A stretch of 57,994 nucleotides of DNA, taken from IMG/VR virus record IMGVR_UViG_3300034190_001214, positions 1 to 57,994 of that record, one strand, 5' to 3'. Shown here piece after piece: positions 1 to 57,994 of the stretch. The notes under the pieces are model-generated. The model was not told the DNA's origin. It ran no database searches and saw only the letters and a program-made list of their open reading frames with translations. Made by a program: the position numbers and the translations under genes. The DNA is from a virus (Duplodnaviria; Caudoviricetes). Positions within the stretch are counted from its first letter, which is position 1. Each line of letters begins with the position of its first letter.

Positions 1-1022
1 ATCTGTTCTATAATCTGTAATCTATTTTCTAAGTTTTGTATTTCTATATCTAAATCATTTAAACCATCTTGATATTCGATTACCTTATCTTCTCTTTGTT
101 TAATAACATTTGTTTTAAATTCATTTGTAATAACTTGGTCACAAGTTGGACACTCATCATTGTTCAGAAAAAATTCTACATCTTTTTCTTCTCTTGATTT
201 TTTAGTACTAATTGTAGAATGTAGTTTATTTAATTTCTTTAGTTTCTTAGAAATGTTTGATTGTTCTGATACTTCTGTTAATAAACCATCATTTAAATTT
301 TCTAATTCTGTTTTGTCTGATAAATATTTTGATATCGTTTTCTTATTTAAATCAATTTTTTCATTATTGTTTTTAATAATTTTATCTTTGTTTTGTTCTA
401 AATCATTTATATACTGTTCTTGTAGTTCTATTTTTTGTAGAGTGAGTTCAGTATTATCATCAATTGATTTGATATCATCATTTATCTCTTTAATTTTATT
501 TTTAACAAGAAGATTCATACTTGAAAATATTTTAATATCTAATATATCTTCTACAACTTCTCTACGATGAGATGATGATAGTTTCATAAAAGGTACAAAG
601 GTAGAACTACCTAAAATAACAACTTGAGTAAAACTTCTATAGTTTAATTTTAAAATACTTTGTTCTAAATGTTTTTGGTAATCTAAATTACTTGCGTCTT
701 GGTTTAACATTAAGTTATCACAATATATTTCAAACTTGTTAGGTTTCATACAACGAATAATTTTATATTCTTTTGTACCAATAGAAAATTCAACTTGTAC
801 TTCTCCATTCTGTTCATTGATTGAATTAAGTAATTGTGTTTTACTTATTTGTCTAAATGGTCTATTGAATAATGCAAAACAGATTGCGTCAAGTATCGTT
901 GACTTACCTGCGCCATTTTCACCAACGATTAAAGTTGTATTGTGTGTATTCAAATCAACTTCGGTCATACTATTCCCTGTGGAAAGTATGTTCTTCCATC
1001 TAACTTTTTTAAATATTATCAT
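1..1022 (-). CDS. gp46: Recombination endonuclease ATPase subunit (T4 gp46 / SbcC-Rad50-like), N-terminal part; runs off the window start
   Basis: Not in the ORF track. Minus frame from ATG 1022 reads MIIFKKVRWKNILSTGN...IVGENGAGKSTILDAICFALFNRPFR (Walker A), then coiled coil; directly downstream of gp47. Confidence 0.93.
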   Translation of the reverse strand, partial: MIIFKKVRWKNILSTGNSMTEVDLNTHNTTLIVGENGAGKSTILDAICFALFNRPFRQISKTQLLNSINEQNGEVQVEFSIGTKEYKIIRCMKPNKFEIYCDNLMLNQDASNLDYQKHLEQSILKLNYRSFTQVVILGSSTFVPFMKLSSSHRREVVEDILDIKIFSSMNLLVKNKIKEINDDIKSIDDNTELTLQKIELQEQYINDLEQNKDKIIKNNNEKIDLNKKTISKYLSDKTELENLNDGLLTEVSEQSNISKKLKKLNKLHSTISTKKSREEKDVEFFLNNDECPTCDQVITNEFKTNVIKQREDKVIEYQDGLNDLDIEIQNLENRLQIIEQ

Positions 1023-2076
1023 CTAAAGAATTGGCCTCTACATAGAGGGAACGCATAATCCCCTTTAGTTTATCCTTGTTGATATCTGTTTCGATATCAT
1101 CAATATATTTTTCAACAAGTGTCATTGTATCTTCTGCGTTTTCAATTATCTCATCACTCACTTGACTTGCGTCTAGTTCAGAATAATCTTCTATGATTTT
1201 AACTTCATACGCATTACTTTCATTGAGTAATCTTTCAACAAACTTATCAAAAGTATACAAATCTTTTTTAACAACTACAATTAATTTAACAAAACAATCT
1301 TTATATTCTGTTATATCAAAGTTCGAATAATCAGTCGTTGTTTCATTATAATAAATCTTTTTGTGTATCTTATTTGGATTTACTATTCTTGTTAACTCTC
1401 TTGTCTCTGTATCAAAAACATGAAAACCTTTTGGACACTCATAGTCACTCCAGTTTTGTTCGTATGGTGCGCCTAGATAATATATTTGTCCATCATCAGA
1501 TTTTCTGTGATAGTGTCCAGAGAAAACTAATTCAAATCTTTTGAATAAAGATTTATCATATCCATTTTCTGCGATATGTCCTTTTTGTTGTTCGAACCCA
1601 TTTATTTCTAAATGTCCAATACATATATCACTTTTTGTTTGTTGTAGATAACGAATACACTCTGGATAATTTTCTTCATTAATCCACGGCATCATTAAAA
1701 AAGGAACACCACCAATTTCAACTGTTTCTGGTTCTGAATAAACATGAATATTTTCATAATCATCGAATAACAAATTACAGGAGTTTACATCATTTGTATT
1801 TTTAAAATAAGTATCATGATTACCGACTAAACAGTGAACAGTAATATTTCTCTTTCTTAAAGGTTCTAACCACATATCTTTCGCATGATGAAGTGTATTA
1901 AAATTTACATACTTTCTTCTATCAAAAGTATCACCTAAATCAATAACTGTTTTTATATTATTTTCAACAAGGTACGGAAAGAAAATCTCATCGTAAAACT
2001 TTTTAAAGTAATTTACAAATACAAGATTATCATTTCTCGCACCAAGATGTTGGTCAGTAATTAAAGCTATTTTCAT
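1009..2076 (-). CDS. gp47: Recombination endonuclease nuclease subunit (T4 gp47 / SbcD-Mre11-like)
   Basis: Metallophosphoesterase motifs TDQHLG, DLGDTFD, GNHD, GHLE, SGHYH; gp55-gp47-gp46 order. Confidence 0.95.
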   Translation of the reverse strand: MKIALITDQHLGARNDNLVFVNYFKKFYDEIFFPYLVENNIKTVIDLGDTFDRRKYVNFNTLHHAKDMWLEPLRKRNITVHCLVGNHDTYFKNTNDVNSCNLLFDDYENIHVYSEPETVEIGGVPFLMMPWINEENYPECIRYLQQTKSDICIGHLEINGFEQQKGHIAENGYDKSLFKRFELVFSGHYHRKSDDGQIYYLGAPYEQNWSDYECPKGFHVFDTETRELTRIVNPNKIHKKIYYNETTTDYSNFDITEYKDCFVKLIVVVKKDLYTFDKFVERLLNESNAYEVKIIEDYSELDASQVSDEIIENAEDTMTLVEKYIDDIETDINKDKLKGIMRSLYVEANSLDDNI

Positions 2077-2645
2077 TATTCATCATCATTCATAAATTCT
2101 TCAAGACCTTTTTTATTTGGATTCTTTTTCTTTGGTTTATAAACATCTTGGTCTGGTAACATCATATTACGAAGTTGTTCAAACGCTGGACTTGAATATT
2201 CATTTACATCATTCTTTTGTTTAGTAAATGGTTCGAATGTTGTTCTCTCCATCATTTTATTTTTGATATGTGATTGTTTCTTTTCTTTTTGTATTCTTCT
2301 TACAAACGCATAGTAAATAATTTGTGTAAAATATGCGAAAGGATTATCACTCTTATCTGGATTAAAGTTATAACTATATTGAATACAGTTTTCGATTCCA
2401 TCAGAAATCATTTCATCCCTATAAGTGTAGTTTACAAAATTAGGTCTGAATGATAATCTGTTTGCAATCTTAATAAAACAATCTGCGATGTAGTTTGAGA
2501 CTGGGGGAATACCTTTATTCTTTTTATTCGCTTTTTTACATTCTTCTTTCCAGACTTTCATCGCTTCAAGAAACGCTTTATTATCCACATAATGTGTATC
2601 ATCTTTGGTTAAATTTTTTCTTCTTTTCTTTTTTACTTCAGCCAT
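2076..2645 (-). CDS. gp55: Late-transcription sigma factor (T4 gp55); start revised to ATG 2645 (MAEVKKK)
   Basis: HYVDNKAFLEA, IANRLSFRPNFVNYTYRDEMISDGIENC, NPFAYFTQIIYYAFVRRIQKEKKQ. The track's longer start overlaps a sigma70 promoter. Confidence 0.95.
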   Translation of the reverse strand: MAEVKKKRRKNLTKDDTHYVDNKAFLEAMKVWKEECKKANKKNKGIPPVSNYIADCFIKIANRLSFRPNFVNYTYRDEMISDGIENCIQYSYNFNPDKSDNPFAYFTQIIYYAFVRRIQKEKKQSHIKNKMMERTTFEPFTKQKNDVNEYSSPAFEQLRNMMLPDQDVYKPKKKNPNKKGLEEFMNDDE

Positions 2646-2654
2646 GTTGCTAAT

Positions 2655-2683
2655 AATATAACCTAACTTAATATGTTTGTCAA
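2655..2683 (-). promoter_or_regulatory. Sigma70-type promoter for gp55 (TTGACA-N17-TATATT)
   Basis: Near-consensus hexamers, 17-nt spacer, -10 box 9 nt upstream of ATG 2645. Confidence 0.7.
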
Positions 2684-2824
2684 GAGTTTTTTTATCCATG
2701 TTCCAAACCACAACCACAACCATAAACATATAAAAAGAAAATAGGGTAATAAAAATTTAAGTGTATCTTTGTTTGTCCATTTCTCTGGATTCACATCTTT
2801 AAATATTTTTATAGTTTTTTTCAT
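2663..2824 (-). CDS. Possible 53-aa small membrane protein
   Basis: Hand-translated MKKTIKIFKDVNPEKWTNKDTLKFLLPYFLFICLWLWLWFGTWIKKLLTNILS; one hydrophobic segment; fills an intergenic gap. Confidence 0.35.
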   Translation of the reverse strand: MKKTIKIFKDVNPEKWTNKDTLKFLLPYFLFICLWLWLWFGTWIKKLLTNILS

Positions 2825-2831
2825 TTTACTA

Positions 2832-2859
2832 TTGACTTTCTTTTTTAATTCGTTATACT
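2832..2859 (+). promoter_or_regulatory. Sigma70-like promoter on the + strand, antisense to the surrounding genes (TTGACT-N16-TATACT)
   Basis: Near-consensus hexamers with AT-rich upstream DNA; no + strand ORF follows. Confidence 0.5.
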
Positions 2860-2889
2860 AAAGCATGTGGTTGGGCATGAGGATATTAG

Positions 2890-3270
2890 TTAATGAACAT
2901 CTTTAATAGTATCTAAAGGATACTCTTTTTCATCAAAATCTTTTTCACTTATTTCCTGTTTACCTTCTTCATCTTTAGTCTCTGGTTTAAACAAAAAGTT
3001 TTCATAGTATCTACTTAGACTCTGACTCGCGACACACATTATTAATATTTCTTCTTTAGGGATTGTAAACTCAATTGATTCTGTAAAAGGGTGTAACCAT
3101 TTTTGTAAAATGACACTATCTTTAATTTCACCTTTCATGTTTATTTTAGGGGTGATTGACAACTCAACTGGTTCAACAATAAAAACTTCTTTCTCAGTTT
3201 CTTTATCTATTAATGTGATAATAGATTCTCCATTTTTGAATTTAATAAATGTGTATATCATTTCATCCAT
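2890..3270 (-). CDS. Conserved-type hypothetical protein between uvsW and gp55 (possible Sm-like fold)
   Basis: FIKFKNGESII...LQKWLHPF pattern; position typical of marine T4-like phages. Confidence 0.7.
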   Translation of the reverse strand: MDEMIYTFIKFKNGESIITLIDKETEKEVFIVEPVELSITPKINMKGEIKDSVILQKWLHPFTESIEFTIPKEEILIMCVASQSLSRYYENFLFKPETKDEEGKQEISEKDFDEKEYPLDTIKDVH

Positions 3271-3274
3271 GATA

Positions 3275-4741
3275 TTATTTAGGTAGGCCTATTTTCTTTA
3301 TTGTATATTCAAATTCTTCTTCGTTGTATATTGTTACTCTTTCTAAGAAATGTTTCAATGTAAAATTCTTTTTATCTCTATAGGTAAGGTCATCTGCTAA
3401 ATCATATAGAGTAACCTTTTCTTTATTACTTCCTTTTCTTAATCCTCTACCAATCGATTGTAAAACACGAACTCTACTTTTAGATGGACTTGCGAAAATA
3501 ACATTATGTAAATTTTGTATATTAATACCAGTAGAGAATGTTCCATAAGACGCAACGATGATTGCGTCATTTTCATCTTCAGTAATTTTACGAACTTCTT
3601 CTCTTATATCAGTAGACACTCCACCATAGATAAAAAATAGTTTTCTATTTCCATATATTCTTTCTTTGATTAAGTCATGTAATTTAAATCCATGTTTTTC
3701 TACAAGTTGAAAAAGACATAATGTATTTCCTTTTGTTCCAACTGTAAGGTTTGCGATAAAACGATTTCTTTCATGATTTGAAACAAGAAAATCTATTTCC
3801 TCTTGATACTTCATATCATACACTTGTTTACAATCAAGATTATCATGTTTTAAAAGTAAACATTTAATTGTTAAATCTGCGAGAGTATTTAAATCCATCA
3901 ACTCTTTAGTCTTTACAACCTTTTTAAGATTTCCAAATAATCCTTCTAAAACTAATCTATGAGTTTGTGTACCATCAAGTGTTCCTGTTAAACCAAAACG
4001 ATATTTACAGTCATGTAGTTTAGTGAGAATACTTGTAAGTGATTTTGCTTTGAATAGATGAGCCTCATCACCTATCACACAACCAAAGTCATCAAAATAT
4101 TTTTTAGGAAGTTTGTATAATGATTGCCATGTTGAGATGATAACATCTTTGTTTACATCTTTATCATGTCCTTGATATACTCTTTGTATAAACTTATCTT
4201 TCCAACCATAATCTAAAAAATCAGAATACATTTGTTCAACCAAAGAAGTAGTTGGAACAAGGATTAATGTTTTTAATCCCATCATTTGATAATATCTAAC
4301 AAGAGAATAAATGATAAGAGATTTACCCGAAGCGGTTGGACTTAGTAGTAACGCCCTGTTGTTTGATATCGCATTATGTACTGCGTCTATCTGATAATCT
4401 CTAACTTCTAATAGTTTACCTTTTGATTTTGGTTTTAAAGACTTAATAAATTTTTCTACAATTTTATCATCAAGTTCTTTTTCGTTTTCAATACCTTTCT
4501 CAATAACTATTTCTAAGTCATTTCTTTTACAAAACTCTTTGAGATAAGGTAGAAGTCCAGTATATATCTGACCTGTTGCGGCAGAGTATAAATGAATTAT
4601 TCCATTCCATCTTCTCGCTCGAACTGATGGCATAAACTTAGCGCCGGGCACTTCAAATGAAAAGAACGAATCTAATTCAGCTCTGATGTGAGGTTCACAA
4701 TCGGCTTTGATATAAACCTCATTAACTTTAGATACGAGCAT
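3275..4741 (-). CDS. uvsW: SF2 DNA helicase UvsW; likely start ATG 4741 (MLVSKVNE)
   Basis: RDYQ, SPTASGKS (Walker A), GDEAH, GLTGT, QSIGRGLR motifs. Confidence 0.95.
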   Translation of the reverse strand: MLVSKVNEVYIKADCEPHIRAELDSFFSFEVPGAKFMPSVRARRWNGIIHLYSAATGQIYTGLLPYLKEFCKRNDLEIVIEKGIENEKELDDKIVEKFIKSLKPKSKGKLLEVRDYQIDAVHNAISNNRALLLSPTASGKSLIIYSLVRYYQMMGLKTLILVPTTSLVEQMYSDFLDYGWKDKFIQRVYQGHDKDVNKDVIISTWQSLYKLPKKYFDDFGCVIGDEAHLFKAKSLTSILTKLHDCKYRFGLTGTLDGTQTHRLVLEGLFGNLKKVVKTKELMDLNTLADLTIKCLLLKHDNLDCKQVYDMKYQEEIDFLVSNHERNRFIANLTVGTKGNTLCLFQLVEKHGFKLHDLIKERIYGNRKLFFIYGGVSTDIREEVRKITEDENDAIIVASYGTFSTGINIQNLHNVIFASPSKSRVRVLQSIGRGLRKGSNKEKVTLYDLADDLTYRDKKNFTLKHFLERVTIYNEEEFEYTIKKIGLPK

Positions 4742-5348
4742 ACTGGTAATCTTTTTCTGCACCATATTCTCCACGAAGAACTATATTCCATGCGATTGAA
4801 ATTCTTAATTCATCATCTTGTTGAACAGGCACCCAGTGTACTAACCAACTTGGAAAAACATAACCATGTCCTGCAGCACTTGGAAAGGAAACTAGATTAC
4901 CATTGTCTATATTATCCTCTTTCTTTTGTGGTAGTAATACTTGACTTTGAGGTCTTGGGTCAAAAAATTGTATACCAGATTGATTCTGACTTCCAGTTAT
5001 ATAATAAACACCAGACCAAAAATTATTACTATGTGTATGTGGTGGATGGGCTTGTCCTTTTCTTAGAATATTTCCCCACATATTAGTAATTTCATATCCA
5101 TATGATTTACCATTATTGTCGTACTTTAATCCTTCAGTCGCGGCCTTAGTCGCTTTAATAATATTATCAACTAAAGGAAAAAACATTTCATCTTTATGTA
5201 AGTCTGCACGACCTTGCCAGTTACCCTCATTAGATGATGTACTACTTTCTTTTATAAAATAATCTTTTAATTCATTATTCTTAACACCCTTTCCTTTAAA
5301 TGAGAATACAGATGTTGGAAATAATTTATATTGTTGAAAATCTTCCAT
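4728..5348 (-). CDS. 2OG-Fe(II) oxygenase superfamily protein; likely start ATG 5348
   Basis: HPPHTH, WSGVYY, FFDPR, FPSWLVHWV, RISIAWN. Confidence 0.85.
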   Translation of the reverse strand: MEDFQQYKLFPTSVFSFKGKGVKNNELKDYFIKESSTSSNEGNWQGRADLHKDEMFFPLVDNIIKATKAATEGLKYDNNGKSYGYEITNMWGNILRKGQAHPPHTHSNNFWSGVYYITGSQNQSGIQFFDPRPQSQVLLPQKKEDNIDNGNLVSFPSAAGHGYVFPSWLVHWVPVQQDDELRISIAWNIVLRGEYGAEKDYQYARI

Positions 5349-5350
5349 AA

Positions 5351-5935
5351 TTACATTAACCATACCATTACAGTATATCTATCTCCTTCTGTTACTGGTT
5401 TAACTTCATGTGGATACATAAAGTTAGATGGAAATGCGACAATAGTTCCAGCCTTTGGTTTTTTACTTATTAAACCATTACACATTTCAAATTCTCCACC
5501 TTGATAGTTATCATTTAAATATAATAACATTGTACAATGTGGAAATCCATATTGTTGTCCATGACTATGATGTATATTATCAATATGTCTTGACATAAAT
5601 CCACCTACAGAATATTTGTTTAATCTAAAAGGTGTTGAATGTTGAATAACAATATCTGGATACTCTTCAGTATATTTTTGAAGAGCGACTTTAAATCCAC
5701 TTAACATATCACCATATAGACCGCCTTGGTCTTTTTTAGAAATCCACATTTCATTCATATCAACTTTATCATTTGTCTCTGGTGATAAACCATCTTTTGT
5801 TCCAAAAGTTGATTTGTTCCAACCACCAATAGATTCATAATATTTGATTATACCATCACAGAGTGTAGGTGAAATTATATTTTTATATTCTTTTACAAAA
5901 TCTGTAACCTTTGGTATTTTTGTTTTTGTCGCCAT
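5351..5935 (-). CDS. 2OG-Fe(II) oxygenase, prolyl-4-hydroxylase-like
   Basis: HxD (HID), LYLNDNYQGGEF, FPSNFMYPHEVKPV, GDRY. Confidence 0.88.
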   Translation of the reverse strand: MATKTKIPKVTDFVKEYKNIISPTLCDGIIKYYESIGGWNKSTFGTKDGLSPETNDKVDMNEMWISKKDQGGLYGDMLSGFKVALQKYTEEYPDIVIQHSTPFRLNKYSVGGFMSRHIDNIHHSHGQQYGFPHCTMLLYLNDNYQGGEFEMCNGLISKKPKAGTIVAFPSNFMYPHEVKPVTEGDRYTVMVWLM

Positions 5936-6364
5936 TTATAAAACTCCCGCTTCAAACTTTCGCCATTCAATAGCGTTTTTAATTTGAAAAGTTCTGTTAT
6001 TTAAACTTCTCAAAATCTGTTCTAAATAATTTACAATCGTTTTATTATACGCAATCTTTTGTTCAAGTTCTATCAACTCTTTATCTGATTCTAAGTAAGT
6101 TGAAATATCTGATTTTAAAACTTTTAAATCAAATGGATTTTCTTTGTAAACTTCTGGTGATGACTTTCCACCATAGTATTCCCACTTGTGTTTGTAAAGT
6201 TCTTTGAAGTCTGTTTCAGCTTTCTTTAATAGAAGTGTAAAACGATTATGAAATTTAAGATACTTGTTATGTAACTCTGGAATCTTTAATGATTCAATAT
6301 CAAGATTATCAGAATTTAATTTAATATCTTTGTCTACTTGTTCTTGTAATTGTTGTAAGTCCAT
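5936..6364 (-). CDS. uvsY: Recombination mediator UvsY
   Basis: ESLKIPELHNKYL, WEYYGGK, NRTFQIKNAIEWRKFEAG. Confidence 0.92.
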   Translation of the reverse strand: MDLQQLQEQVDKDIKLNSDNLDIESLKIPELHNKYLKFHNRFTLLLKKAETDFKELYKHKWEYYGGKSSPEVYKENPFDLKVLKSDISTYLESDKELIELEQKIAYNKTIVNYLEQILRSLNNRTFQIKNAIEWRKFEAGVL

Positions 6365-6369
6365 TATAT

Positions 6370-6398
6370 ATTATACCACATTAACATTTTAATTTCAA
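6370..6398 (-). promoter_or_regulatory. Sigma70 promoter for uvsY (TTGAAA-N17-TATAAT), leaderless geometry
   Basis: -10 box ends 5 nt before ATG 6364; no Shine-Dalgarno between. Confidence 0.75.
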
Positions 6399-6409
6399 GT
6401 TATAATTAT

Positions 6410-7006
6410 TTATAGTGAAACTATTTCATATATTTTATATGCAAATGTAACATTCGAAACTAGATACTCAATATCAGAAGCGCCTTGATTATATTCAAGT
6501 GAACCAACACTCAAAGGAAAAACATCTTGAAATCTAACTTCAAGTATTGGATTATTTTTACTTGATAGTATAGTTAGTGTTGCGTCTGAAAACATTGAAC
6601 CATCTGGTGTCGCGAGTCCAGTATCACCAATATCTTTACTTACACTTCTTGTTGTCGCAGTTGGAAATCTTTGAGATTCAGTATCTCTAAATGATTTAAA
6701 TTCTTGTCTTGTTTTTGGAAATCCAATCGCCCTCACCCAATTTTGTAGTTCAATATAATTCTCTAACTTCTCATCAATGATATATGTAATCTCTAAATTA
6801 TCAAAGGTTAAGTTATCACCTTGAAGAGGAATTGTTTTGAATGGTGTTTGGTTATCAATTTGTGGTAATGATATACCTGGTACATTCGCAGTTAAAGTAA
6901 AGTATTCTACTTTAGGTAAAATATTAATACCAAATTTAAACTGTGTTGGACTTGCGTAGTCTAAAGTATCTGGTTGTCTACTAAGTATTCTTGTTGTTGT
7001 TGCCAT
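6410..7006 (-). CDS. gp3: Tail completion / sheath stabiliser (T4 gp3-like)
   Basis: YASPTQFKF, ANVPGI, DEKLENYIELQNW, SDATLTILSSKNNP, FQDVFPLS. Confidence 0.88.
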   Translation of the reverse strand: MATTTRILSRQPDTLDYASPTQFKFGINILPKVEYFTLTANVPGISLPQIDNQTPFKTIPLQGDNLTFDNLEITYIIDEKLENYIELQNWVRAIGFPKTRQEFKSFRDTESQRFPTATTRSVSKDIGDTGLATPDGSMFSDATLTILSSKNNPILEVRFQDVFPLSVGSLEYNQGASDIEYLVSNVTFAYKIYEIVSL

Positions 7007-7013
7007 TTGATTA

Positions 7014-7021
7014 TATTTATA
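7014..7021 (-). promoter_or_regulatory. T4-type late promoter TATAAATA for gp3
   Basis: Exact consensus 7 nt upstream of the ATG. Confidence 0.8.
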
Positions 7022-7037
7022 AGGAATGTTTTAGAAG

Positions 7038-7143
7038 GAGAGTAAGTGTTTAGTTTGGATTTTAGTGTCAGTCTCCTAACTTTCTTCGTGATTCAATCAA
7101 TATTAAACCGAACCCAAACCACTTACTTCCACTTACTTCTCAT
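7038..7143 (-). ncRNA. Candidate small structured RNA (long hairpin) or structured leader
   Basis: AGUAAGUG/CACUUACU and GUUUGGGUU/AAUCCAAAC stems; own promoter upstream; the only ORF is 6 codons. Confidence 0.45.
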
Positions 7144-7147
7144 ATAT

Positions 7148-7178
7148 TATTTATAACATATTTTAGCTTAAAAGTCAA
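7148..7178 (-). promoter_or_regulatory. Dual promoter: TTGACT-N17-TATAAA overlapping late TATAAATA
   Basis: Minus strand reads TTGACTTTTAAGCTAAAATATGTTATAAATA. Confidence 0.65.
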
Positions 7179-7202
7179 GGGGAAACTGCAAAAAGTTTCC
7201 CC
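7179..7202 (-). terminator. Hairpin after the outer-membrane protein gene (probable terminator)
   Basis: GGGGAAACT-N6-AGTTTCCCC 9-bp stem; interrupted U tail. Confidence 0.6.
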
Positions 7203-7222
7203 TTAACACAAAACACTTGTTT

Positions 7223-7855
7223 TTACTTCTGTATCGCAGTTAATTGTGGAAAGTTTATCTTAATAGATGTACCCATATATGTTTCATCATGGTTATTATC
7301 TTTATCTCTTTCCATCTGTGCGAAGAGTGTTAATGATAAATTATCATTGATTTTTTTAATCGCACTTACAGTATGTTCATACTTATTCAGTTTTAACTGT
7401 GAACCTGTATCAGTTTCGTTATCGAAATCCCAATGTGGTTGTAAGTCATACTGAAGTGTGAGTCCACCGATAGGAACTTTCGCACCTATCTTTGGTCTAA
7501 TTCTAAGTATGTCATCTCCCTCATCTTGTTTTAGTCTATACTCTAAAACTGAGTTTGCGAAAAATGGGCCATACCCAAAAGTCTTATGTGTAACTCTGAA
7601 TCTATGTTGATTCTGTCCACTTAGACCAGTTACATATCTGTACTGAGTTTCTAATCTTGGGAATAACTGATATCCAAAAATTAAATGATTTTCATCATCA
7701 TCTACATAACTTCTACTTCCAAATTTGATGTCTCCAAATTTCACTTCAACATTTGTTTCGAATTTGTCCCATTCATTTTCTGGTGTAGAATCTGCGAATG
7801 ACAATGATGTCATAAGTATTAATCCTACAATTATTAATTTAATGTGTTTAAACAT
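7223..7855 (-). CDS. Predicted outer-membrane beta-barrel (porin-like) protein with signal peptide
   Basis: Sec signal MFKHIKLIIVGLILMTSLSFA; alternating amphipathic strands (QHRFRVTHK, LEYRL, ILRIRPKIG, YMGTSIKINF); strong RBS AGGAG. Confidence 0.65.
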   Translation of the reverse strand: MFKHIKLIIVGLILMTSLSFADSTPENEWDKFETNVEVKFGDIKFGSRSYVDDDENHLIFGYQLFPRLETQYRYVTGLSGQNQHRFRVTHKTFGYGPFFANSVLEYRLKQDEGDDILRIRPKIGAKVPIGGLTLQYDLQPHWDFDNETDTGSQLKLNKYEHTVSAIKKINDNLSLTLFAQMERDKDNNHDETYMGTSIKINFPQLTAIQK

Positions 7856-7942
7856 TTTATTTTCTCCTAGTTTTTGTTTTGGTTAATAATACCTATAGAT
7901 ATAGGTATCTTCTTTGAGTTTCTTCTACCATTGTTCTGGTAT

Positions 7943-7986
7943 TATTTATATAAGTTTATATTTACATTTAGTTAAGATTTAGTTAA
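7943..7986 (-). promoter_or_regulatory. Late promoter TATAAATA (7943-7950) preceded by 11-bp tandem repeats TTAACTAAATC/TTAACTAAATG
   Basis: Repeats at 7976-7986 and 7965-7975, degenerate third at 7954-7964; spacing typical of OmpR/PhoB/CtrA-family boxes. Confidence 0.55.
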
Positions 7987-8082
7987 TTATTTAGATTTAG
8001 ATATTCGATAAACACACCAACCAAACAGTGTAATTGGTATAGACCATGATATAATTAAAAAGATAAGCGAATCTAATTCCAT
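7987..8082 (-). CDS. Possible 31-aa single-pass membrane peptide
   Basis: MELDSLIFLIISWSIPITLFGWCVYRISKSK; ATG overlaps the upstream stop (TAATG). Confidence 0.4.
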   Translation of the reverse strand: MELDSLIFLIISWSIPITLFGWCVYRISKSK

Positions 8083-8636
8083 TATGCGACTATTTCCATT
8101 AAAACTAACTCACTTTGACAACATCCTGCATATAAATTATCTCCATCATTTTCTGACCTGTTGACATAAACTACACCAGCACCACCAGCTACATAGGCAT
8201 TTTTACCCTGTATCTTATATGTTACTTCCGATACTGATGATGGACTATCTAAGAAATGTCTATTTAAACAATGTTGTCTATATACCATTGAACCTATTGC
8301 TGTAAAAAATCCACCTGCAAAAGCATTAACATTATTACTGCCACTATTTCCTGTACCACTTCCTATTTCTGTTGAATCTCTTAATAATCTAAAAAAAGGA
8401 TAGCCATCATTTTGTCCACCACTCCAAATCGTAGCATGGATTAATATTTTATGAGATGAGGCAGTTGGTGTGATTGCTGCACTTAATCCAATATCAACAT
8501 AGGTTGCAGTATTAGATGAAGCAAATTTAGTTGTTAATTGTCCCCTTACTGTTTGTACAACAGTTCCACTTGGAAGTATACTTCTTGCGACAGTTCCATT
8601 TCCTAAGTATGTTGGATTTATTGTTTGTAATGCCAT
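8082..8636 (-). CDS. Putative small fibre-tip protein, family A
   Basis: GTVVQTV...GLSAAITP...KIL...LDSPS...TYKIQ...LMEI; paralogous to 35309-35869 and 48986-49474. Confidence 0.6.
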   Translation of the reverse strand: MALQTINPTYLGNGTVARSILPSGTVVQTVRGQLTTKFASSNTATYVDIGLSAAITPTASSHKILIHATIWSGGQNDGYPFFRLLRDSTEIGSGTGNSGSNNVNAFAGGFFTAIGSMVYRQHCLNRHFLDSPSSVSEVTYKIQGKNAYVAGGAGVVYVNRSENDGDNLYAGCCQSELVLMEIVA

Positions 8637-9073
8637 TACTTATCTCCTAAATCATTATCCCATATAACCTTTAATTCTTCAACTGTAGAAGCTGAATCTA
8701 TCTCTGGCTTAGATGGAAAATCTCTTAATTTATTTTTTGTTGCTACTATTGCAGAAGTATCTTCTCCTGCTTCTTGTGCTCTCATATACTGAATATCTAA
8801 CTCTGCAAGTTTTGGTTTTCTAGCTATTCTTATTTTATCTCTCCAGACATCTCTTGCTTTTTCCATATCTATTGTTAGATTCATGTCTGCATCACAAGAC
8901 CAAGCATTTCTAAATTCTCTATCGGTTGGAAGTTCTGATACATTTATAATTTTATATAAAACTCCTGTTGGAACATCTTTAGTTGCTATTTCTTCAACTG
9001 TTAACCCAGAATTACTAACAGGATATAAAATCACTGTTTTACCAGATTGTTGATATACTATTGCTTTTTCCAT
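8636..9073 (-). CDS. Putative fibre assembly chaperone
   Basis: Close paralog of 9770-10210 (EFRNAW, WR.KIR.AR..KL.ELDI.YM.AQE, KNKLRDFP); follows a tip gene. Confidence 0.6.
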   Translation of the reverse strand: MEKAIVYQQSGKTVILYPVSNSGLTVEEIATKDVPTGVLYKIINVSELPTDREFRNAWSCDADMNLTIDMEKARDVWRDKIRIARKPKLAELDIQYMRAQEAGEDTSAIVATKNKLRDFPSKPEIDSASTVEELKVIWDNDLGDK

Positions 9074-9074
9074 A

Positions 9075-9770
9075 CTAATTTCCTACCACCATTACATTTA
9101 TTACTGCACAATCAAAAGCACCGCCAGCAACTGTTTGTGTAATAATTTTCACCAGAGAAGCTGTTGGATTTGATGTGCCATCTCTTCTGTCCAAACTAAA
9201 GACTGGTCCATCATCATTAGCTGTGCTATCTGCGAAGCTACAACTGCCCGATACTGCTGGTGTAGATGTGTTTAAGGTTGTTGTAAAATTAATTGTAAAA
9301 GCACCTGTTCCATTATCACCTATTGAACTTACATTGTAGGAATCATTTATTGCTGGTGTACCTGTTCCATTAAAACTAACATAAGCTTGAATTCTTTCAT
9401 CTTGTGTTGTTGGATTATCTAGTTTAGCATCTGTAATAGAACCATCTGCAATTCTAGCTATATTTAATGTACCAGAAGTAATTGATGAAGTATCAAAAGA
9501 CGCAAGGTCAAATGTTCCAAATGTGTTTATATCAACTATATCATTTAAAGCTACACCAGATGCGAATACTACCGAAGTACCATTGTTAACTGTAACATCT
9601 GTACCATTAACCATTTTAACACCATTTAGATATACATCTACAAATCCTATATCATATGATAATGTTTGTGAATTGTCATCTGTACCACTAAATGTTGTTT
9701 GTCCTGCGGTCGCTGTGTAGACAAATCTACTTGCACCAGATGCTCGTTGTTTAACCTTTGTTAATGCCAC
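9075..9770 (-). CDS. Putative fibre protein with small beta domain plus family B tip domain
   Basis: RFVYTATAGQTTF...DVYLNGV domain; C-terminal AYVSFNGT..INDSYNVSSIGDNGTG shared with 10227-10655. Confidence 0.6.
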   Translation of the reverse strand: MALTKVKQRASGASRFVYTATAGQTTFSGTDDNSQTLSYDIGFVDVYLNGVKMVNGTDVTVNNGTSVVFASGVALNDIVDINTFGTFDLASFDTSSITSGTLNIARIADGSITDAKLDNPTTQDERIQAYVSFNGTGTPAINDSYNVSSIGDNGTGAFTINFTTTLNTSTPAVSGSCSFADSTANDDGPVFSLDRRDGTSNPTASLVKIITQTVAGGAFDCAVINVMVVGN

Positions 9771-10210
9771 TACTTATCTCCTAAATCACTATCCCAAACT
9801 GCTTTTAATTGTGTTACATTACTAGCCGCATTTATTTCTGATTTGGCTGGAAAATCTCTTAATTTATTTTTCTTTGTTATTATCGCAGAGGTATCACTTC
9901 CCGTTTCTTGTGCTTTCATATATTCTATGTCTAATTCTTCTAATTTCGTTTTTCTTGCTTTTCTTATTTTTTCTCTCCAAATATCTTTGGCTTTTGACAT
10001 ATCTATTATCGGATTCATATCTGTATCACATACCCAAGCATTTCTAAATTCTTTATCAAGAGAATCGAGGTCTGTTCTATCAATGATTTTTGCACCTGTT
10101 GGACAATCTTTTTCTGCGATTTGTTCAACACTTAAATTAGAATTGTTCGCTGGTACACATATTGCCATGATTCCAGTTTCTTCTTGATTGTAAATAATAA
10201 CTTTTGACAT
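9770..10210 (-). CDS. Putative fibre assembly chaperone
   Basis: Paralog of 8636-9073; both end WD.DLGDK. Confidence 0.6.
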   Translation of the reverse strand: MSKVIIYNQEETGIMAICVPANNSNLSVEQIAEKDCPTGAKIIDRTDLDSLDKEFRNAWVCDTDMNPIIDMSKAKDIWREKIRKARKTKLEELDIEYMKAQETGSDTSAIITKKNKLRDFPAKSEINAASNVTQLKAVWDSDLGDK

Positions 10211-10226
10211 AATTTAAATATACCTC

Positions 10227-10655
10227 TTATGATGTACTAAAACAGGCGATTGAAGCGTTTGCACAATCTACTGAACTATTAGCATTATCTCTATTTGATA
10301 ATCTAACTGATTCAGCTCTTTTATAACTTGCTGGGTTTGCATCTCCTTTCATACATAATGCAGAAATATTATCACTATCTCTCATTGACATTCCAACTAC
10401 ACAATAATCATCATTTGGTAAATTTGTTGTATAATTTACTGTGTAATCACCATTACCATTATCTGTAATTGATGAAACATTAAAATCATCTTCGATAGTA
10501 ACTGTACTTGTTCCTTTAAAAGATACCCAAGCTAATGGAATATTATCATCAATAGCAGTTTCAGTTTTTGCTTTTGTTACATTTGCATCTGTAATCTTTG
10601 CAGTTGTAACTGCTCCATCTGCTATTAGGGCTGTTGAAATCTTTTGTATAGACAT
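10227..10655 (-). CDS. Putative fibre-tip protein, family B
   Basis: IADGAVTTAKI fibre repeat then AWVSFKGT..FNVSSITDNGNGDYTVN. Confidence 0.6.
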   Translation of the reverse strand: MSIQKISTALIADGAVTTAKITDANVTKAKTETAIDDNIPLAWVSFKGTSTVTIEDDFNVSSITDNGNGDYTVNYTTNLPNDDYCVVGMSMRDSDNISALCMKGDANPASYKRAESVRLSNRDNANSSVDCANASIACFSTS

Positions 10656-10674
10656 ATCATTTACTCCATGATAC

Positions 10675-10682
10675 TATTTATA
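10675..10682 (-). promoter_or_regulatory. Late promoter TATAAATA for the tip/chaperone cluster
   Basis: Exact consensus just after the gp23 terminator; GGAG RBS follows. Confidence 0.75.
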
Positions 10683-10683
10683 T

Positions 10684-10708
10684 AAAAAAAGGGGAGATAA
10701 ATCTCCCC
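10684..10708 (-). terminator. Rho-independent terminator of gp23
   Basis: GGGGAGAT-TT-ATCTCCCC stem followed by U7. Confidence 0.85.
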
Positions 10709-10754
10709 TCTAAAGAATTGACTTGCAGTCAGAAACCGAAGTCTAAGAACTGTA

Positions 10755-12089
10755 TTACATTAAGTTAGTAACTTTAACTCTTCTGTAGTATACATTGTCA
10801 TTTGCGTCTAGTGCACCTAAGTCACCATCAGCAGTTCCAGATGCTAATACACCACTTGCGAATGGGTTACCTGTAATACCATATCTTGTTTTAAATCCAA
10901 TTTTCGGCTGGAATGTATTTTCTCCAACTGCTCTCACCATTTGTAGTGGAACATATGGACAATAGAAAATTCCTGCGTCATATGGACTTGAACCTTTATA
11001 TCCTACAACATAGTACTGACTAGCAGCGACATTTGCAGAATATGGGTCAACATAAACTTTATATCTTCCGTTTAATGTACCTGCGAATGTATTTGCAGTG
11101 TCATCAACATTTAGATTTGTAGATAATGCAGGTGTGTAATCAAGTACTCCAGCCATTTGAAGTGCTGATGCAACATCTGCGGAACAGATAATCATGTTAC
11201 CTTTTCCTCTTCTTGTTTGTTGACCAATAGCGTTGGCGTCTCTTTCAATTGAGAACAACAACCCTTTGAATTTTTCAACTGACCAACGACCATTTGAGTC
11301 TGTGTCTAAGTCAAAAATACCAGCTGTTGTTGTATTTACTTGAGCACCTTTCTTTGCTACAACATAGATTGTTCTTACAACTTCTCTGTTTATTTCTGCA
11401 AGAATTTCTGCAGAGAGAATATTTGCAAGTTCAGTTTCTGCGTCAAGACCATGAATTGCTTTTAGGTCTTGTGCGAGTTCCATTGAATACTCAGCTTTTA
11501 ACGCTCTTGTTTTAGCAGTAACAGTTTGTTTCTCGATTGAGAAAGCCATTTCTGCGAAAGCGTTTGCTGCTGCGTCTCCTAATGTCTCACCATTTGCAGT
11601 TGTTAATCCACCTTGTGCAGCGTAGTTACCTGCTGATGGTGAATCGTTTAGTGTCGCAGGGTTAGTTGCGTCATGACCTGTAGTAGGTGAGACTAAGTCT
11701 CCTGCTGCATCGTTTGCTGAGAATGAACTCTGCGCTTCGTTTACAAGAGCTTCATCGCCGTTTTGTGCGGCTTGTCTACTTCTCATTGCGAAAATAAGAC
11801 CTGTTGGGCCAGTCATTGGCTGAACACCACAGATATCATATGCGATAAGATTAGGCATTGCTCTTCTAACTAAAGAGATTAAAATAGGCTCCCAGTTATC
11901 AACATTTGAACCAGTTGAGTTAACAGGTGCGGCTTCATTTAAGAAGTTTCTATCTTCTCTTAATGCTTTTTCTTGGTTTTCCAAGATAACAGTAGTAACC
12001 GCTCTTCTGTAACTGTCTTTGATTTCTGGTAAATCATTGTGTTCAAGAACTGGTTGCCACTTTTCTTGTAAATTGTTAGATTGAAACAT
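10755..12089 (-). CDS. gp23: Major capsid protein
   Basis: KWQPVLEH, LENQE, LVRRAMPNLIAYDICGVQPMTGPTGLIFA, ELAQDLKAIHGLDAETEL, FYCPYVPL, FQPKIGFKTRYG. Confidence 0.98.
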   Translation of the reverse strand: MFQSNNLQEKWQPVLEHNDLPEIKDSYRRAVTTVILENQEKALREDRNFLNEAAPVNSTGSNVDNWEPILISLVRRAMPNLIAYDICGVQPMTGPTGLIFAMRSRQAAQNGDEALVNEAQSSFSANDAAGDLVSPTTGHDATNPATLNDSPSAGNYAAQGGLTTANGETLGDAAANAFAEMAFSIEKQTVTAKTRALKAEYSMELAQDLKAIHGLDAETELANILSAEILAEINREVVRTIYVVAKKGAQVNTTTAGIFDLDTDSNGRWSVEKFKGLLFSIERDANAIGQQTRRGKGNMIICSADVASALQMAGVLDYTPALSTNLNVDDTANTFAGTLNGRYKVYVDPYSANVAASQYYVVGYKGSSPYDAGIFYCPYVPLQMVRAVGENTFQPKIGFKTRYGITGNPFASGVLASGTADGDLGALDANDNVYYRRVKVTNLM

Positions 12090-12118
12090 TTATCTTTTCT
12101 CCTTTTTAATGTTTATAA

Positions 12119-12126
12119 TATTTATA
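12119..12126 (-). promoter_or_regulatory. Late promoter TATAAATA for gp23
   Basis: Exact consensus, followed by AAGGAG RBS. Confidence 0.8.
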
Positions 12127-12154
12127 TTTTGTATCATTTTACCCATTAATAATA

Positions 12155-13342
12155 TTAGTTTTTCGCACGGTTATGGGTTTTGCTGATAGCTTCTAAATAT
12201 TTTGCCATCGAATCTGATGTTTCAATAACATCTGATTCACCCTGTTCTTCAGTGCTTTGTTCGTTCACTGGTTGTTGTTTTGGGAAATAAGATTCTTTTA
12301 ATGTTGATAATTTTTCTTTGTAACTATCAGCATCTGAGTAATCTACATCCTCGATTAACCCTCTGAACTTTTCTATCTCTAAATCAGTTAAATCTTCTGA
12401 TACCTCATTTATGATAGAATCCTTTGTTAAACCACCAATTTGTTCGTGAAGTTCTTTATTCTTCTCGATTGAATCATTTAGTTTTTCTTCTAATTCTTCA
12501 ATTTTTTTAGATTGGCCGTCTAATACATCGTACTTTTCTTCTGGGACATCTACATAATGGTCTTCAAACAATTGTTTTAGTCCACTAATGAAGTCCTCTG
12601 CGATTTCGCCTTTTAAACCTCTTTCAATCGCTAGTTCGTTTTCTTTCATCCATTCTTCAGTAACATATGCTAAGTAAGAATCGATTTTTTCTACTAACTC
12701 GCTTTTGATTTCTTCGGTTTTTTCGGAAAGTTCTTTATCGTACTCTTCATCTAATCTGTCGATTTCGCCTCTGACTTTGGATTTTACTGCTGCCTCGAAT
12801 ATTGTCGCTGCTTTAGTTTTGAATTCTTCAGAAAGATTATCATCGTTAGAGATTAAAGCTTCAACATCTTCTTTTACATTGATTTCTTTAATTCTAGCTT
12901 CTTTTTTCTCCTTCTTCAGTGCTTTCATTTCTGCAGTTTCCTCATCTTCCTCTTCATCTTCTTCATGAGCACCTTCATGCATTCCCATCATTTGGTTATA
13001 CATCGCTTTTAGGTCTTTACCATGCATCCCTTCCATTTTCTTATACATCGCTTTTAGCATTTCGGCTTCTTTATCACCTGGTTCAGCGTTTTTCTGCGCT
13101 GGGTCACCAGAAGCTGGTTTTGCACTATCTGCTGCTTTTGCACTTGCAGATTTAGCGTCTGTTGGGGATGTTATAGCTTTACCTAAGTCTTCTACATCTT
13201 TGTCCATCTTTGGAGCTGGGTCGCCTTTTGCAGCATTTTTCTTTGGAGCGTCATGAGCTCCTTCAGAAACAACTTCTTCTTCTTGAAGTTCTGCCATAAC
13301 TTCGGCCTCTAGTTCCTCGATTGTTTTGTCTATTTCTGACAT
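12155..13342 (-). CDS. gp22: Prohead core scaffold protein
   Basis: LSEEFKTKAATIFEAAV, YLAYVTEEWMKENELAIERG, LKESYF; between gp21 and gp23. Confidence 0.93.
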   Translation of the reverse strand: MSEIDKTIEELEAEVMAELQEEEVVSEGAHDAPKKNAAKGDPAPKMDKDVEDLGKAITSPTDAKSASAKAADSAKPASGDPAQKNAEPGDKEAEMLKAMYKKMEGMHGKDLKAMYNQMMGMHEGAHEEDEEEDEETAEMKALKKEKKEARIKEINVKEDVEALISNDDNLSEEFKTKAATIFEAAVKSKVRGEIDRLDEEYDKELSEKTEEIKSELVEKIDSYLAYVTEEWMKENELAIERGLKGEIAEDFISGLKQLFEDHYVDVPEEKYDVLDGQSKKIEELEEKLNDSIEKNKELHEQIGGLTKDSIINEVSEDLTDLEIEKFRGLIEDVDYSDADSYKEKLSTLKESYFPKQQPVNEQSTEEQGESDVIETSDSMAKYLEAISKTHNRAKN

Positions 13343-13373
13343 CGGATATCTCCTTTTGTTATTTTTATATTAA

Positions 13374-13381
13374 TATTTATA
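13374..13381 (-). promoter_or_regulatory. Late promoter TATAAATA for gp22
   Basis: Exact consensus in the intergenic gap. Confidence 0.75.
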
Positions 13382-13384
13382 AAA

Positions 13385-14044
13385 TTATAATTTTTTGAGA
13401 AACTTTGCAAATTCTAAACTTAGAACTTTCGCCTCTCTTGAACGGATTGCTTTTTCCACATTCCTTTTCATCTCTGCTATTTCCGCTTCTTTGATAATAC
13501 CATTGTCCCATACCCACTCTTTACCTTCCATAATACCTTCTACAAAGGCGTTTGGTGCAGATGGGTCTGCGACTATATCTGCGGCGGTTGCGAGATAAAA
13601 GTCATCTTTTACATAAGATGCACCGTTTTTTTGTTCGAGAGAACCAAGTCCACGACTTGATACTCCTAGTTTAGCACCTTCATCCATCAACGATTTAACT
13701 ATTTTCCCCATTGGTGTGTCCATAATCTTCGCTTCACCGATGAAATTTTTTCCATCTTTGTACAAAGCTGTAATCATGTGTGAAACCCTTTCAAGATTAA
13801 CTGTCGGGCCATCTGGGTGTCCAAGTTCACCGAATGCTCTTTTTTGTTCAGTAAAATTCCTGTTGTACTGAGCAACTTCTTTCTGTAGAATATCCATTGG
13901 ATATATTCTACCATTTCTGTTTTTAATATCAGCCTGCATGAATATACCTTTTATTTTATACTCTTTCTCACCATTTTCTTTTTCTTCGGTGATGTATTCG
14001 ACTTCCTCAACTTGTTCTGAAAATAACTTTAAACTCTTTTTCAT
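13385..14044 (-). CDS. gp21: Prohead protease
   Basis: GIFMQADIKNRNGRIY, GELGHP, GVSSRGLGSL, ADPSAPNAFV. Confidence 0.96.
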   Translation of the reverse strand: MKKSLKLFSEQVEEVEYITEEKENGEKEYKIKGIFMQADIKNRNGRIYPMDILQKEVAQYNRNFTEQKRAFGELGHPDGPTVNLERVSHMITALYKDGKNFIGEAKIMDTPMGKIVKSLMDEGAKLGVSSRGLGSLEQKNGASYVKDDFYLATAADIVADPSAPNAFVEGIMEGKEWVWDNGIIKEAEIAEMKRNVEKAIRSREAKVLSLEFAKFLKKL

Positions 14045-14053
14045 TGTTTTCTC

Positions 14054-14458
14054 CTATGCTGTGTAGTCTATACCAGTATATCCTTCTCTTTTTCTAACTA
14101 ATATTATAAAATTACATGCTGCGCTTGTTGTCGCGAGAATGTCACCATTATAACCAGAAGATTTAGGATTGTTAAATTTGAACATAGTGTTGTCTCTTCC
14201 AAACCCTAGTTCACCACTACCATACACTGTTATAATATTGTCATCTGTAGTTGCGTCAAAATGTAATTGTATTGAAGTACCTGCTGCAGCAGAATTCCAT
14301 TTAATTCCTACAAGGTCTAAAACCTCTGTTCCAGATGCCGCGTTTCCATCTAATGCGGATGCATCGACAATCTGCGCCTTACTTTCTGCGCCAGGTGCTT
14401 CTATTAAAAATGCTGCCTCTAAATCCTTGTCATATAATGTTGTCTTTGTGTATGCCAT
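14054..14458 (-). CDS. Hypothetical beta-rich protein in the head cluster (possibly virion-associated)
   Basis: Clean ORF with RBS; no recognised motif. Confidence 0.6.
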   Translation of the reverse strand: MAYTKTTLYDKDLEAAFLIEAPGAESKAQIVDASALDGNAASGTEVLDLVGIKWNSAAAGTSIQLHFDATTDDNIITVYGSGELGFGRDNTMFKFNNPKSSGYNGDILATTSAACNFIILVRKREGYTGIDYTA

Positions 14459-14473
14459 GTTTTTATCCTATCC

Positions 14474-14728
14474 TTACATTATTGATAACATTTCTCTTTC
14501 AAAATATTTCATGAGTTCTTTTGTTTGAACTCCGAATCTTTTTGCGCTATCTTTTATTGACTTATCAAAAGTATTTAGGAAATTTTGTGGTTTAGCATCC
14601 ATTTTTTTAAAAATATCATCCACAGCTTTCTTCATTTTTGGAGAAAGTTTTTTATATTCCTTACTTTTTTTATGTTCCTCTCTCTCTTGTACTTGAGAGT
14701 AGAAGTCACTAAACTTCTTCTGATTCAT
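14474..14728 (-). CDS. Small basic head-cluster protein (gp68 position); likely start ATG 14728 (MNQKKF)
   Basis: Position between gp67-like and gp21; start overlaps the upstream ORF end. Confidence 0.55.
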   Translation of the reverse strand: MNQKKFSDFYSQVQEREEHKKSKEYKKLSPKMKKAVDDIFKKMDAKPQNFLNTFDKSIKDSAKRFGVQTKELMKYFEREMLSIM

Positions 14729-14900
14729 CTGTATTTTCTTTTGACTGTGGACTTGATACAAAAGTCTTTGATACATCTTGTTTTCTAGTTTCTAATGCGT
14801 CTGCGACATTTTGTGTCATTGCGTCTTTGAATGCGTCCTCAGCCTCTATATTATTTCCTTTCGCTATTGCGTTAACTATTTTTTCTGCGTGTTCACTCAT
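14709..14900 (-). CDS. Small prohead core protein (gp67-like)
   Basis: 63-aa acidic helical ORF immediately after portal. Confidence 0.65.
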   Translation of the reverse strand: MSEHAEKIVNAIAKGNNIEAEDAFKDAMTQNVADALETRKQDVSKTFVSSPQSKENTDESEEV

Positions 14901-16477
14901 TATTCTTCATCTCCTTCACCATTATTCATGGAGTTAAAATCAACTTGGTCGCCACCACCAGTTTGTGGGTATCTTGTTACACCATCTGATTCATCTGGAA
15001 CTGTGACATCACCTTCACCTGTTTCTTTTTTAATCTCATCACTCATAGTAGAGATTTCTGCGTCTGTTAATCTAAGAACATACTTTTGTACATATTCTTT
15101 ACTATAGAATGTTCCAATGTATGATTGAATTCTATCCAGAGTATTTAATCTTCCTTCTAGTAATTCTGCGTGTTTTAGTTCTGCGAAATGTCCATCTCGT
15201 AAGAAATCAAACTGTATGTGTTGTTTGATATTGTACCAATCTTCATCATTCATGACACCTTTTAAAAGTAATTGAGTTCTTAAAATGTCTAAGAATAATG
15301 CGGTAAATCTTTTTCTTAATCTTTGAACAAACTTTGTAAATTTAAGTTCATCTCTTGTTACCTCAGTTGACCTACCCATTCCGACAATGGTGCCTGGTGA
15401 TTCTTCTGTAAGTCTTGATACTGGAACATTTAATGAACGATATAATTTCTTTTGAAAATATTTAATATCTTCAATCTCACCAAGATTCGCTCCACCTGGT
15501 AAAGTTGTAATCTCTGTACCTCTACCACCTTCTCTTCTTGGTAACCAAAAATCTTCTAACATTGACATATGATTTCTATCATCACGAATCTCTCCAGTAC
15601 TTGCGTCATACACAAGTTTGTTTCTGTAACGATTCATAACATCACGAAGATATTGTTCTGCTTTTATTTTTGGTAAATTTCCTACATCAATATAGAATAT
15701 TCTTCTTTCTGGTGCTCTTGATATTCTGTAAATAACAAGAGAGTCTTCAATCATTCTAAGTTGATTAACAGGTTTAATCGCTTTGTGTAAATGGGATAAT
15801 ACTTTACCAGAGTTTTGGTCAATCAGTCCAGAAGCGCAATATGCGATTGAATCTGAAGTGATTCTTACACCTTGTGAAGTTCCAGGCCCAAGTCCTCTTT
15901 CGTTGTAGATATAATAATCGTTAACACTTTTAACAACATCTACACCAGTACTTTTATCTCTATCCCTGTTTACTTCTCTAACTTTTCTTATTTTGTTTGA
16001 GTCAATATATCGAAGTTCTGTTATTCCTAATTTAGGATTTGATTTGTCTATTATTTTTTGATAATAAATTCTTCCATCGATATACCATCTTCTGAATATA
16101 TCGTGTCCTTTTGTATCAAAATCTAATAAACGAAGAACTTCATTAAATTCTTCTCTAATTTTTGTTTTTACTGTTTCTTTAAAAGGTAACCTTTCCAAGA
16201 CTACTTGAATTGATTGGTCTCTCTCATCAGAAACAATCGCTTCGTTTACGATATCTTCAACCGCACTATCACATTCTGGTTGTTGTGCGATGTCTCTATA
16301 TCTACGAATTAAATCCGCTTCTGATTTGGTTTTACCATCTAAGTCGAGTACCGAAGCATAATGACCACCACCTGCAATCTCGGTAGTTCCATCATCTGCA
16401 GTGGGAACAGTTAATGTATCGCTGTTCCCACTCTTATCGTTAACTCTTGTAATCTTGAACCCAAAGAGTTCTGCCAT
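14900..16477 (-). CDS. gp20: Portal vertex protein
   Basis: MAELFGF, FRRWYIDGR, KAIKPVNQLRMIEDSLVIYRISRAPERRIFYIDVGNLPK, EDFWLPRREGGRGTEITTLPGG. Confidence 0.98.
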   Translation of the reverse strand: MAELFGFKITRVNDKSGNSDTLTVPTADDGTTEIAGGGHYASVLDLDGKTKSEADLIRRYRDIAQQPECDSAVEDIVNEAIVSDERDQSIQVVLERLPFKETVKTKIREEFNEVLRLLDFDTKGHDIFRRWYIDGRIYYQKIIDKSNPKLGITELRYIDSNKIRKVREVNRDRDKSTGVDVVKSVNDYYIYNERGLGPGTSQGVRITSDSIAYCASGLIDQNSGKVLSHLHKAIKPVNQLRMIEDSLVIYRISRAPERRIFYIDVGNLPKIKAEQYLRDVMNRYRNKLVYDASTGEIRDDRNHMSMLEDFWLPRREGGRGTEITTLPGGANLGEIEDIKYFQKKLYRSLNVPVSRLTEESPGTIVGMGRSTEVTRDELKFTKFVQRLRKRFTALFLDILRTQLLLKGVMNDEDWYNIKQHIQFDFLRDGHFAELKHAELLEGRLNTLDRIQSYIGTFYSKEYVQKYVLRLTDAEISTMSDEIKKETGEGDVTVPDESDGVTRYPQTGGGDQVDFNSMNNGEGDEE

Positions 16478-16525
16478 GTTATAATACCTGCCTTCTAATC
16501 TATACGACTATTTAGTACGATTAAA

Positions 16526-17059
16526 TTAGAAGTTTACTCCAGAAGCTTCAAAGTGTTGATATCTCCAAGTACAAGTAAATTCTTCTAACTGGTTTGGAGT
16601 ATCATAACTCAAATCTATCTGTCCTAATGATTGCGGCCAGATACCTCTGAATAGATATGTTTTTAACACAGTATCATCTCTGTCAAGTTGTTCAACTGTT
16701 GCGTCAGTTTGATAATCTGCGACATTAATAACACCTGTATTTAATGCGAGGTCATTAATCCCGTTCATCCATCTTTCAAATGCGTTTCTTACCATGAAGT
16801 CTGTATCATTAATGATAGTTGTCTCCCATGTTTCGAAAGTATCTCTATCACCTGCGATATATAAACTTCTTCCTCTAAACTGTACCTGTATTTCTGGTAT
16901 AGTTTGTGTTGGTAAGTTTGCCGCTTTGATTAAGAAGGAAGTTCTTCTTACATCTAAACCTATTGCGATTCCAGAAGGAGGCGTTAGTGTTACACGAAAC
17001 TGATTGTTTCTTGCTCCACCACCAATAAGTTGAGCTTTAAAATCATCTAATGTTGGCAT
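16526..17059 (-). CDS. gp19: Tail tube protein
   Basis: GGGARNNQF, FRGR..IAGDR.FETW.TTIINDTDF, QLDR. Confidence 0.95.
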   Translation of the reverse strand: MPTLDDFKAQLIGGGARNNQFRVTLTPPSGIAIGLDVRRTSFLIKAANLPTQTIPEIQVQFRGRSLYIAGDRDTFETWETTIINDTDFMVRNAFERWMNGINDLALNTGVINVADYQTDATVEQLDRDDTVLKTYLFRGIWPQSLGQIDLSYDTPNQLEEFTCTWRYQHFEASGVNF

Positions 17060-17072
17060 TGTCTATCTCCCC

Positions 17073-19067
17073 CTATCCTGCAATCTCACTGAAGGCGACT
17101 CCAGTTCTTGTTGCAATGAAATTTAGTGTAATGAAGTTAATTGAACGAGATGGTTTGATGAAGATATCTGCAACAAACTCATTTCTATCAACGACTTCTC
17201 CTGTGTTATTTGAAGCGTCACAAACTACACTAAAGTCTGTTATACCTCTTCTACCCTGTACATCTCTTAGAAATGGTTCTACAAGGTTTCTAAATTGTGC
17301 TCTTGTGAATTCATCATTGAATTCAAAGAGTTGAAACTTTGCTGCGGTAGCGATTGCTTTTTCAAGAGTGATAAACAATCTTCTAACATTTATCCTATCA
17401 AATGCACTTGGTTTTGTCAATCCAGTTTTATCTCCAAAGAGAACTACACCTTGACCAGGAAAATTAACAACTGGGTTAACTCTCGCTCTGTAAAGTTCAT
17501 CTCTTTGTGATTGTGTTGGATTGTATGCAAGTTTAACTGCTCCTCTAATTTGTCCTCTGTTGTAACCTGCTGGTGAGAACCATGTGTCTGCAACAAAGTC
17601 AGTTCTAGCACATAAACCTGCGATATCTCCATTTAGTGGAACAAAACGATATACATCGTTAAATTTATCATATTGATATTTGTAACCACTATCAAAGACA
17701 ACATAAGATGATGAAGGTAATGAATCAAAGAAATTCTTTACATTCGCTGTCTGCGACACCGAACTTGTAACACCTACTACATCTGCGTTTGCAGGTGAAA
17801 TAAATGCGACACAATCCTTTCTTCCTTCCGCAATGTCTATTAACATTGTACCATATGTATCACCATCTGAGGCACTATCTGGTGTTTTACCACCAATGAT
17901 TAAGTTTATATCAACAGTTTCAGAATCTTTAAATTCTTCGTATGCTGTTTGATGTTCTGCAACTGTAACAGAATAATCATCTGTACCACCACTAAGTGTA
18001 TCAACTATAGGAGCTGTGATACTATCCATTGATGAAGTTGTATCTGAACCCCAGTTAGTTCCACTACTTGTGTGGTCTCCCCAAAGAATTTGTTTTGATT
18101 GTTGAAAGATTACATCCACATAGTAATTGGATGCTCCTGTTGAATTTTTTGCTACTGGATTTTTTGATAGTCCTTTATAGACTTCAAGAACAGCACTTGT
18201 TCTGTTTCCAGCAGTATCTATATCGTTTCCACTAAGGTCTCCTGTTGTATCATATACAACAATATGAACTTCATCATTAGTGGCACGACCATTTTGTTTT
18301 GACCAATCTGTTTGTCCAGGCGCCCCATCTACTAAATCGTAGAATCTCCATCTTCTGCGAATAAAGCTATTGTCTGGTATAATTGCTTGTACACCTTTCG
18401 CTTCTGGGTCATCTTTTAACCTAACTGTTAGGTCATGTGTAGCGATTGCAGTAATTTCATATTCATTACCTTCATCTCCACTAATATGTGAAAATGCAGT
18501 TGAATCAGAAGATGCATCAGCAGTTGAGAAAGAAATTAAATCTCCAACAGAAAATGCTGTTCCATCATCCACTTTAATTACTGTAGCACCCTTTGCGTCT
18601 TCACCAACTGTTTGGTTAGATGAACCTAAGTTTTGTTCATATGCAGTAGCACTCGCACATATAGAAACTCCTAATGAGTTACCCCATGTACCAGCGGTTC
18701 TTGCTGACCATTCTTGGTGTGAACCTTGTCCACTTGCGTAATTGTTTGTCCAGTCATCATCATTTTTGATAAGGACTCCACTACCACTAACAGTTGCGTT
18801 TAACAGACCACTTGCAGGTCTAACTACTCTTAATGCGTTTCCATATCCTAAGAAGTTAGCAGCACAAAACCATTGTTCAAAGTTATTTGAATTTGGTTTA
18901 CCAAAAATATCTATAAGTTCAGCTTCTGAACCAATAGAAGTAATTTCTGATACTGGGCCTTTCTCTGCTGGTAATGAAATCCCAGCAATAGATGTTGCGA
19001 CAGCGGGAACAATATTAGTAAGGTCGATTTCGTTTACCTGTACACCAGGCGAAACTAAAAATCCCAT
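17073..19067 (-). CDS. gp18: Tail sheath protein
   Basis: FLVSPGVQVNEIDLT, WFSPAGYNRG, SAFDRINVRRLF, FEFNDEFTR, IKPSRSINFITLNF. Confidence 0.97.
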   Translation of the reverse strand: MGFLVSPGVQVNEIDLTNIVPAVATSIAGISLPAEKGPVSEITSIGSEAELIDIFGKPNSNNFEQWFCAANFLGYGNALRVVRPASGLLNATVSGSGVLIKNDDDWTNNYASGQGSHQEWSARTAGTWGNSLGVSICASATAYEQNLGSSNQTVGEDAKGATVIKVDDGTAFSVGDLISFSTADASSDSTAFSHISGDEGNEYEITAIATHDLTVRLKDDPEAKGVQAIIPDNSFIRRRWRFYDLVDGAPGQTDWSKQNGRATNDEVHIVVYDTTGDLSGNDIDTAGNRTSAVLEVYKGLSKNPVAKNSTGASNYYVDVIFQQSKQILWGDHTSSGTNWGSDTTSSMDSITAPIVDTLSGGTDDYSVTVAEHQTAYEEFKDSETVDINLIIGGKTPDSASDGDTYGTMLIDIAEGRKDCVAFISPANADVVGVTSSVSQTANVKNFFDSLPSSSYVVFDSGYKYQYDKFNDVYRFVPLNGDIAGLCARTDFVADTWFSPAGYNRGQIRGAVKLAYNPTQSQRDELYRARVNPVVNFPGQGVVLFGDKTGLTKPSAFDRINVRRLFITLEKAIATAAKFQLFEFNDEFTRAQFRNLVEPFLRDVQGRRGITDFSVVCDASNNTGEVVDRNEFVADIFIKPSRSINFITLNFIATRTGVAFSEIAG

Positions 19068-19120
19068 AAGTTTTCTCCTTTATGTATTTTTTTTCATAAA
19101 ATCCATTCGGTTTATTATAA

Positions 19121-19128
19121 TATTTATA
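19121..19128 (-). promoter_or_regulatory. Late promoter TATAAATA for gp18
   Basis: Exact consensus; divergent from the + strand late promoter at 19172. Confidence 0.8.
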
Positions 19129-19171
19129 AAAAGACTATTTCTAAAAACCCTCTTTTATATGTGTTTTCACA

Positions 19172-19179
19172 TATAAATA
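19172..19179 (+). promoter_or_regulatory. Late promoter TATAAATA for the + strand HNH-like gene
   Basis: Exact consensus 5 nt upstream of ATG 19185. Confidence 0.7.
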
Positions 19180-19184
19180 ATGAT

Positions 19185-19487
19185 ATGACTAATAAACATT
19201 ATGATAAATACAAGGAAACTATTAAGAAAGTCGCAAGAAGAAACTATTATAAAAGAGTACAATGGTTAAATAAGATACTTGAAAATGAATCTTGTTTACA
19301 TTGTGGAGAGTCTGAAACAGTTTGTCTAAAGTTTCATCCACACGATAAAGAAATAAGAAAACTATCTAAAAGAAAAGGACTAAATGAATCAAGTCAACAA
19401 CAAGTAAATAAATTGATTAGTGAATCAAAAATAGTATGTGCGAATTGTTTATTAAAGATTGATAATGATTTAATTGAGTTTATATAA
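19185..19487 (+). CDS. HNH-like zinc-finger protein (possibly degenerate nuclease); likely start ATG 19185
   Basis: CLHCGE...LKFHPHD...IVCANC; inverted between gp17 and gp18. Confidence 0.65.
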   Translation: MTNKHYDKYKETIKKVARRNYYKRVQWLNKILENESCLHCGESETVCLKFHPHDKEIRKLSKRKGLNESSQQQVNKLISESKIVCANCLLKIDNDLIEFI

Positions 19488-21137
19488 TTACCAGTCAGAA
19501 TCTTTAGTTCTAACTACTGAACTCCACTTTGTTCCATATTCATCTACAAGTGTTTCACCAAATGGGTCATCAAGACCATCATCAATAAAACCAAATGGAG
19601 CCATATCTTGTTCTAACTGGTCTTGTTGTTCTCGTATCATTTGTTTTTTCATATCAATATCAGTAAGTTCTGTAAAATATTGTTGTCCAGTCGCCCATGC
19701 GAATAACACTCCACACATAACAAGGTCATCATTACATCCCTCATCCGCCTGAAAAGAATTTCCATGTTTAATAAAGGTAGACATTTCATTTACCATATCA
19801 TAATCTGGTATAACAATTTTTTCACTTTCCACCATAGTTTTAAATAGAGAACATCCTATTCGTTTTACTGCCTTTGTAGTTCTTACACCGAGTTGAGCCT
19901 TTCCACCACTAAATCCACCACCAAGTATTTGTCCAGAACGACCTCTCATCGCCGCCATCATCATATTATCATATTCCATATCATATTGTAATGCGTGTGC
20001 GACTTGGTCACCAATATCATTTACCTCTATAAGAACATACGCCTGATTATAAACTTTTGCGATTTCGTGAATTTTAGTTGGAAAAATTACTGGTTTAATT
20101 TCATTATCTCTAAACTTCGCGACAACACGATAAGGTAGTTGTGATACATCAAATACTACAAACGCAGAATAGTCATTTGATAAACCTCTCGATACATCTG
20201 CGACTACGACATAAGTATGATTCTTTACTGGATATTCATGTATATCTAAACCTGCGTTACTTTTCATTGGATTTTTATATGGAAGTTGTCTTAGTTTTGT
20301 TGAACTAATCAAAGTATTCATAGAACCTAAGAACTCACATTCAAACTCACTTGCGAATTGTTGTTCTGATGTATTTTGAATTGTTTCTTGTTTCCATTTC
20401 TCATCTCTACCAGGTACTTCTGTCCAATGAACATCTATTGGTATATAACTATTTCTTTTCTGTTCTGCGTCCACCCAAAGTTTATAGAACATATTCATCC
20501 CATGTGGTGTTGATACTATTATAACTTTTGTGTTTTTACCAGATGATATTGTAGGATAAACAGAACTAAAAAATTGTTCTGCGATGTTTGTTGGAACATA
20601 CGCAAACTCATCTAAGAATATAATATTATAACTTCCACCTCTAACAGCACTCGCACTTGTTGAGGCCGCAAGTATTTTACTTCCATTCTCTAATGTTAAA
20701 CTACCTTTGTTCCATTCCATAACACCTTGTTGTAACCACTTGGGTAAGTTTTCATACGCAAGTTGTAATCTACCAAGAATATCTCTTGCGGTTGCCGCCT
20801 TGTTCGCAAGTATCGCAACACTTACACTTGGATTAAATAAAACATAATACAACAAGTAAGATACCATAGTTGTAGATTTTCCAGACTGTCTTGGTAATTT
20901 ACAAATTGTAAAACGATTATCATGAAAGGTTGATATCATTTCTTTTTGAAAATTGTACATCTTAAAAGGTATGAGACCTTCATCTAAAGAAACAATCTTA
21001 ACATAGTTTTGTATAAAATGTAATGGATTGTCCATACATTTTTTATACTCTTTAAGTTGTTCCTCTGTAAAGTTTAAAGAAACATTCGCTTTTTTAAGAT
21101 TAGGATTGTTTAAATAATTTTCAGTTGGTTGTCCCAT
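19488..21137 (-). CDS. gp17: Terminase large subunit
   Basis: YLNNPNLKK, PRQSGKST, FLDEFA, STPHG, ADVSRG..DYSAF, NDDLVM. Confidence 0.97.
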   Translation of the reverse strand: MGQPTENYLNNPNLKKANVSLNFTEEQLKEYKKCMDNPLHFIQNYVKIVSLDEGLIPFKMYNFQKEMISTFHDNRFTICKLPRQSGKSTTMVSYLLYYVLFNPSVSVAILANKAATARDILGRLQLAYENLPKWLQQGVMEWNKGSLTLENGSKILAASTSASAVRGGSYNIIFLDEFAYVPTNIAEQFFSSVYPTISSGKNTKVIIVSTPHGMNMFYKLWVDAEQKRNSYIPIDVHWTEVPGRDEKWKQETIQNTSEQQFASEFECEFLGSMNTLISSTKLRQLPYKNPMKSNAGLDIHEYPVKNHTYVVVADVSRGLSNDYSAFVVFDVSQLPYRVVAKFRDNEIKPVIFPTKIHEIAKVYNQAYVLIEVNDIGDQVAHALQYDMEYDNMMMAAMRGRSGQILGGGFSGGKAQLGVRTTKAVKRIGCSLFKTMVESEKIVIPDYDMVNEMSTFIKHGNSFQADEGCNDDLVMCGVLFAWATGQQYFTELTDIDMKKQMIREQQDQLEQDMAPFGFIDDGLDDPFGETLVDEYGTKWSSVVRTKDSDW

Positions 21138-21158
21138 TATAAAACTCCTTGTCTAAAA

Positions 21159-21623
21159 CTAGGATTTTCTTTTTTTTAGTGCCTCAATCTCTTTTTTATT
21201 AGAGTTGGCTAGATTTTTGTTAGAACTAATTTGTTCGTTCTGTAAACCATCAATTAAGGATTGTAACTTTCTCGCTTTTTCTTCATCACTATCTAAGTGT
21301 AACTCTGCGTTGATTACTTTTTCTAATTTAAGAAAAGCGATTCTTTCGTTTGGAACATATCTCCATGTATAACCTCTTTCTGAATATACACCAAAGACTG
21401 TTTCTTTTGCTCCTATCTTTACAATAACAGATTCGTTACCATCTAAGATAACTTTATCACCTTCGTTAAATGCTGGATTCCACTTAAACTGTAATCCTTT
21501 CGCAAGACTACTCGCCCAATCTTTAAACATGATTGCGATTATCGCACTGATTAAAAGTCCAATCCAAGGCAGTATAAAATTAGTCAGTTCCGCTGTCTGA
21601 CTGTCTAATGTTGTCGGTGTCAA
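21159..21623 (-). CDS. Small membrane protein with MscS-like middle beta domain and C-terminal coiled coil
   Basis: TM helix then FNEGDKVILDG..VIVKIG.KETVF...YVPN, resembling the MscS PF.VGD.I...G.V..I...T...IPN pattern. Confidence 0.55.
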   Translation of the reverse strand: MTPTTLDSQTAELTNFILPWIGLLISAIIAIMFKDWASSLAKGLQFKWNPAFNEGDKVILDGNESVIVKIGAKETVFGVYSERGYTWRYVPNERIAFLKLEKVINAELHLDSDEEKARKLQSLIDGLQNEQISSNKNLANSNKKEIEALKKRKS

Positions 21624-22023
21624 TGATTTCTCCTTTTCCTTTTAAAACTTTTTGTAAATCAGCGGTTGAACCAACGAACAATGCGTTAGTTACATTCTTC
21701 GGTGCGTTACTTGGAACTTCTTTTAATTTTTTATAATTGTTTTGTAGTTCCACTAATTTTTCTGTAACCTCAGAAACAGTTTTAATAAGTTGTCCTGCGA
21801 CTTCATAACTTCTAGGGTGGTCTGATTGTTTCGCAACATCTAATATACCTTCGATTGCGTCTTGACCTTTTTCAATCAGATTATAAAAGTTTTCACGACT
21901 ATACTTATAGTCAACTTCTTTTTCATCATCACCATTTGGTCTAGGAATAACTTTTCTTTCAGTCTCCTCTAACTCCTCAGTAATGTTGAGTGCCTCACTA
22001 ATCTTTTTGTCTACAACAGTCAT
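21580..22023 (-). CDS. gp16: Terminase small subunit
   Basis: DYKYSRENFYNLIEKG, HPRSYEVAGQLIK, NALFVGSTADLQK. Confidence 0.93.
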   Translation of the reverse strand: MTVVDKKISEALNITEELEETERKVIPRPNGDDEKEVDYKYSRENFYNLIEKGQDAIEGILDVAKQSDHPRSYEVAGQLIKTVSEVTEKLVELQNNYKKLKEVPSNAPKNVTNALFVGSTADLQKVLKGKGEIIDTDNIRQSDSGTD

Positions 22024-22826
22024 TATTCTTCATCTTCACCAGTTGTTGGATTAAATTCTTTTGCGTCTTGGAAGAAAGATGTAGTTTCATTAAATCCAAA
22101 GTCATCATCTGCGTCTGCGCTTGTTGGATTTGGAGTAACAGTATATCTTTGTTCTCTTTTCGGTGACTTGTCTGGCATATCTGTATACTGGTCAACTTGA
22201 ACAGTTTTAATAACATTAGATGAAGTAACAGGGCCGTATAGATAAAACTTTAATGTAAAGTCTAATGTATATATTATCGCTCTTCTTGAAGCGAAATCAC
22301 CTTCGTATGAATCTTCATAACTTATATTATTTAAGATTACTGGAACATCTCTTGATGTATCCATATCTACATTATCTTTTAATGTTATTGTATAGTCTGG
22401 TTGAAAGTATGGAAGTATTTGTTCTACAATTTGTAATGAATCATCACTATTTTTTGACATTACAGATAATGTAAATGTAATGTTATATGGAACTGGCATA
22501 AACTGTGAATCTAATTGTTTATTATTTCCACTTTTTGTTTTTTTAAATTTTTGTACACGATTTAATTTTCTTGTAGGGTCATAACTAAGAGCACCAATCT
22601 CAAAACTAATTCTTGGTAATGTAATTGAAACTTTATTATCTAAGTTTGGGTCTTGTCTTAATCTCGCAAGAAACTTTTGTTTTGGGCCATATGCCAATGG
22701 CACCTTCATAGTTTGAGTTATTACTCCATTATTATTTTTTCTTACTAAAACAATATTATTAAATAAACTACCAAATGCGATTACTAATTTTCTAATTGTT
22801 TCATGATAAAATTGTTGTCCTAACAT
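22023..22826 (-). CDS. gp15: Tail sheath stabiliser / terminator
   Basis: FYHETIRK.VIAFGSLFNNI, VPLAYGPKQKFL, LPRISFE, QIVEQILPYFQP. Confidence 0.95.
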   Translation of the reverse strand: MLGQQFYHETIRKLVIAFGSLFNNIVLVRKNNNGVITQTMKVPLAYGPKQKFLARLRQDPNLDNKVSITLPRISFEIGALSYDPTRKLNRVQKFKKTKSGNNKQLDSQFMPVPYNITFTLSVMSKNSDDSLQIVEQILPYFQPDYTITLKDNVDMDTSRDVPVILNNISYEDSYEGDFASRRAIIYTLDFTLKFYLYGPVTSSNVIKTVQVDQYTDMPDKSPKREQRYTVTPNPTSADADDDFGFNETTSFFQDAKEFNPTTGEDEE

Positions 22827-22839
22827 AATTTATTCACTC

Positions 22840-23910
22840 CTATTCGTTTATGTCCCCAAAAGGATTTCTTTCTGAAAAATCAAAAATACTATCATCTAAA
22901 GTATCCAAATAATCATTCTGTGCGTTGTAATCAGTTGACTGGTCACCTACAATATAATCCTCTTTAACTATATAGTCTTTTGTTCCAATTAATTCTTTAA
23001 TCTCTGCGGTAACTTGACTTGTTTGTCCTGTAATAATTTCACCTTTTGAGAATTCAGTAACAGTAATTAAATCATAACCCATTGGGTCTAATGTGTCTGT
23101 AACATATGCGATTGCTCCAGATGTTGCGCCTACAATTCTTTCACCTTCTGTAAATGATAGTCCACCATTGTTTATGATATCAAGTCTTGTACCTGTAGTT
23201 GTTTCTGCGAGTATAGAACCAGATAGATATTCTGTTTCAGAAAGAACATTATCTCCTGCGTCTGCTGCTGCGCCATTAGTTCCATCAAGTAATAACAAGT
23301 CTCCATCTTCTAATGCCATTTCACTTGTAATCGCTCCAGCCTGTTCAAGAGTAATCTGATACTGCATTGCATCTCTAGTAAATGTTGTTTCAACTGCGTC
23401 AATCTCTGCGATATCAGTATCAATAATTTCACTAGAGTATTCAAATGTTCTACAACTTAATTTAAATGTAGGTCTATTTTGTACTTGATAAAATGGGTCA
23501 TCATGGTCAACAAATGTTATCTCAAACATTTTTTTCGCAGTTGGGAAATAAATTAAATCTCCTTCATTTGGTCTTGTACTTTCAATAATGTTTGAGTCAA
23601 CTGAAACAAGTTCTTCAAATCTTCTTCTTGCGACTGTGAAAGAACATTCCTCTCTCATCTCTAAACCAAATTTACCCATGAGTTCTTTTTCACCACCAAA
23701 CCCATCTGTTTCATTAAACACCATTTCAATTAAATATGCGTCATTAAAAGTTGATAGTCTGTCTTCTGTAAAAAGATTGTCTTCTGCTACAAGTTTTCTT
23801 GGGAGATAAAATACCTCTTGACCTTGAATCTTAATTTGTTCGATAGCAATCGCTTCATACAAATCTTGTTCATTTTTAGTTCCTGTGTCAAAAAATACAT
23901 TTGTCGGCAT
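22840..23910 (-). CDS. gp14: Neck protein with internal insertion
   Basis: EQDL, FYLPR, KFGLE, RPNEGDLIYFP, PFYQ, C-terminal DFSERNPFG. Confidence 0.92.
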   Translation of the reverse strand: MPTNVFFDTGTKNEQDLYEAIAIEQIKIQGQEVFYLPRKLVAEDNLFTEDRLSTFNDAYLIEMVFNETDGFGGEKELMGKFGLEMREECSFTVARRRFEELVSVDSNIIESTRPNEGDLIYFPTAKKMFEITFVDHDDPFYQVQNRPTFKLSCRTFEYSSEIIDTDIAEIDAVETTFTRDAMQYQITLEQAGAITSEMALEDGDLLLLDGTNGAAADAGDNVLSETEYLSGSILAETTTGTRLDIINNGGLSFTEGERIVGATSGAIAYVTDTLDPMGYDLITVTEFSKGEIITGQTSQVTAEIKELIGTKDYIVKEDYIVGDQSTDYNAQNDYLDTLDDSIFDFSERNPFGDINE

Positions 23911-23919
23911 TATTAAATA

Positions 23920-24738
23920 CTATCCTATTTGATACATTGGTGGTAAATCAAATGCAAGTTTTATTTCTTCTTCTAGTTTTTGAATTTCCTCTTTCGCTTC
24001 GTTTAAAATAACTTCTCCGTTTATTTCAACTCCACCTAACATCTGCATACCTCTAAACTTCAATAAGTTATTACCCCATTGTTTTTTAATTAGTGCGGTC
24101 GCATATCGTTTAAAGTACATATCATTATAAAGAGAAGTGAATGTGGTTGGGTCTAATTGTCTATAACATTCTATTATGATATATTCACCTTCTGCGACAT
24201 CATTTGTAAAATCCATATCTAAATACAATCTACTTTGATGTTGATTATGTCTTATTGGAACTTCACCAACTAACAATTGACTGAGTAGGTCTATGTGTTG
24301 CATTGTCATTTTATAATGCATTACTGATGTTGAAGAAAAATCATATAAGTCGTTTAGTCTTAATTGATATCTTACATCAAATAAATTATTTGTTGAACTA
24401 TCATCAAAAGGAAAAACTCTTACAACAGAAAGAACAGTACTTGGAACAGGTATAAAGTTTTTTTGTTCTATCCAACCTGCGGTAACAGAATTATCAGCGA
24501 TATCTGTCGCAGTTGTTGCACTTGTATTCGCGACACCTCTTGTTAAGTCTGCAGCAGTGAATTGGTGTTTTAAAAAAACTTTTTCTACACCATTATAATG
24601 AAACTCACGAAAATACTGTAACGCCTCATCAACTCTATCATCTAATTGGTCTTCATCGACATTAATATCAATGACTGGTTGTCCTAATGCTCTTAAACAG
24701 TAATCTTTGAATGTATCTTTAGTTGTTGGTGTAGCCAT
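23920..24738 (-). CDS. gp13: Neck protein
   Basis: YCLRALGQPVIDINVDEDQLDDRVDEAL, KRYATALIKKQWGNNL.KF. Confidence 0.95.
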   Translation of the reverse strand: MATPTTKDTFKDYCLRALGQPVIDINVDEDQLDDRVDEALQYFREFHYNGVEKVFLKHQFTAADLTRGVANTSATTATDIADNSVTAGWIEQKNFIPVPSTVLSVVRVFPFDDSSTNNLFDVRYQLRLNDLYDFSSTSVMHYKMTMQHIDLLSQLLVGEVPIRHNQHQSRLYLDMDFTNDVAEGEYIIIECYRQLDPTTFTSLYNDMYFKRYATALIKKQWGNNLLKFRGMQMLGGVEINGEVILNEAKEEIQKLEEEIKLAFDLPPMYQIG

Positions 24739-24757
24739 TTAATTTTCCTCTTTAATA

Positions 24758-24765
24758 TATTTATA
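24758..24765 (-). promoter_or_regulatory. Late promoter TATAAATA for gp13
   Basis: Exact consensus (CCTTATAAATA) with GAGG RBS downstream. Confidence 0.8.
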
Positions 24766-24777
24766 AGGAAACTTGAC

Positions 24778-25005
24778 TTACTCGTTCTCTATTAATTTAA
24801 GTAAAAGACTTTTAATTTCTCTCATCTCACATTTTAGGTGATTTATTTCACGAGTAGCGCTCCTAATATCATCTCTTTGTCTTTGTGCTTCTCTTGACCT
24901 TTTAACAGCGAGTTCATACGCAGTACGATTTTTATTCACTATCGCATTTGATTCAGAATCTCTATACAAATGTGAATTATCTTTTACTGGTATCTTTTGT
25001 GCCAT
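24778..25005 (-). CDS. Small conserved-type coiled-coil protein upstream of gp13
   Basis: LYRD..SNAIVN...EIKSLL pattern. Confidence 0.7.
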   Translation of the reverse strand: MAQKIPVKDNSHLYRDSESNAIVNKNRTAYELAVKRSREAQRQRDDIRSATREINHLKCEMREIKSLLLKLIENE

Positions 25006-25009
25006 GTTC

Positions 25010-28000
25010 CTATGTTGCGAGTGCGATTGCTCTAAAATCTTTTATTCTTGGTGGTAATGCTGAGTTTGTTCCCTGCATTCTTATCTTAATCGCAAATCCT
25101 ATAAATTCATCTAACGATGTTCCTGTACCATCATCATTTTTACCAGCACTATACACATACTCTGTAAAGTCATCTATTGTAGAGTTTGGATTAGCGGTTT
25201 CATCTGGACTTCCATCAGTATTAAAATATGTAAATCCTATATCATCAAAGTTAGTATCCTCATCTGACCTTAGTAATTTAAACATTACTTGTATTTCAGA
25301 AGTTGATGGTCTGTGTGCGTCTAATATGACTCTGAGCGCTGTTGCTGGAGTTTCTAATTGAACTTTTCTTGTAATATAAATCGCCTCGTTACTATCACCA
25401 CTTGGTTCTGTTGGTGCGACATATTCTGATGTTGGATAAACATCTGAAGAACTATCAATGTTATCTAATCTATTCGCTACTGCGACAAATGTCTTTTTAT
25501 CTAAATCAATATATGGTGATAAGAATTCATCTGTTGTTGATAAAACTAAATCAAGTGATAATGATTTAGACCCAGACATTTCATTTGTTTCATTGATTGT
25601 TGAAGCGATTAACTTCGGTACATCAAAATAGAAGTTTTCATTCAACTGGAATGTTACACCAGTAGAAACTTTACTAAATGATGTTTCAGTTCCACTTGGA
25701 CTTGTTCCAGAAGTTGATTTAATTTTTGATGTTAAGTTTGTTTGTGGGAATTCTAACACAGGTAATATAGTTTTAAATGTTTCAAACTGTGCGTTTTCAG
25801 TTGCGACTATCGCACTTCCCCCACCTACATTTGTAGATGTTGCGTTACTTGATACTGTAATGGTATATGAATCAATTCCAATATTTCCAATCGCAGTATG
25901 TGTTGCGTTTATTTCACTTATTGGAATACCATTTACCGCACTACCTGCAGTTGCGACAACACCAGAGATTGTAACATTATTAGATGTTGAGTGCATTTGA
26001 TGGTTCGGGTGATTTACTTTAATTACATTCGAACTGTTTGTTGTTTCAAGTGCGTTTACTGGTAGTGTTACAGTTGGTACTGCGTCATTATTTAATGTTA
26101 ATGTTCCATTTGAAGTTGTTGTAAATGAAGCTCTATATGCGGTGAACTTTAAATCTTCTGCATCAAATGCACTCCAAGTAGAGTTGTTTTGACTTTTAAA
26201 TAATACTCCTAGATATGGTTGTGTACTAACAAATCTACCACCTTTATCTTCCTCACCTTGTCTTGAAATCCAAACATTATAATTGTCTGAATCAGATATT
26301 AAACAAATCGCATATTCTGTATTTGGTGCAAGAAACACTGGTGAATCAAATGTAAAGGTTGTTGCGCTAGAAGCATTTGTTGCATCCACACTTACCGAAC
26401 TTGGATTAAGAGTTACACTTCCAAATGGTAATACTTTTCTTGTTGGATATCCATTATCCATTTCTCTGATTTGTAGAGTTACTGGAATTGTTGCATCTTT
26501 TGTTGAGAAGAAGATATCAATTTTTGTTAAGAATTCTCCTACACCACTCTCTGAAATAATAGATTGTGCGAGTGGGTCAATCCAAGTAGTATTACTTGTT
26601 CTTGCGAGTTCTCTTTGAACTTCTACACTTTGACTTACATCAGTTACTTCAACTCTTGCATTTCTAGTTCCTATAATATCTCTTTCTCTAACTTCAAATA
26701 TACCTTTTGCGCTGTATGTCGCCTGTGCGACAGTATCAACCGCTGTGATTGTATTAGTTGAACTTGAAGTTAATCTAAAGTTTATATCTCCAGTTCTCCA
26801 TCTTGGATTTCCTGCGACAGTTGGATTAGGAATTGCGAATGTTCCTACTACTTTACCATTTGCGTCAGTTGTTAAGTTACCACCAAGTGAACCACCATCT
26901 GGTGTAACATATGCGGTAATACTTCTCTTATCAAAGAATGGATAAACTCTTGTATTTGGTTTCATTCCAGTTGCGGTGAAAGTAACAGTTCTGGCTCTTA
27001 CAAATGGAATTAATGCTTGTGATAAAACTCTTTCATTTACCACTTCTACATCAATTTGTTCAACAACTTGAGTATTAACTCCACCTCTAGTTCTTAGTCC
27101 TGCTTCTTCTAAGATAGTTGTGTTAACTTGTCTTCTACCATCTCTTTCAGTAACTTGTCTTGTAGTTGTAACACCACTCCATTGTGTTTCCCATGCGTTC
27201 CAAACTGTTCCTATTGAATTTTCATTTTGAGCAAAAACAGTATCGAAGTTTCCTTCATTTAATTGAAGAATAATATCTGGATTTTGTTGAACTTCAAACC
27301 ACTCATCACCATCTGGACTTAATTTTACAATACCAGTAAATGCGAAGTTTAGAAATGGATTTACCTTTTCTGTTCTTGTCGCATATGGTTGTGTAATACT
27401 TGCGACATGAGTGTAAGGTAGTGTAACAACATCACCAGTTTTTTGATAACCATCTGATGTTCTTTCTGCGTCTGTTGTATTTTCTTCTGTAAGAGAAATA
27501 CCTTTCATAAAGTATTTTGGTCTTAACTCATTATTTTCAAAGTCAATAGAAACACTATAATCTTCATGTAAAGGATTACCAACTCTATGACCAGAGAAAT
27601 TATCTACAACAAAACCAGATTTAAATCTACTTAAACCATTTTCATCTGTTATTTCAAATGATTGTGTATCTTGTTCTAACAAACTTAATGCAGTGTAATA
27701 TTCCACATTTTGTAATCTTCTTTCAAGTCTTCCGATATCACGCATTGTGTATCTTTTATTAATTTGTTTTTTAAAGTCTGTATCTTCAGTAACATTTACA
27801 ACAAATGGTTCTAAGAACACATCAGCAATTTTCATTGCGTTATCAATAGCTTTTGGTAATGTAGGATTCTCTGATGGTGCGCCTTGTATTAATTTAAACT
27901 CACCTTTTTCATTTAAGAAAATAGAATCTTTTCTTCCAAGATAAAAATCTAAATCATAAACAACATTACTTCCATCTTGACAGATATCTACTGTTGATGA

Positions 28001-31000
28001 ACCTGTTCCAGAAAACGCTCTTGAAGCGAAATCAAAAGAATAACCTGTTATAGTATCTGTTGCGGTAACAGTTCCACTTGCCCCACCAATATCTGCGACT
28101 CTTGGTCTAAAGTCAAGAGAATCTCTTAAATCAAATAAACCACCTGGCTCTCTAGTATCTGGGTCAACACGAGTTGCTTTGTATATTGGTATGTCTTTAT
28201 AATCAATACCAGAATAAGAATCAACACTAAAGAAATCACCAGTACCATGTTCAAAGAAATCAAAGACTACAAGTAATCTTCCTACTGGTGCTGGAACACC
28301 AACCTTTCTAACAAGTCTTGATATATCATAGAAGTTATCTCTTTGACCATCATCTAAAACATAATTACTTGTTACAACACTCGCTCCTGCGGTTACGCCT
28401 GCGCCATCTATTGTAGCAGTTGCTCCAGAGGTTGCGCCTGTTACTTCTTCACTCGCTGAGAAATCTGTTGAAGTAAGAAGAACATATGATAATGGGTCTG
28501 TTGTTGTAATTAATATACCTTTTGCTCCAGATGTTCCACCTGTAATTGTTTCACCTCTTTGGAAAGTTCCTGTAATAGTTCCTATTGGTAATGCAGGTGC
28601 GGTAGCATCTGTACTTGCATCTGCTGCCTCGTAAACTGCGCGAAGTCTAAAACAATCTGCACGACCTAATGAAATTTCATTGTCAGTTGCGTCTGTTCCA
28701 TAAACATGACCAGTTGCTCCACCATTTAAAACTTTTACTTGTTTTGATGATTTAAGTGTTTTTGATTTTTCATTTGATACAGTTCTTGTTAATGTTGCGA
28801 GAACTTGTACTGAGAAATCTCCACTTGTTCCAAAAATAGTTGTTGATGTAATTGTTAAAGTACCTGTACCTGCTCCACCAACACTAACATTTGAACCTGT
28901 AATATCTACAATATCTCCTGCGTCACCACTACCACCTGTTCCATCTTTAACAATTCCTATTGTATAGTTTGCGTTTGTCGCTGATGCGAAAGTTTCATTC
29001 GCGCCTGCACTTAGACTTATAATACCAGATGAGTTTGGTGTTGAGGTAAATTGTCTTCTGATTGTGATTGTCGTGTCTGCGACACCACTATTAGTATCAG
29101 TTTTTAAAGTTTTAACTCTTTTCTTTTTAAGTTTTCTTAAAAGAACATTCTTAGTTTGTTCTTCTAGTTTAGCTCTTTTTCTTACAATGTTCGCAGATGT
29201 AACTACATCTGTTGAAGGTGCTGCGGTGAAAGATATTGCGGCAGATGTAACTCCATCTACTATTCTTTCCTCTGTTGTACCATCTCCTACTGGAATTACA
29301 AGAGTATCACCTACAATGACTTCTCCTGTATCAAAACCAGATATACCAATTAAATTATTAGTACCAGTTGTTTCTGTAATGTATGTACCAGAAAGTGTAA
29401 CTTCATCTGCAAGTTTTATATCTGCAGTGAAATCAACATTTGAACCACCAGTTGCGGCCATATGAGCTTGTTTAGCTTTTGAGAAATTATTTGTTACTAT
29501 TGCGGAAATAGTTAAATCTGTATTACCACTATTCTCAACTATTTGTGATGTTTCACTTGAGTTTGAAGAAGTAATTTTTTCTCCACTTGAGAATGTTCCA
29601 TTAACTGATACTAAAGTTAATCCTGTTCCACTAGTTGCTGCGAAAGCAAATCCAGTTGCGCCAGATGTAACACCTGTTATTTTTGAACCTGCTGCGATTG
29701 CTGGACTTGGTGTTCCATCCAATGTAATGGCGGTGAACATTTTTACATCAAAAAGATATAATCTGAATTCACTACTATTACCTGCGGTATCAGATAAGAA
29801 GTTTGTATTATCTGTTCCACTGATATGTTCAATCGCTCTCGCTCTTGCGACACCAATCTTTGTACCTGCTGCTGTTCCACGAGTTGAAGTTGCGGTATCA
29901 TGTAAGTTTACTGTATTATATGGTGTTACATTACTTGCGATGTTTGGAGAAACTTCTGGAATACTATGAACATTCGTAACCTTTACAAAGTTTCCAAGTT
30001 CTTGTACTGTGACTCCACCATTTAAATTTTCAAAACTTCTTGGTTTAGGAATATCAACAAATGTTGGTGCGACCTGTTCGATTTCATAACCACGAACATA
30101 CGCCTTTCCAGATGATATTTGTGCGGTGAGGAAATCATCACTTGCGGTATTACCATCATCAGTTGTTGTACCACTTGTATAGATACCATCATTTAAACCA
30201 TCATCTAATGTTTCTCTTAATTCAACACTAAATGATTTTGTACTATAATCTCCAGATTCATCGTAAGTTCTTCTTGCGAGATTATCACCTAGAACAGAAT
30301 ATTCAGTATTTCTAACTTGTTCTTGTATTATTCCGTTTTTAACTCTCATTAATTCAACGAAGTTAGTATCTTCTGTTGAACCTATTGCGAGTTTAGAAAG
30401 AGTCGCTGATATTTTTAATCTATGAGCACCTTTCGCTGCGTAATTATTTGTTCCAGTTGCGTTATCAAGAAGTTGTGAATCTGATTCTGGAGTTACCAGA
30501 GTTTCAGTAAGTGTTAAACCAATTCTATATGATGGTGTATCTGTATACTTGTCTAAAATAATTCTTTGTGTTCCAACACGAACGAAATGTCCACGAATAA
30601 AGTAAACACCTTGTTCTATACTTGCAGATGAACCTGTTGCGGTTGCGTCTGAGGATTGTAGTGTCGCTGATGCTGCGTCTGCGCTAAAAGAACCAATGAC
30701 TCCATCTGAAGAAATATTTTCTCCATTAGTGAATATTGCTGAAGTATTGTTAGTTCCTGTTTTTATATATTTAACAAATAGTGTAATAGGGTCAGTGCTT
30801 GTTCCTGCCTCGGCTTGAATAACCTCTGCGACAACACCAGAACTTGCTCCTGTAATTCTTGTACCTACATAGTCTTGGATATCACCTGCGATTGAAGAAC
30901 TAGAAAATGTTGATTGTAATTTTACTGCGAAAAATTCATTAGTAAATCCAATGTTACCTGGTATAACCATTGAACCTTCTTTAAACATATGTCTACCAAA

Positions 31001-31150
31001 TCTATCGATTTGATTTTGAAGAATGGTCTGTAGTGTTGTTAGTTCTCTAGCCTGTATTGCAAATGATGGTCTAAATAAAACACGATTAAAATTATCCGTT
31101 TCATCAAAGTCATCATAGTAAGGAGAGATATTTAAATTTGTTTTTTCCAT
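25010..31150 (-). CDS. Very large baseplate/tail structural protein (DUF4815 / VrlC-like)
   Basis: 2046 aa; NLNISPYYDDFD, VLFRP..IQARELT.LQ.ILQNQ, LARRTYDESGDY, YTMRDIGRLERR, RFKSGFVVDNF, DPLAQS, PRIKDFRAIALA. Confidence 0.85.
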   Translation of the reverse strand: MEKTNLNISPYYDDFDETDNFNRVLFRPSFAIQARELTTLQTILQNQIDRFGRHMFKEGSMVIPGNIGFTNEFFAVKLQSTFSSSSIAGDIQDYVGTRITGASSGVVAEVIQAEAGTSTDPITLFVKYIKTGTNNTSAIFTNGENISSDGVIGSFSADAASATLQSSDATATGSSASIEQGVYFIRGHFVRVGTQRIILDKYTDTPSYRIGLTLTETLVTPESDSQLLDNATGTNNYAAKGAHRLKISATLSKLAIGSTEDTNFVELMRVKNGIIQEQVRNTEYSVLGDNLARRTYDESGDYSTKSFSVELRETLDDGLNDGIYTSGTTTDDGNTASDDFLTAQISSGKAYVRGYEIEQVAPTFVDIPKPRSFENLNGGVTVQELGNFVKVTNVHSIPEVSPNIASNVTPYNTVNLHDTATSTRGTAAGTKIGVARARAIEHISGTDNTNFLSDTAGNSSEFRLYLFDVKMFTAITLDGTPSPAIAAGSKITGVTSGATGFAFAATSGTGLTLVSVNGTFSSGEKITSSNSSETSQIVENSGNTDLTISAIVTNNFSKAKQAHMAATGGSNVDFTADIKLADEVTLSGTYITETTGTNNLIGISGFDTGEVIVGDTLVIPVGDGTTEERIVDGVTSAAISFTAAPSTDVVTSANIVRKRAKLEEQTKNVLLRKLKKKRVKTLKTDTNSGVADTTITIRRQFTSTPNSSGIISLSAGANETFASATNANYTIGIVKDGTGGSGDAGDIVDITGSNVSVGGAGTGTLTITSTTIFGTSGDFSVQVLATLTRTVSNEKSKTLKSSKQVKVLNGGATGHVYGTDATDNEISLGRADCFRLRAVYEAADASTDATAPALPIGTITGTFQRGETITGGTSGAKGILITTTDPLSYVLLTSTDFSASEEVTGATSGATATIDGAGVTAGASVVTSNYVLDDGQRDNFYDISRLVRKVGVPAPVGRLLVVFDFFEHGTGDFFSVDSYSGIDYKDIPIYKATRVDPDTREPGGLFDLRDSLDFRPRVADIGGASGTVTATDTITGYSFDFASRAFSGTGSSTVDICQDGSNVVYDLDFYLGRKDSIFLNEKGEFKLIQGAPSENPTLPKAIDNAMKIADVFLEPFVVNVTEDTDFKKQINKRYTMRDIGRLERRLQNVEYYTALSLLEQDTQSFEITDENGLSRFKSGFVVDNFSGHRVGNPLHEDYSVSIDFENNELRPKYFMKGISLTEENTTDAERTSDGYQKTGDVVTLPYTHVASITQPYATRTEKVNPFLNFAFTGIVKLSPDGDEWFEVQQNPDIILQLNEGNFDTVFAQNENSIGTVWNAWETQWSGVTTTRQVTERDGRRQVNTTILEEAGLRTRGGVNTQVVEQIDVEVVNERVLSQALIPFVRARTVTFTATGMKPNTRVYPFFDKRSITAYVTPDGGSLGGNLTTDANGKVVGTFAIPNPTVAGNPRWRTGDINFRLTSSSTNTITAVDTVAQATYSAKGIFEVRERDIIGTRNARVEVTDVSQSVEVQRELARTSNTTWIDPLAQSIISESGVGEFLTKIDIFFSTKDATIPVTLQIREMDNGYPTRKVLPFGSVTLNPSSVSVDATNASSATTFTFDSPVFLAPNTEYAICLISDSDNYNVWISRQGEEDKGGRFVSTQPYLGVLFKSQNNSTWSAFDAEDLKFTAYRASFTTTSNGTLTLNNDAVPTVTLPVNALETTNSSNVIKVNHPNHQMHSTSNNVTISGVVATAGSAVNGIPISEINATHTAIGNIGIDSYTITVSSNATSTNVGGGSAIVATENAQFETFKTILPVLEFPQTNLTSKIKSTSGTSPSGTETSFSKVSTGVTFQLNENFYFDVPKLIASTINETNEMSGSKSLSLDLVLSTTDEFLSPYIDLDKKTFVAVANRLDNIDSSSDVYPTSEYVAPTEPSGDSNEAIYITRKVQLETPATALRVILDAHRPSTSEIQVMFKLLRSDEDTNFDDIGFTYFNTDGSPDETANPNSTIDDFTEYVYSAGKNDDGTGTSLDEFIGFAIKIRMQGTNSALPPRIKDFRAIALAT

Positions 31151-31163
31151 GTTATATCCTTAC

Positions 31164-32654
31164 TTAAAATTCTATTATCAACTTTATATCTTCTGTTTGG
31201 TCTGTCGCTCTTGAAATAGGTCTTCTAGTTTCGAAGTACATTAAGTCTCCACTATCTGGTTCTATTTCTTCATTCGCGAAACCATCCGTAAATGTTATTG
31301 TATTTCCACCTGTAAGTGTTACTGCGCTGTCAGCACCATCATCGGGTGCTCCTGTTGCTGATGAGGTTGCGCCTGTGATTGTGTTTGTTCCACTAAATGC
31401 TATTTTATCACCATCACTTGCGACTCCAAAATCTGTAAATTTTTCTTGTTGATAATAAAGAATACGATTTGTTGAATCATATTCTACAACTTTTCCTATC
31501 GCGCCTGTAGTCGCCTGAGTAATTTTCTCATCTGCTTGGAAAGTTCCTGCGCCACTTGCGAGTTTTATTGCTTTAACCGCTCGAAGTGTAGTTGCGGTAG
31601 AAATAGTTGTTGTCCCAAAGTTATATGGGTCTCTTACTAAACCTATTTGTCTAAAATCGTTACCTGTTAAGAAATCATCACCCTCTGCTGCGGTGAGAGT
31701 TGTATGTAACATAACATAATGTCCACCAAGTTCTTTAACTGCGTCATTACCATGTCCCTCTTGTGGAGAAATGATAACTTGTACCGCTCCGTTAGAACCA
31801 CTACCTACTGTTGTAGAAGAAGTTAATGCTGCGTCAGTATAAACATCTGTTAAATCAATTGTTCCAAAAGTATATCCAGTACCACCTGCGTGAATTGTTG
31901 TATCAGTTCCTGCGGTTAATCCAAATGAAGCGAGCGCTCCACCTGCGATTGTAATTCTTAAAATTCCACCAGATGATGTTCCTGCGTTTGAACCATCTCC
32001 ATGAATTGGTGCGTAGTATGTACCATTTGTATAACCAGACCCTGCGGTTACTATAACTGATTCTATTTTACCAGCCACTGCTGCGGTTGATACAGTACTA
32101 TCAGTTGCGACTGGCATAAAGTCAGTTGTTAAAAAGTTTTGAACTTGTGCAGTTGTTAATGTGTACATATATTTTAATATGTACCCACCAGATTCAAATG
32201 GTGTAGTAGATGTTGATGTTGGTTCACTTCCAGAAAAAGCAGTTCCACCATTATTATCTAAAACTTTATATACTTTAAAATCACTTGTCATAAAGTAAAA
32301 AGTTGAATCATAAAGGTTTGTTGCTCCAGAAGTTGTAGTGTTTGATGAACTTATATTATCTTCATACATATCGTATGTTGTTGAGTTAGCCCAGTTTCTT
32401 CTAGGAATAACATTAACAATATCTGAACTTGTTATTTTCTTAGCCGCTATCATACTATCCCATGCGTAATATTCTGAACTTACATCATCTACTGGAGTTG
32501 GTGGTGATAAATCTGTTCCACCACTTGTATCGGATGTAAATGCGATAGGTTTTCCTATTGTGAGATAATATGTTGTCGCAGATGTTTCACTGAATGATTC
32601 AGAGAATTGTTCTGCGTTGTGAATCCTAAATTTTTCTGTTATAATTGCGGCCAT
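31164..32654 (-). CDS. gp8: Baseplate wedge subunit
   Basis: MAAIITEKFRIHNA, IPRRNW, VYKVLDN, YILKYMY, FRQIGLVRDP, RRPISRATDQTEDIKLIIEF. Confidence 0.9.
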   Translation of the reverse strand: MAAIITEKFRIHNAEQFSESFSETSATTYYLTIGKPIAFTSDTSGGTDLSPPTPVDDVSSEYYAWDSMIAAKKITSSDIVNVIPRRNWANSTTYDMYEDNISSSNTTTSGATNLYDSTFYFMTSDFKVYKVLDNNGGTAFSGSEPTSTSTTPFESGGYILKYMYTLTTAQVQNFLTTDFMPVATDSTVSTAAVAGKIESVIVTAGSGYTNGTYYAPIHGDGSNAGTSSGGILRITIAGGALASFGLTAGTDTTIHAGGTGYTFGTIDLTDVYTDAALTSSTTVGSGSNGAVQVIISPQEGHGNDAVKELGGHYVMLHTTLTAAEGDDFLTGNDFRQIGLVRDPYNFGTTTISTATTLRAVKAIKLASGAGTFQADEKITQATTGAIGKVVEYDSTNRILYYQQEKFTDFGVASDGDKIAFSGTNTITGATSSATGAPDDGADSAVTLTGGNTITFTDGFANEEIEPDSGDLMYFETRRPISRATDQTEDIKLIIEF

Positions 32655-32678
32655 TTGTTATATTCCTTTAAATTATAT

Positions 32679-33710
32679 TTATACATCTTGTATTAACCAA
32701 CCATAAGTTGCGCCAGAATAAACAAGTGTAAATCCTGCTCCATTATTGTTTACAGTTAAGTCAGAAGCACTACCCTCAATTTTATGACTATTTCTACCAA
32801 CAGTTAAATTGTTTGTTGCGAAATTAGAAGCGAGGTCTTTAAATTTAATCGTGTGTCCTACACTCGCTGATGAAGGGAGAGTGACTGTAACTACTCCAGA
32901 ACTTGTATCAATGAACAAGAAATCACCTGCGGTCGCTGTGTATGGTGAGTCAGAATTTGTTTTTGTAGTCCAAGTATATGTTGGACTTGTAACTACTGGA
33001 CTTGTTAAAGTTTTATTTGATAAACTTTCTGAACCTGTAAGTGAAACAAAACTATCACTTTGTAACGCACTGTTAAATTCTGCGAGTGAACCTGTAACTG
33101 TATTACTTGCTAAATCAATGGTCTTATTTGTTAGAGTATCTGTTGTATCTTTACCAATCAGAGTATCAGTCGCTGATGGTAGAGTAAGTGTAACATCTCC
33201 AGTGGACGCCGGGCCTATTAAAGTTACTTTATTAGTACCATTATCACTGTCCTCAAAGAACTCCAAGAATCCTGCGGAAGTCGCTCCATTTTTTAATTGA
33301 ATACCAGCATTCGCTATAGGTGTAGTTAATGTTGGTGTTGTTAATACTTTATTAGTAAGTGTCTGTGAACCCGTAAGAGTTGCGACTGTTGAATCAATAT
33401 TAATTGTAAGTGTGTCTGTCGCACTTGCGACTGTATCAAGACCTGTTCCACCAGCGATAGTCATAGTGTTAGCGGTTGATATTGTTTGATTACTACCACT
33501 ATCACCTGCGAGTGTTATTGAAAAAGATTGACTTAACGAAGCGATATCACTTTCGTGTTCGTTAATCGCCCCTACGATATCTGTTGCGGTTGTGTTTAAC
33601 TGGTCACCTTGTGATGAACCTGTTACATTTCCAATATCAGTTGCGAGTTCATTAAACTCTACTCTAAATTGTTCTAATGTGAAAGTATTTGGTGCGTTTC
33701 TTGTTGCCAT
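32679..33710 (-). CDS. Fibre/whisker-like structural protein
   Basis: N-terminal TFTLEQFRVEFNEL, LTNKT repeats; C-terminal DTSSG.VTVTLP...TVGRNS.KI.G..DLTV domain shared with 35871-37091 and 51862-53817. Confidence 0.7.
   Translation of the reverse strand: MATRNAPNTFTLEQFRVEFNELATDIGNVTGSSQGDQLNTTATDIVGAINEHESDIASLSQSFSITLAGDSGSNQTISTANTMTIAGGTGLDTVASATDTLTINIDSTVATLTGSQTLTNKVLTTPTLTTPIANAGIQLKNGATSAGFLEFFEDSDNGTNKVTLIGPASTGDVTLTLPSATDTLIGKDTTDTLTNKTIDLASNTVTGSLAEFNSALQSDSFVSLTGSESLSNKTLTSPVVTSPTYTWTTKTNSDSPYTATAGDFLFIDTSSGVVTVTLPSSASVGHTIKFKDLASNFATNNLTVGRNSHKIEGSASDLTVNNNGAGFTLVYSGATYGWLIQDV
33175..33330 (-). repeat. Copy of a ~50-aa fibre module (TPIANAGIQLKNGATSAGFLEFFEDSDNGTNKVTLIGPASTGDVT); other copies near 36235-36395 and 36595-36750
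   Basis: Identical peptide at three loci with synonymous DNA differences; boundaries approximate. Confidence 0.85.
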
Positions 33711-33755
33711 TGTTTATTATTAATCCTTTTAACTATTTATCATACTTTGTATCAA

Positions 33756-34523
33756 TTACTTGAATATTTTATCAAAACCAAAAGGACAGCCAGGTTTTTC
33801 ATTTTCCGTTCTTAATTTTTTATAACCACCAGTCCATTTTGACATTATATGTAAATCTGATTGTTTTATTTTATAATTATCTTCTGGAGTTAATTCTCTA
33901 ATTTCAAGAGGTAGTTTGTCATTTCTTTTAAATGGAACATACCAAGCGAAAGGTGTTCCTCTAGGTATTGTTAATTCTTTTACACTTTTATCAAGTACAA
34001 AATTAACATTTGGTTGAAAGAATATGTCAGTATGAGAAGTTCCTACTAATGGAGTCCATTTGTTAAATTCCCAAAATAATGGTAGTTCAAATATTGACCA
34101 ACCTTTTGGAGCTATTACTCGCCAGGGGATTACTGCCTTACACAAAAAAGGATGATATTTACTATGAAAATCTGATGAAAGATGGTCACTTAATTGTGAC
34201 ATAGGATGTGTAATAAATGGAAAACGAGATAATTCTGTTCTGCCTGGAGTATCAAAATATACACTTTCTTTATCTACTCGAATATATAAATCAGTCCATA
34301 GTGGTAATATATATCCCCTATCATATAACTCTGGTATTACAGGACATTTTTTAAAAGTATTAAGGCCTCTTTCATCTGTTGTACTTGGTAAATTCTTCCA
34401 CCATTGTGGAATGAAATCCTTAGCGAGTTTTGGTTGTAGTTCTTTTATATTAGCCAAACCTGGTACTAAAGAAATGAATTCTAAACTTGGTTTTTTAAAC
34501 AGGTTCTTCAAAAACTTCATCAT
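33756..34523 (-). CDS. Hypothetical protein (TFKKCP...GYILPLW...PW...P.GWS family)
   Basis: Clean ORF; composition differs from flanking structural genes. Confidence 0.6.
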   Translation of the reverse strand: MMKFLKNLFKKPSLEFISLVPGLANIKELQPKLAKDFIPQWWKNLPSTTDERGLNTFKKCPVIPELYDRGYILPLWTDLYIRVDKESVYFDTPGRTELSRFPFITHPMSQLSDHLSSDFHSKYHPFLCKAVIPWRVIAPKGWSIFELPLFWEFNKWTPLVGTSHTDIFFQPNVNFVLDKSVKELTIPRGTPFAWYVPFKRNDKLPLEIRELTPEDNYKIKQSDLHIMSKWTGGYKKLRTENEKPGCPFGFDKIFK

Positions 34524-34629
34524 CTAATTCCTTAATATTATCAAACATAAAAATTATTCCATAATATTCATCTGTTTTTATTGTCTCTGTATATGTAATT
34601 TCTTGAATATCAACATCTATATCGAACAT
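34495..34629 (-). CDS. Possible 44-aa acidic peptide
   Basis: MFDIDVDIQEITYTETIKTDELYGIIFMFDNIKELDDEVFEEPV; fills the gap. Confidence 0.3.
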   Translation of the reverse strand: MFDIDVDIQEITYTETIKTDEYYGIIFMFDNIKELDDEVFEEPV

Positions 34630-34631
34630 AA

Positions 34632-35306
34632 TTAATATAAATTTATCCTAAAAATACTTATTGTATCTGAACCCCTAGTAAATGTACTACCAGTATCTTG
34701 ATATGGTGGTGTAAGTTTCGCACCATACGCTCTTACTTGTGTGTGACCTTCTGGAAAATCTGCGAATATATAACCAACATTATACGCCTCTTTAATCCAT
34801 GCGTTAAATGCGTTATGAGTATCTACTGCGACAGTTCCAGTTCCAGGTGTGTTCATAAACGCTGCTGTTTCAACTGACCACATATCAGATGGTGAAAGAT
34901 AATCACTACCGAAAACAGGAGCTTTTGGTGGAATAAGATTATACCAAAGACCAAATTGAGATTCTGGAATCCATATTAATCTACCAATTTGTAGTCCAGA
35001 TGGGTTGCTAAAAATATCTGGATATTTACCTGCGACAGTCCTAATCGTATCAATTTCAGATTCGACTGCGTGTCTTGGTTTTGGGTTTGTAGTATCTGTA
35101 TTTTCCTCACTCAATCCAATTGTTTTATTCGCATAAGTTACAACATTTGTATCTGGATTGTGTGTCGCTCCAATAATATCTAAATCACCAGATAGAGTTG
35201 AGTTCGCAATCCAGTCACTTGCGTTTGATTGTGAAGAAATCCATTCTGGTGTTTGGTCAACCACATTCATTACTATATTATTTTGTATTAGTGAATATTT
35301 TGCCAT
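34632..35306 (-). CDS. Hypothetical protein, possible partner of the upstream tip protein
   Basis: N-terminus MAKYSLIQNNIVMNVV resembles fibre-associated chaperone starts; closely spaced to the upstream gene. Confidence 0.55.
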   Translation of the reverse strand: MAKYSLIQNNIVMNVVDQTPEWISSQSNASDWIANSTLSGDLDIIGATHNPDTNVVTYANKTIGLSEENTDTTNPKPRHAVESEIDTIRTVAGKYPDIFSNPSGLQIGRLIWIPESQFGLWYNLIPPKAPVFGSDYLSPSDMWSVETAAFMNTPGTGTVAVDTHNAFNAWIKEAYNVGYIFADFPEGHTQVRAYGAKLTPPYQDTGSTFTRGSDTISIFRINLY

Positions 35307-35308
35307 GA

Positions 35309-35869
35309 TTATGTACCATCTATCTCCATTAATTGTATTCTACCATTTATTAAAGTTATTGAACCAACACTGGTTGTTCCTACTGATGTTTCTAAAAATT
35401 GTGTTTTATAAGTTGTTGATGAAGTTGTACTTGGTGAATCTAAATATTGAAAAGAAAGTGGTCTATGTAATTGAGTATGACCATGTAAAAATTCTGTCCC
35501 TGGATTAGTGTCAGCATATTTTTGAAAAAAAGAACCAAAAAGGTTAAATTCTTCTAATTGTGTTGAACCTCTTACAAGATTTACTTTTGCGTTATTCTCT
35601 CTATAAAAACTTGTAGTTTTTCCACTTTGAGTATATGATATTGCATCAACATCTGTACTTGCGTATGTAACTGTAACCAATATTTTATTAGCGGTATTCG
35701 CTGGTGTTATTGAAGCGCTTAAACCTGTATCTGTATAACTGTGACTTTGTGTATTTCTTGTCGCAGTATCAGTTCCTTCAACAACTTGTAATACTTTACC
35801 ACCACCTGCGGCAAGTCCAGTTAAATTTGAACCATCAAAATCGTATTTAATACTTTCATATGTTCCCAT
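35309..35869 (-). CDS. Putative small fibre-tip protein, family A
   Basis: MGTYESIKY; GKVLQVV, DTGLSASITP..KILV, LDSPSTTS..TYKTQ, LMEI. Confidence 0.6.
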   Translation of the reverse strand: MGTYESIKYDFDGSNLTGLAAGGGKVLQVVEGTDTATRNTQSHSYTDTGLSASITPANTANKILVTVTYASTDVDAISYTQSGKTTSFYRENNAKVNLVRGSTQLEEFNLFGSFFQKYADTNPGTEFLHGHTQLHRPLSFQYLDSPSTTSSTTYKTQFLETSVGTTSVGSITLINGRIQLMEIDGT

Positions 35870-35870
35870 T

Positions 35871-37091
35871 TTATTTCTCTATTAACAACCAACCATTTGA
35901 TGAACCAGAATACGCTAGTCCAAGACCAGCTCTTTCTGTGTTTACAGTGAGGTCGGCAGCATCTCCTTGTATTTTTTCTGAATTTCTACCGACAGTTAAT
36001 GCGTTACTATCAAAACTAGCGGTACTATCTATAAATCTTACCTCATCACCAACACTTGGAGACGCTGGTAAAGTTACTGTAACTGCGCCACCACTTGTAT
36101 CAACAAATATTAAATCTCCAGCGCTCGCCGTATATGGAGAGTCACTATTAGTTTTAGTAATCCATGTTCTTTTTGCATTTGTTAAAGTTTTATTTGTGAG
36201 TGTATCTGTTGTGTCTTTACCAACTAAAGTATCAGTCGCTGATGGTAAAGTTAATGTTACATCTCCAGTAGACGCTGGGCCTATCAGTGTAACTTTATTT
36301 GTACCATTGTCACTATCCTCAAAGAACTCTAAAAATCCCGCAGAGGTTGCGCCGTTCTTTAATTGTATACCAGCGTTTGCGATTGGTGTTGTTAATGTTG
36401 GTGTTGTTAATGTTTTATTTGTTAATGTTTCTGAACCTGTTAATGAAACAAAACTATCACTTTGTAATGCGGTATTGAATTCAGCAAGTGTACCAGATAA
36501 AGTATTTGAATCTAAGTCAATACTTTTATTTGAAAATGTAGTTGTACTTGAATCGGTTACACTAACATCTGATGTTAATGCGACAGTACCTGCGGTTGAA
36601 GGTAATGTGATTGTAACATCTCCAGTAGACGCTGGGCCTATTAAAGTAACCTTGTTAGTACCATTATCACTATCTTCAAAAAATTCTAGGAATCCTGCGG
36701 AAGTCGCTCCATTCTTTAACTGTATACCAGCGTTTGCGATTGGTGTTGTTAAAGTTTTATTCGTAAGTGTTTGTGTATGCGCCTCGAATACAAAAACATC
36801 ATCAGAACCTAGTAATGGTAATTCAACATTTCTATTTGCTGCGAGTTCATTGACTGTAAAATTGTAAGTATGGTCTTCGCTTGTATCTTTAATTTGAAAT
36901 GAGGCAAAAGATGTATTTGACAATGTTAAAGTTGTCGCTGTTGCTGTTATCGCACTTGTTAAAGTTGAACCATCTCCTAACTTTGTATATATTTCATTAA
37001 AGTTATCATTGATTAAGTCACCACCATCTCTAAGTGTAGACCCTGTTCCATCATTTGCGGTTGAACCAATGTTAATAGATTGTTTTGCCAT
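35871..37091 (-). CDS. Baseplate-attached fibre with gp9/gp10-type N-terminus
   Basis: MAKQSINIGSTANDGTGSTLRDGGDLINDNFNEIY is the T4 gp9/gp10 N-terminal motif; fibre repeats and shared C-terminal domain follow. Confidence 0.8.
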   Translation of the reverse strand: MAKQSINIGSTANDGTGSTLRDGGDLINDNFNEIYTKLGDGSTLTSAITATATTLTLSNTSFASFQIKDTSEDHTYNFTVNELAANRNVELPLLGSDDVFVFEAHTQTLTNKTLTTPIANAGIQLKNGATSAGFLEFFEDSDNGTNKVTLIGPASTGDVTITLPSTAGTVALTSDVSVTDSSTTTFSNKSIDLDSNTLSGTLAEFNTALQSDSFVSLTGSETLTNKTLTTPTLTTPIANAGIQLKNGATSAGFLEFFEDSDNGTNKVTLIGPASTGDVTLTLPSATDTLVGKDTTDTLTNKTLTNAKRTWITKTNSDSPYTASAGDLIFVDTSGGAVTVTLPASPSVGDEVRFIDSTASFDSNALTVGRNSEKIQGDAADLTVNTERAGLGLAYSGSSNGWLLIEK

Positions 37092-37109
37092 TTAATTGTC
37101 CTTTCCTAA

Positions 37110-37117
37110 TATTTATA
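37110..37117 (-). promoter_or_regulatory. Late promoter TATAAATA
   Basis: Exact consensus upstream of the gp9-like gene, AAGGA RBS. Confidence 0.75.
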
Positions 37118-37122
37118 ACACA

Positions 37123-39906
37123 TTATCCTGTACCATCATCAAAAGTTAATGAACTTGAATCAAGTGTAAATTGATTTGATGAGAATAGTTCAGAACTAAA
37201 TTGAGTATCTGGAATATTTGTTGGTATCTTCGCACCTTTGAATTCTGTAGTAAATGCGACAGTAGGAATTTTAGATTTGATACCAACCTCAAACTGTAAA
37301 ACACCACCCGTATCATCTTCTAATAAAATATTATCTAAATCATCACCCTGTGAAGTTTCTAATAAAAATTCTGATGGAACAGACACTTGATTGATTACAA
37401 TACCACCGATTGCGTGAAGTGGATATTTTTGATAATCATTTGTAGTATCAGACTCCGACATGATTTGTCTACCATATGCGTTTAATCCAACTGATGTTCC
37501 ATTTTCTAAAATAATCTTATCACCAGTATCTTTCCATAGAATATCGCCAGGGCCAGTGTCTTCTTCTAATTCTAAATGTCTGATGACTGGTGCCTCTGTA
37601 AACGCAGAGAGTGCGATATTTGCGATAACCTCTTTTCCGTATCCAGAACTTCTTCCATCTGGTTCTGATGATACCTCTACTTGATATTCTGATGATAATG
37701 TTACATCTCTTTCTCCTGCGGTTAATAAACCATCAGTTGCGACCATTGGTGATGAACTTAATGAACTACCATCAGTTGATGTTCCAAGTCTTCTACCAAA
37801 TACAGATGAGAATATTGTTTCGAATGTAGATGCCAGTTCTGGTGTGAATGTATCATCACCATCAAAACCACCTACCTCTGTTCCCGCAGGTTGTTTAATT
37901 TGTGCGGAAACTAAAGTTGCGACAGTTACCTTACCAAAAACTTTCCAACCTGTTGGATGAGTAGTTTTATACAATGCGTTTTTATATTCTGAAAGTGATT
38001 GACCAACTTTAATCTCATAAGAATAATCTTGATAGTAATCACCATCTTGTATTCTCATGATTGACTCACTTACCTTTCCTTTCTCATCTAAGAAATCTCC
38101 ATCTTTTGTTGAAATAATTCCTACACTTGATGTACCTGTTCCAAACGCAGCGTGTCCAATTGTCGCAGACGCTCCACTTGTAGTAACCGAAGTTCCATCT
38201 GTCCAAGTACCTGCGACTGTTAAACTTACAACAAGAAGTTGTCTATCAGAATCAAATGAAACTACTGTTCCTGTATGTGAAGTTAATGAATCCCCTACTG
38301 CGAATGTTCCAGTAATATCTTTTAATACTGCGTTTCTATAAAAAAGTAAAGTTGGAGCACTTGCGTAATTTAAACCATTGTTTGTAACTTTTAATCCTTG
38401 AACTGTACCTATTGTGTTTGAGAAAGGTTTTAACTTTGCGCCAGTACCACCAGAAGTTGTTACTGATGAAATTAAAGGTAATGATTCATAACCACTACCA
38501 GATTTTGTAATTTGTATATCTGTTATTTCACCCGCTTCACTTGCGACACTTAAATTTGCAAATGTTCCTGTTTCAACTACAATTTTATTTCCTCTGTCTT
38601 GGTCTGTAACACCTGTGTAATCTTCAAGAACAATATGGTCAGTCGCAGATATTCCACCTGCTGATACTGTTCCACTCTCTGGTGCGATTCCACCACCGAC
38701 TACTGTAACTTTCGCTTCAACACCAGAACCATTTGTTCCTGTGTTGTTAAAATTAATTACATCTCCGACTGCGAATCCTGTTCCTGCGTCATCAATAACT
38801 ATACCATCTACTGAACCTTGTCCAATACCATCAACAACAACAGTCGCGAGACTATTACCACCAGTTGAACCTGTGATTACATTTACAGTTTGTCCATCTG
38901 TATAAAGACTTCCAGTTGTGGAAACACTCGCAGATGTTACAATAGATTTGACAGTCGCTTTGATTGTTAAATCTGTTGTATTTGAAACCGCAGAGATTGT
39001 TTCTCCAGAAGTAAATGTTCCTGTGATTTGATTTTCATCTAAATCAAATTCTGTAACTGAATCTGTACCTTCAACAAATGTTAATTCAGATTCTACAAAG
39101 GCTGTTGCGTCTGAACTTTCACCAGTAATCTTTTGTCCTATAAATTCTTCTGGTGAGAAGTTAGAACCACTAACGACAACACGCATGATTCTTTTCTTTT
39201 CCCAATTACCATTAGAAGGTTTAAGTAAAAATTCATTTGGATATACAACTTCTGATTCTTCATCAAAAAGTAATCTCATTAAAGTTTTGTGAGATTCTGA
39301 AGTTCCTTTCGCAGAATATAAATCTCTAATATTTCTAATTAATTTTCTTTTATCAACACCAGTGGCGAGTTCATATGGTAACGCTTGTAGAAAGGAGTTA
39401 CGCATATTCTCAAGAAAATCATAAATGGTATTATCTGCGTCTGCGTATTCTAAAAGTTGTTGAATGTTTTGAACTGGATTACCACGATAAGAAACAATAG
39501 TTCCAGATGAACTAGATGTTGAACCTGTAATCGTTTCGCCAGTTATAAATTTTTGTTGTGCGGAAATGAAAAGTCTTTTATTACCACTATCTACATCACT
39601 TACTAAAACTGTTGCGGTCGCCTTTGAGGTTGAACCTGTAATAGTTTCACCAGCAGTAAAAGTTATTGTTGAATCTTCAGTAACAATTCTATCACCCTCA
39701 GAATCAATAATATAATTTGTTGAATCTGTTTCTTGAATTATATTGTTAATTGTTCCAGATAAAACTAACTCACCAGATTCTAAAAAACGATAATAGTCTT
39801 TTACAAACTTAACAAATAAATCATGTTCACCACGAACAAAGTCTGGTGACTGACCCTCAATTAAAGGAGAAAGTTTTTTCTTTAAAGTAGATTCATTCTC
39901 TGCCAT
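37123..39906 (-). CDS. gp7: Baseplate wedge initiator (gp7-like)
   Basis: FVKFVKDYYRFLE, IRDLYSAKGTSES...RLLF, IQDGDYYQDYSYEIK, HPTGWKVFG; between gp6 and gp9-like. Confidence 0.8.
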   Translation of the reverse strand: MAENESTLKKKLSPLIEGQSPDFVRGEHDLFVKFVKDYYRFLESGELVLSGTINNIIQETDSTNYIIDSEGDRIVTEDSTITFTAGETITGSTSKATATVLVSDVDSGNKRLFISAQQKFITGETITGSTSSSSGTIVSYRGNPVQNIQQLLEYADADNTIYDFLENMRNSFLQALPYELATGVDKRKLIRNIRDLYSAKGTSESHKTLMRLLFDEESEVVYPNEFLLKPSNGNWEKKRIMRVVVSGSNFSPEEFIGQKITGESSDATAFVESELTFVEGTDSVTEFDLDENQITGTFTSGETISAVSNTTDLTIKATVKSIVTSASVSTTGSLYTDGQTVNVITGSTGGNSLATVVVDGIGQGSVDGIVIDDAGTGFAVGDVINFNNTGTNGSGVEAKVTVVGGGIAPESGTVSAGGISATDHIVLEDYTGVTDQDRGNKIVVETGTFANLSVASEAGEITDIQITKSGSGYESLPLISSVTTSGGTGAKLKPFSNTIGTVQGLKVTNNGLNYASAPTLLFYRNAVLKDITGTFAVGDSLTSHTGTVVSFDSDRQLLVVSLTVAGTWTDGTSVTTSGASATIGHAAFGTGTSSVGIISTKDGDFLDEKGKVSESIMRIQDGDYYQDYSYEIKVGQSLSEYKNALYKTTHPTGWKVFGKVTVATLVSAQIKQPAGTEVGGFDGDDTFTPELASTFETIFSSVFGRRLGTSTDGSSLSSSPMVATDGLLTAGERDVTLSSEYQVEVSSEPDGRSSGYGKEVIANIALSAFTEAPVIRHLELEEDTGPGDILWKDTGDKIILENGTSVGLNAYGRQIMSESDTTNDYQKYPLHAIGGIVINQVSVPSEFLLETSQGDDLDNILLEDDTGGVLQFEVGIKSKIPTVAFTTEFKGAKIPTNIPDTQFSSELFSSNQFTLDSSSLTFDDGTG

Positions 39907-39911
39907 TGTAT

Positions 39912-41786
39912 TTAACTATATGATGATGTTGTTGTATATCCTGTTCCTGCAGATGAACTACCAGAACTTACAGTATCTATCTCACCAGTAATTGATGAAT
40001 TTGAAAAATCTATTTCTAATAAATTATTTCTTACTGAAACGACATCATTTGAATCTGGTTTAACAACAAGTCTTATTTGAGTACTTGTTTCACCATCAAC
40101 ATTTGAAACCCCTGTAATGTTTAACGCATTGATTGCGACTGTACCTGTAGAATATGTTACTGTCCCTGCAGTGTTGTCTGCGTAGGTTCTTGAACTACCA
40201 ACAAAGTAATATCTTCTAAGATTTCCTTGACCATCATCATCAAAGAAATATTCATTACCATCACTTCCAACATTAAATCCAGTTGAAGAAACAATACCAC
40301 CACTACTTGAGTTATGACCACTGTGTGGATTATATAATGCGTTATTAAATTCTAATGTATAATTTGTTGATGAATTTAATGTAGGTGTAAATTTTTGTGC
40401 GAGTTGTATGGTTGTAATGTTTGAATCAATCGCTTTGTTTGTACCATCTATTAATGCGACTACTTTTGAATATCTAAACACAGTATCAAATTTATTTAAC
40501 TCCGATGTATTAAAATTTTGTAATGTTGTTGTAACATCTGATACTAAATCTGAAACATCTTTTGTTGTTTCTGATGAATCATATTTAAATCGAGTAGTTA
40601 CAAATATAAATGTTGTTTCTGGGTCAACTATCACTGGAGTAACAGAAGCGACTTTTAATTTTTTCAAACCATCCACGATATTTGTTTTTTGTGTGGTTGT
40701 AAGATTCGCGCCACTTGATTGTTTAATAGAAATGAAAACCTTTCCATATTCTGCGGTAGAACTAGAAGCGTTTCCATCCTCTCCACCCCAAACTTGAATT
40801 GTAGTTGCGGCTGGGAATAAATCCTTAACTTTAACTTTATAATCACTACCAGTTACCGCACGACCTTGTGTTGCGTAATCCAGTGGTGCGTTATATTTTA
40901 TAGAAGCGAGTGATTCCGCCTCTCCACCACCTGCTGCGTTAGAAACAGTTGCGACTGTAATATCAGTAACGCCAGATATCGCTGAAGGTGCGGTAAATGA
41001 AGAAGCTCCATTCGCCTCATCTTTGTTTGTAATAACATATTGTAATATAACTACATTACCCTCTGATAAACCTTTACCAATAACACCATCACCAAACTCA
41101 ACTTCAAACTCTCCATTCTCAACTTCTTTTAAAAAGTAAACAGTAGAAGTGTCTGTAATCTGGGTTATATCAGTTGCGAGTGTGTAAGTATTTGTATCAG
41201 TATCAGTCGCAGAGTCTTGAACCTTAACTGTTAATGTACTTGTGTCAACTCTATTACTTGGAATAGTAAACTTTTGGTCTACATCACTTGGACTCGCAAT
41301 ATATTTGTTTGTTACATATGTTCCTTCAAATATTTCTAAATTTGAAAACTTTAAAACACCATCAACTGATGTAGTTGATACATCTGACTTTGAAACAAAA
41401 TTATAAGTTGTTCCGTTTACTGTTGTTGAGAATTTTGTTCCTGCGGTTATTGAAGCGCTTGAAAGATTTGTATTATTGAGAGTTACATCAATGGTCGCTT
41501 TTGGTGCGGTTGGTGATTGTGGAGTATAACCTAACATCTTCGCATGCGAAACAATACTTGAACGAAGAGCGGAACTATCTAAAAACATTTCATTCGCTAA
41601 CATATTTGCGTTGAATGCGAGATAATGAGTATTGTACGCAAGTAAGTCTAATAGTACAGACATTCCAGAACCTTCAAAATCATAATCTTTAAATTCTGTT
41701 TGTCCTTTTAAAAATGTTTTTAAATTTGTTTTGATATCATCAAAATCTAATTCGGTAACTCTAAGTCTTTTATCGTTTGTTGCCAT
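39912..41786 (-). CDS. gp6: Baseplate wedge subunit
   Basis: ELDFDDIKTNLK, DYDFEGSGMSVLLDLLAYNTHY, RAVT..DY, WGGED, YGKVFISIK. Confidence 0.95.
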   Translation of the reverse strand: MATNDKRLRVTELDFDDIKTNLKTFLKGQTEFKDYDFEGSGMSVLLDLLAYNTHYLAFNANMLANEMFLDSSALRSSIVSHAKMLGYTPQSPTAPKATIDVTLNNTNLSSASITAGTKFSTTVNGTTYNFVSKSDVSTTSVDGVLKFSNLEIFEGTYVTNKYIASPSDVDQKFTIPSNRVDTSTLTVKVQDSATDTDTNTYTLATDITQITDTSTVYFLKEVENGEFEVEFGDGVIGKGLSEGNVVILQYVITNKDEANGASSFTAPSAISGVTDITVATVSNAAGGGEAESLASIKYNAPLDYATQGRAVTGSDYKVKVKDLFPAATTIQVWGGEDGNASSSTAEYGKVFISIKQSSGANLTTTQKTNIVDGLKKLKVASVTPVIVDPETTFIFVTTRFKYDSSETTKDVSDLVSDVTTTLQNFNTSELNKFDTVFRYSKVVALIDGTNKAIDSNITTIQLAQKFTPTLNSSTNYTLEFNNALYNPHSGHNSSSGGIVSSTGFNVGSDGNEYFFDDDGQGNLRRYYFVGSSRTYADNTAGTVTYSTGTVAINALNITGVSNVDGETSTQIRLVVKPDSNDVVSVRNNLLEIDFSNSSITGEIDTVSSGSSSAGTGYTTTSSYS

Positions 41787-42242
41787 TTATCTTAATCTCT
41801 CTAATAAAATGTCTAATGTCGCTAGTTCTGTTGGTGCGTTTACGACATAAAAATCGATACTAACTTCATACGCATTTCTATCTAAATTTTCTATCGCACG
41901 AACATTAACCAATCTCGCTCTTGGTTCAAAGTTGTTTATTACATCTTCAACTTGTTTAGTTAATATTAATGCGGTAGTTGGAGTCATTGGTTCAAACAAA
42001 ATATCCATTACACCAGAACCAATCTCTGGATGAAATGGTCTTTCATAGTGATTTGTAAGAACTAAATTACGAATCGCTCGTTTAACTGCTTGTACATCTG
42101 TAACTTTGTTAATATCTTGGTTAGAACTATTTCTTTGAAAATATAAATTTAAATCCGTATATATCTTCGCACTTCTAGTAGTTTCATTTGTCTTTTGTGC
42201 GTCTGTGAATGCTCCAGATGAAAAGGTTGTATAATTCGCCAT
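41787..42242 (-). CDS. gp25: Baseplate wedge subunit
   Basis: YTDLNL.F, AVKRAIRNLVLT..ERPFHPEIGS, LFE, NFEPR, LERLR. Confidence 0.95.
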   Translation of the reverse strand: MANYTTFSSGAFTDAQKTNETTRSAKIYTDLNLYFQRNSSNQDINKVTDVQAVKRAIRNLVLTNHYERPFHPEIGSGVMDILFEPMTPTTALILTKQVEDVINNFEPRARLVNVRAIENLDRNAYEVSIDFYVVNAPTELATLDILLERLR

Positions 42243-42266
42243 TTAGTTATAGAACTCCTTAATGTT

Positions 42267-42274
42267 TATTTATA
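42267..42274 (-). promoter_or_regulatory. Late promoter TATAAATA for the gp25 operon
   Basis: Exact consensus, AAGGAG downstream. Confidence 0.78.
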
Positions 42275-42283
42275 AGGTAATAC

Positions 42284-42646
42284 TTAGTTCTCTTCAAGAA
42301 ATCTCATTACCATTTGACCTCTCACTTTCTCACTTAATTTGTTATGAAAAGTATATGTTACAAGTATTTCCTCATTAACATTAATATCTTTAGTAGTTAC
42401 CAAATACCATTTGTTCCATCCTTTTTGAATTTTTTCTGCATTTGGTTTTAATGAGTGATTATAAAATCCACCTATTGGTGTTCTAATAATTTCAGTATCA
42501 ATCTGAATGTGTGATAAACCTAATTCTGTTCCACATGGAATAAAATCAGTTGCGAATAATCCTATACCTTCTACCATACTTTCTTTAACAGTTAAGTTAT
42601 CTGGTAAAGGTCTGTACATCTCTTGGTCTGCGATATCCTTACACAT
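42284..42646 (-). CDS. Minimal SET-domain protein (putative lysine methyltransferase)
   Basis: GIGLFATDFI..G, GGFYNHS..PNA, KDI...EEILVTY: SET motifs GxG, NHS, E(E)xxxxY. Confidence 0.85.
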   Translation of the reverse strand: MCKDIADQEMYRPLPDNLTVKESMVEGIGLFATDFIPCGTELGLSHIQIDTEIIRTPIGGFYNHSLKPNAEKIQKGWNKWYLVTTKDINVNEEILVTYTFHNKLSEKVRGQMVMRFLEEN

Positions 42647-42656
42647 TTAAATCTCC

Positions 42657-43925
42657 TTATCCTTGAGTTGGCCCTCCCGTATTTGCTGGGCCAGAAGTAA
42701 CACCAGTATGTAAGTGAGTATGTAATACAATTCCGTTTGAAGAAACAGAACCACCAGTAAATGTTAAGTTGCCAGTGGCGGCGGTTTCAGTTAGTGTTCC
42801 TGTAATGTTTGTTGTTTGACTACCACTAATAGTTTCAGTAACATTACCACTTACTGTTCTCACTACATTTCCAGTAATTGTTTCATTTAGATTACCATTT
42901 ATTTTTTTATTAACATTTCCATTTTGTACATTTAGATTTACATCACCACTATCAACAGAAATATTAATACTTCCATTATCACCAATTTGAATTGTTAAAT
43001 CATTACCACTTCCACCATCTTTGTTAACATAAATCTTTTTACCTTTATCAATCGTAACGATTGAATCTTTTTCAACATGAATATGTTCGTTCTCTAAAAT
43101 TTTTGTAAAACTATCACCAACAATAGTTTCATTTTTTGTACCATCACTATTGATTTCATATCCTGTTCCAGTTCTATGAAACTCTGTTAATCTTTCTTTT
43201 GTTGGTGTATCATCTACTTCGAATATGTGACCACTTTCACTTTCTGATACATGATTGTAAGGATATGTTGAACCATAATCTGAAGTTGGTTCATTAAATG
43301 TAGACGCACTGACTGTACTGTCTGCGCCAAGTCCAGTCGAGATATGTTCTGCGGTAGGAATATCCGTATCTCTATTTGTACTTCTTCTTGATATTATTTC
43401 GTGTTGTGATGTACTATCATTTCGTGCGAGTCTATTTGTATCAGACTCACCAAGTTTTACATCTGGATAATTCTTTCTTTCACTCGCAGTGTATTCTGTG
43501 ATTGTTATTCCTGTTCCATCTGTATTATAAGTCCAAGTCTTTGGTGGATATGGAACATCAGTAGACATCGTTCTTAAATCACTAAATCCATAACGATTAT
43601 CTGCTTTGTATTTTGGTACACCAGGTAGTGTTCCCATGATAACTGGTTCTTGTTTTAATCCTGCGTCTTTCCAAAAACCAATAACCCATGTACCTTCAAC
43701 TAAATGTGATGGAGTTAATCCTAATCCATTCATTGATGTACTTGTAGTTGGTGCGAGAACCTCAGCCCAAGGTAAATCGACACTTGGTATTTGATTTAAA
43801 TCTCTTGTGTGATATCCTAAACAACGAACACGAACTCTTCCTAATTTATCTGGGTCGTTTCTATCTTCTACGACACCTATAAACCAAGAGAATCCATCTC
43901 TACCAGCAAAATAAGTTTCTTCCAT
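42657..43925 (-). CDS. gp5: Baseplate hub / central spike (gp5-like) lacking a lysozyme domain
   Basis: OB-fold WFIGVVEDRNDPDKLGRVRVRC.G.H, LPWA; YPYNHV.ESESGH..E.DDTP..ER; beta-helix V.GN repeats; C-terminal LHTHLHTGV. Confidence 0.92.
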   Translation of the reverse strand: MEETYFAGRDGFSWFIGVVEDRNDPDKLGRVRVRCLGYHTRDLNQIPSVDLPWAEVLAPTTSTSMNGLGLTPSHLVEGTWVIGFWKDAGLKQEPVIMGTLPGVPKYKADNRYGFSDLRTMSTDVPYPPKTWTYNTDGTGITITEYTASERKNYPDVKLGESDTNRLARNDSTSQHEIISRRSTNRDTDIPTAEHISTGLGADSTVSASTFNEPTSDYGSTYPYNHVSESESGHIFEVDDTPTKERLTEFHRTGTGYEINSDGTKNETIVGDSFTKILENEHIHVEKDSIVTIDKGKKIYVNKDGGSGNDLTIQIGDNGSINISVDSGDVNLNVQNGNVNKKINGNLNETITGNVVRTVSGNVTETISGSQTTNITGTLTETAATGNLTFTGGSVSSNGIVLHTHLHTGVTSGPANTGGPTQG

Positions 43926-43929
43926 AAGT

Positions 43930-44094
43930 TTATTTATTGTAGTTATTTTCTATTTCTTCTATAGTTCTACCACAACCTTCACAAACATCATTCTCATCTA
44001 ATCTACATTCACCTTGACATTCTATCAGTAGTGAATCAAAGTCTGAATTGTCTGTTGGTTGGGGTTCATCATATGTTTCAAAGTTTACACTCAT
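43930..44094 (-). CDS. DUF1289-like small Cys-rich protein (54 aa)
   Basis: Hand-translated ...ECQGECRLDENDVCEGCGRTIEEI; upstream AGGAG. Confidence 0.65.
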   Translation of the reverse strand: MSVNFETYDEPQPTDNSDFDSLLIECQGECRLDENDVCEGCGRTIEEIENNYNK

Positions 44095-44177
44095 TTACTC
44101 AACTCCTAATACTCGTATTTATACTTCTGTTAAAATCTTTATTTTTATATATATTACTGTGTTCGTTACAGAGGATG

Positions 44178-44185
44178 TATAAATA
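44178..44185 (+). promoter_or_regulatory. Late promoter TATAAATA for the + strand two-gene cassette
   Basis: Exact consensus; GGAG RBS before ATG 44217. Confidence 0.75.
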
Positions 44186-44216
44186 TACTTTAAAGAGATA
44201 CTAATTGGAGTAATCA

Positions 44217-44567
44217 ATGTCAACATATTCAACGATAAAGAACACATCCTTTGATGTTATTAGACCACCAGATTATGATAACAAAGCGACAAGAAGCGCA
44301 GCAACAGATTATCAGGCCAGTGAAAATGGATACTTACTAGTGCTTTGGAATGGTAGTTATAGAAATGGTGGTCAAATCTTTTTAGGCCCAAACACAAGTA
44401 GTTATACATCATTTCATGCGAATGGTAATGATTACAATAACAACTCATGGTATGCAGCAGGTATGGTAGTTGTTCCAAATGGTTACTATTATAAATTTAC
44501 TGTCGATGGTGTATTTTCAGAAGGATGGGAAAGTGTTACTGCATATTGGATACCAGAAGCGTCTTAG
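44217..44567 (+). CDS. Putative fibre-tip protein
   Basis: MSTYSTIK start; TDYQASENGYL...VPNGYYYK beta-rich tip-like pattern; followed by a chaperone-like gene. Confidence 0.55.
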   Translation: MSTYSTIKNTSFDVIRPPDYDNKATRSAATDYQASENGYLLVLWNGSYRNGGQIFLGPNTSSYTSFHANGNDYNNNSWYAAGMVVVPNGYYYKFTVDGVFSEGWESVTAYWIPEAS

Positions 44568-44576
44568 GAGATATTT

Positions 44577-44894
44577 ATGTTATTAAATCAAAATACATTA
44601 CACATTACAGCTATATTGGAATTAGCACCAAATTCAAAATTTCGTTTTGAAAATGGAAATGGTTATGATAATTTAGTGTGGTTAGAAGAAGATGAATCAA
44701 ACAAACCTACTGAAAGCGCTTTTGATAGTAAATTATCAGAACTACAAACAAGATATATCTCTGATGAATATCAAAGAAATCGTGTGACTGAATATCCAAC
44801 TATTGAAGAACAACTAGATAAAATATATCATGAAGGTATTGACGCTTGGAAAGCGACAATCAAAGCGGTAAAGGATAAATATCCAAAACCTTAA
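44577..44894 (+). CDS. Putative fibre chaperone (XkdW-like)
   Basis: AILEL.P, KPTE, YQRNR..EYP.IEEQLD.IYH...WK..IKAVKDKYPKP; paralog of 48636-48953. Confidence 0.65.
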   Translation: MLLNQNTLHITAILELAPNSKFRFENGNGYDNLVWLEEDESNKPTESAFDSKLSELQTRYISDEYQRNRVTEYPTIEEQLDKIYHEGIDAWKATIKAVKDKYPKP

Positions 44895-44896
44895 AT

Positions 44897-44923
44897 AAAA
44901 AAAAAGGAGTGTAAAAACACTCC
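44897..44923 (-). terminator. Rho-independent terminator closing the minus-strand structured RNA (may be bidirectional)
   Basis: GGAGTGT-N4-ACACTCC stem followed by U9 on the minus strand. Confidence 0.8.
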
Positions 44924-45047
44924 CTCTTAATTCTATCTTAAAACAAGTCTGGTGAAAAGAGAATTTTGTCTCTTTCTCCATGATTGTCTTTGATAGTTTC
45001 TTAATGCGTGTAACATTGTCATTGACCTACACCTCTCAAATTAGATG

Positions 45048-45147
45048 TATCTTTTAACGCATGACCTATGCGAGTCTTTTAATCCATGACTTATGGAACA
45101 CTTTTAACCCATGTGATATGGGAGTCTTTTTAACCATGACTTATGGT
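45048..45147 (-). repeat. 4 x 25-nt tandem repeat with palindromic cores NNCAT-N5-ATGNN
   Basis: Cores start at 45058, 45083, 45108, 45133: cgcat-gacct-atgcg, tccat-gactt-atgga, cccat-gtgat-atggg, accat-gactt-atggt. Confidence 0.9.
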
Positions 45148-45153
45148 CAGTAG

Positions 45154-45603
45154 TTATTTATCTCTTTTGCGCCTTTGGTCAGTATCATCTTCCCAGTCAT
45201 CCCAGTCATCATCTTCATCATCATCTTCATCATCATCTTCATCATCTTCATCCCAGTTATCATTTTCGGCGTAGACATCACAAGTACAGGAATCTTCATC
45301 ACAATCTTTATCACATTCATCATCATCTTCATCATCATTCCAACCTTCATCCTCTTCCCACTCATCTTCATCTTCATCTACATCACAGGTACAAGAATCT
45401 TCATCACAATCTTCTTCACATTCTTCATTATCCCAACCATAATCTTTGGTCTTTGTACAACAATGCGAACAGTCACAATCATCACATTTCTTAGGCATAT
45501 CTTCATATAAATCACTTATCTGTTCAGATAATTCTTCAATACTACCATCGATATCATCTAATCGATTAAGTATCTCTTCTAGTCTTTCCATTGGATTAGC
45601 CAT
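45154..45603 (-). CDS. Hyper-acidic protein with N-terminal coiled coil and Cys clusters
   Basis: LEEILNRLDDIDGSIEELSEQISDL heptads; CDDCDCSHCC; two EC..DCDEDSCTCDV repeats; D/E/W tail ending QRRKRDK; AGGGGG RBS. Confidence 0.7.
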   Translation of the reverse strand: MANPMERLEEILNRLDDIDGSIEELSEQISDLYEDMPKKCDDCDCSHCCTKTKDYGWDNEECEEDCDEDSCTCDVDEDEDEWEEDEGWNDDEDDDECDKDCDEDSCTCDVYAENDNWDEDDEDDDEDDDEDDDWDDWEDDTDQRRKRDK

Positions 45604-45644
45604 TGTAAATTCCCCCTTTCAGTAGTATATTAGTATTTATTTTA

Positions 45645-47933
45645 TTAAACAACTTTACTCACAAATCTTTTTAAGAACACTCTTGAATTACTTCTCGAAT
45701 CTCTGTTTTTTGAAAACGCCTTAACCAAATCTTTTCTACTGGCGCCAACTAACTCATCATCTAACATATCATTATCTAACTCCAAACCAGCGCCGCCAGG
45801 TAGAATGTAATAGTCATCAAAGTTAAAGACATTCCCACAAGATAAAAACTTTTCTTTATTTGTTTTCTTTACCAACTTTTTACCCTCAACACTATCCCAG
45901 AAGTGCCAACCATCAAAATCGATATTGTATTCTTTCGCGATAGGTTTATTATAATGACTAAACTCCGAAAAACTTTTGGAAGTCAGAATTCCTTTTTTAG
46001 TAGTCTGTAAAAGATGTAGACCAATAAAAGATTGTGAAATATTTGACTTATGAAACTTAACAAGTTCACTTGTCAAAGTCTCACTATCATAATCATATTG
46101 TGTCGATGAAGAGTCAATCTTAAATTCTTTGTTACCTAATTTGAAAGTAGTACAATAAGGAATCTCATTTCTATTAAAAGTAAAAGCAGAACAAGTTTTC
46201 TGTTTCCAATGTCCTTCCTCATCTTTTGATTCCATATATCTAGTAGCGGCGTTACCAAGACCATCTGTCAAAATGATTGTATTTAATTTTTCAACATTAT
46301 GTTTTGTCATGAAATTTTTAGAAATTCTATCATGAACAACAAGAGTACCAATCAGTGGTGTAGACTGCATATCTAATTTAGTGGCGACCATTCTAAAATT
46401 TAGATAACCAGGAAAAAGCTCAGTCCAACTTCTCAACATTTTTAATGCGATACCAAACCAAAAACATAAACTATCATCAAGTTTTTTTGAGTTCATTTTT
46501 GAACTGGCGATTTCAAATAATCCAAGATTTCCAATAAACATATCATTTTCTTTATATTTAAAAGAAGATTCATTTCTGTTAAGAACCTCAGTATCAGTAT
46601 CATAATAACGATTACTTGAATTATGTTTACTCTCAGATGAAAACGCATACACTTCAAAAGGAACATTAATTCTATTCGCAAACCATACAAGATTTAATAT
46701 TTGTTTCATTGTCGGAAGAATGTTTGTATACATAGAACCAGACCAATCAACATACATGATAAATCCATGATTTTTACCATTTGGTAAGACAGTTACCTTT
46801 TTGAATAAGTCATCATCAAATTTATATCTGTGAAGTGAGTTAACATCAAGAGAACCACTTTTTGAAGTAGCGGCTCTTGAATAAAGAGAAGCACTCTTTT
46901 TCATTTCAAATTCTTTTACCAGATAATTAATAGTAGAAGATGATTCTTTTTTGAAATCCATGAAATATTTTCTTAACCCATCTTGATATATTGTCTTTTT
47001 CTCATCAGTCGTTGAGTTATGTTTTGTATCAAAGTCATCTTGAATTTTTTGACATTCCTCAAAAGACCAAATAATATCTTTAAGGTCATAATCTGGAAAA
47101 CTCACATAATCCATCTCACCATTCAAATCACTTTTTTCAGATAAATTCTTTTCTAAGTTTTTATCAGTAATAGATTCTGAAGAATAATCAGTATCCCAAT
47201 CATCACTTTTTTTACTTGAATCTGAATCACCTTTCTCATCAGAATCACTTTCAGAATCTTCTGACCCACTTTGAGAATCTTCTTTCTCATCAGAATCACT
47301 TTCAGAATCTTCTGACTCACTTTCAGAATCTTCTGACTCAGTTAAGTCATCATTCTGTTTAACTGATTGACCTTGTGACTCTTTGTTGTCTTCCATGAAA
47401 TCAGCGATGTCTTTTGATAACTCTAAAACATCTTGATAGGTAGAACATTTAGAGAGTCTATCGTGAACCCAAGACTCAGAATCTAAGAATGGAATATCAA
47501 TACCAGTTTTATAAAAGATATTGATTCTATCAATAAGACCAAGTTCGGAAAGGTCTTTATCTTTAATACCAAAAATATCTTTCTCAACTAAATCGACATA
47601 TGCGTTTTTGAAAAGTCTAACCAAACCAGGATATCTGGATTGAATCATTTTTTCAATTCTCACATCTTCAACAACATTGATAAAAGATTTAGGAATCTTT
47701 CTTTCTCTACCCTCTTCAAGTAACTCAATAGGAGTATAAAGGGCGTGACCTACTTCGTGACCAATTAACATATCAAGAGTATCGGGAGTCATATCTTTCC
47801 AATCTGGTAAAGATAACTCTCTATTCTTAATATCAAAACTGGCGGTAGGAACTTTCTTAACATGAACTGAAATATCTTCAGTCGCGAGTAGTTTCGCTAA
47901 CGATGTCTTTTTTTGTCTATTATCATTTTTCAT
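45645..47933 (-). CDS. Metallopeptidase-VWA protein (CobT-like; usual partner of a MoxR-type AAA+ ATPase)
   Basis: LAKLLATEDI, GHEVGHAL (HExxH), NVVEDVRIE, acidic linker, MIDAS DWSGS, ILTDG. Confidence 0.85.
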   Translation of the reverse strand: MKNDNRQKKTSLAKLLATEDISVHVKKVPTASFDIKNRELSLPDWKDMTPDTLDMLIGHEVGHALYTPIELLEEGRERKIPKSFINVVEDVRIEKMIQSRYPGLVRLFKNAYVDLVEKDIFGIKDKDLSELGLIDRINIFYKTGIDIPFLDSESWVHDRLSKCSTYQDVLELSKDIADFMEDNKESQGQSVKQNDDLTESEDSESESEDSESDSDEKEDSQSGSEDSESDSDEKGDSDSSKKSDDWDTDYSSESITDKNLEKNLSEKSDLNGEMDYVSFPDYDLKDIIWSFEECQKIQDDFDTKHNSTTDEKKTIYQDGLRKYFMDFKKESSSTINYLVKEFEMKKSASLYSRAATSKSGSLDVNSLHRYKFDDDLFKKVTVLPNGKNHGFIMYVDWSGSMYTNILPTMKQILNLVWFANRINVPFEVYAFSSESKHNSSNRYYDTDTEVLNRNESSFKYKENDMFIGNLGLFEIASSKMNSKKLDDSLCFWFGIALKMLRSWTELFPGYLNFRMVATKLDMQSTPLIGTLVVHDRISKNFMTKHNVEKLNTIILTDGLGNAATRYMESKDEEGHWKQKTCSAFTFNRNEIPYCTTFKLGNKEFKIDSSSTQYDYDSETLTSELVKFHKSNISQSFIGLHLLQTTKKGILTSKSFSEFSHYNKPIAKEYNIDFDGWHFWDSVEGKKLVKKTNKEKFLSCGNVFNFDDYYILPGGAGLELDNDMLDDELVGASRKDLVKAFSKNRDSRSNSRVFLKRFVSKVV
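47221..47340 (-). repeat. Low-complexity tandem repeats encoding the SESEDSESDSDEK linker
   Basis: Repeated tcactttcagaatcttctgac units. Confidence 0.7.
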
Positions 47934-47942
47934 TACATAGTA

Positions 47943-47970
47943 ATGATAACATATCTGGGCACTTTGTCAA
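47943..47970 (-). promoter_or_regulatory. Early sigma70 promoter (TTGACA-N16-TATCAT, extended -10 TGn) for the VWA gene
   Basis: -10 box ends 9 nt before ATG 47933; no RBS. Confidence 0.65.
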
Positions 47971-48001
47971 TAGGTAAATTGCAAATAAATATTCAATGAT
48001 A

Positions 48002-48169
48002 TCAGTAGGTTACAGAGTACTTTCCAGTAATGTAACAATAGACACACATATTAATCTGTTTAAATCGAGTTTTTGATTCACAAATCCAACATTGTTGTCC
48101 TTGATACATAATCTTACTATCATATAAAAAAGCGTGTCCTCTAAATTTCACATCTTTAATTTTAATCAT
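48002..48169 (-). CDS. 55-aa protein with CxxC...CxxC zinc finger
   Basis: MIKIKDVKFRGHAFLYDSKIMYQGQQCWICESKTRFKQINMCVYCYITGKYSVTY; TAATG coupling to the upstream ORF. Confidence 0.5.
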   Translation of the reverse strand: MIKIKDVKFRGHAFLYDSKIMYQGQQCWICESKTRFKQINMCVYCYITGKYSVTY

Positions 48170-48327
48170 TACCAAAAACCTAAGAGTCTACCATTACCAA
48201 CAACAATAAAGATACAAGTGATTAGGTGCATTAATACCCAAAGAGTTCTGATGATTGCGACCTTATCTGCCTTTCTATCAGAATCAAAGGCTTTTGTTCC
48301 TAACGCCTTACACCAATATTTCCACAC
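48169..48327 (-). CDS. 52-aa small membrane protein
   Basis: GTG start; MWKYWCKALGTKAFDSDRKADKVAIIRTLWVLMHLITCIFIVVGNGRLLGFW. Confidence 0.6.
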   Translation of the reverse strand: MWKYWCKALGTKAFDSDRKADKVAIIRTLWVLMHLITCIFIVVGNGRLLGFW

Positions 48328-48329
48328 AA

Positions 48330-48476
48330 TTATCTACCTTGTCGATTATATGGTTTAGTACGATTCTTTTTATTTTTATTCATTGAAGAAGTTTTTAACA
48401 TTGATATGTTTCCACTAATTGATGTTTTTTTCTTTATGGTATTCTTTTTGTTATTTGTTAAAATCGATTTTGCCAT
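48330..48476 (-). CDS. 48-aa highly basic peptide
   Basis: MAKSILTNNKKNTIKKKTSISGNISMLKTSSMNKNKKNRTKPYNRQGR; AGGGA RBS. Confidence 0.6.
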   Translation of the reverse strand: MAKSILTNNKKNTIKKKTSISGNISMLKTSSMNKNKKNRTKPYNRQGR

Positions 48477-48598
48477 GATGTATGTTTCCCTGTAATTTTA
48501 TTAATTTTATTTACTATCTGTGATAGAACAGGTCTCCTCACCTTTTTCTTTGTTACAACTATATTAACTTTTTTTTGTTTATTTTTTCTCATGTATAC

Positions 48599-48626
48599 AT
48601 TATATACATTATTTTACAAAAGTCAA
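48599..48626 (-). promoter_or_regulatory. Sigma70 promoter (TTGACT-N16-TATAAT) for the small-ORF cluster
   Basis: Consensus -10; an ATG 6 nt downstream starts a 17-codon basic ORF. Confidence 0.6.
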
Positions 48627-48635
48627 GTAATATTA

Positions 48636-48953
48636 TTATGGTTTCGGGTGAGCGTCTTTTACACTTTGAACCCAGTCTTTCCAAGTTGTTGTTCCATTTA
48701 CTGCGTCATGGTACTGCATATCAAGTTGTTCTTGTAATGACTTCGCTCTAAATGCGACTTCTCTATCTCTATAATATTGATGATTATCATATAGAGTTTT
48801 TAGTTCCGCCTGTTTTGTAGTTATCTGGTCATTGGTAATATTGTTTGGATTACCATCATGCCATGTAATGCCATCTAAAGTCTCACCAGTTACACTCACT
48901 TGTGCGTCTGAGTCTAAAGCTAAGATTGCGTGTATGATGTCATGTTCGTACAT
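48636..48953 (-). CDS. Putative fibre chaperone (XkdW-like)
   Basis: AILAL, Y.RDR, EQLDMQYHD..NGTTTWKD....VKDAHPKP. Confidence 0.65.
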   Translation of the reverse strand: MYEHDIIHAILALDSDAQVSVTGETLDGITWHDGNPNNITNDQITTKQAELKTLYDNHQYYRDREVAFRAKSLQEQLDMQYHDAVNGTTTWKDWVQSVKDAHPKP

Positions 48954-48985
48954 AATTAACTCCTTTCATATTATTTATGATTTTA

Positions 48986-49474
48986 TTATCCTGTTATCTC
49001 CATTAATGTTATTGTTGATGATGCTCTTCCTATATCTACACTATCACCATCAGTAACACTTCTATTAACATAGTATGTACCACCATTACTTCTAACTTGA
49101 ACTTTATAAGTTAATGCTGATGTACTAGATGGAGAATCTAAAAGTTGAAAACTATGTGTTTTCATAATATTACCATCATTAAATTGATAGAAATTTCCAA
49201 AGGTACATTGTAGTCTTGAACCATCAGCATCACCCAAACCTAAATCAGTTGAATCTCGTACTATTTTTAACCATGTATTTGATGTAGTATGAGCACCACT
49301 CATATTAACATTAACTAAAATTTTTGATGATGTAGATGATGGTGTGATTGCAGCAGATAAACCACTATCGTTCCATGCTGCTGCACCTGCACTCGCCGTT
49401 GTGTCTGTCTTAATTGAATTTACAACTTGTATTATTTTACCTGCGTATGTTCCTAATTCTCTCGCTTTAGTCAT
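48986..49474 (-). CDS. Putative small fibre-tip protein, family A
   Basis: MTKAREL; GKIIQVV, GLSAAITPSSTSSKILV, LDSPSSTSALTYKVQ, STITLMEI. Confidence 0.6.
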   Translation of the reverse strand: MTKARELGTYAGKIIQVVNSIKTDTTASAGAAAWNDSGLSAAITPSSTSSKILVNVNMSGAHTTSNTWLKIVRDSTDLGLGDADGSRLQCTFGNFYQFNDGNIMKTHSFQLLDSPSSTSALTYKVQVRSNGGTYYVNRSVTDGDSVDIGRASSTITLMEITG

Positions 49475-49653
49475 TATTCACCACCACCATTATCTATAAC
49501 TGTATTGCCATCAGCAATCCATTCTTGGATGTCACGATAATCACTATTGTCTGAATCTAATGGAACATGACTAGTTTTACCATTATCAACAATGACATAA
49601 CCTATGTGTTCTCCATCATAATATGTTTTTGTTACTGATGTAAAATTTCTCAT
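49474..49653 (-). CDS. 59-aa putative fibre chaperone
   Basis: Hand-translated ...HVPLDSDNSDYRDIQEWIADGNTV...; coupled to both neighbours. Confidence 0.6.
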   Translation of the reverse strand: MRNFTSVTKTYYDGEHIGYVIVDNGKTSHVPLDSDNSDYRDIQEWIADGNTVIDNGGGE

Positions 49654-50660
49654 AATTCTGCCTCTGCTGTATGATGTCCATACATTTCTCTTTCTGCCGT
49701 ATTAATATAAAATGAATAATGATGTGTTGATAGTAAAATTACATTTGGTGAAGATGCTGGTGATTGTAGGTTTCCAGTTGCTCCAGCATCATTATAAAAT
49801 GTCATTGTTGGAGTTGCTCTCATTTGTGTTTGTAAAGTATAAGAACCACCTTTGTTAATAGTATCATTATTACCACCTATTAAATAATAATATCTATTTG
49901 TACTACTTGCATTTCCAACTGGTGTCCCTTGTGCATAAGATTTTTGAAAATATCTTTGACATGAAACTAATTCTTCACCAAAAGGTCTGTGTTCAAAATC
50001 AGATGCTGTGCTTCCTAATTCTAATTGCACATTCGTAATATATAAAAAATCTCCTGCTGTTGTATCAGTTACATCTGACCAAATAAAAATTATTATGTTC
50101 TTTGCACCAGATGTATCAACTGTTCCACTAACTGAATATTTAGCCCAGCTAGTTGTTACATTTAAATTTGCTGGTGTGTTTTCATAAGTAGCATTTGTAA
50201 TTAATGTTGGGTTTGTATCTTCAGCTCCCCATGCAGATATAATATCACTTGTTACTGAATCTGCTGTGCCATCCCAAGCTACTATTGCTGCTTTAACATT
50301 ATCTAGTTTTGTTGTTGCAGAAACTTTTGCTTCAAATGAAAGTGTAACAGTATTTCCTATTAACCCCGAGCAATTCTTATTTTCAATAATTTGTGCTATA
50401 CCAAATTTTTTGTTTACAGTTTCTACATCTAAAGCAATTGAGTTTAAAGCAGTAGATGGAACTTCTGTTGATTGTGTAACATCTATAATATCATTACCAT
50501 CTGAAAGAATATAAAATCTATCTAGTGTATAAGCATCATCATTATTACTTCCAGATGTAAAGCTAGTATTTCTTTGTGCTACTTGCATATTACCATTAAT
50601 AATATGATTTCTTCTACCAGGATTGTCTAAAACTGATGAGATTACTTTTTGTATTGCCAT
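49650..50660 (-). CDS. Putative fibre-tip protein with carbohydrate-binding-like domain
   Basis: RNHIINGNMQVAQR, YTLDRF, VTLSFEAK, VQLELGSTASDFEHRPFGEEL..CQRYF, MRATPT. Confidence 0.7.
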   Translation of the reverse strand: MAIQKVISSVLDNPGRRNHIINGNMQVAQRNTSFTSGSNNDDAYTLDRFYILSDGNDIIDVTQSTEVPSTALNSIALDVETVNKKFGIAQIIENKNCSGLIGNTVTLSFEAKVSATTKLDNVKAAIVAWDGTADSVTSDIISAWGAEDTNPTLITNATYENTPANLNVTTSWAKYSVSGTVDTSGAKNIIIFIWSDVTDTTAGDFLYITNVQLELGSTASDFEHRPFGEELVSCQRYFQKSYAQGTPVGNASSTNRYYYLIGGNNDTINKGGSYTLQTQMRATPTMTFYNDAGATGNLQSPASSPNVILLSTHHYSFYINTAEREMYGHHTAEAEL

Positions 50661-50814
50661 TCTTTACTCTCTTTTAAACTTTTTTTATAATCATTATAAA
50701 AACTTTCATTTGTTAACTTAGATATTCTTTCTTTTAATTCTATAATAGTAGATTCTAAAGTATTCATTCTTGTATATAAAATATTAATTCTATCTTTGTC
50801 TGTCACAATATTTA

Positions 50815-51321
50815 TTATGTTGGTTTGGTTATTACAACAACACCATTAACCTTAACATCTCCATAATTACCATCAAAGGTAATATTTCTTGGTTGTTCTT
50901 CAGAGTAAGTAGTAGGAATATTTCTTAATGCAGTCCTATATGTAGCCCACTCTGTTTTTTTTGCGTCTGTTAAAGGACTATCTGAACCTTGTGTCCAATC
51001 AGAGTCTTTTAATAAAGTACTTCTTGTTCTTCTGATTCTATCCCATGAATTTGCCCAATTACTTTTTTTATTTTCATCTGCGGTTACTTCTGCGTTTCTA
51101 ATTTCATCAAATTTATTGGAAAAAATTGTTTGTTCATTATTTGTTGGAAGTCTAGTTCCCCCATTGTTTATAAATTCTACTTGATTAATAGAAGAATTTT
51201 CTGTATCAAATTGAAACGCATGATATTCTGTATAGTCAGTCCAAAAAGAATTATCATCAACATGAACTGCGATACCATTTTTAATAATTGTTTTATCTGG
51301 GACAATAACTGTTAATCTCAT
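50815..51321 (-). CDS. Tail fibre assembly chaperone
   Basis: R..R..LLKDSDWTQ..DSPL...KK.EWATYR.ALR.IP signature. Confidence 0.8.
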   Translation of the reverse strand: MRLTVIVPDKTIIKNGIAVHVDDNSFWTDYTEYHAFQFDTENSSINQVEFINNGGTRLPTNNEQTIFSNKFDEIRNAEVTADENKKSNWANSWDRIRRTRSTLLKDSDWTQGSDSPLTDAKKTEWATYRTALRNIPTTYSEEQPRNITFDGNYGDVKVNGVVVITKPT

Positions 51322-51330
51322 ATCATACCT

Positions 51331-51855
51331 CTATGTTTTAATCATAAAATTTAATGCAATATATGGTTGAAGAACACTAACTGAATTACCACTTCCTGTA
51401 TTATTAGCTCGATATCTTGCGTCTTCTGAAGAAGCATCTCTTGCATCATCTCCAGTACCATATTTATTACCATCAGCACCTTCTGGACATTGTACTAATC
51501 CTAAATCACCAGCGAATGCACCACTACCAGAAGTAATAGTGTGACCATGCGCAGGTAACTGTGCGGTTGAAATAGTAACTGAAGCCGCTCCACCAGTTGA
51601 GGCGAGAGCATATGTACTACTTTTACCTATAGGTATTCTATCCTCTAAGTCTGGTAATCCAAAAGTACTTGAACCATCACCACTACCATAAGTAGTTCCA
51701 ATCACCGCAAACAATGCTGCGTATGTTGTTCTTGATACATTAGACCCATCACAAACTAAAAAACCAGTTGGTATACTAGCAGTAGTCCATTCAACAATAG
51801 TTCCTGTTTCAATTCCGCTACTTACTTGTGGTTTATCTGATGAATATGTTGCCAT
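51331..51855 (-). CDS. Tail collar domain protein (fibre tip)
   Basis: GTIVEW...PTGFLVCDG..VSRTTYAALFAVIGTTYG.GDGSSTFGLPDL; QLPAHGH; QPYIALNFMIKT. Confidence 0.88.
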   Translation of the reverse strand: MATYSSDKPQVSSGIETGTIVEWTTASIPTGFLVCDGSNVSRTTYAALFAVIGTTYGSGDGSSTFGLPDLEDRIPIGKSSTYALASTGGAASVTISTAQLPAHGHTITSGSGAFAGDLGLVQCPEGADGNKYGTGDDARDASSEDARYRANNTGSGNSVSVLQPYIALNFMIKT

Positions 51856-51861
51856 CTTATT

Positions 51862-53817
51862 CTATACCTCTGTATATCTCCATCCATTAGTTGAGTTATA
51901 ATAAACTAATGAAAATGCTGCACTGTCTGTACTCACTGTTAAGTCTTCTGCGTTTCCATTTATTTTTTGACTGTTTCTTCCAACAGTAATATTATTTGTT
52001 CCCGAATTTCCAGCCGCGTCAATAAGTCTTACTTCATCTCCAAGACTTGGGGATGCAGGAAGAGTTATCGTGACTGCTGCGCTTGATACATCAATTAAAT
52101 ATGCGCCACCTGCGACTGCGGTAAAATCTGAAGTTTTATTTTCCCAAGCTCTTCTTGCGAACAACTCACTTTTATCTATTTTCGCATATCCTATCGCATT
52201 ATCTGATACAGAACCAACAGTTGTTTGAAGTCCTAAGTGTAACGCACGAAGGGTTGAATCTGTCGCTGGTGCGGCAGACATAGTAAGTGTTGTTCCACTT
52301 ACACTATACGCACTAACTGGTTGAACGATACCATCAACTGTAACTAATATTGCGTTTGTATTTGGTGGTATCTGTGAAAGAGTAAATGCGGTTGTTGAAT
52401 TATCTCCAGTAAATTTATCTTCTGTAAATGTTTTTAATCCAGTAGCAAGTTTATTTGATGTTACCGCTCCATCTGTTATACTCGCAGATGAACCCGTAAA
52501 TCCTAAATGTAAAACTCTAATTGCTGCGTTGAGTGGTGGTGCGGTTGTAAATGTTAAAGTTGTTGAACTAACACTATAGTTTCCTGCAGGTTGAATAACA
52601 CCAGAGACACTAACTAAAATTGAAGTATCACTTGGGGGTGCGACAGACAGAGTAAATGTTGTGTCAGAACCATCTCCTGTAAATGTGTCTTCTGTAAATG
52701 TTTTTAATCCACTATCAAGTTTCGCACTTGTAACAGAACCATCAGAGATACTACTCACAGAAGCGGTAAATCCTAAATGTAAAACTCTAATCGCGACATT
52801 ATTGGGTGGTGCGGTTGTAAATGTTAATGTAGTAGAACTAACACTATAGTTTCCTGCAGGTTGAGATACACCATCTAAAAATACCATTATTGAAGTATCA
52901 CTTGGTGGTGCGACTGATAAAGTAAATGTTGTATCAGAACCATCCCCTGTAAAAGTATCCTCTGTAAAAGATTTTAAACCAGTATCAAGTTTTGCGGCTG
53001 TAACTGTACCATCACCTGGTGTTCCTATATCTTGAGTATCAATAGCGATAATATAATCAATCACATCATCTGAAGAAAGTGATTCAGTAAATGTAATTGT
53101 TGAACCAGATATACTGTATGCGTCTACAGGTGCCTGTGTAACACCATTAACACTTACGATTGTACCATTTGTAGTTGCGCTTGTAAACGCAGATGAACTA
53201 ACATTTAAAGTATATGCGGTACTACCATCAGTAGTAATCGCATCCATTTTTGTAAAACTACTAGTTACAGAAGCGAATGATAATGCTGCACTTCCATCTG
53301 TTTTTAAAAACTGTCCTGCACTTCCATCTGAGTTTGGAAATGATAAACCATCTAAAACGACATTACCACTACCATTTGGAGTGATTGTAATATTACCATT
53401 GGCCCCATCCAGTATTGATATAGTACCAGAATTAGTTCCATTATTTGTATTAAGAATTAAGTCGCCTGTACCTTGTGTGGTTATAGTTGCGTTCGCATTG
53501 TTATCACCAACTTGAACTGTATCAGCGCCAAGATTTATATCCCCTGTTCCGTTTGGAATAATATCAATATCTGCGTTTGATGTTGATACTATATCATTAC
53601 CATTTAAATCTAAATTTCCACCAAGTTGAGGAGATGTATCATCTACAACATCACCAATACCACTTGCGTTCGCAAGTTCAACGATACTATCATCAGATTT
53701 ACGAATAAAGATTTTTTGGTCGGTAATATTTACCGCTATTTCACCAACTTCAATATCACTTGTGCCTGGTGTGGAACTAGAGGTTTCACTTCTTTTTGGT
53801 TTTATTCTAACGCCCAT
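51862..53817 (-). CDS. Tail fibre with tandem ~85-90-aa beta-domain repeats
   Basis: N-terminal IKPKRS..GEIAVN domain, DTSPQLGGNLD, three near-identical FTED.FTGD...TFTLS..PP...RVLHLG repeats plus one diverged copy, shared C-terminal domain. Confidence 0.8.
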   Translation of the reverse strand: MGVRIKPKRSETSSSTPGTSDIEVGEIAVNITDQKIFIRKSDDSIVELANASGIGDVVDDTSPQLGGNLDLNGNDIVSTSNADIDIIPNGTGDINLGADTVQVGDNNANATITTQGTGDLILNTNNGTNSGTISILDGANGNITITPNGSGNVVLDGLSFPNSDGSAGQFLKTDGSAALSFASVTSSFTKMDAITTDGSTAYTLNVSSSAFTSATTNGTIVSVNGVTQAPVDAYSISGSTITFTESLSSDDVIDYIIAIDTQDIGTPGDGTVTAAKLDTGLKSFTEDTFTGDGSDTTFTLSVAPPSDTSIMVFLDGVSQPAGNYSVSSTTLTFTTAPPNNVAIRVLHLGFTASVSSISDGSVTSAKLDSGLKTFTEDTFTGDGSDTTFTLSVAPPSDTSILVSVSGVIQPAGNYSVSSTTLTFTTAPPLNAAIRVLHLGFTGSSASITDGAVTSNKLATGLKTFTEDKFTGDNSTTAFTLSQIPPNTNAILVTVDGIVQPVSAYSVSGTTLTMSAAPATDSTLRALHLGLQTTVGSVSDNAIGYAKIDKSELFARRAWENKTSDFTAVAGGAYLIDVSSAAVTITLPASPSLGDEVRLIDAAGNSGTNNITVGRNSQKINGNAEDLTVSTDSAAFSLVYYNSTNGWRYTEV

Positions 53818-53870
53818 TACAACTTACTTATTCTCCTATACAATATTTAGTGTGGTTTAAACAGTCTGTA

Positions 53871-56537
53871 TTAGAATGTTCCACCATCAACTGATGTTGA
53901 CCAAGAGATAGTATCGCTTGATGAAGTGTATAATAATATACCATCGTTTGAACCACCACCATCTAATGCACTGATTGTATTCGCAGAGTTTGCGATGATA
54001 ACCGAACCTTTTGCTGCGGCGGTTAATCCTGTTCCACCATTACCAACTGGTAATGCTCCAGTTACCTTTGCGGTAAGGTCAATTGAACCCGCTAACATTG
54101 CGTTTGTAATACCACTCGCCTTTACTCTAAGTGCGTCAGAATTTATTTCAATAGAAGAATCATCAACTCCAACTGAAAGTGTGTTTCCAGATTTCGCCAG
54201 ACCAGCACCTGCTGATATTTGACCTGCTCCAGAGAACTGTTCTACAGTTAGGTTTGTAGTACCCATAGTTGGTGAACCATTATGTGTGAACACATAACCA
54301 TTGTCTGCGTTTGCAGTACCTTCTTCTACAAATACGAAACTACCACCTGTTAACTCTGCTGCGGTATCTGCGTCAGTTGCCCTTGTAAGAACATACGCTG
54401 CGCTACCACTACCAACAGTTGTAACTGTGTATATACCATTGTGTGCGGTAGTTGATTGGTTCTTAACAAGAACTCTATCACTTGTACTAAGTGTAACACC
54501 ATCTAATGTTATCGCTCCATTTGAACCTGCGGTAAGTGTTGCGCCTACTCCAGATGAACCATTACTATAACTTGGACTGTTTCCGAGTGCGTCAGTAGTT
54601 GCGGCTTTAACTGAACCTTTAACATCTAATCCATTTGCGACACTATCCACATACGCCTTTGTTGCTGCGTCCTGTGCGCTTGATGGGTCAGTAACACTTG
54701 TAATCCTAGAAGAATTAACATCAACTGTTCCAGAACCATTAGGGTCTAATGTAAGGTTTCCATTTGAGTTTGTTGTTGAAATTGTATTACCATCTATTGT
54801 GATATTATCAACATCAACAGAAGTTAATCCATTTAAGTCTGTGATTGTATCACCAAGTGATGTATCATCAGAACCAATTGTAATACCATCATTCGCAAGT
54901 TTTGCGTTTGCGATTGAACCCGCTAGTTCATCATTGTTAACACCACCATTTTTAATTGTTACGGCTCCAGATGATACTGCGAAGTTATCTGAACTAAATG
55001 AGGCGACACCCTTATTAGATGTACTTGCGTCCTCACCTGCGATAGTAATTTCATCATCTGATACTGTTGTATCAATACCTTCACCACCAGTAAATGTTAG
55101 TGTACCACCAGTTGAGAATGAATCATTACTTCCACTATCTGCTGCGAGTGTAAAAGTACTTGTTATTGAACCAAATGATAAGACTCCAGAACCATTTGTT
55201 TTTAGAAACTGTCCTGCACTTCCATCAGCACTTGGGAAATCAAATGCGACACCATTAGATGTAAATATAAGATGTCCACCATCTGATGAAATAGATTCAT
55301 TTGCGTCATGGAATTGTAATGTAGGTGTTCCACCAGAATCTTGTAAAAGTAATCCTGTATCAGCGACATGAGTTAATGTAATCTCATTGTCTGCGCCGAA
55401 CTTAATTATAGAAGCGTCTGTACCTAATTCTAAATCGTGATTTAAGATAAGTGTACCTGCGTCACTACCATCGAATGTGGCCATAGTGATATCTGCGGTA
55501 TTGTCTGTTCCTTTGATGATAACATCTGAATCATTCGCCGCGGCGTCTATTGTGATATTACCAGATGATGTTGTTATGTTAACTGCTCCATCACCACTAG
55601 TAATATCATCTGCTGCGATTGCGGTTGCGGTAACTCCACTAAATGATAATGTTCCAGAACCATTTGTTTTTAGGAACTGTCCATTTGACCCATCTGAAGA
55701 AGGGACTGTGAATGCAGTTCCACCAGATGTTAAGATTAAATTACTACCATCTGAAGATACAGATTCGTTTGCGTCATGTAACTGAAGTGTTGGTGAACCA
55801 CCACTATCTGCGAGTAATAATCCTGTGTCTGCTACATGAGTTAATGTAATTTCATTATCAGCACCAAACTTAATTATTGAACCATCTGTTCCTAATTCTA
55901 AATCATGGTTCGCGATTAATGTACCTGCGTCAGAACCATCGATAGTTAAGAATGTTGTATCTGAACTACCATCTGTTCCTTTAAAAATAATATCAGTATC
56001 ATTACCTTGTGCGTCTATCGTAATATTACCAGCGGTTGTTGTTAAGGTTGCTGCTGCATCACCTGCGGCGATATTATCTAATGCGGGTGTTTCATCTGCG
56101 AATGATAATGTACCACTTGCGTTTGTTTTTATAACCTGTCCAGAACTACCATCTGCGGTTGGTAAAGTAAATGTTACACTTGCGGCGAGTGAGTTACCCG
56201 CTTTTAAACCAATGAAGTGAGTACCATTTGTTGTACCTTCATTTAATTTTAAAGTACCACCAGTACTACTATTATTACCAATAAGAAGTTCATCGACCGC
56301 TTTGTTTGAATCTACAACAACTGCAGAACTTGCGGTAAGTGTACCTGCGACATGGTCTAACATATCGGAGAAATATTGTCCACCGATTACATTAACCGAA
56401 CTACCATCTCCTATGAAAAGTCTATCGCCGTTATTCGCCTGTGTACCAGTACCATGTGTATATCCTAATTCACCATCTGCGAGTGAGGATGGAGCAGTTG
56501 TTCCAGTACTTCTTTTTATCTGTAATGTTACTGCCAT
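53871..56537 (-). CDS. Long tail fibre protein
   Basis: N-terminal LQIKRS...LADGELGY, internal duplication (NHDLELGTD..IIKFGADNEITLTHVADTGL), DAATKAYVD, RVLVKNQ..NGIY, C-terminal DGGTF. Confidence 0.8.
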   Translation of the reverse strand: MAVTLQIKRSTGTTAPSSLADGELGYTHGTGTQANNGDRLFIGDGSSVNVIGGQYFSDMLDHVAGTLTASSAVVVDSNKAVDELLIGNNSSTGGTLKLNEGTTNGTHFIGLKAGNSLAASVTFTLPTADGSSGQVIKTNASGTLSFADETPALDNIAAGDAAATLTTTAGNITIDAQGNDTDIIFKGTDGSSDTTFLTIDGSDAGTLIANHDLELGTDGSIIKFGADNEITLTHVADTGLLLADSGGSPTLQLHDANESVSSDGSNLILTSGGTAFTVPSSDGSNGQFLKTNGSGTLSFSGVTATAIAADDITSGDGAVNITTSSGNITIDAAANDSDVIIKGTDNTADITMATFDGSDAGTLILNHDLELGTDASIIKFGADNEITLTHVADTGLLLQDSGGTPTLQFHDANESISSDGGHLIFTSNGVAFDFPSADGSAGQFLKTNGSGVLSFGSITSTFTLAADSGSNDSFSTGGTLTFTGGEGIDTTVSDDEITIAGEDASTSNKGVASFSSDNFAVSSGAVTIKNGGVNNDELAGSIANAKLANDGITIGSDDTSLGDTITDLNGLTSVDVDNITIDGNTISTTNSNGNLTLDPNGSGTVDVNSSRITSVTDPSSAQDAATKAYVDSVANGLDVKGSVKAATTDALGNSPSYSNGSSGVGATLTAGSNGAITLDGVTLSTSDRVLVKNQSTTAHNGIYTVTTVGSGSAAYVLTRATDADTAAELTGGSFVFVEEGTANADNGYVFTHNGSPTMGTTNLTVEQFSGAGQISAGAGLAKSGNTLSVGVDDSSIEINSDALRVKASGITNAMLAGSIDLTAKVTGALPVGNGGTGLTAAAKGSVIIANSANTISALDGGGSNDGILLYTSSSDTISWSTSVDGGTF

Positions 56538-56549
56538 TGTTTAAACTCC

Positions 56550-56825
56550 TTAGAAACTACCACCACTTAAAACTATATCACCTGCGGTTGTATCAATAGT
56601 TGTTCTTGCGACAAACTTATTTGTTGAGGCTTTATATTGTAATAATGCGCCATCGTTTAATGTTGATACATCAACATCAGATAATGTTTGTAATGTACTT
56701 GCTGAACTTCCTGTTGGGCCTTGTGGGCCAGGGACAGTTACTCTTACAACTTGTGGTTGACTCGACTGTGCGAAACTTCCAGTAATACTTCTTGATGATG
56801 TTAAATTTGCGGTTATCGTTGACAT
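56550..56825 (-). CDS. Small collagen-motif fibre adaptor
   Basis: GPQGPTG, LSDVD...DGALLQY, C-terminal SGGSF. Confidence 0.65.
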   Translation of the reverse strand: MSTITANLTSSRSITGSFAQSSQPQVVRVTVPGPQGPTGSSASTLQTLSDVDVSTLNDGALLQYKASTNKFVARTTIDTTAGDIVLSGGSF

Positions 56826-56834
56826 CTAATACTC

Positions 56835-57173
56835 CTATCTTGAAACACTTGGATTTACTGTTGCGACTCCCTCAACTACTCTTGTTGTTGTCGCACTATC
56901 AGAAGTTGTAATCGCGAGGTCATAAACATATCTACCCGCTTTTAACGCTCCTGTTTGTGTCGCCGTTAAACTTAAATCTATCTTTCCAGTAGTTCTATCT
57001 GCGTTAAATGCTACAGTCATAGAAGTTGCGGTTGAAGACAAATAAGTCTTACGAATTTGAGCGACTGCGGTATACCCCGTAAGGTCTAACGCACTTCCTG
57101 TACTATCGTTAACTGTAACTGTGGTACTAAAAGTTGCGTCTTGGTCAATAAATATATTTGATAGTGTCGCCAT
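56835..57173 (-). CDS. Ig-like fibre attachment protein (BppU N-terminal-like)
   Basis: IDQDATF, DLTGYT..AQIRK, GKI.LSLTA.QT, GRYVYD, RVVEG...V.PSV. Confidence 0.7.
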   Translation of the reverse strand: MATLSNIFIDQDATFSTTVTVNDSTGSALDLTGYTAVAQIRKTYLSSTATSMTVAFNADRTTGKIDLSLTATQTGALKAGRYVYDLAITTSDSATTTRVVEGVATVNPSVSR

Positions 57174-57193
57174 CGCAAATCCTTTTTTCTAAT

Positions 57194-57201
57194 TATTTAT
57201 A
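57194..57201 (-). promoter_or_regulatory. Late promoter TATAAATA for the fibre operon
   Basis: Exact consensus (CCTTATAAATA), AAGGA RBS. Confidence 0.78.
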
Positions 57202-57221
57202 AGGAATGGATAGTTAATATA

Positions 57222-57920
57222 TTATTTTAAAGCGATAATACCGACAAACATATGATTTCTCCAGAAACATTGTGTTTTTGAGAAACCAACATCGTTTAAC
57301 ATATCAATAATCTCTTCATAGGTATTTGGTTTTAACATATGTCTTAGTTCTCTCTCTTTATCCATGATATCATCGGTTGAGAAAGAATCTCTTTTATAAT
57401 CATAATAATTAAATGTCAACATCTCTTGAAAGTTTGCGTTCTCACAAATAGTCTTTTCACTCATGATAAACGAACCACCTTCATTGAGTCCATCATATAA
57501 TTTTTGAAGAACCATCTTTCTTTTTCGAGGTGACATGAACTGAAGTGTAAAGATAGAGGTGACTAGAGAACAATTATTAAATTCATAATTACAAATATCA
57601 TCAAAGATAAAAGATATTCTTTCATTCGCAAATTGTTTACGAAGATTTTCTTCTCTTTGTCGAAGTGGTTTTACAAATCCAGTCGCGAGTTCTACACCTA
57701 TCCAATTTACATCACAGATAACTCCAAAGTTTTTTTCAATCATTCTTTCGGTTAACTTACCAGTTGAACATCCAATATCAACAACATTTGTTCCACTATC
57801 AACAAAGTATTGACTGTATGCGATAACATCATTTAATAATTCTGAATATCCACGAATAGATTTATTGATATGTTCATCAAATCCTTCTTGTCTGTGTGCG
57901 AATGTAAAATCATAATCCAT
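57222..57920 (-). CDS. cmoA: CmoA-like SAM-dependent protein (putative carboxy-SAM synthase)
   Basis: F.F....FDEHINKSIRGY, DIGCSTG, IFTLQF, L..GG..I.SEK, GF...CFWR...F.G..A.K follow the CmoA pattern. Confidence 0.8.
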   Translation of the reverse strand: MDYDFTFAHRQEGFDEHINKSIRGYSELLNDVIAYSQYFVDSGTNVVDIGCSTGKLTERMIEKNFGVICDVNWIGVELATGFVKPLRQREENLRKQFANERISFIFDDICNYEFNNCSLVTSIFTLQFMSPRKRKMVLQKLYDGLNEGGSFIMSEKTICENANFQEMLTFNYYDYKRDSFSTDDIMDKERELRHMLKPNTYEEIIDMLNDVGFSKTQCFWRNHMFVGIIALK

Positions 57921-57994
57921 TATTCTTTCTCCTTGTATGGTTTTAAAATCTTTTCATATACTGAATCTGCGATAGCCTTCATCATCAAAGGAGG
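57920..57994 (-). CDS. C-terminal end of a probable C5-cytosine DNA methyltransferase (gene begins beyond the window)
   Basis: PPLMMKAIADSVYEKILKPYKEKE* resembles the helix after motif X (GxxVPP); TAATG-coupled to the CmoA-like gene. Only 24 aa visible. Confidence 0.6.
   Translation of the reverse strand, partial: PPLMMKAIADSVYEKILKPYKEKE

Follow-up and report, generated by a model that had tools for sequence, protein, structure and literature searches.

The minus strand of the analysed marine phage DNA carries four tandem 25-nt RNA pseudoknots which, as judged from sequence comparison, appear to be a phage copy of a leader motif that precedes genes of nitrogen assimilation in SAR86 and a second marine lineage. 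The stretch analysed (the window) comprises 57,994 nucleotides of an incomplete viral record. That the array is a structured leader RNA read on the sense strand is held with far more confidence than any account of its mechanism. The mechanistic reading favoured here, with a probability placed slightly above even, is that the array acts as a translational switch of host origin with a link to nitrogen status, for which an effector can be named as a candidate only.

The array was located by direct reading of the minus strand from 45147 to 45048, where four 25-nt units lie head to tail and abut without a linker:

45123-45147, minus strand: pseudoknot unit 1, with a 5-bp S1, a single A as L1, a 4-bp S2 (AGUC:GACU) and a 6-nt L3
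45098-45122, minus strand: pseudoknot unit 2, with a 5-bp S1 and a 3-bp S2 (CAC:GUG)
45073-45097, minus strand: pseudoknot unit 3, with a 5-bp S1 and a 4-bp S2, and with the same sequence as unit 3 of the arrays before cellular peptide genes (e.g., L132)
45048-45072, minus strand: pseudoknot unit 4, with a 5-bp S1 and a weak 3-bp S2, the 3' strand of which (GAUA) enters a hairpin predicted to sequester the Shine-Dalgarno (SD) sequence

These are the four units described in the initial annotation of this DNA, and Tandem Repeats Finder recovered them as a repeat of period 25 at 45050-45146 (3.9 copies, 73% matches, score 110). The 57,994-base record contains four matches to the unit pattern, all of them on the reverse strand, and a control in which the pattern was read backwards gave no hits on either strand. 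All five S1 pairs can form in each of the four units, and S2 comprises 4, 3, 4 and 3 pairs, respectively. The unit geometry is therefore a 5-bp S1, an L1 of 1 nt, an S2 of 4 bp (or 3 bp), no L2 and an A-rich L3 of 6 nt; among 68 distinct units the last four nucleotides of L3 are almost always A, part of L3 having been fixed by the search pattern. It had also been stated that no reading frame stays open across the array. This holds for the three minus-strand frames, all of which contain stops, but not for the plus strand, where a 30-codon ORF (45061-45153) spans most of the array. That ORF is regarded as a by-product of the CAT/ATG palindromes and was not treated as a gene.

Related arrays were collected by pattern and covariance-model searches, yielding approximately 160 arrays of two to four units, of which approximately 40 are distinct. 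Two pattern scans of viral contigs returned 24 loci, made up of 20 arrays and four chance matches (L010, L016, L020 and L022 being pattern hits without arrays), while a metagenome scan returned 99 loci and a genome scan 42. The arrays of L051 and L117 are cut by the contig end. A probable chance match (L107) and a unit that is off register through a 5-nt L3 (L072:3050-3074) were included in alignment A3 and left out of alignment A4. The 68 distinct units were aligned without gaps, with the register set by the pattern-fixed core alone and the pseudoknot encoded as two bracket types.

In this alignment standard pairs occupied 95.1% of 612 cells, which are not independent events because the units share descent; shuffled alignments reached 71.3% (sd 1.1), and none of 500 attained the observed value. 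The covariation score was 0.594 compared with 0.129 in shuffles, again with none of 500 reaching the observed figure, and sliding the partners by one to three columns reduced standard pairing to only 26-37%. The search patterns fixed S1 pairs 3-5 (the top three), the junction C:G pair and part of L3, and the invariance of these positions is therefore partly by construction and uninformative with respect to covariation. Each of the five unconstrained pairs was found as three to five pair types, with 18 and 25 double changes at the two in S1 and 28, 34 and 36 at the three in S2. Eighteen different S2 4-mers occur, each with a complementary partner, and the close relatives L019 and L021 differ in their second unit by a clean double swap (AGAC:GUCU versus AGUC:GACU). 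Pairing of S2 within its own unit amounted to 98.7% and 93.5%, as against 55-60% with the loop of the neighbouring unit. Given the number of distinct helices, the H-type pseudoknot is secure despite the shared descent of the units, and the earlier proposal of a pseudoknot with covariation in both stems is borne out. In the generic terms applied to riboswitches, the array is a conserved, structured 5'-leader element with covariation.

The assignment of the minus strand as the sense strand, which had also been proposed before, is supported mainly by gene orientation and by the A-rich L3. A wobble test of the strand (19 G.U cells versus 9 A.C cells) was suggestive, albeit weak and not decisive. 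As each unit contains a perfect short palindrome (CAT-N5-ATG) and the spacing is a regular 25 bp, it was also considered whether the repeats are operators or iterons for a DNA-binding protein. However, a double-stranded DNA site does not explain the covariation between the hairpin loop and the four bases that follow the A-rich stretch. Moreover, the orientation relative to the downstream gene is fixed in all of the approximately 160 arrays, which sit after promoters and before ribosome-binding sites. A role at the level of DNA is consequently extremely improbable.

The sequence surrounding the array in the window contains the following additional features:

45155-45162, minus strand: GATAAATA box, resembling a T4-type late promoter and overlapping the stop codon of the upstream acidic ORF
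45028-45049, minus strand: 7-bp hairpin (UACAUCU with AGGUGUA) predicted in minimum-free-energy folds, with a 5' arm that starts in the S2 3' strand of unit 4 and a 3' arm that covers the SD
45030-45037, minus strand: Shine-Dalgarno sequence GAGAGGUG, with the GAGG core 9 nt upstream of the ATG, at a position conserved in all peptide leaders
44933-45022, minus strand: 29-codon ORF (codons 45022-44936) and its stop, encoding a basic peptide predicted to be a single amphipathic helix
44901-44928, minus strand: intrinsic terminator (12-pair stem, then a T run) at the end of the leader-peptide unit

The window phage encodes a T4-type baseplate hub (Gp5_OB, 2.1e-19), and its record is estimated to be 32% complete. 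The upstream neighbour of the array is an acidic, Cys-rich ORF of 149 aa (45154-45603). The array begins 6 nt past its stop codon and ends 25 nt before the ATG of the small ORF, and so occupies the interval between a stop codon and an SD. The small ORF went unmentioned in the initial annotation. In the close relative L007, in which a neighbouring 762-aa protein is 84% identical, the array is identical and the small ORF shows only four substitutions, all of them in frame and most of them conservative (R to K, Q to H, S to M and R to K), which indicates that it evolves as coding sequence. In a comparison with cultured phages (50,697 records), blastn of 44577-45700 gave no match beyond part of the neighbouring 105-aa gene.

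The GATAAATA box was compared with the T4 late-promoter consensus, and no sigma-70-like site was found upstream of the array on the minus strand. The box is kept in the close relatives L007, L011 and L048, a conservation for which coding constraint could account. If used, it would start the transcript at approximately 45149-45147, at the first base of the array. The transcriptome record was also consulted: 24 runs were listed, 11 of them on record as RNA, and contigs of four RNA libraries (X1-X4, from three studies) were compared with the window. Contigs from X2, X3 and X4 (two studies) cover the array. One, of 169 nt, covers 44980-45148 exactly, stopping one base before the array, and another extends upstream to 45199. 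Contigs carry no information on strand, ends or level and may stem from carried-over DNA; these ones therefore show no more than that the sequence occurs in such libraries, and are a weak hint only.

What lies downstream of the arrays was compared across the viral, metagenome and genome collections. In the viral contigs, an SD and a 29-36-codon ORF of a single family follow 19 of the 20 arrays, the remaining one being cut off. Among 97 metagenome arrays, 53 precede the peptide gene, 20 precede gltB and 17 a glutamine riboswitch; six are cut off and one is a probable chance match. The 42 genome arrays precede gltB (17), a riboswitch and a porin-like gene (15) or the peptide, here of 46-67 aa (8), with two cut off. 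By record title, most of these 42 loci belong to SAR86 MAGs and SAGs, and the others include a second uncultured marine lineage that is inconsistently labelled. Barring the one probable chance match, every array with enough downstream sequence leads either a nitrogen-assimilation gene or the peptide.

Family searches bore these assignments out. In the SAR86 loci, the glutamine riboswitch model RF01739 matches directly 3' of the arrays with 57-66 bits. The genes downstream of array and riboswitch carry Gcw_chp (2e-19) and then Ammonium_transp (2.4e-87) domains, i.e., they form a porin-amtB operon, and GATase_2 (1.1e-96) was identified after a gltB-type array. Of 151 genomes searched from the SAR86 order, 39 were positive for arrays with a two-unit covariance model comprising S1 only. 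The four weakest matches of this model consist of one or two divergent units and one or two glutamine riboswitches before a short (326-aa) glutamine synthetase with Gln-synt_N and Gln-synt_C domains. Thus, the amtB and glutamine-synthetase leaders both carry RF01739, and the array lies 8-12 nt before the riboswitch. SAR86 is among the most abundant groups of marine heterotrophs and is essentially uncultured, and its regulation is therefore known almost only from sequence. The array motif outlines a post-transcriptional nitrogen regulon in this group, comprising amtB, glutamine synthetase, glutamate synthase and the small protein.

The array is best explained as the structured leader of a short minus-strand transcription unit (late-promoter-like box, four knots that would be stacked, SD-sequestering hairpin, 29-codon gene and terminator, in this order), in which it could operate as a translational switch. 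As the units abut without a linker, S2 of one unit may stack on S1 of the next, in which case the array would fold cooperatively. The build is unusual, in that abutting 25-nt pseudoknots could stack into a single, almost continuous rod. With the last unit folded, the 3' strand of its S2 would be held in the knot; with that unit unfolded, the same bases would form the foot of the hairpin that buries the SD. Translation would be switched on by an effector that signals nitrogen status and stabilises the knots, and a small molecule is favoured for this role over the peptide itself. By this means the phage would tie production of the peptide to the nitrogen state of its host.

The overlap between knot and hairpin was assessed in 31 distinct peptide leaders. 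In 27 of these, which share descent and so do not represent 27 independent events, at least two of the four bases of the S2 3' strand lie in the minimum-free-energy hairpin (mean 2.9). When all 256 possible 4-mers were substituted for this strand as a control, the corresponding figures were 0.43 and 1.46. The SD core bases lie in the 3' arm of the hairpin in 28 of the 31 leaders, and the sequences of the arms vary between leader groups yet stay complementary. The last unit in the peptide leaders usually has the weakest S2, of 3 bp. For the window leader, S2 and hairpin share no more than 1-2 bases. The gltB leaders fall into two classes, one with the same S2 overlap, there with a hairpin that occludes the start codon, and one with no clear sequestor. 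In phage leaders of the L009 type, the SD directly adjoins the last knot, and the junction of units 1 and 2 is spanned by a 6-nt complement of the SD. No overlap of the array with an SD sequestor is visible in the amtB and glutamine-synthetase leaders, and the array must therefore either act differently there or have a more general role. This is the main weakness of the switch model.

The array could also be a constitutive structural element that senses nothing, either a nuclease-resistant 5' cap that stabilises the mRNA or a spacer that fixes the level of translation. The cellular arrays lie at the predicted mRNA 5' end, starting approximately 6-8 nt downstream of -10-like boxes, and the window array would do likewise if its late-promoter-like box is used. 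Moreover, the amtB and glutamine-synthetase leaders already possess a sensor in RF01739. The phage contexts vary, however. The window array follows the acidic ORF and the arrays of a third group follow another Cys-rich ORF, but in two phage groups the array lies directly after the terminator of the major head protein gene, adjoining an HNH endonuclease gene, and is there probably internal to a read-through transcript. Furthermore, neither the restriction to nitrogen-assimilation genes nor the recurrent overlap with an SD sequestor would be expected of a generic stabiliser, and we consider a purely constitutive element unlikely.

The 40 distinct peptides encoded downstream of arrays all contain the same core motif. 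Those of phages align to the C-terminal 30 residues of the cellular 46-67-aa proteins, over which the window peptide is 48% identical to that of L145. An AlphaFold2 model based on a 24-row alignment has a disordered N-terminus and one helix at residues 30-66 (pLDDT 92-97), according to which the phage peptide would be essentially the C-terminal helix of the cellular protein alone. The four S1 words of the window array match those of the cellular peptide-gene arrays position by position, unit 3 being identical throughout. These similarities suggest a transfer of the complete cassette from a host to a phage, in the course of which the protein lost its N-terminal half; the direction is deduced from the fact that cells use the motif more widely. 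In at least three genomic contexts, phages carry a regulatory leader of host type and, with it, a shortened version of a host small protein, i.e., an auxiliary gene that is regulatory rather than enzymatic.

Database searches returned little beyond the peptide family itself. No Pfam family, DUF4278 included, matched the 24 peptide members searched (one noise hit, 0.16). The peptide matched no PHROGs or PADLOC entry, the neighbouring ORFs matched no toxin family of Pfam, PHROGs or PADLOC, and the ESM Atlas contained no usable match for the peptide. A profile search of 1.84 billion representatives found only 12 clusters, all of the same small peptide family.

The phage and cellular peptides are rich in Arg and Lys and, with a predicted structure of one long helix, could bind RNA. 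It is conceivable that the peptide, or another RNA-binding protein, binds the knots cooperatively as an operator and autoregulates translation, and that the phage peptide is a minimal version that also acts on host leaders. Small, repeated units of conserved shape would suit cooperative binding of a protein, and the array always accompanies the peptide gene. Additionally, all five genomes of the second marine lineage have exactly two array loci, one before the peptide gene and one before gltB, as would a regulator and its target. However, the peptide profile, which recovered the peptide in those five genomes (5/5, positive control), found it in none of the 151 genomes of the SAR86 order (the order of G001), 39 of which bear arrays, on amtB, gltB and glutamine-synthetase leaders. 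The arrays thus work without the peptide in SAR86, which argues against it as a general binding partner or trans-acting factor; a different protein could still fill that role. Other small repetitive motifs that were at first supposed to bind protein later proved to bind a small molecule. One of them is mini-ykkC, for which the protein-binding guess is worded in PMC2864571. Overall, a protein-binding operator is improbable. A complex prediction with two copies of a lineage-A GS I and peptide residues 30-67, based on the idea that the peptide binds glutamine synthetase as IF7/IF17 do, gave no answer and provides no evidence either way.

Within the favoured reading of the array as a translational switch, the leading guess for the effector is a nitrogen-status metabolite other than glutamine, in view of the regulon's composition and because two leader types already bear a glutamine sensor of their own. 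A more specific proposal, possible but doubtful, is that each 25-nt unit is a natural aptamer and the stack a cooperative riboswitch for a non-glutamine signal (for example 2-oxoglutarate, glutamate or ammonium). With the glutamine riboswitch it would form a two-input gate on ammonium uptake and assimilation in SAR86, and it would have been captured, together with the helical peptide, by several marine phage lineages. Were this correct, the unit would be the smallest known natural aptamer, and phages would couple a host-reprogramming factor, the helical peptide, to the nitrogen state of the host. Units that bind a metabolite would make the array a testable candidate for a new class of nitrogen-sensing riboswitch.

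The array was compared with described RNA families. An Rfam scan of 44000-46000 at E values up to 10 placed nothing on the array; at the gathering threshold there were no matches across the whole window and none in six related loci, and a scan at E values up to 10 around the L019 cassette returned noise only. The array is therefore absent from Rfam 15 and, as no published description was found (supplements excepted), is apparently undescribed, in agreement with the initial annotation, which had not recognised it as a known family and had suggested the Rfam search.

The preQ1-I riboswitch (RF00522) is a very small H-type knot in which the first stem has 5 bp and the A-rich 3' loop occupies the minor groove, and riboswitches of this type control translation by competition between formation of the knot and accessibility of the SD. 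The RF00522 covariance model does not match the array at E values up to 10. Relative to preQ1-I-type riboswitches the array unit is smaller (25 nt), lacks L2 and is present in two to four abutting copies. A 25-nt knot without L2 leaves little room for a ligand pocket. Known pseudoknot-based ligand binders include preQ1-I, SAM-II/V and guanidine-III, according to PMC6698751. The array shares with these small riboswitches the tiny H-type knot, the 5-bp stem and the A-rich 3' loop.

In regulon, the array parallels the glutamine riboswitches RF01739 (glnA RNA) and RF01704 (Downstream-peptide motif). The account of their regulon in PMC2864571 lists ammonium transport, glutamine synthetase and glutamate synthase, a theme that is common to the array. 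In cyanobacteria, glutamine riboswitches precede short ORFs for small basic proteins, described in PMC6212724 as IF17-like (DUF4278), and the array likewise precedes short ORFs for small basic proteins. Its sequence and fold are nonetheless different and neither model matches it, although the RF01739 matches adjoining the arrays in SAR86 indicate that this model works in the present material. The passage of PMC12379486 that notes RF01739 next to a porin in SAR86 does not mention the array.

The initial annotation had interpreted the array as a pseudo-antitoxin or decoy directed at a host type III toxin or defence RNase. The similarity to type III antitoxins (ToxI, antiQ and CptI) is formal only, consisting of tandem pseudoknot repeats with A-rich junctions or linkers upstream of a protein gene, together with the location in a phage. 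ToxI-type repeats are near-identical and approximately 34-40 nt in length, whereas the period of the array is 25 nt rather than approximately 35 nt, and its units are non-identical (73% matches) and keep position-specific identities across genomes. No endoribonuclease gene of the ToxN/AbiQ/CptN family was found after or beside the array, the downstream ORF having 29 codons and its product being a 29-aa helix, and there was no match to an Rfam antitoxin family. PADLOC assigned no family to five of six proteins scanned, with one weak match (E 0.0045) on the 105-aa neighbour. Finally, the same arrays lead the cellular gltB, amtB and glutamine synthetase genes, which are housekeeping nitrogen genes. 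These observations are at odds with the decoy interpretation, which we regard as very improbable.

Three further elements resemble the array in part. The -1 frameshift knots of luteovirids (BWYV type) consist of S1 (5 bp), L1 (1-2 nt), S2 (3-4 bp) and an A-rich L3 (6-7 nt), a geometry similar to that of the array unit. The array differs from them in being non-coding, with stops in all three sense frames, and in being a repeated element of a 5' leader. A -1 programmed frameshift pseudoknot lies inside overlapping reading frames, 5-9 nt after a slippery heptamer, whereas the array has no slippery site and is located between a stop codon and an SD. The STAXI motif (Weinberg et al. 2010, PMC2864571) is a pseudoknot tandemly repeated two or three times; it occurs close to genes for DNA manipulation, and a function as single-stranded DNA was proposed for it. 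The layout of tandem knots is common to STAXI and the array, which has no Rfam match to STAXI. The mRNA leader of T4 gene 32 has at its 5' end a compact H-type knot, likewise with an L1 of 1 nt, that mediates translational control, and the array is composed of compact knots of this kind in a phage mRNA leader. However, the T4 element is a single knot that nucleates binding of gp32 to its own mRNA, whereas the array comprises multiple host-derived units that precede an unrelated peptide gene.

Another RNA-like element lies beside the cassette of pseudoknot array and small peptide gene in phage locus L019, between the stop codon of the peptide gene and the next gene.

L019:4020-4090, minus strand: three-stem RNA-like element

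The element is conserved across several phage lineages, with similar stretches in L021, L026, L015, L014, L036 and L009; the L009 form has two stems, in contrast to three in the others. Its stems show compensatory variation, and a CGAAG-hairpin core with a GAGA loop is constant. A scan around the L019 cassette returned no Rfam match for it. The gene that follows it in the phage loci encodes an HNH/NUMOD4-type endonuclease. The element may regulate this adjoining gene, and the endonuclease may be a helper in the movement of the cassette between phages.

Among the cellular carriers, pseudoknot units were also found in the leaders of 326-aa glutamine synthetase genes in two genomes of the SAR86 order.

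L223, G069:C1:210100-210900: glutamine synthetase gene leader
L224, G065:C22:6700-7500: glutamine synthetase gene leader

In both leaders the pseudoknot units are divergent and number one or two, and a tandem pair of glutamine-riboswitch-like sequences comes after them. In the second cellular lineage (L225-L227, genomes G152-G154), a PII (glnB-like) gene is directly followed by a type I glutamine synthetase gene in one operon. An inverted repeat (TGCAC, 6 nt, GGTGCA) is located 40-70 nt upstream of the gltB-type arrays in L135, L161 and L114. This repeat resembles the enterobacterial NtrC-binding consensus, which may indicate that these leaders also lie behind nitrogen-regulated promoters.

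Four further features were recorded in the window.

45154-45603, minus strand: acidic, Cys-rich 149-aa ORF directly upstream of the pseudoknot array
45645-47933, minus strand: 762-aa protein matching phrog_459 (‘peptidase’, 8.5e-175)
43930-44094, minus strand: 54-aa ORF, small Cys-cluster protein with a DUF1289 match (2.5e-07)
52402-53014: 270-bp tandem repeat, 2.3 copies, 81% identity

The extremely acidic 149-aa ORF contains long runs of D/E as well as recurring Cys pairs (CDDCDC, CEEDC, CTCD), and matched no Pfam family; its N-terminal 82 residues are 83% identical to those of a close relative's ORF, and the acidic repeats of the two differ in length. The 762-aa protein has a second, weak match to a CobT-like cobalamin family, and its gene contains a 51-bp tandem repeat encoding a serine/acidic tract. 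The 54-aa ORF adjoins a gp5-like hub gene, and the 270-bp repeat is probably inside a structural or fibre gene.

Follow-up and report, generated by a model that had tools for sequence, protein, structure and literature searches.

What does the broken end of this phage contig encode: a system for carboxymethylating DNA, or a synthase of carboxy-SAM (Cx-SAM) that merely happens to lie beside an ordinary cytosine methyltransferase? The window, by which we mean the whole stretch of DNA analysed, is an IMG/VR virus contig of 57,994 bases whose last positions hold a complete homologue of the Cx-SAM synthase gene cmoA and, immediately upstream of it on the same strand, the final codons of a second gene. 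A sequence-only reading had taken this pair for a CmoA-like Cx-SAM synthase and a C5-methyltransferase that carboxymethylate the cytosines of the phage so that its DNA evades restriction. Homology to the enzymes of Synechococcus phage S-B43 supports that proposal, and on these sequence comparisons we consider it very likely that the contig ends in a two-gene early cmoX–cmoA cassette, which would make 5-carboxymethylcytosine (5cxmC) in phage DNA and thereby block restriction.

The system to which we assign the pair is described by Yang et al. (Nat Commun 2025; PMC12783734). According to that account, the CmoA of S-B43 (SpCmoA) converts SAM and prephenate into Cx-SAM with a kcat of 2.33 per s, and CmoX, a C5-methyltransferase homologue, uses this cofactor to carboxymethylate cytosines at C5 within GC motifs, yielding 5-carboxymethylcytosine. 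Specifically, in the structure of the S-B43 enzyme (SpCmoX, 8YF3), Arg350 contacts the cofactor carboxylate, and the R350N mutant is dead. A further enzyme, the asparagine-synthetase homologue CmoY, ligates glycine to 5cxmC, and native S-B43 DNA is reported to contain the glycine amide, with 5cxmdC undetectable. The accompanying survey of phage sequences in IMG/VR v4, UniProtKB and MGnify lists 5,615 candidate CmoX proteins (SPPC plus R350), 4,257 CmoA proteins, 2,251 ligases and 1,660 ParBc-domain proteins (PMC12783734). The sequence-only reading had pointed to a reported natural phage example, and the CmoA/CmoX/CmoY system of S-B43 is that example; it had also asked for a check on novelty, and none is left, since the CmoA/CmoX system is already in print. 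Our literature search recovered no further relevant report of phage CmoA/CmoX carboxymethylcytosine.

The phage that carries the new pair is a T4-like marine myophage with a backbone nearest to Melnitz and the pelagimyophages, and not a cyanophage. Its portal protein is 69.7% identical to that of Methylophilales phage Melnitz, compared with 61.4% and 60.2% for the Pelagibacter phages Mosig and HTVC008M and ~55–58% for cyanomyophages. The contig has a GC content of 33.8%, bears nearly all of its long ORFs on the minus strand and is estimated to represent 32% of the genome. Like S-B43, it belongs to the T4-like myophages of aquatic bacteria and shows no CmoB. The absence of cmoB had been noted from the sequence and holds up in a search of the contig with E. 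coli CmoB, in which the best match (E 0.16) was at chance level and fell on cmoA itself.

The complete gene, cmoA (57222..57920, minus strand), is an ATG-started ORF, called as such and assigned by homology, that encodes a 232-aa Cx-SAM synthase homologue. The two CmoA equivalog models of NCBIfam are by far its top matches in that collection (TIGR00740, E 9.5e-37, scoring 126.9 bits where the curated cut-off is 193.3; NF011995, E 2.1e-27, scoring 96.2 bits where it is 285), the next family following at E 6.4e-10. Solved structures that match the ORF end to end are E. coli CmoA (4GEK and 4IWN) and H. influenzae YecO (1IM8), with 4GEK aligning to residues 4–232 at E 3.4e-26. A match to the contig CmoA occurs in 69 of 50,697 phage records, and the six best belong to Synechococcus phages S-B05, RB11-B, S-B43, RN05-S and S-CRM01 (two records), at 56.9–57.3% identity and 100% query coverage. 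S-B43 matches by tblastn at E 1e-82, and its validated SpCmoA shares 133 of 232 residues (57%) with the contig protein over the full length, with one gap. Given the matches to TIGR00740, 4GEK and S-B43, the ORF is no chance frame.

A protein of this kind might nonetheless be a plain SAM-dependent methyltransferase acting on some other substrate, and several features can be cited for this: both equivalog scores lie under their cut-offs, Pfam returns only generic class-I methyltransferase domains, and one residue central to the E. coli enzyme is replaced. In E. coli CmoA, Arg199 forms a salt bridge to the cofactor carboxylate and is described as conserved across the CmoA family; contacts to SAM or Cx-SAM are made by Tyr39, Asp62, Gly64, Ser66, Asp89, Asp117 and Phe137, and Glu164 is the putative base (Byrne et al. 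2013, PMC3663124). The contig CmoA keeps the corresponding cofactor-contact residues Y25, D48, G50, S52, D108, F128 and E155, and has Glu77 at the position of Asp89. Asn90 and Asn132 are changed, as they are in the validated SpCmoA. The replaced residue lies in the stretch K188-E189-R190-E191-L192-R193, the KERELR that the sequence-only reading had correctly picked out and had held as a caveat against CmoA. Here Glu189 aligns with Arg199 and Arg193 with Glu203, so that the E. coli pair is swapped. The caveat is answered by SpCmoA, which reads KEKELR at the same place, and because that enzyme is validated, the KERELR arrangement is compatible with high activity.

The swap is also the rule among the relatives. 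We aligned 56 CmoA sequences (the contig, S-B43, S-CRM01, E. coli, three other phages and 49 loci with full-length matches, loci with a partial cmoA being excluded), in which the putative base (E155 in the contig) and the SAM contacts were invariant in all 56. At the Arg199 column, 52 sequences have Glu and three have Arg; at the Glu203 column, where the contig has Arg193, the counts are 52 for Arg and three for Glu. Taken as pairs, Glu/Arg occurs in 51 and the reverse, Arg/Glu, in three E. coli-type sequences (E. coli, PaBG and Alexandra). The neighbouring column of contig Arg190 is Arg or Lys in 48 of the 56, and Arg190 and Arg193, on the same side of Glu189, are the candidates for the contact with the cofactor carboxylate. 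Together with the 57% full-length identity to SpCmoA, which itself has the Glu at the Arg199 column and the Arg four residues later, this argues against a plain methyltransferase, a reading that we regard as very unlikely. The contig protein is thus best read as a CmoA of the phage type: it shares its fold family and SAM-contact residues with the bacterial CmoA/CmoB pathway for tRNA cmo5U34 and is ~30% identical to E. coli CmoA, and it differs from that pathway in that its partner is a DNA C5-methyltransferase homologue, not CmoB.

The partner survives in the window only as the 3' end of cmoX (57920..57994, minus strand), the last 24 codons and a TAA stop, recognized by translation and by its match to the CmoX of a near-identical contig. 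The minus-strand frame starting at base 57994 reads PPLMMKAIADSVYEKILKPYKEKE before the stop. The sequence-only reading had described a CmoA-pattern ORF whose ATG overlaps the stop of an upstream frame with 24 visible residues, and both points are confirmed: the TAA (57922–57920) and the ATG of cmoA (57920–57918) share one base (TAATG), and the upstream frame runs off the contig. Off the contig with it lie 359 of 383 codons, including those for the SPPC Cys nucleophile, the ENV motif and the pocket Arg. A circular join of the missing part to the start of the contig was considered and rejected: a 340-aa ATPase-like minus-strand ORF is cut at that end and the frames do not join. Both ends cut genes, so there is no wrap-round.

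The fragment is nevertheless informative. Its first nine residues, PPLMMKAIA, had been read as the end of C5-methyltransferase motif X, an assignment borne out by SpCmoX, whose C-terminus (...ERVGRMVPPLMMKAIAENIYKEVLSKL) contains the same nine residues, as does that of the S-CRM01 homologue (...RIGRMVPPLMMKEIASSVYKNVLSKLK). The C5-methyltransferase of Melnitz, the closest cultured backbone, ends in the similar VYENILKPYKEIQ, reading APLQMKYLA where the contig reads PPLMMKAIA; it has SPPC, and its pocket position is Leu (IGLMVAP), not Arg. The tail alone is therefore no proof of CmoX, and since the fragment begins exactly at PP, the defining Arg would lie three codons past base 57994, unreadable here. 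The cut gene could accordingly encode an ordinary SAM-using C5-methyltransferase that makes 5mC, with CmoA either feeding a host CmoB for tRNA cmo5U or draining SAM against SAM-dependent defences. Such a reading gains from the position of the Arg codon outside the contig, from the Leu-bearing homologue in Melnitz with its similar tail, and from the Discussion of Yang et al., which poses SAM depletion by CmoA as an open question (PMC12783734).

What decides the matter for this lineage is a set of near-identical contigs. The contig CmoA, searched against viral contigs, recovered four loci (L003–L006, of which L003 and L004 are IMG/VR contigs) whose CmoA is 99–100% identical. By blastn they match the contig at 94.7, 92.9, 91.0 and 93.6% DNA identity over 2.6–5.6 kb, and each alignment reaches the final base of the contig, 57994. 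Upstream of cmoA, with the same one-base overlap, all four have a 383-aa ORF ending ...RIGRMVPPLMMKAIADSVYEKILKPYKEKQ. The fragment in the window shares 23 of its 24 residues with positions 360–383 of the L003 protein (E 5.4e-9). This 383-aa protein matches PF00145 at E 5.5e-54 and SpCmoX (8YF3) at E 1.3e-150, with 60% identity to the latter, whereas HaeIII and HhaI are far weaker matches (~1e-23 to 1e-15); in the HaeIII alignment, IGNAVP stands opposite IGRMVP.

A metagenome scan with the 383-aa CmoX then gave 135 relatives; we retained the best 80 and combined them with L003–L006 into a set of 84 loci. Three of these best 80 of 135 (L011–L013) also have a CmoA 99–100% identical to that of the contig, which brings the near group to seven loci. 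In all seven, a complete PF00145 CmoX of 383 aa with SPPC, ENV and GRMVPP lies upstream of cmoA, and the three motifs are present in every one of the 84 loci (L003–L006 plus the best 80 of 135). The upstream gene is thus a C5-methyltransferase homologue in each near-identical contig, as predicted. The catalytic motifs and basic pocket residue that the sequence-only reading had suggested looking for (PCQ/ENV and a basic side chain) appear there as SPPC, ENV and the Arg of GRMVPP, while in the window itself they are unreadable. From these relatives we infer that the cut gene of this contig would carry the Arg as well.

The same data weigh heavily against a 5mC-forming partner. The 91–95% DNA identity to L003–L006, all of which read GRMVPP, extends through the last base of the contig, and its PPLMMKAIA is the tail of CmoX, not that of Melnitz. 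A cmoA was found in 57 of the 84 loci (L003–L006 plus the best 80 of 135), in all 57 directly after a GRMVPP-bearing cmoX; the remaining 27 have no cmoA in the sequence that they span, which includes at least 1,000 nt downstream in 18 of them. A phage CmoB, as noted above, was not found in the contig. Conversely, a CmoA homologue is missing from Melnitz, Mosig and HTVC008M (0 of 3, with S-B43 as positive control), and the Leu-bearing methyltransferase of Melnitz, 45% identical to the L003 CmoX, is followed directly by a Tet_JBP 2OG dioxygenase (E 3.6e-11). That methyltransferase–dioxygenase pair points to a probable 5mC-oxidation route of the phage TET kind. We therefore hold a 5mC-forming partner to be highly improbable, and take the cut gene to be very probably a cmoX.

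Among known loci, that of S-B43 resembles the cmoX–cmoA pair closely at the level of the proteins, with CmoA homologous along its full length and the partner in the near-identical contigs sharing SPPC and the Arg350 equivalent. By contrast, the order cmoX–cmoA with a one-base overlap differs from cmoA–cmoY–cmoX in S-B43 and cmoA–cmoX in S-CRM01, and the cassette stands directly before tail-fibre genes in a Melnitz/pelagimyophage-like backbone. Pseudomonas phage PaBG offers a further comparison, its locus running ParB-like gene, DNA cytosine methylase, CmoA homologue, hypothetical gene and asparagine synthase. The order ParB-like gene, C5-methyltransferase and CmoA recurs in L003, L004 and L011, where cmoX is preceded by a 348-aa gene whose product ParB_N matches only weakly, at E 0.0026 and under the cut-off; in L006 and L012, an AAA_5/CbbQ_C ATPase gene is found further upstream. 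PaBG differs in its CmoA, which shares only ~31% identity with that of the contig and has the Arg of the E. coli type at the Arg199 column, and in the asparagine-synthase gene located two genes downstream.

This last gene bears on what the final product would be. S-B43 has CmoY, and no such ligase was found near the pair described here. If the unsampled remainder of the genome encoded a CmoY-type ATP-dependent amide ligase, 5cxmC would be only an intermediate on the way to an amide, for example 5-glycylcarboxymethylcytosine, as in S-B43. The sampled fraction leaves room for this, the contig representing ~32% of its genome and the record that holds L003 (G001) ~27%; moreover, 24 of the 84 loci (L003–L006 plus the best 80 of 135) have a CmoY homologue, located just upstream of cmoX in 20 and downstream in four, and native S-B43 DNA yielded the glycine amide only (PMC12783734). 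On the other side, wherever CmoY is present in that set of 84 (again the best 80 of 135 plus L003–L006), it lies within ~3.7 kb of cmoX. Neither SpCmoY nor the PaBG asparagine synthase detected one by tblastn in the seven nearest loci, which extend up to 4,579 nt upstream, or in the 58 kb of the contig downstream of the pair, where the best SpCmoY match had E 1.9. PF00733 was matched in neither of two records (the contig and G001), compared with 13 of 14 control genomes. In addition, CmoY is absent from seven more distant cmoX–cmoA loci with at least 5 kb on both sides, drawn from the same 84 (L003–L006 plus the best 80 of 135).

A search for neighbouring amide ligase or hypermodification genes, which the sequence-only reading had proposed, thus returned no ligase in the contig or the seven nearest loci. 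At the other end of the window, a Pfam scan of ten ORFs at 1009–8636 likewise gave no ligase; the backbone genes recognized there encode an SbcD/gp47-like Metallophos nuclease, the helicase UvsW, UvsY and a pair of 2OG-Fe(II) oxygenases. Weighing these observations, we regard processing of 5cxmC to an amide in this phage as a possibility to be taken seriously, albeit not the expected outcome.

Signals around the pair suggest when it would be expressed. In L003, the cmoX ATG lies 10 nt beyond the end of a sigma-70-like sequence (TTGACA-16 nt-TATAGT, 11 of 12 positions) whose second hexamer is preceded by a TG. This sequence recurs ahead of cmoX in all seven near loci, despite different genes further upstream. 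On the other flank, the 48-nt gap after the cmoA stop contains TATAAATA (57194..57201, minus strand), a late-promoter-type motif assessed by its count relative to shuffled sequence, and the first gene of the tail-fibre module begins beyond that gap with an ATG at 57173. We take TATAAATA to be the T4 late-promoter consensus. It occurs 16 times in the contig, compared with 8.5 +/- 3.1 in shuffles, with 14 of the 16 matches on the coding (minus) strand and many of them located just before ORF starts. The genes beyond cmoA match tail-fibre and tail-fibre-assembly PHROGs, and no terminator-like site was found in 56500–57994, hence none between cmoA and these genes. As a putative late promoter, TATAAATA may mark the downstream boundary of the cmoX–cmoA unit, and the arrangement predicts an early cassette abutting a late tail-fibre module.

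Under the reading that we favour, the pair would work as follows, with enzymatic activities and early expression both deduced from homology and promoter-like signals. Early in infection, CmoA would convert SAM and host prephenate to carboxy-SAM. CmoX, a C5-cytosine methyltransferase homologue with an Arg in place of the pocket Asn of HhaI, would flip out the target cytosine, and its SPPC cysteine would attack C6. The enzyme would then move the carboxymethyl group, its carboxylate bound by the Arg, from Cx-SAM to cytosine C5 to give 5-carboxymethylcytosine. Phage DNA modified in this way would resist host restriction. By analogy with S-B43, the target would probably be GpC, of which the contig contains 1,388 sites at an observed/expected ratio of 0.85.

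For the Melnitz/pelagimyophage-like lineage, a broader scenario can be envisioned, which we put forward tentatively and with less than even confidence. The cmoX–cmoA cassette may be a self-contained, ligase-free early unit whose unprocessed 5cxmC would be the final base of virion DNA, unlike the native DNA of S-B43 with its glycine amide. Because sister phages pair the same C5-methyltransferase scaffold with a TET/JBP dioxygenase, the pocket residue (Arg or Leu) and the partner gene would switch together between two routes of cytosine hypermodification within one phage group.

With the biochemistry, a structure and an extensive phage survey already published, the value of the present locus lies in annotation and comparative context, not in discovery. 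What is new is a different marine myophage lineage, a gene order unlike that of S-B43 and S-CRM01, and a setting in which no ligase was found nearby. With 135 relatives recovered in one scan, the CmoX family is common in marine metagenomes. Since the surroundings of the pair yielded no amide ligase, the lineage provides a natural setting in which to ask whether 5cxmC can be a terminal modification, and the locus would extend the CmoA/CmoX carboxymethylcytosine system to a non-cyanophage lineage of open-ocean T4-like myophages.

The Cx-SAM synthase homologue CmoA differs from its E. coli counterpart by a charge swap. The K188-R193 codons of the window CmoA lie at 57342-57359, and the columns of E. 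coli Arg199 and Glu203 read Glu and Arg in 51 of the 56 aligned CmoA sequences, among them the validated SpCmoA of Synechococcus phage S-B43; Arg/Glu is found only in E. coli, Pseudomonas phage PaBG and phage Alexandra. Cx-SAM synthases may fall into two sub-types that share this helix but bind the carboxylate from different turns of it.

Upstream of cmoX, the gene of the C5-cytosine transferase homologue, a near-consensus sigma-70-like promoter (TTGACA-16-TATAGT) occurs at 1373-1400 of L003, one of the seven nearest loci, and its sequence is identical in the other six (L004-L006 and L011-L013). Only 10 nt separate the 3' end of this site from the cmoX ATG, with no Shine-Dalgarno sequence visible between them, and a transcript from the predicted promoter would be almost leaderless. 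In three of the seven loci, the gene immediately upstream of cmoX encodes a 348-aa ParB_N-like protein (L003 294-1340, L004 299-1345 and L011 358-1401), its match to ParB_N being weak and under the cut-off (E 0.0026). The order ParB-like, methylase, CmoA recurs in PaBG, and ParBc-domain proteins are encoded on many CmoX contigs (PMC12783734).

Elsewhere in the window, two 2OG-Fe(II) oxygenase genes lie next to each other on the minus strand and overlap (4728-5363, PF13759, E 5.4e-23; 5351-5935, PF13640, E 5e-18), with uvsW and uvsY on either side, and a 2,046-aa ORF occupies 25010-31150 (minus) of the structural region. Two large tail-fibre-like ORFs (51862-53817 and 53871-56537, both minus) are internally repetitive, with units of about 90 aa such as the recurring ...LKTFTEDTFTGDGSDTTFTLSVAPPSDTSI... 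blocks. In a blastn comparison with the window, relatives match these ORFs at more than one position, so the pair looks like a variable, repeat-built receptor-binding region. The motif TATAAATA occurs 16 times in the window (among the sites are 6407, 7014, 10675, 12119, 13374, 19121, 24758, 32676, 37110, 42267 and 57194), against 8.5 expected, with 14 of the 16 sites on the coding strand and many a short way 5' of ORF starts, a placement that we take to resemble that of T4 late promoters.

CmoX with both SPPC and GRMVPP is encoded without cmoA in the available DNA of 27 of the 84 related loci, a set including the best 80 of 135 metagenome relatives (L034-L039, L041, L043, L044, L050, L051, L053, L055 and L056; and L058, L059, L062, L064, L068, L069, L071, L073, L075, L076, L078, L082 and L084). 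At least 1 kb downstream of cmoX is available in 18 of these 27. In L058, the long ORFs flanking cmoX read like a family-B DNA polymerase on one side and a RecA/UvsX recombinase on the other. Such phages may carry cmoA elsewhere in the genome or may depend on host CmoA, the latter being conceivable since the host CmoA of E. coli was enough in published work (PMC12783734).

Methylophilales phage Melnitz, the cultured phage with the backbone closest to that of the window phage, encodes a C5-methyltransferase directly followed by a Tet_JBP dioxygenase gene (L094 2511-4695, corresponding to record positions 4010-6194). This methyltransferase is 45% identical to CmoX of the window lineage but, unlike CmoX, has Leu at the position of Arg350, and a search for a CmoA homologue in Melnitz found none. 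Partner gene and pocket residue appear to switch in concert between these sister phages.
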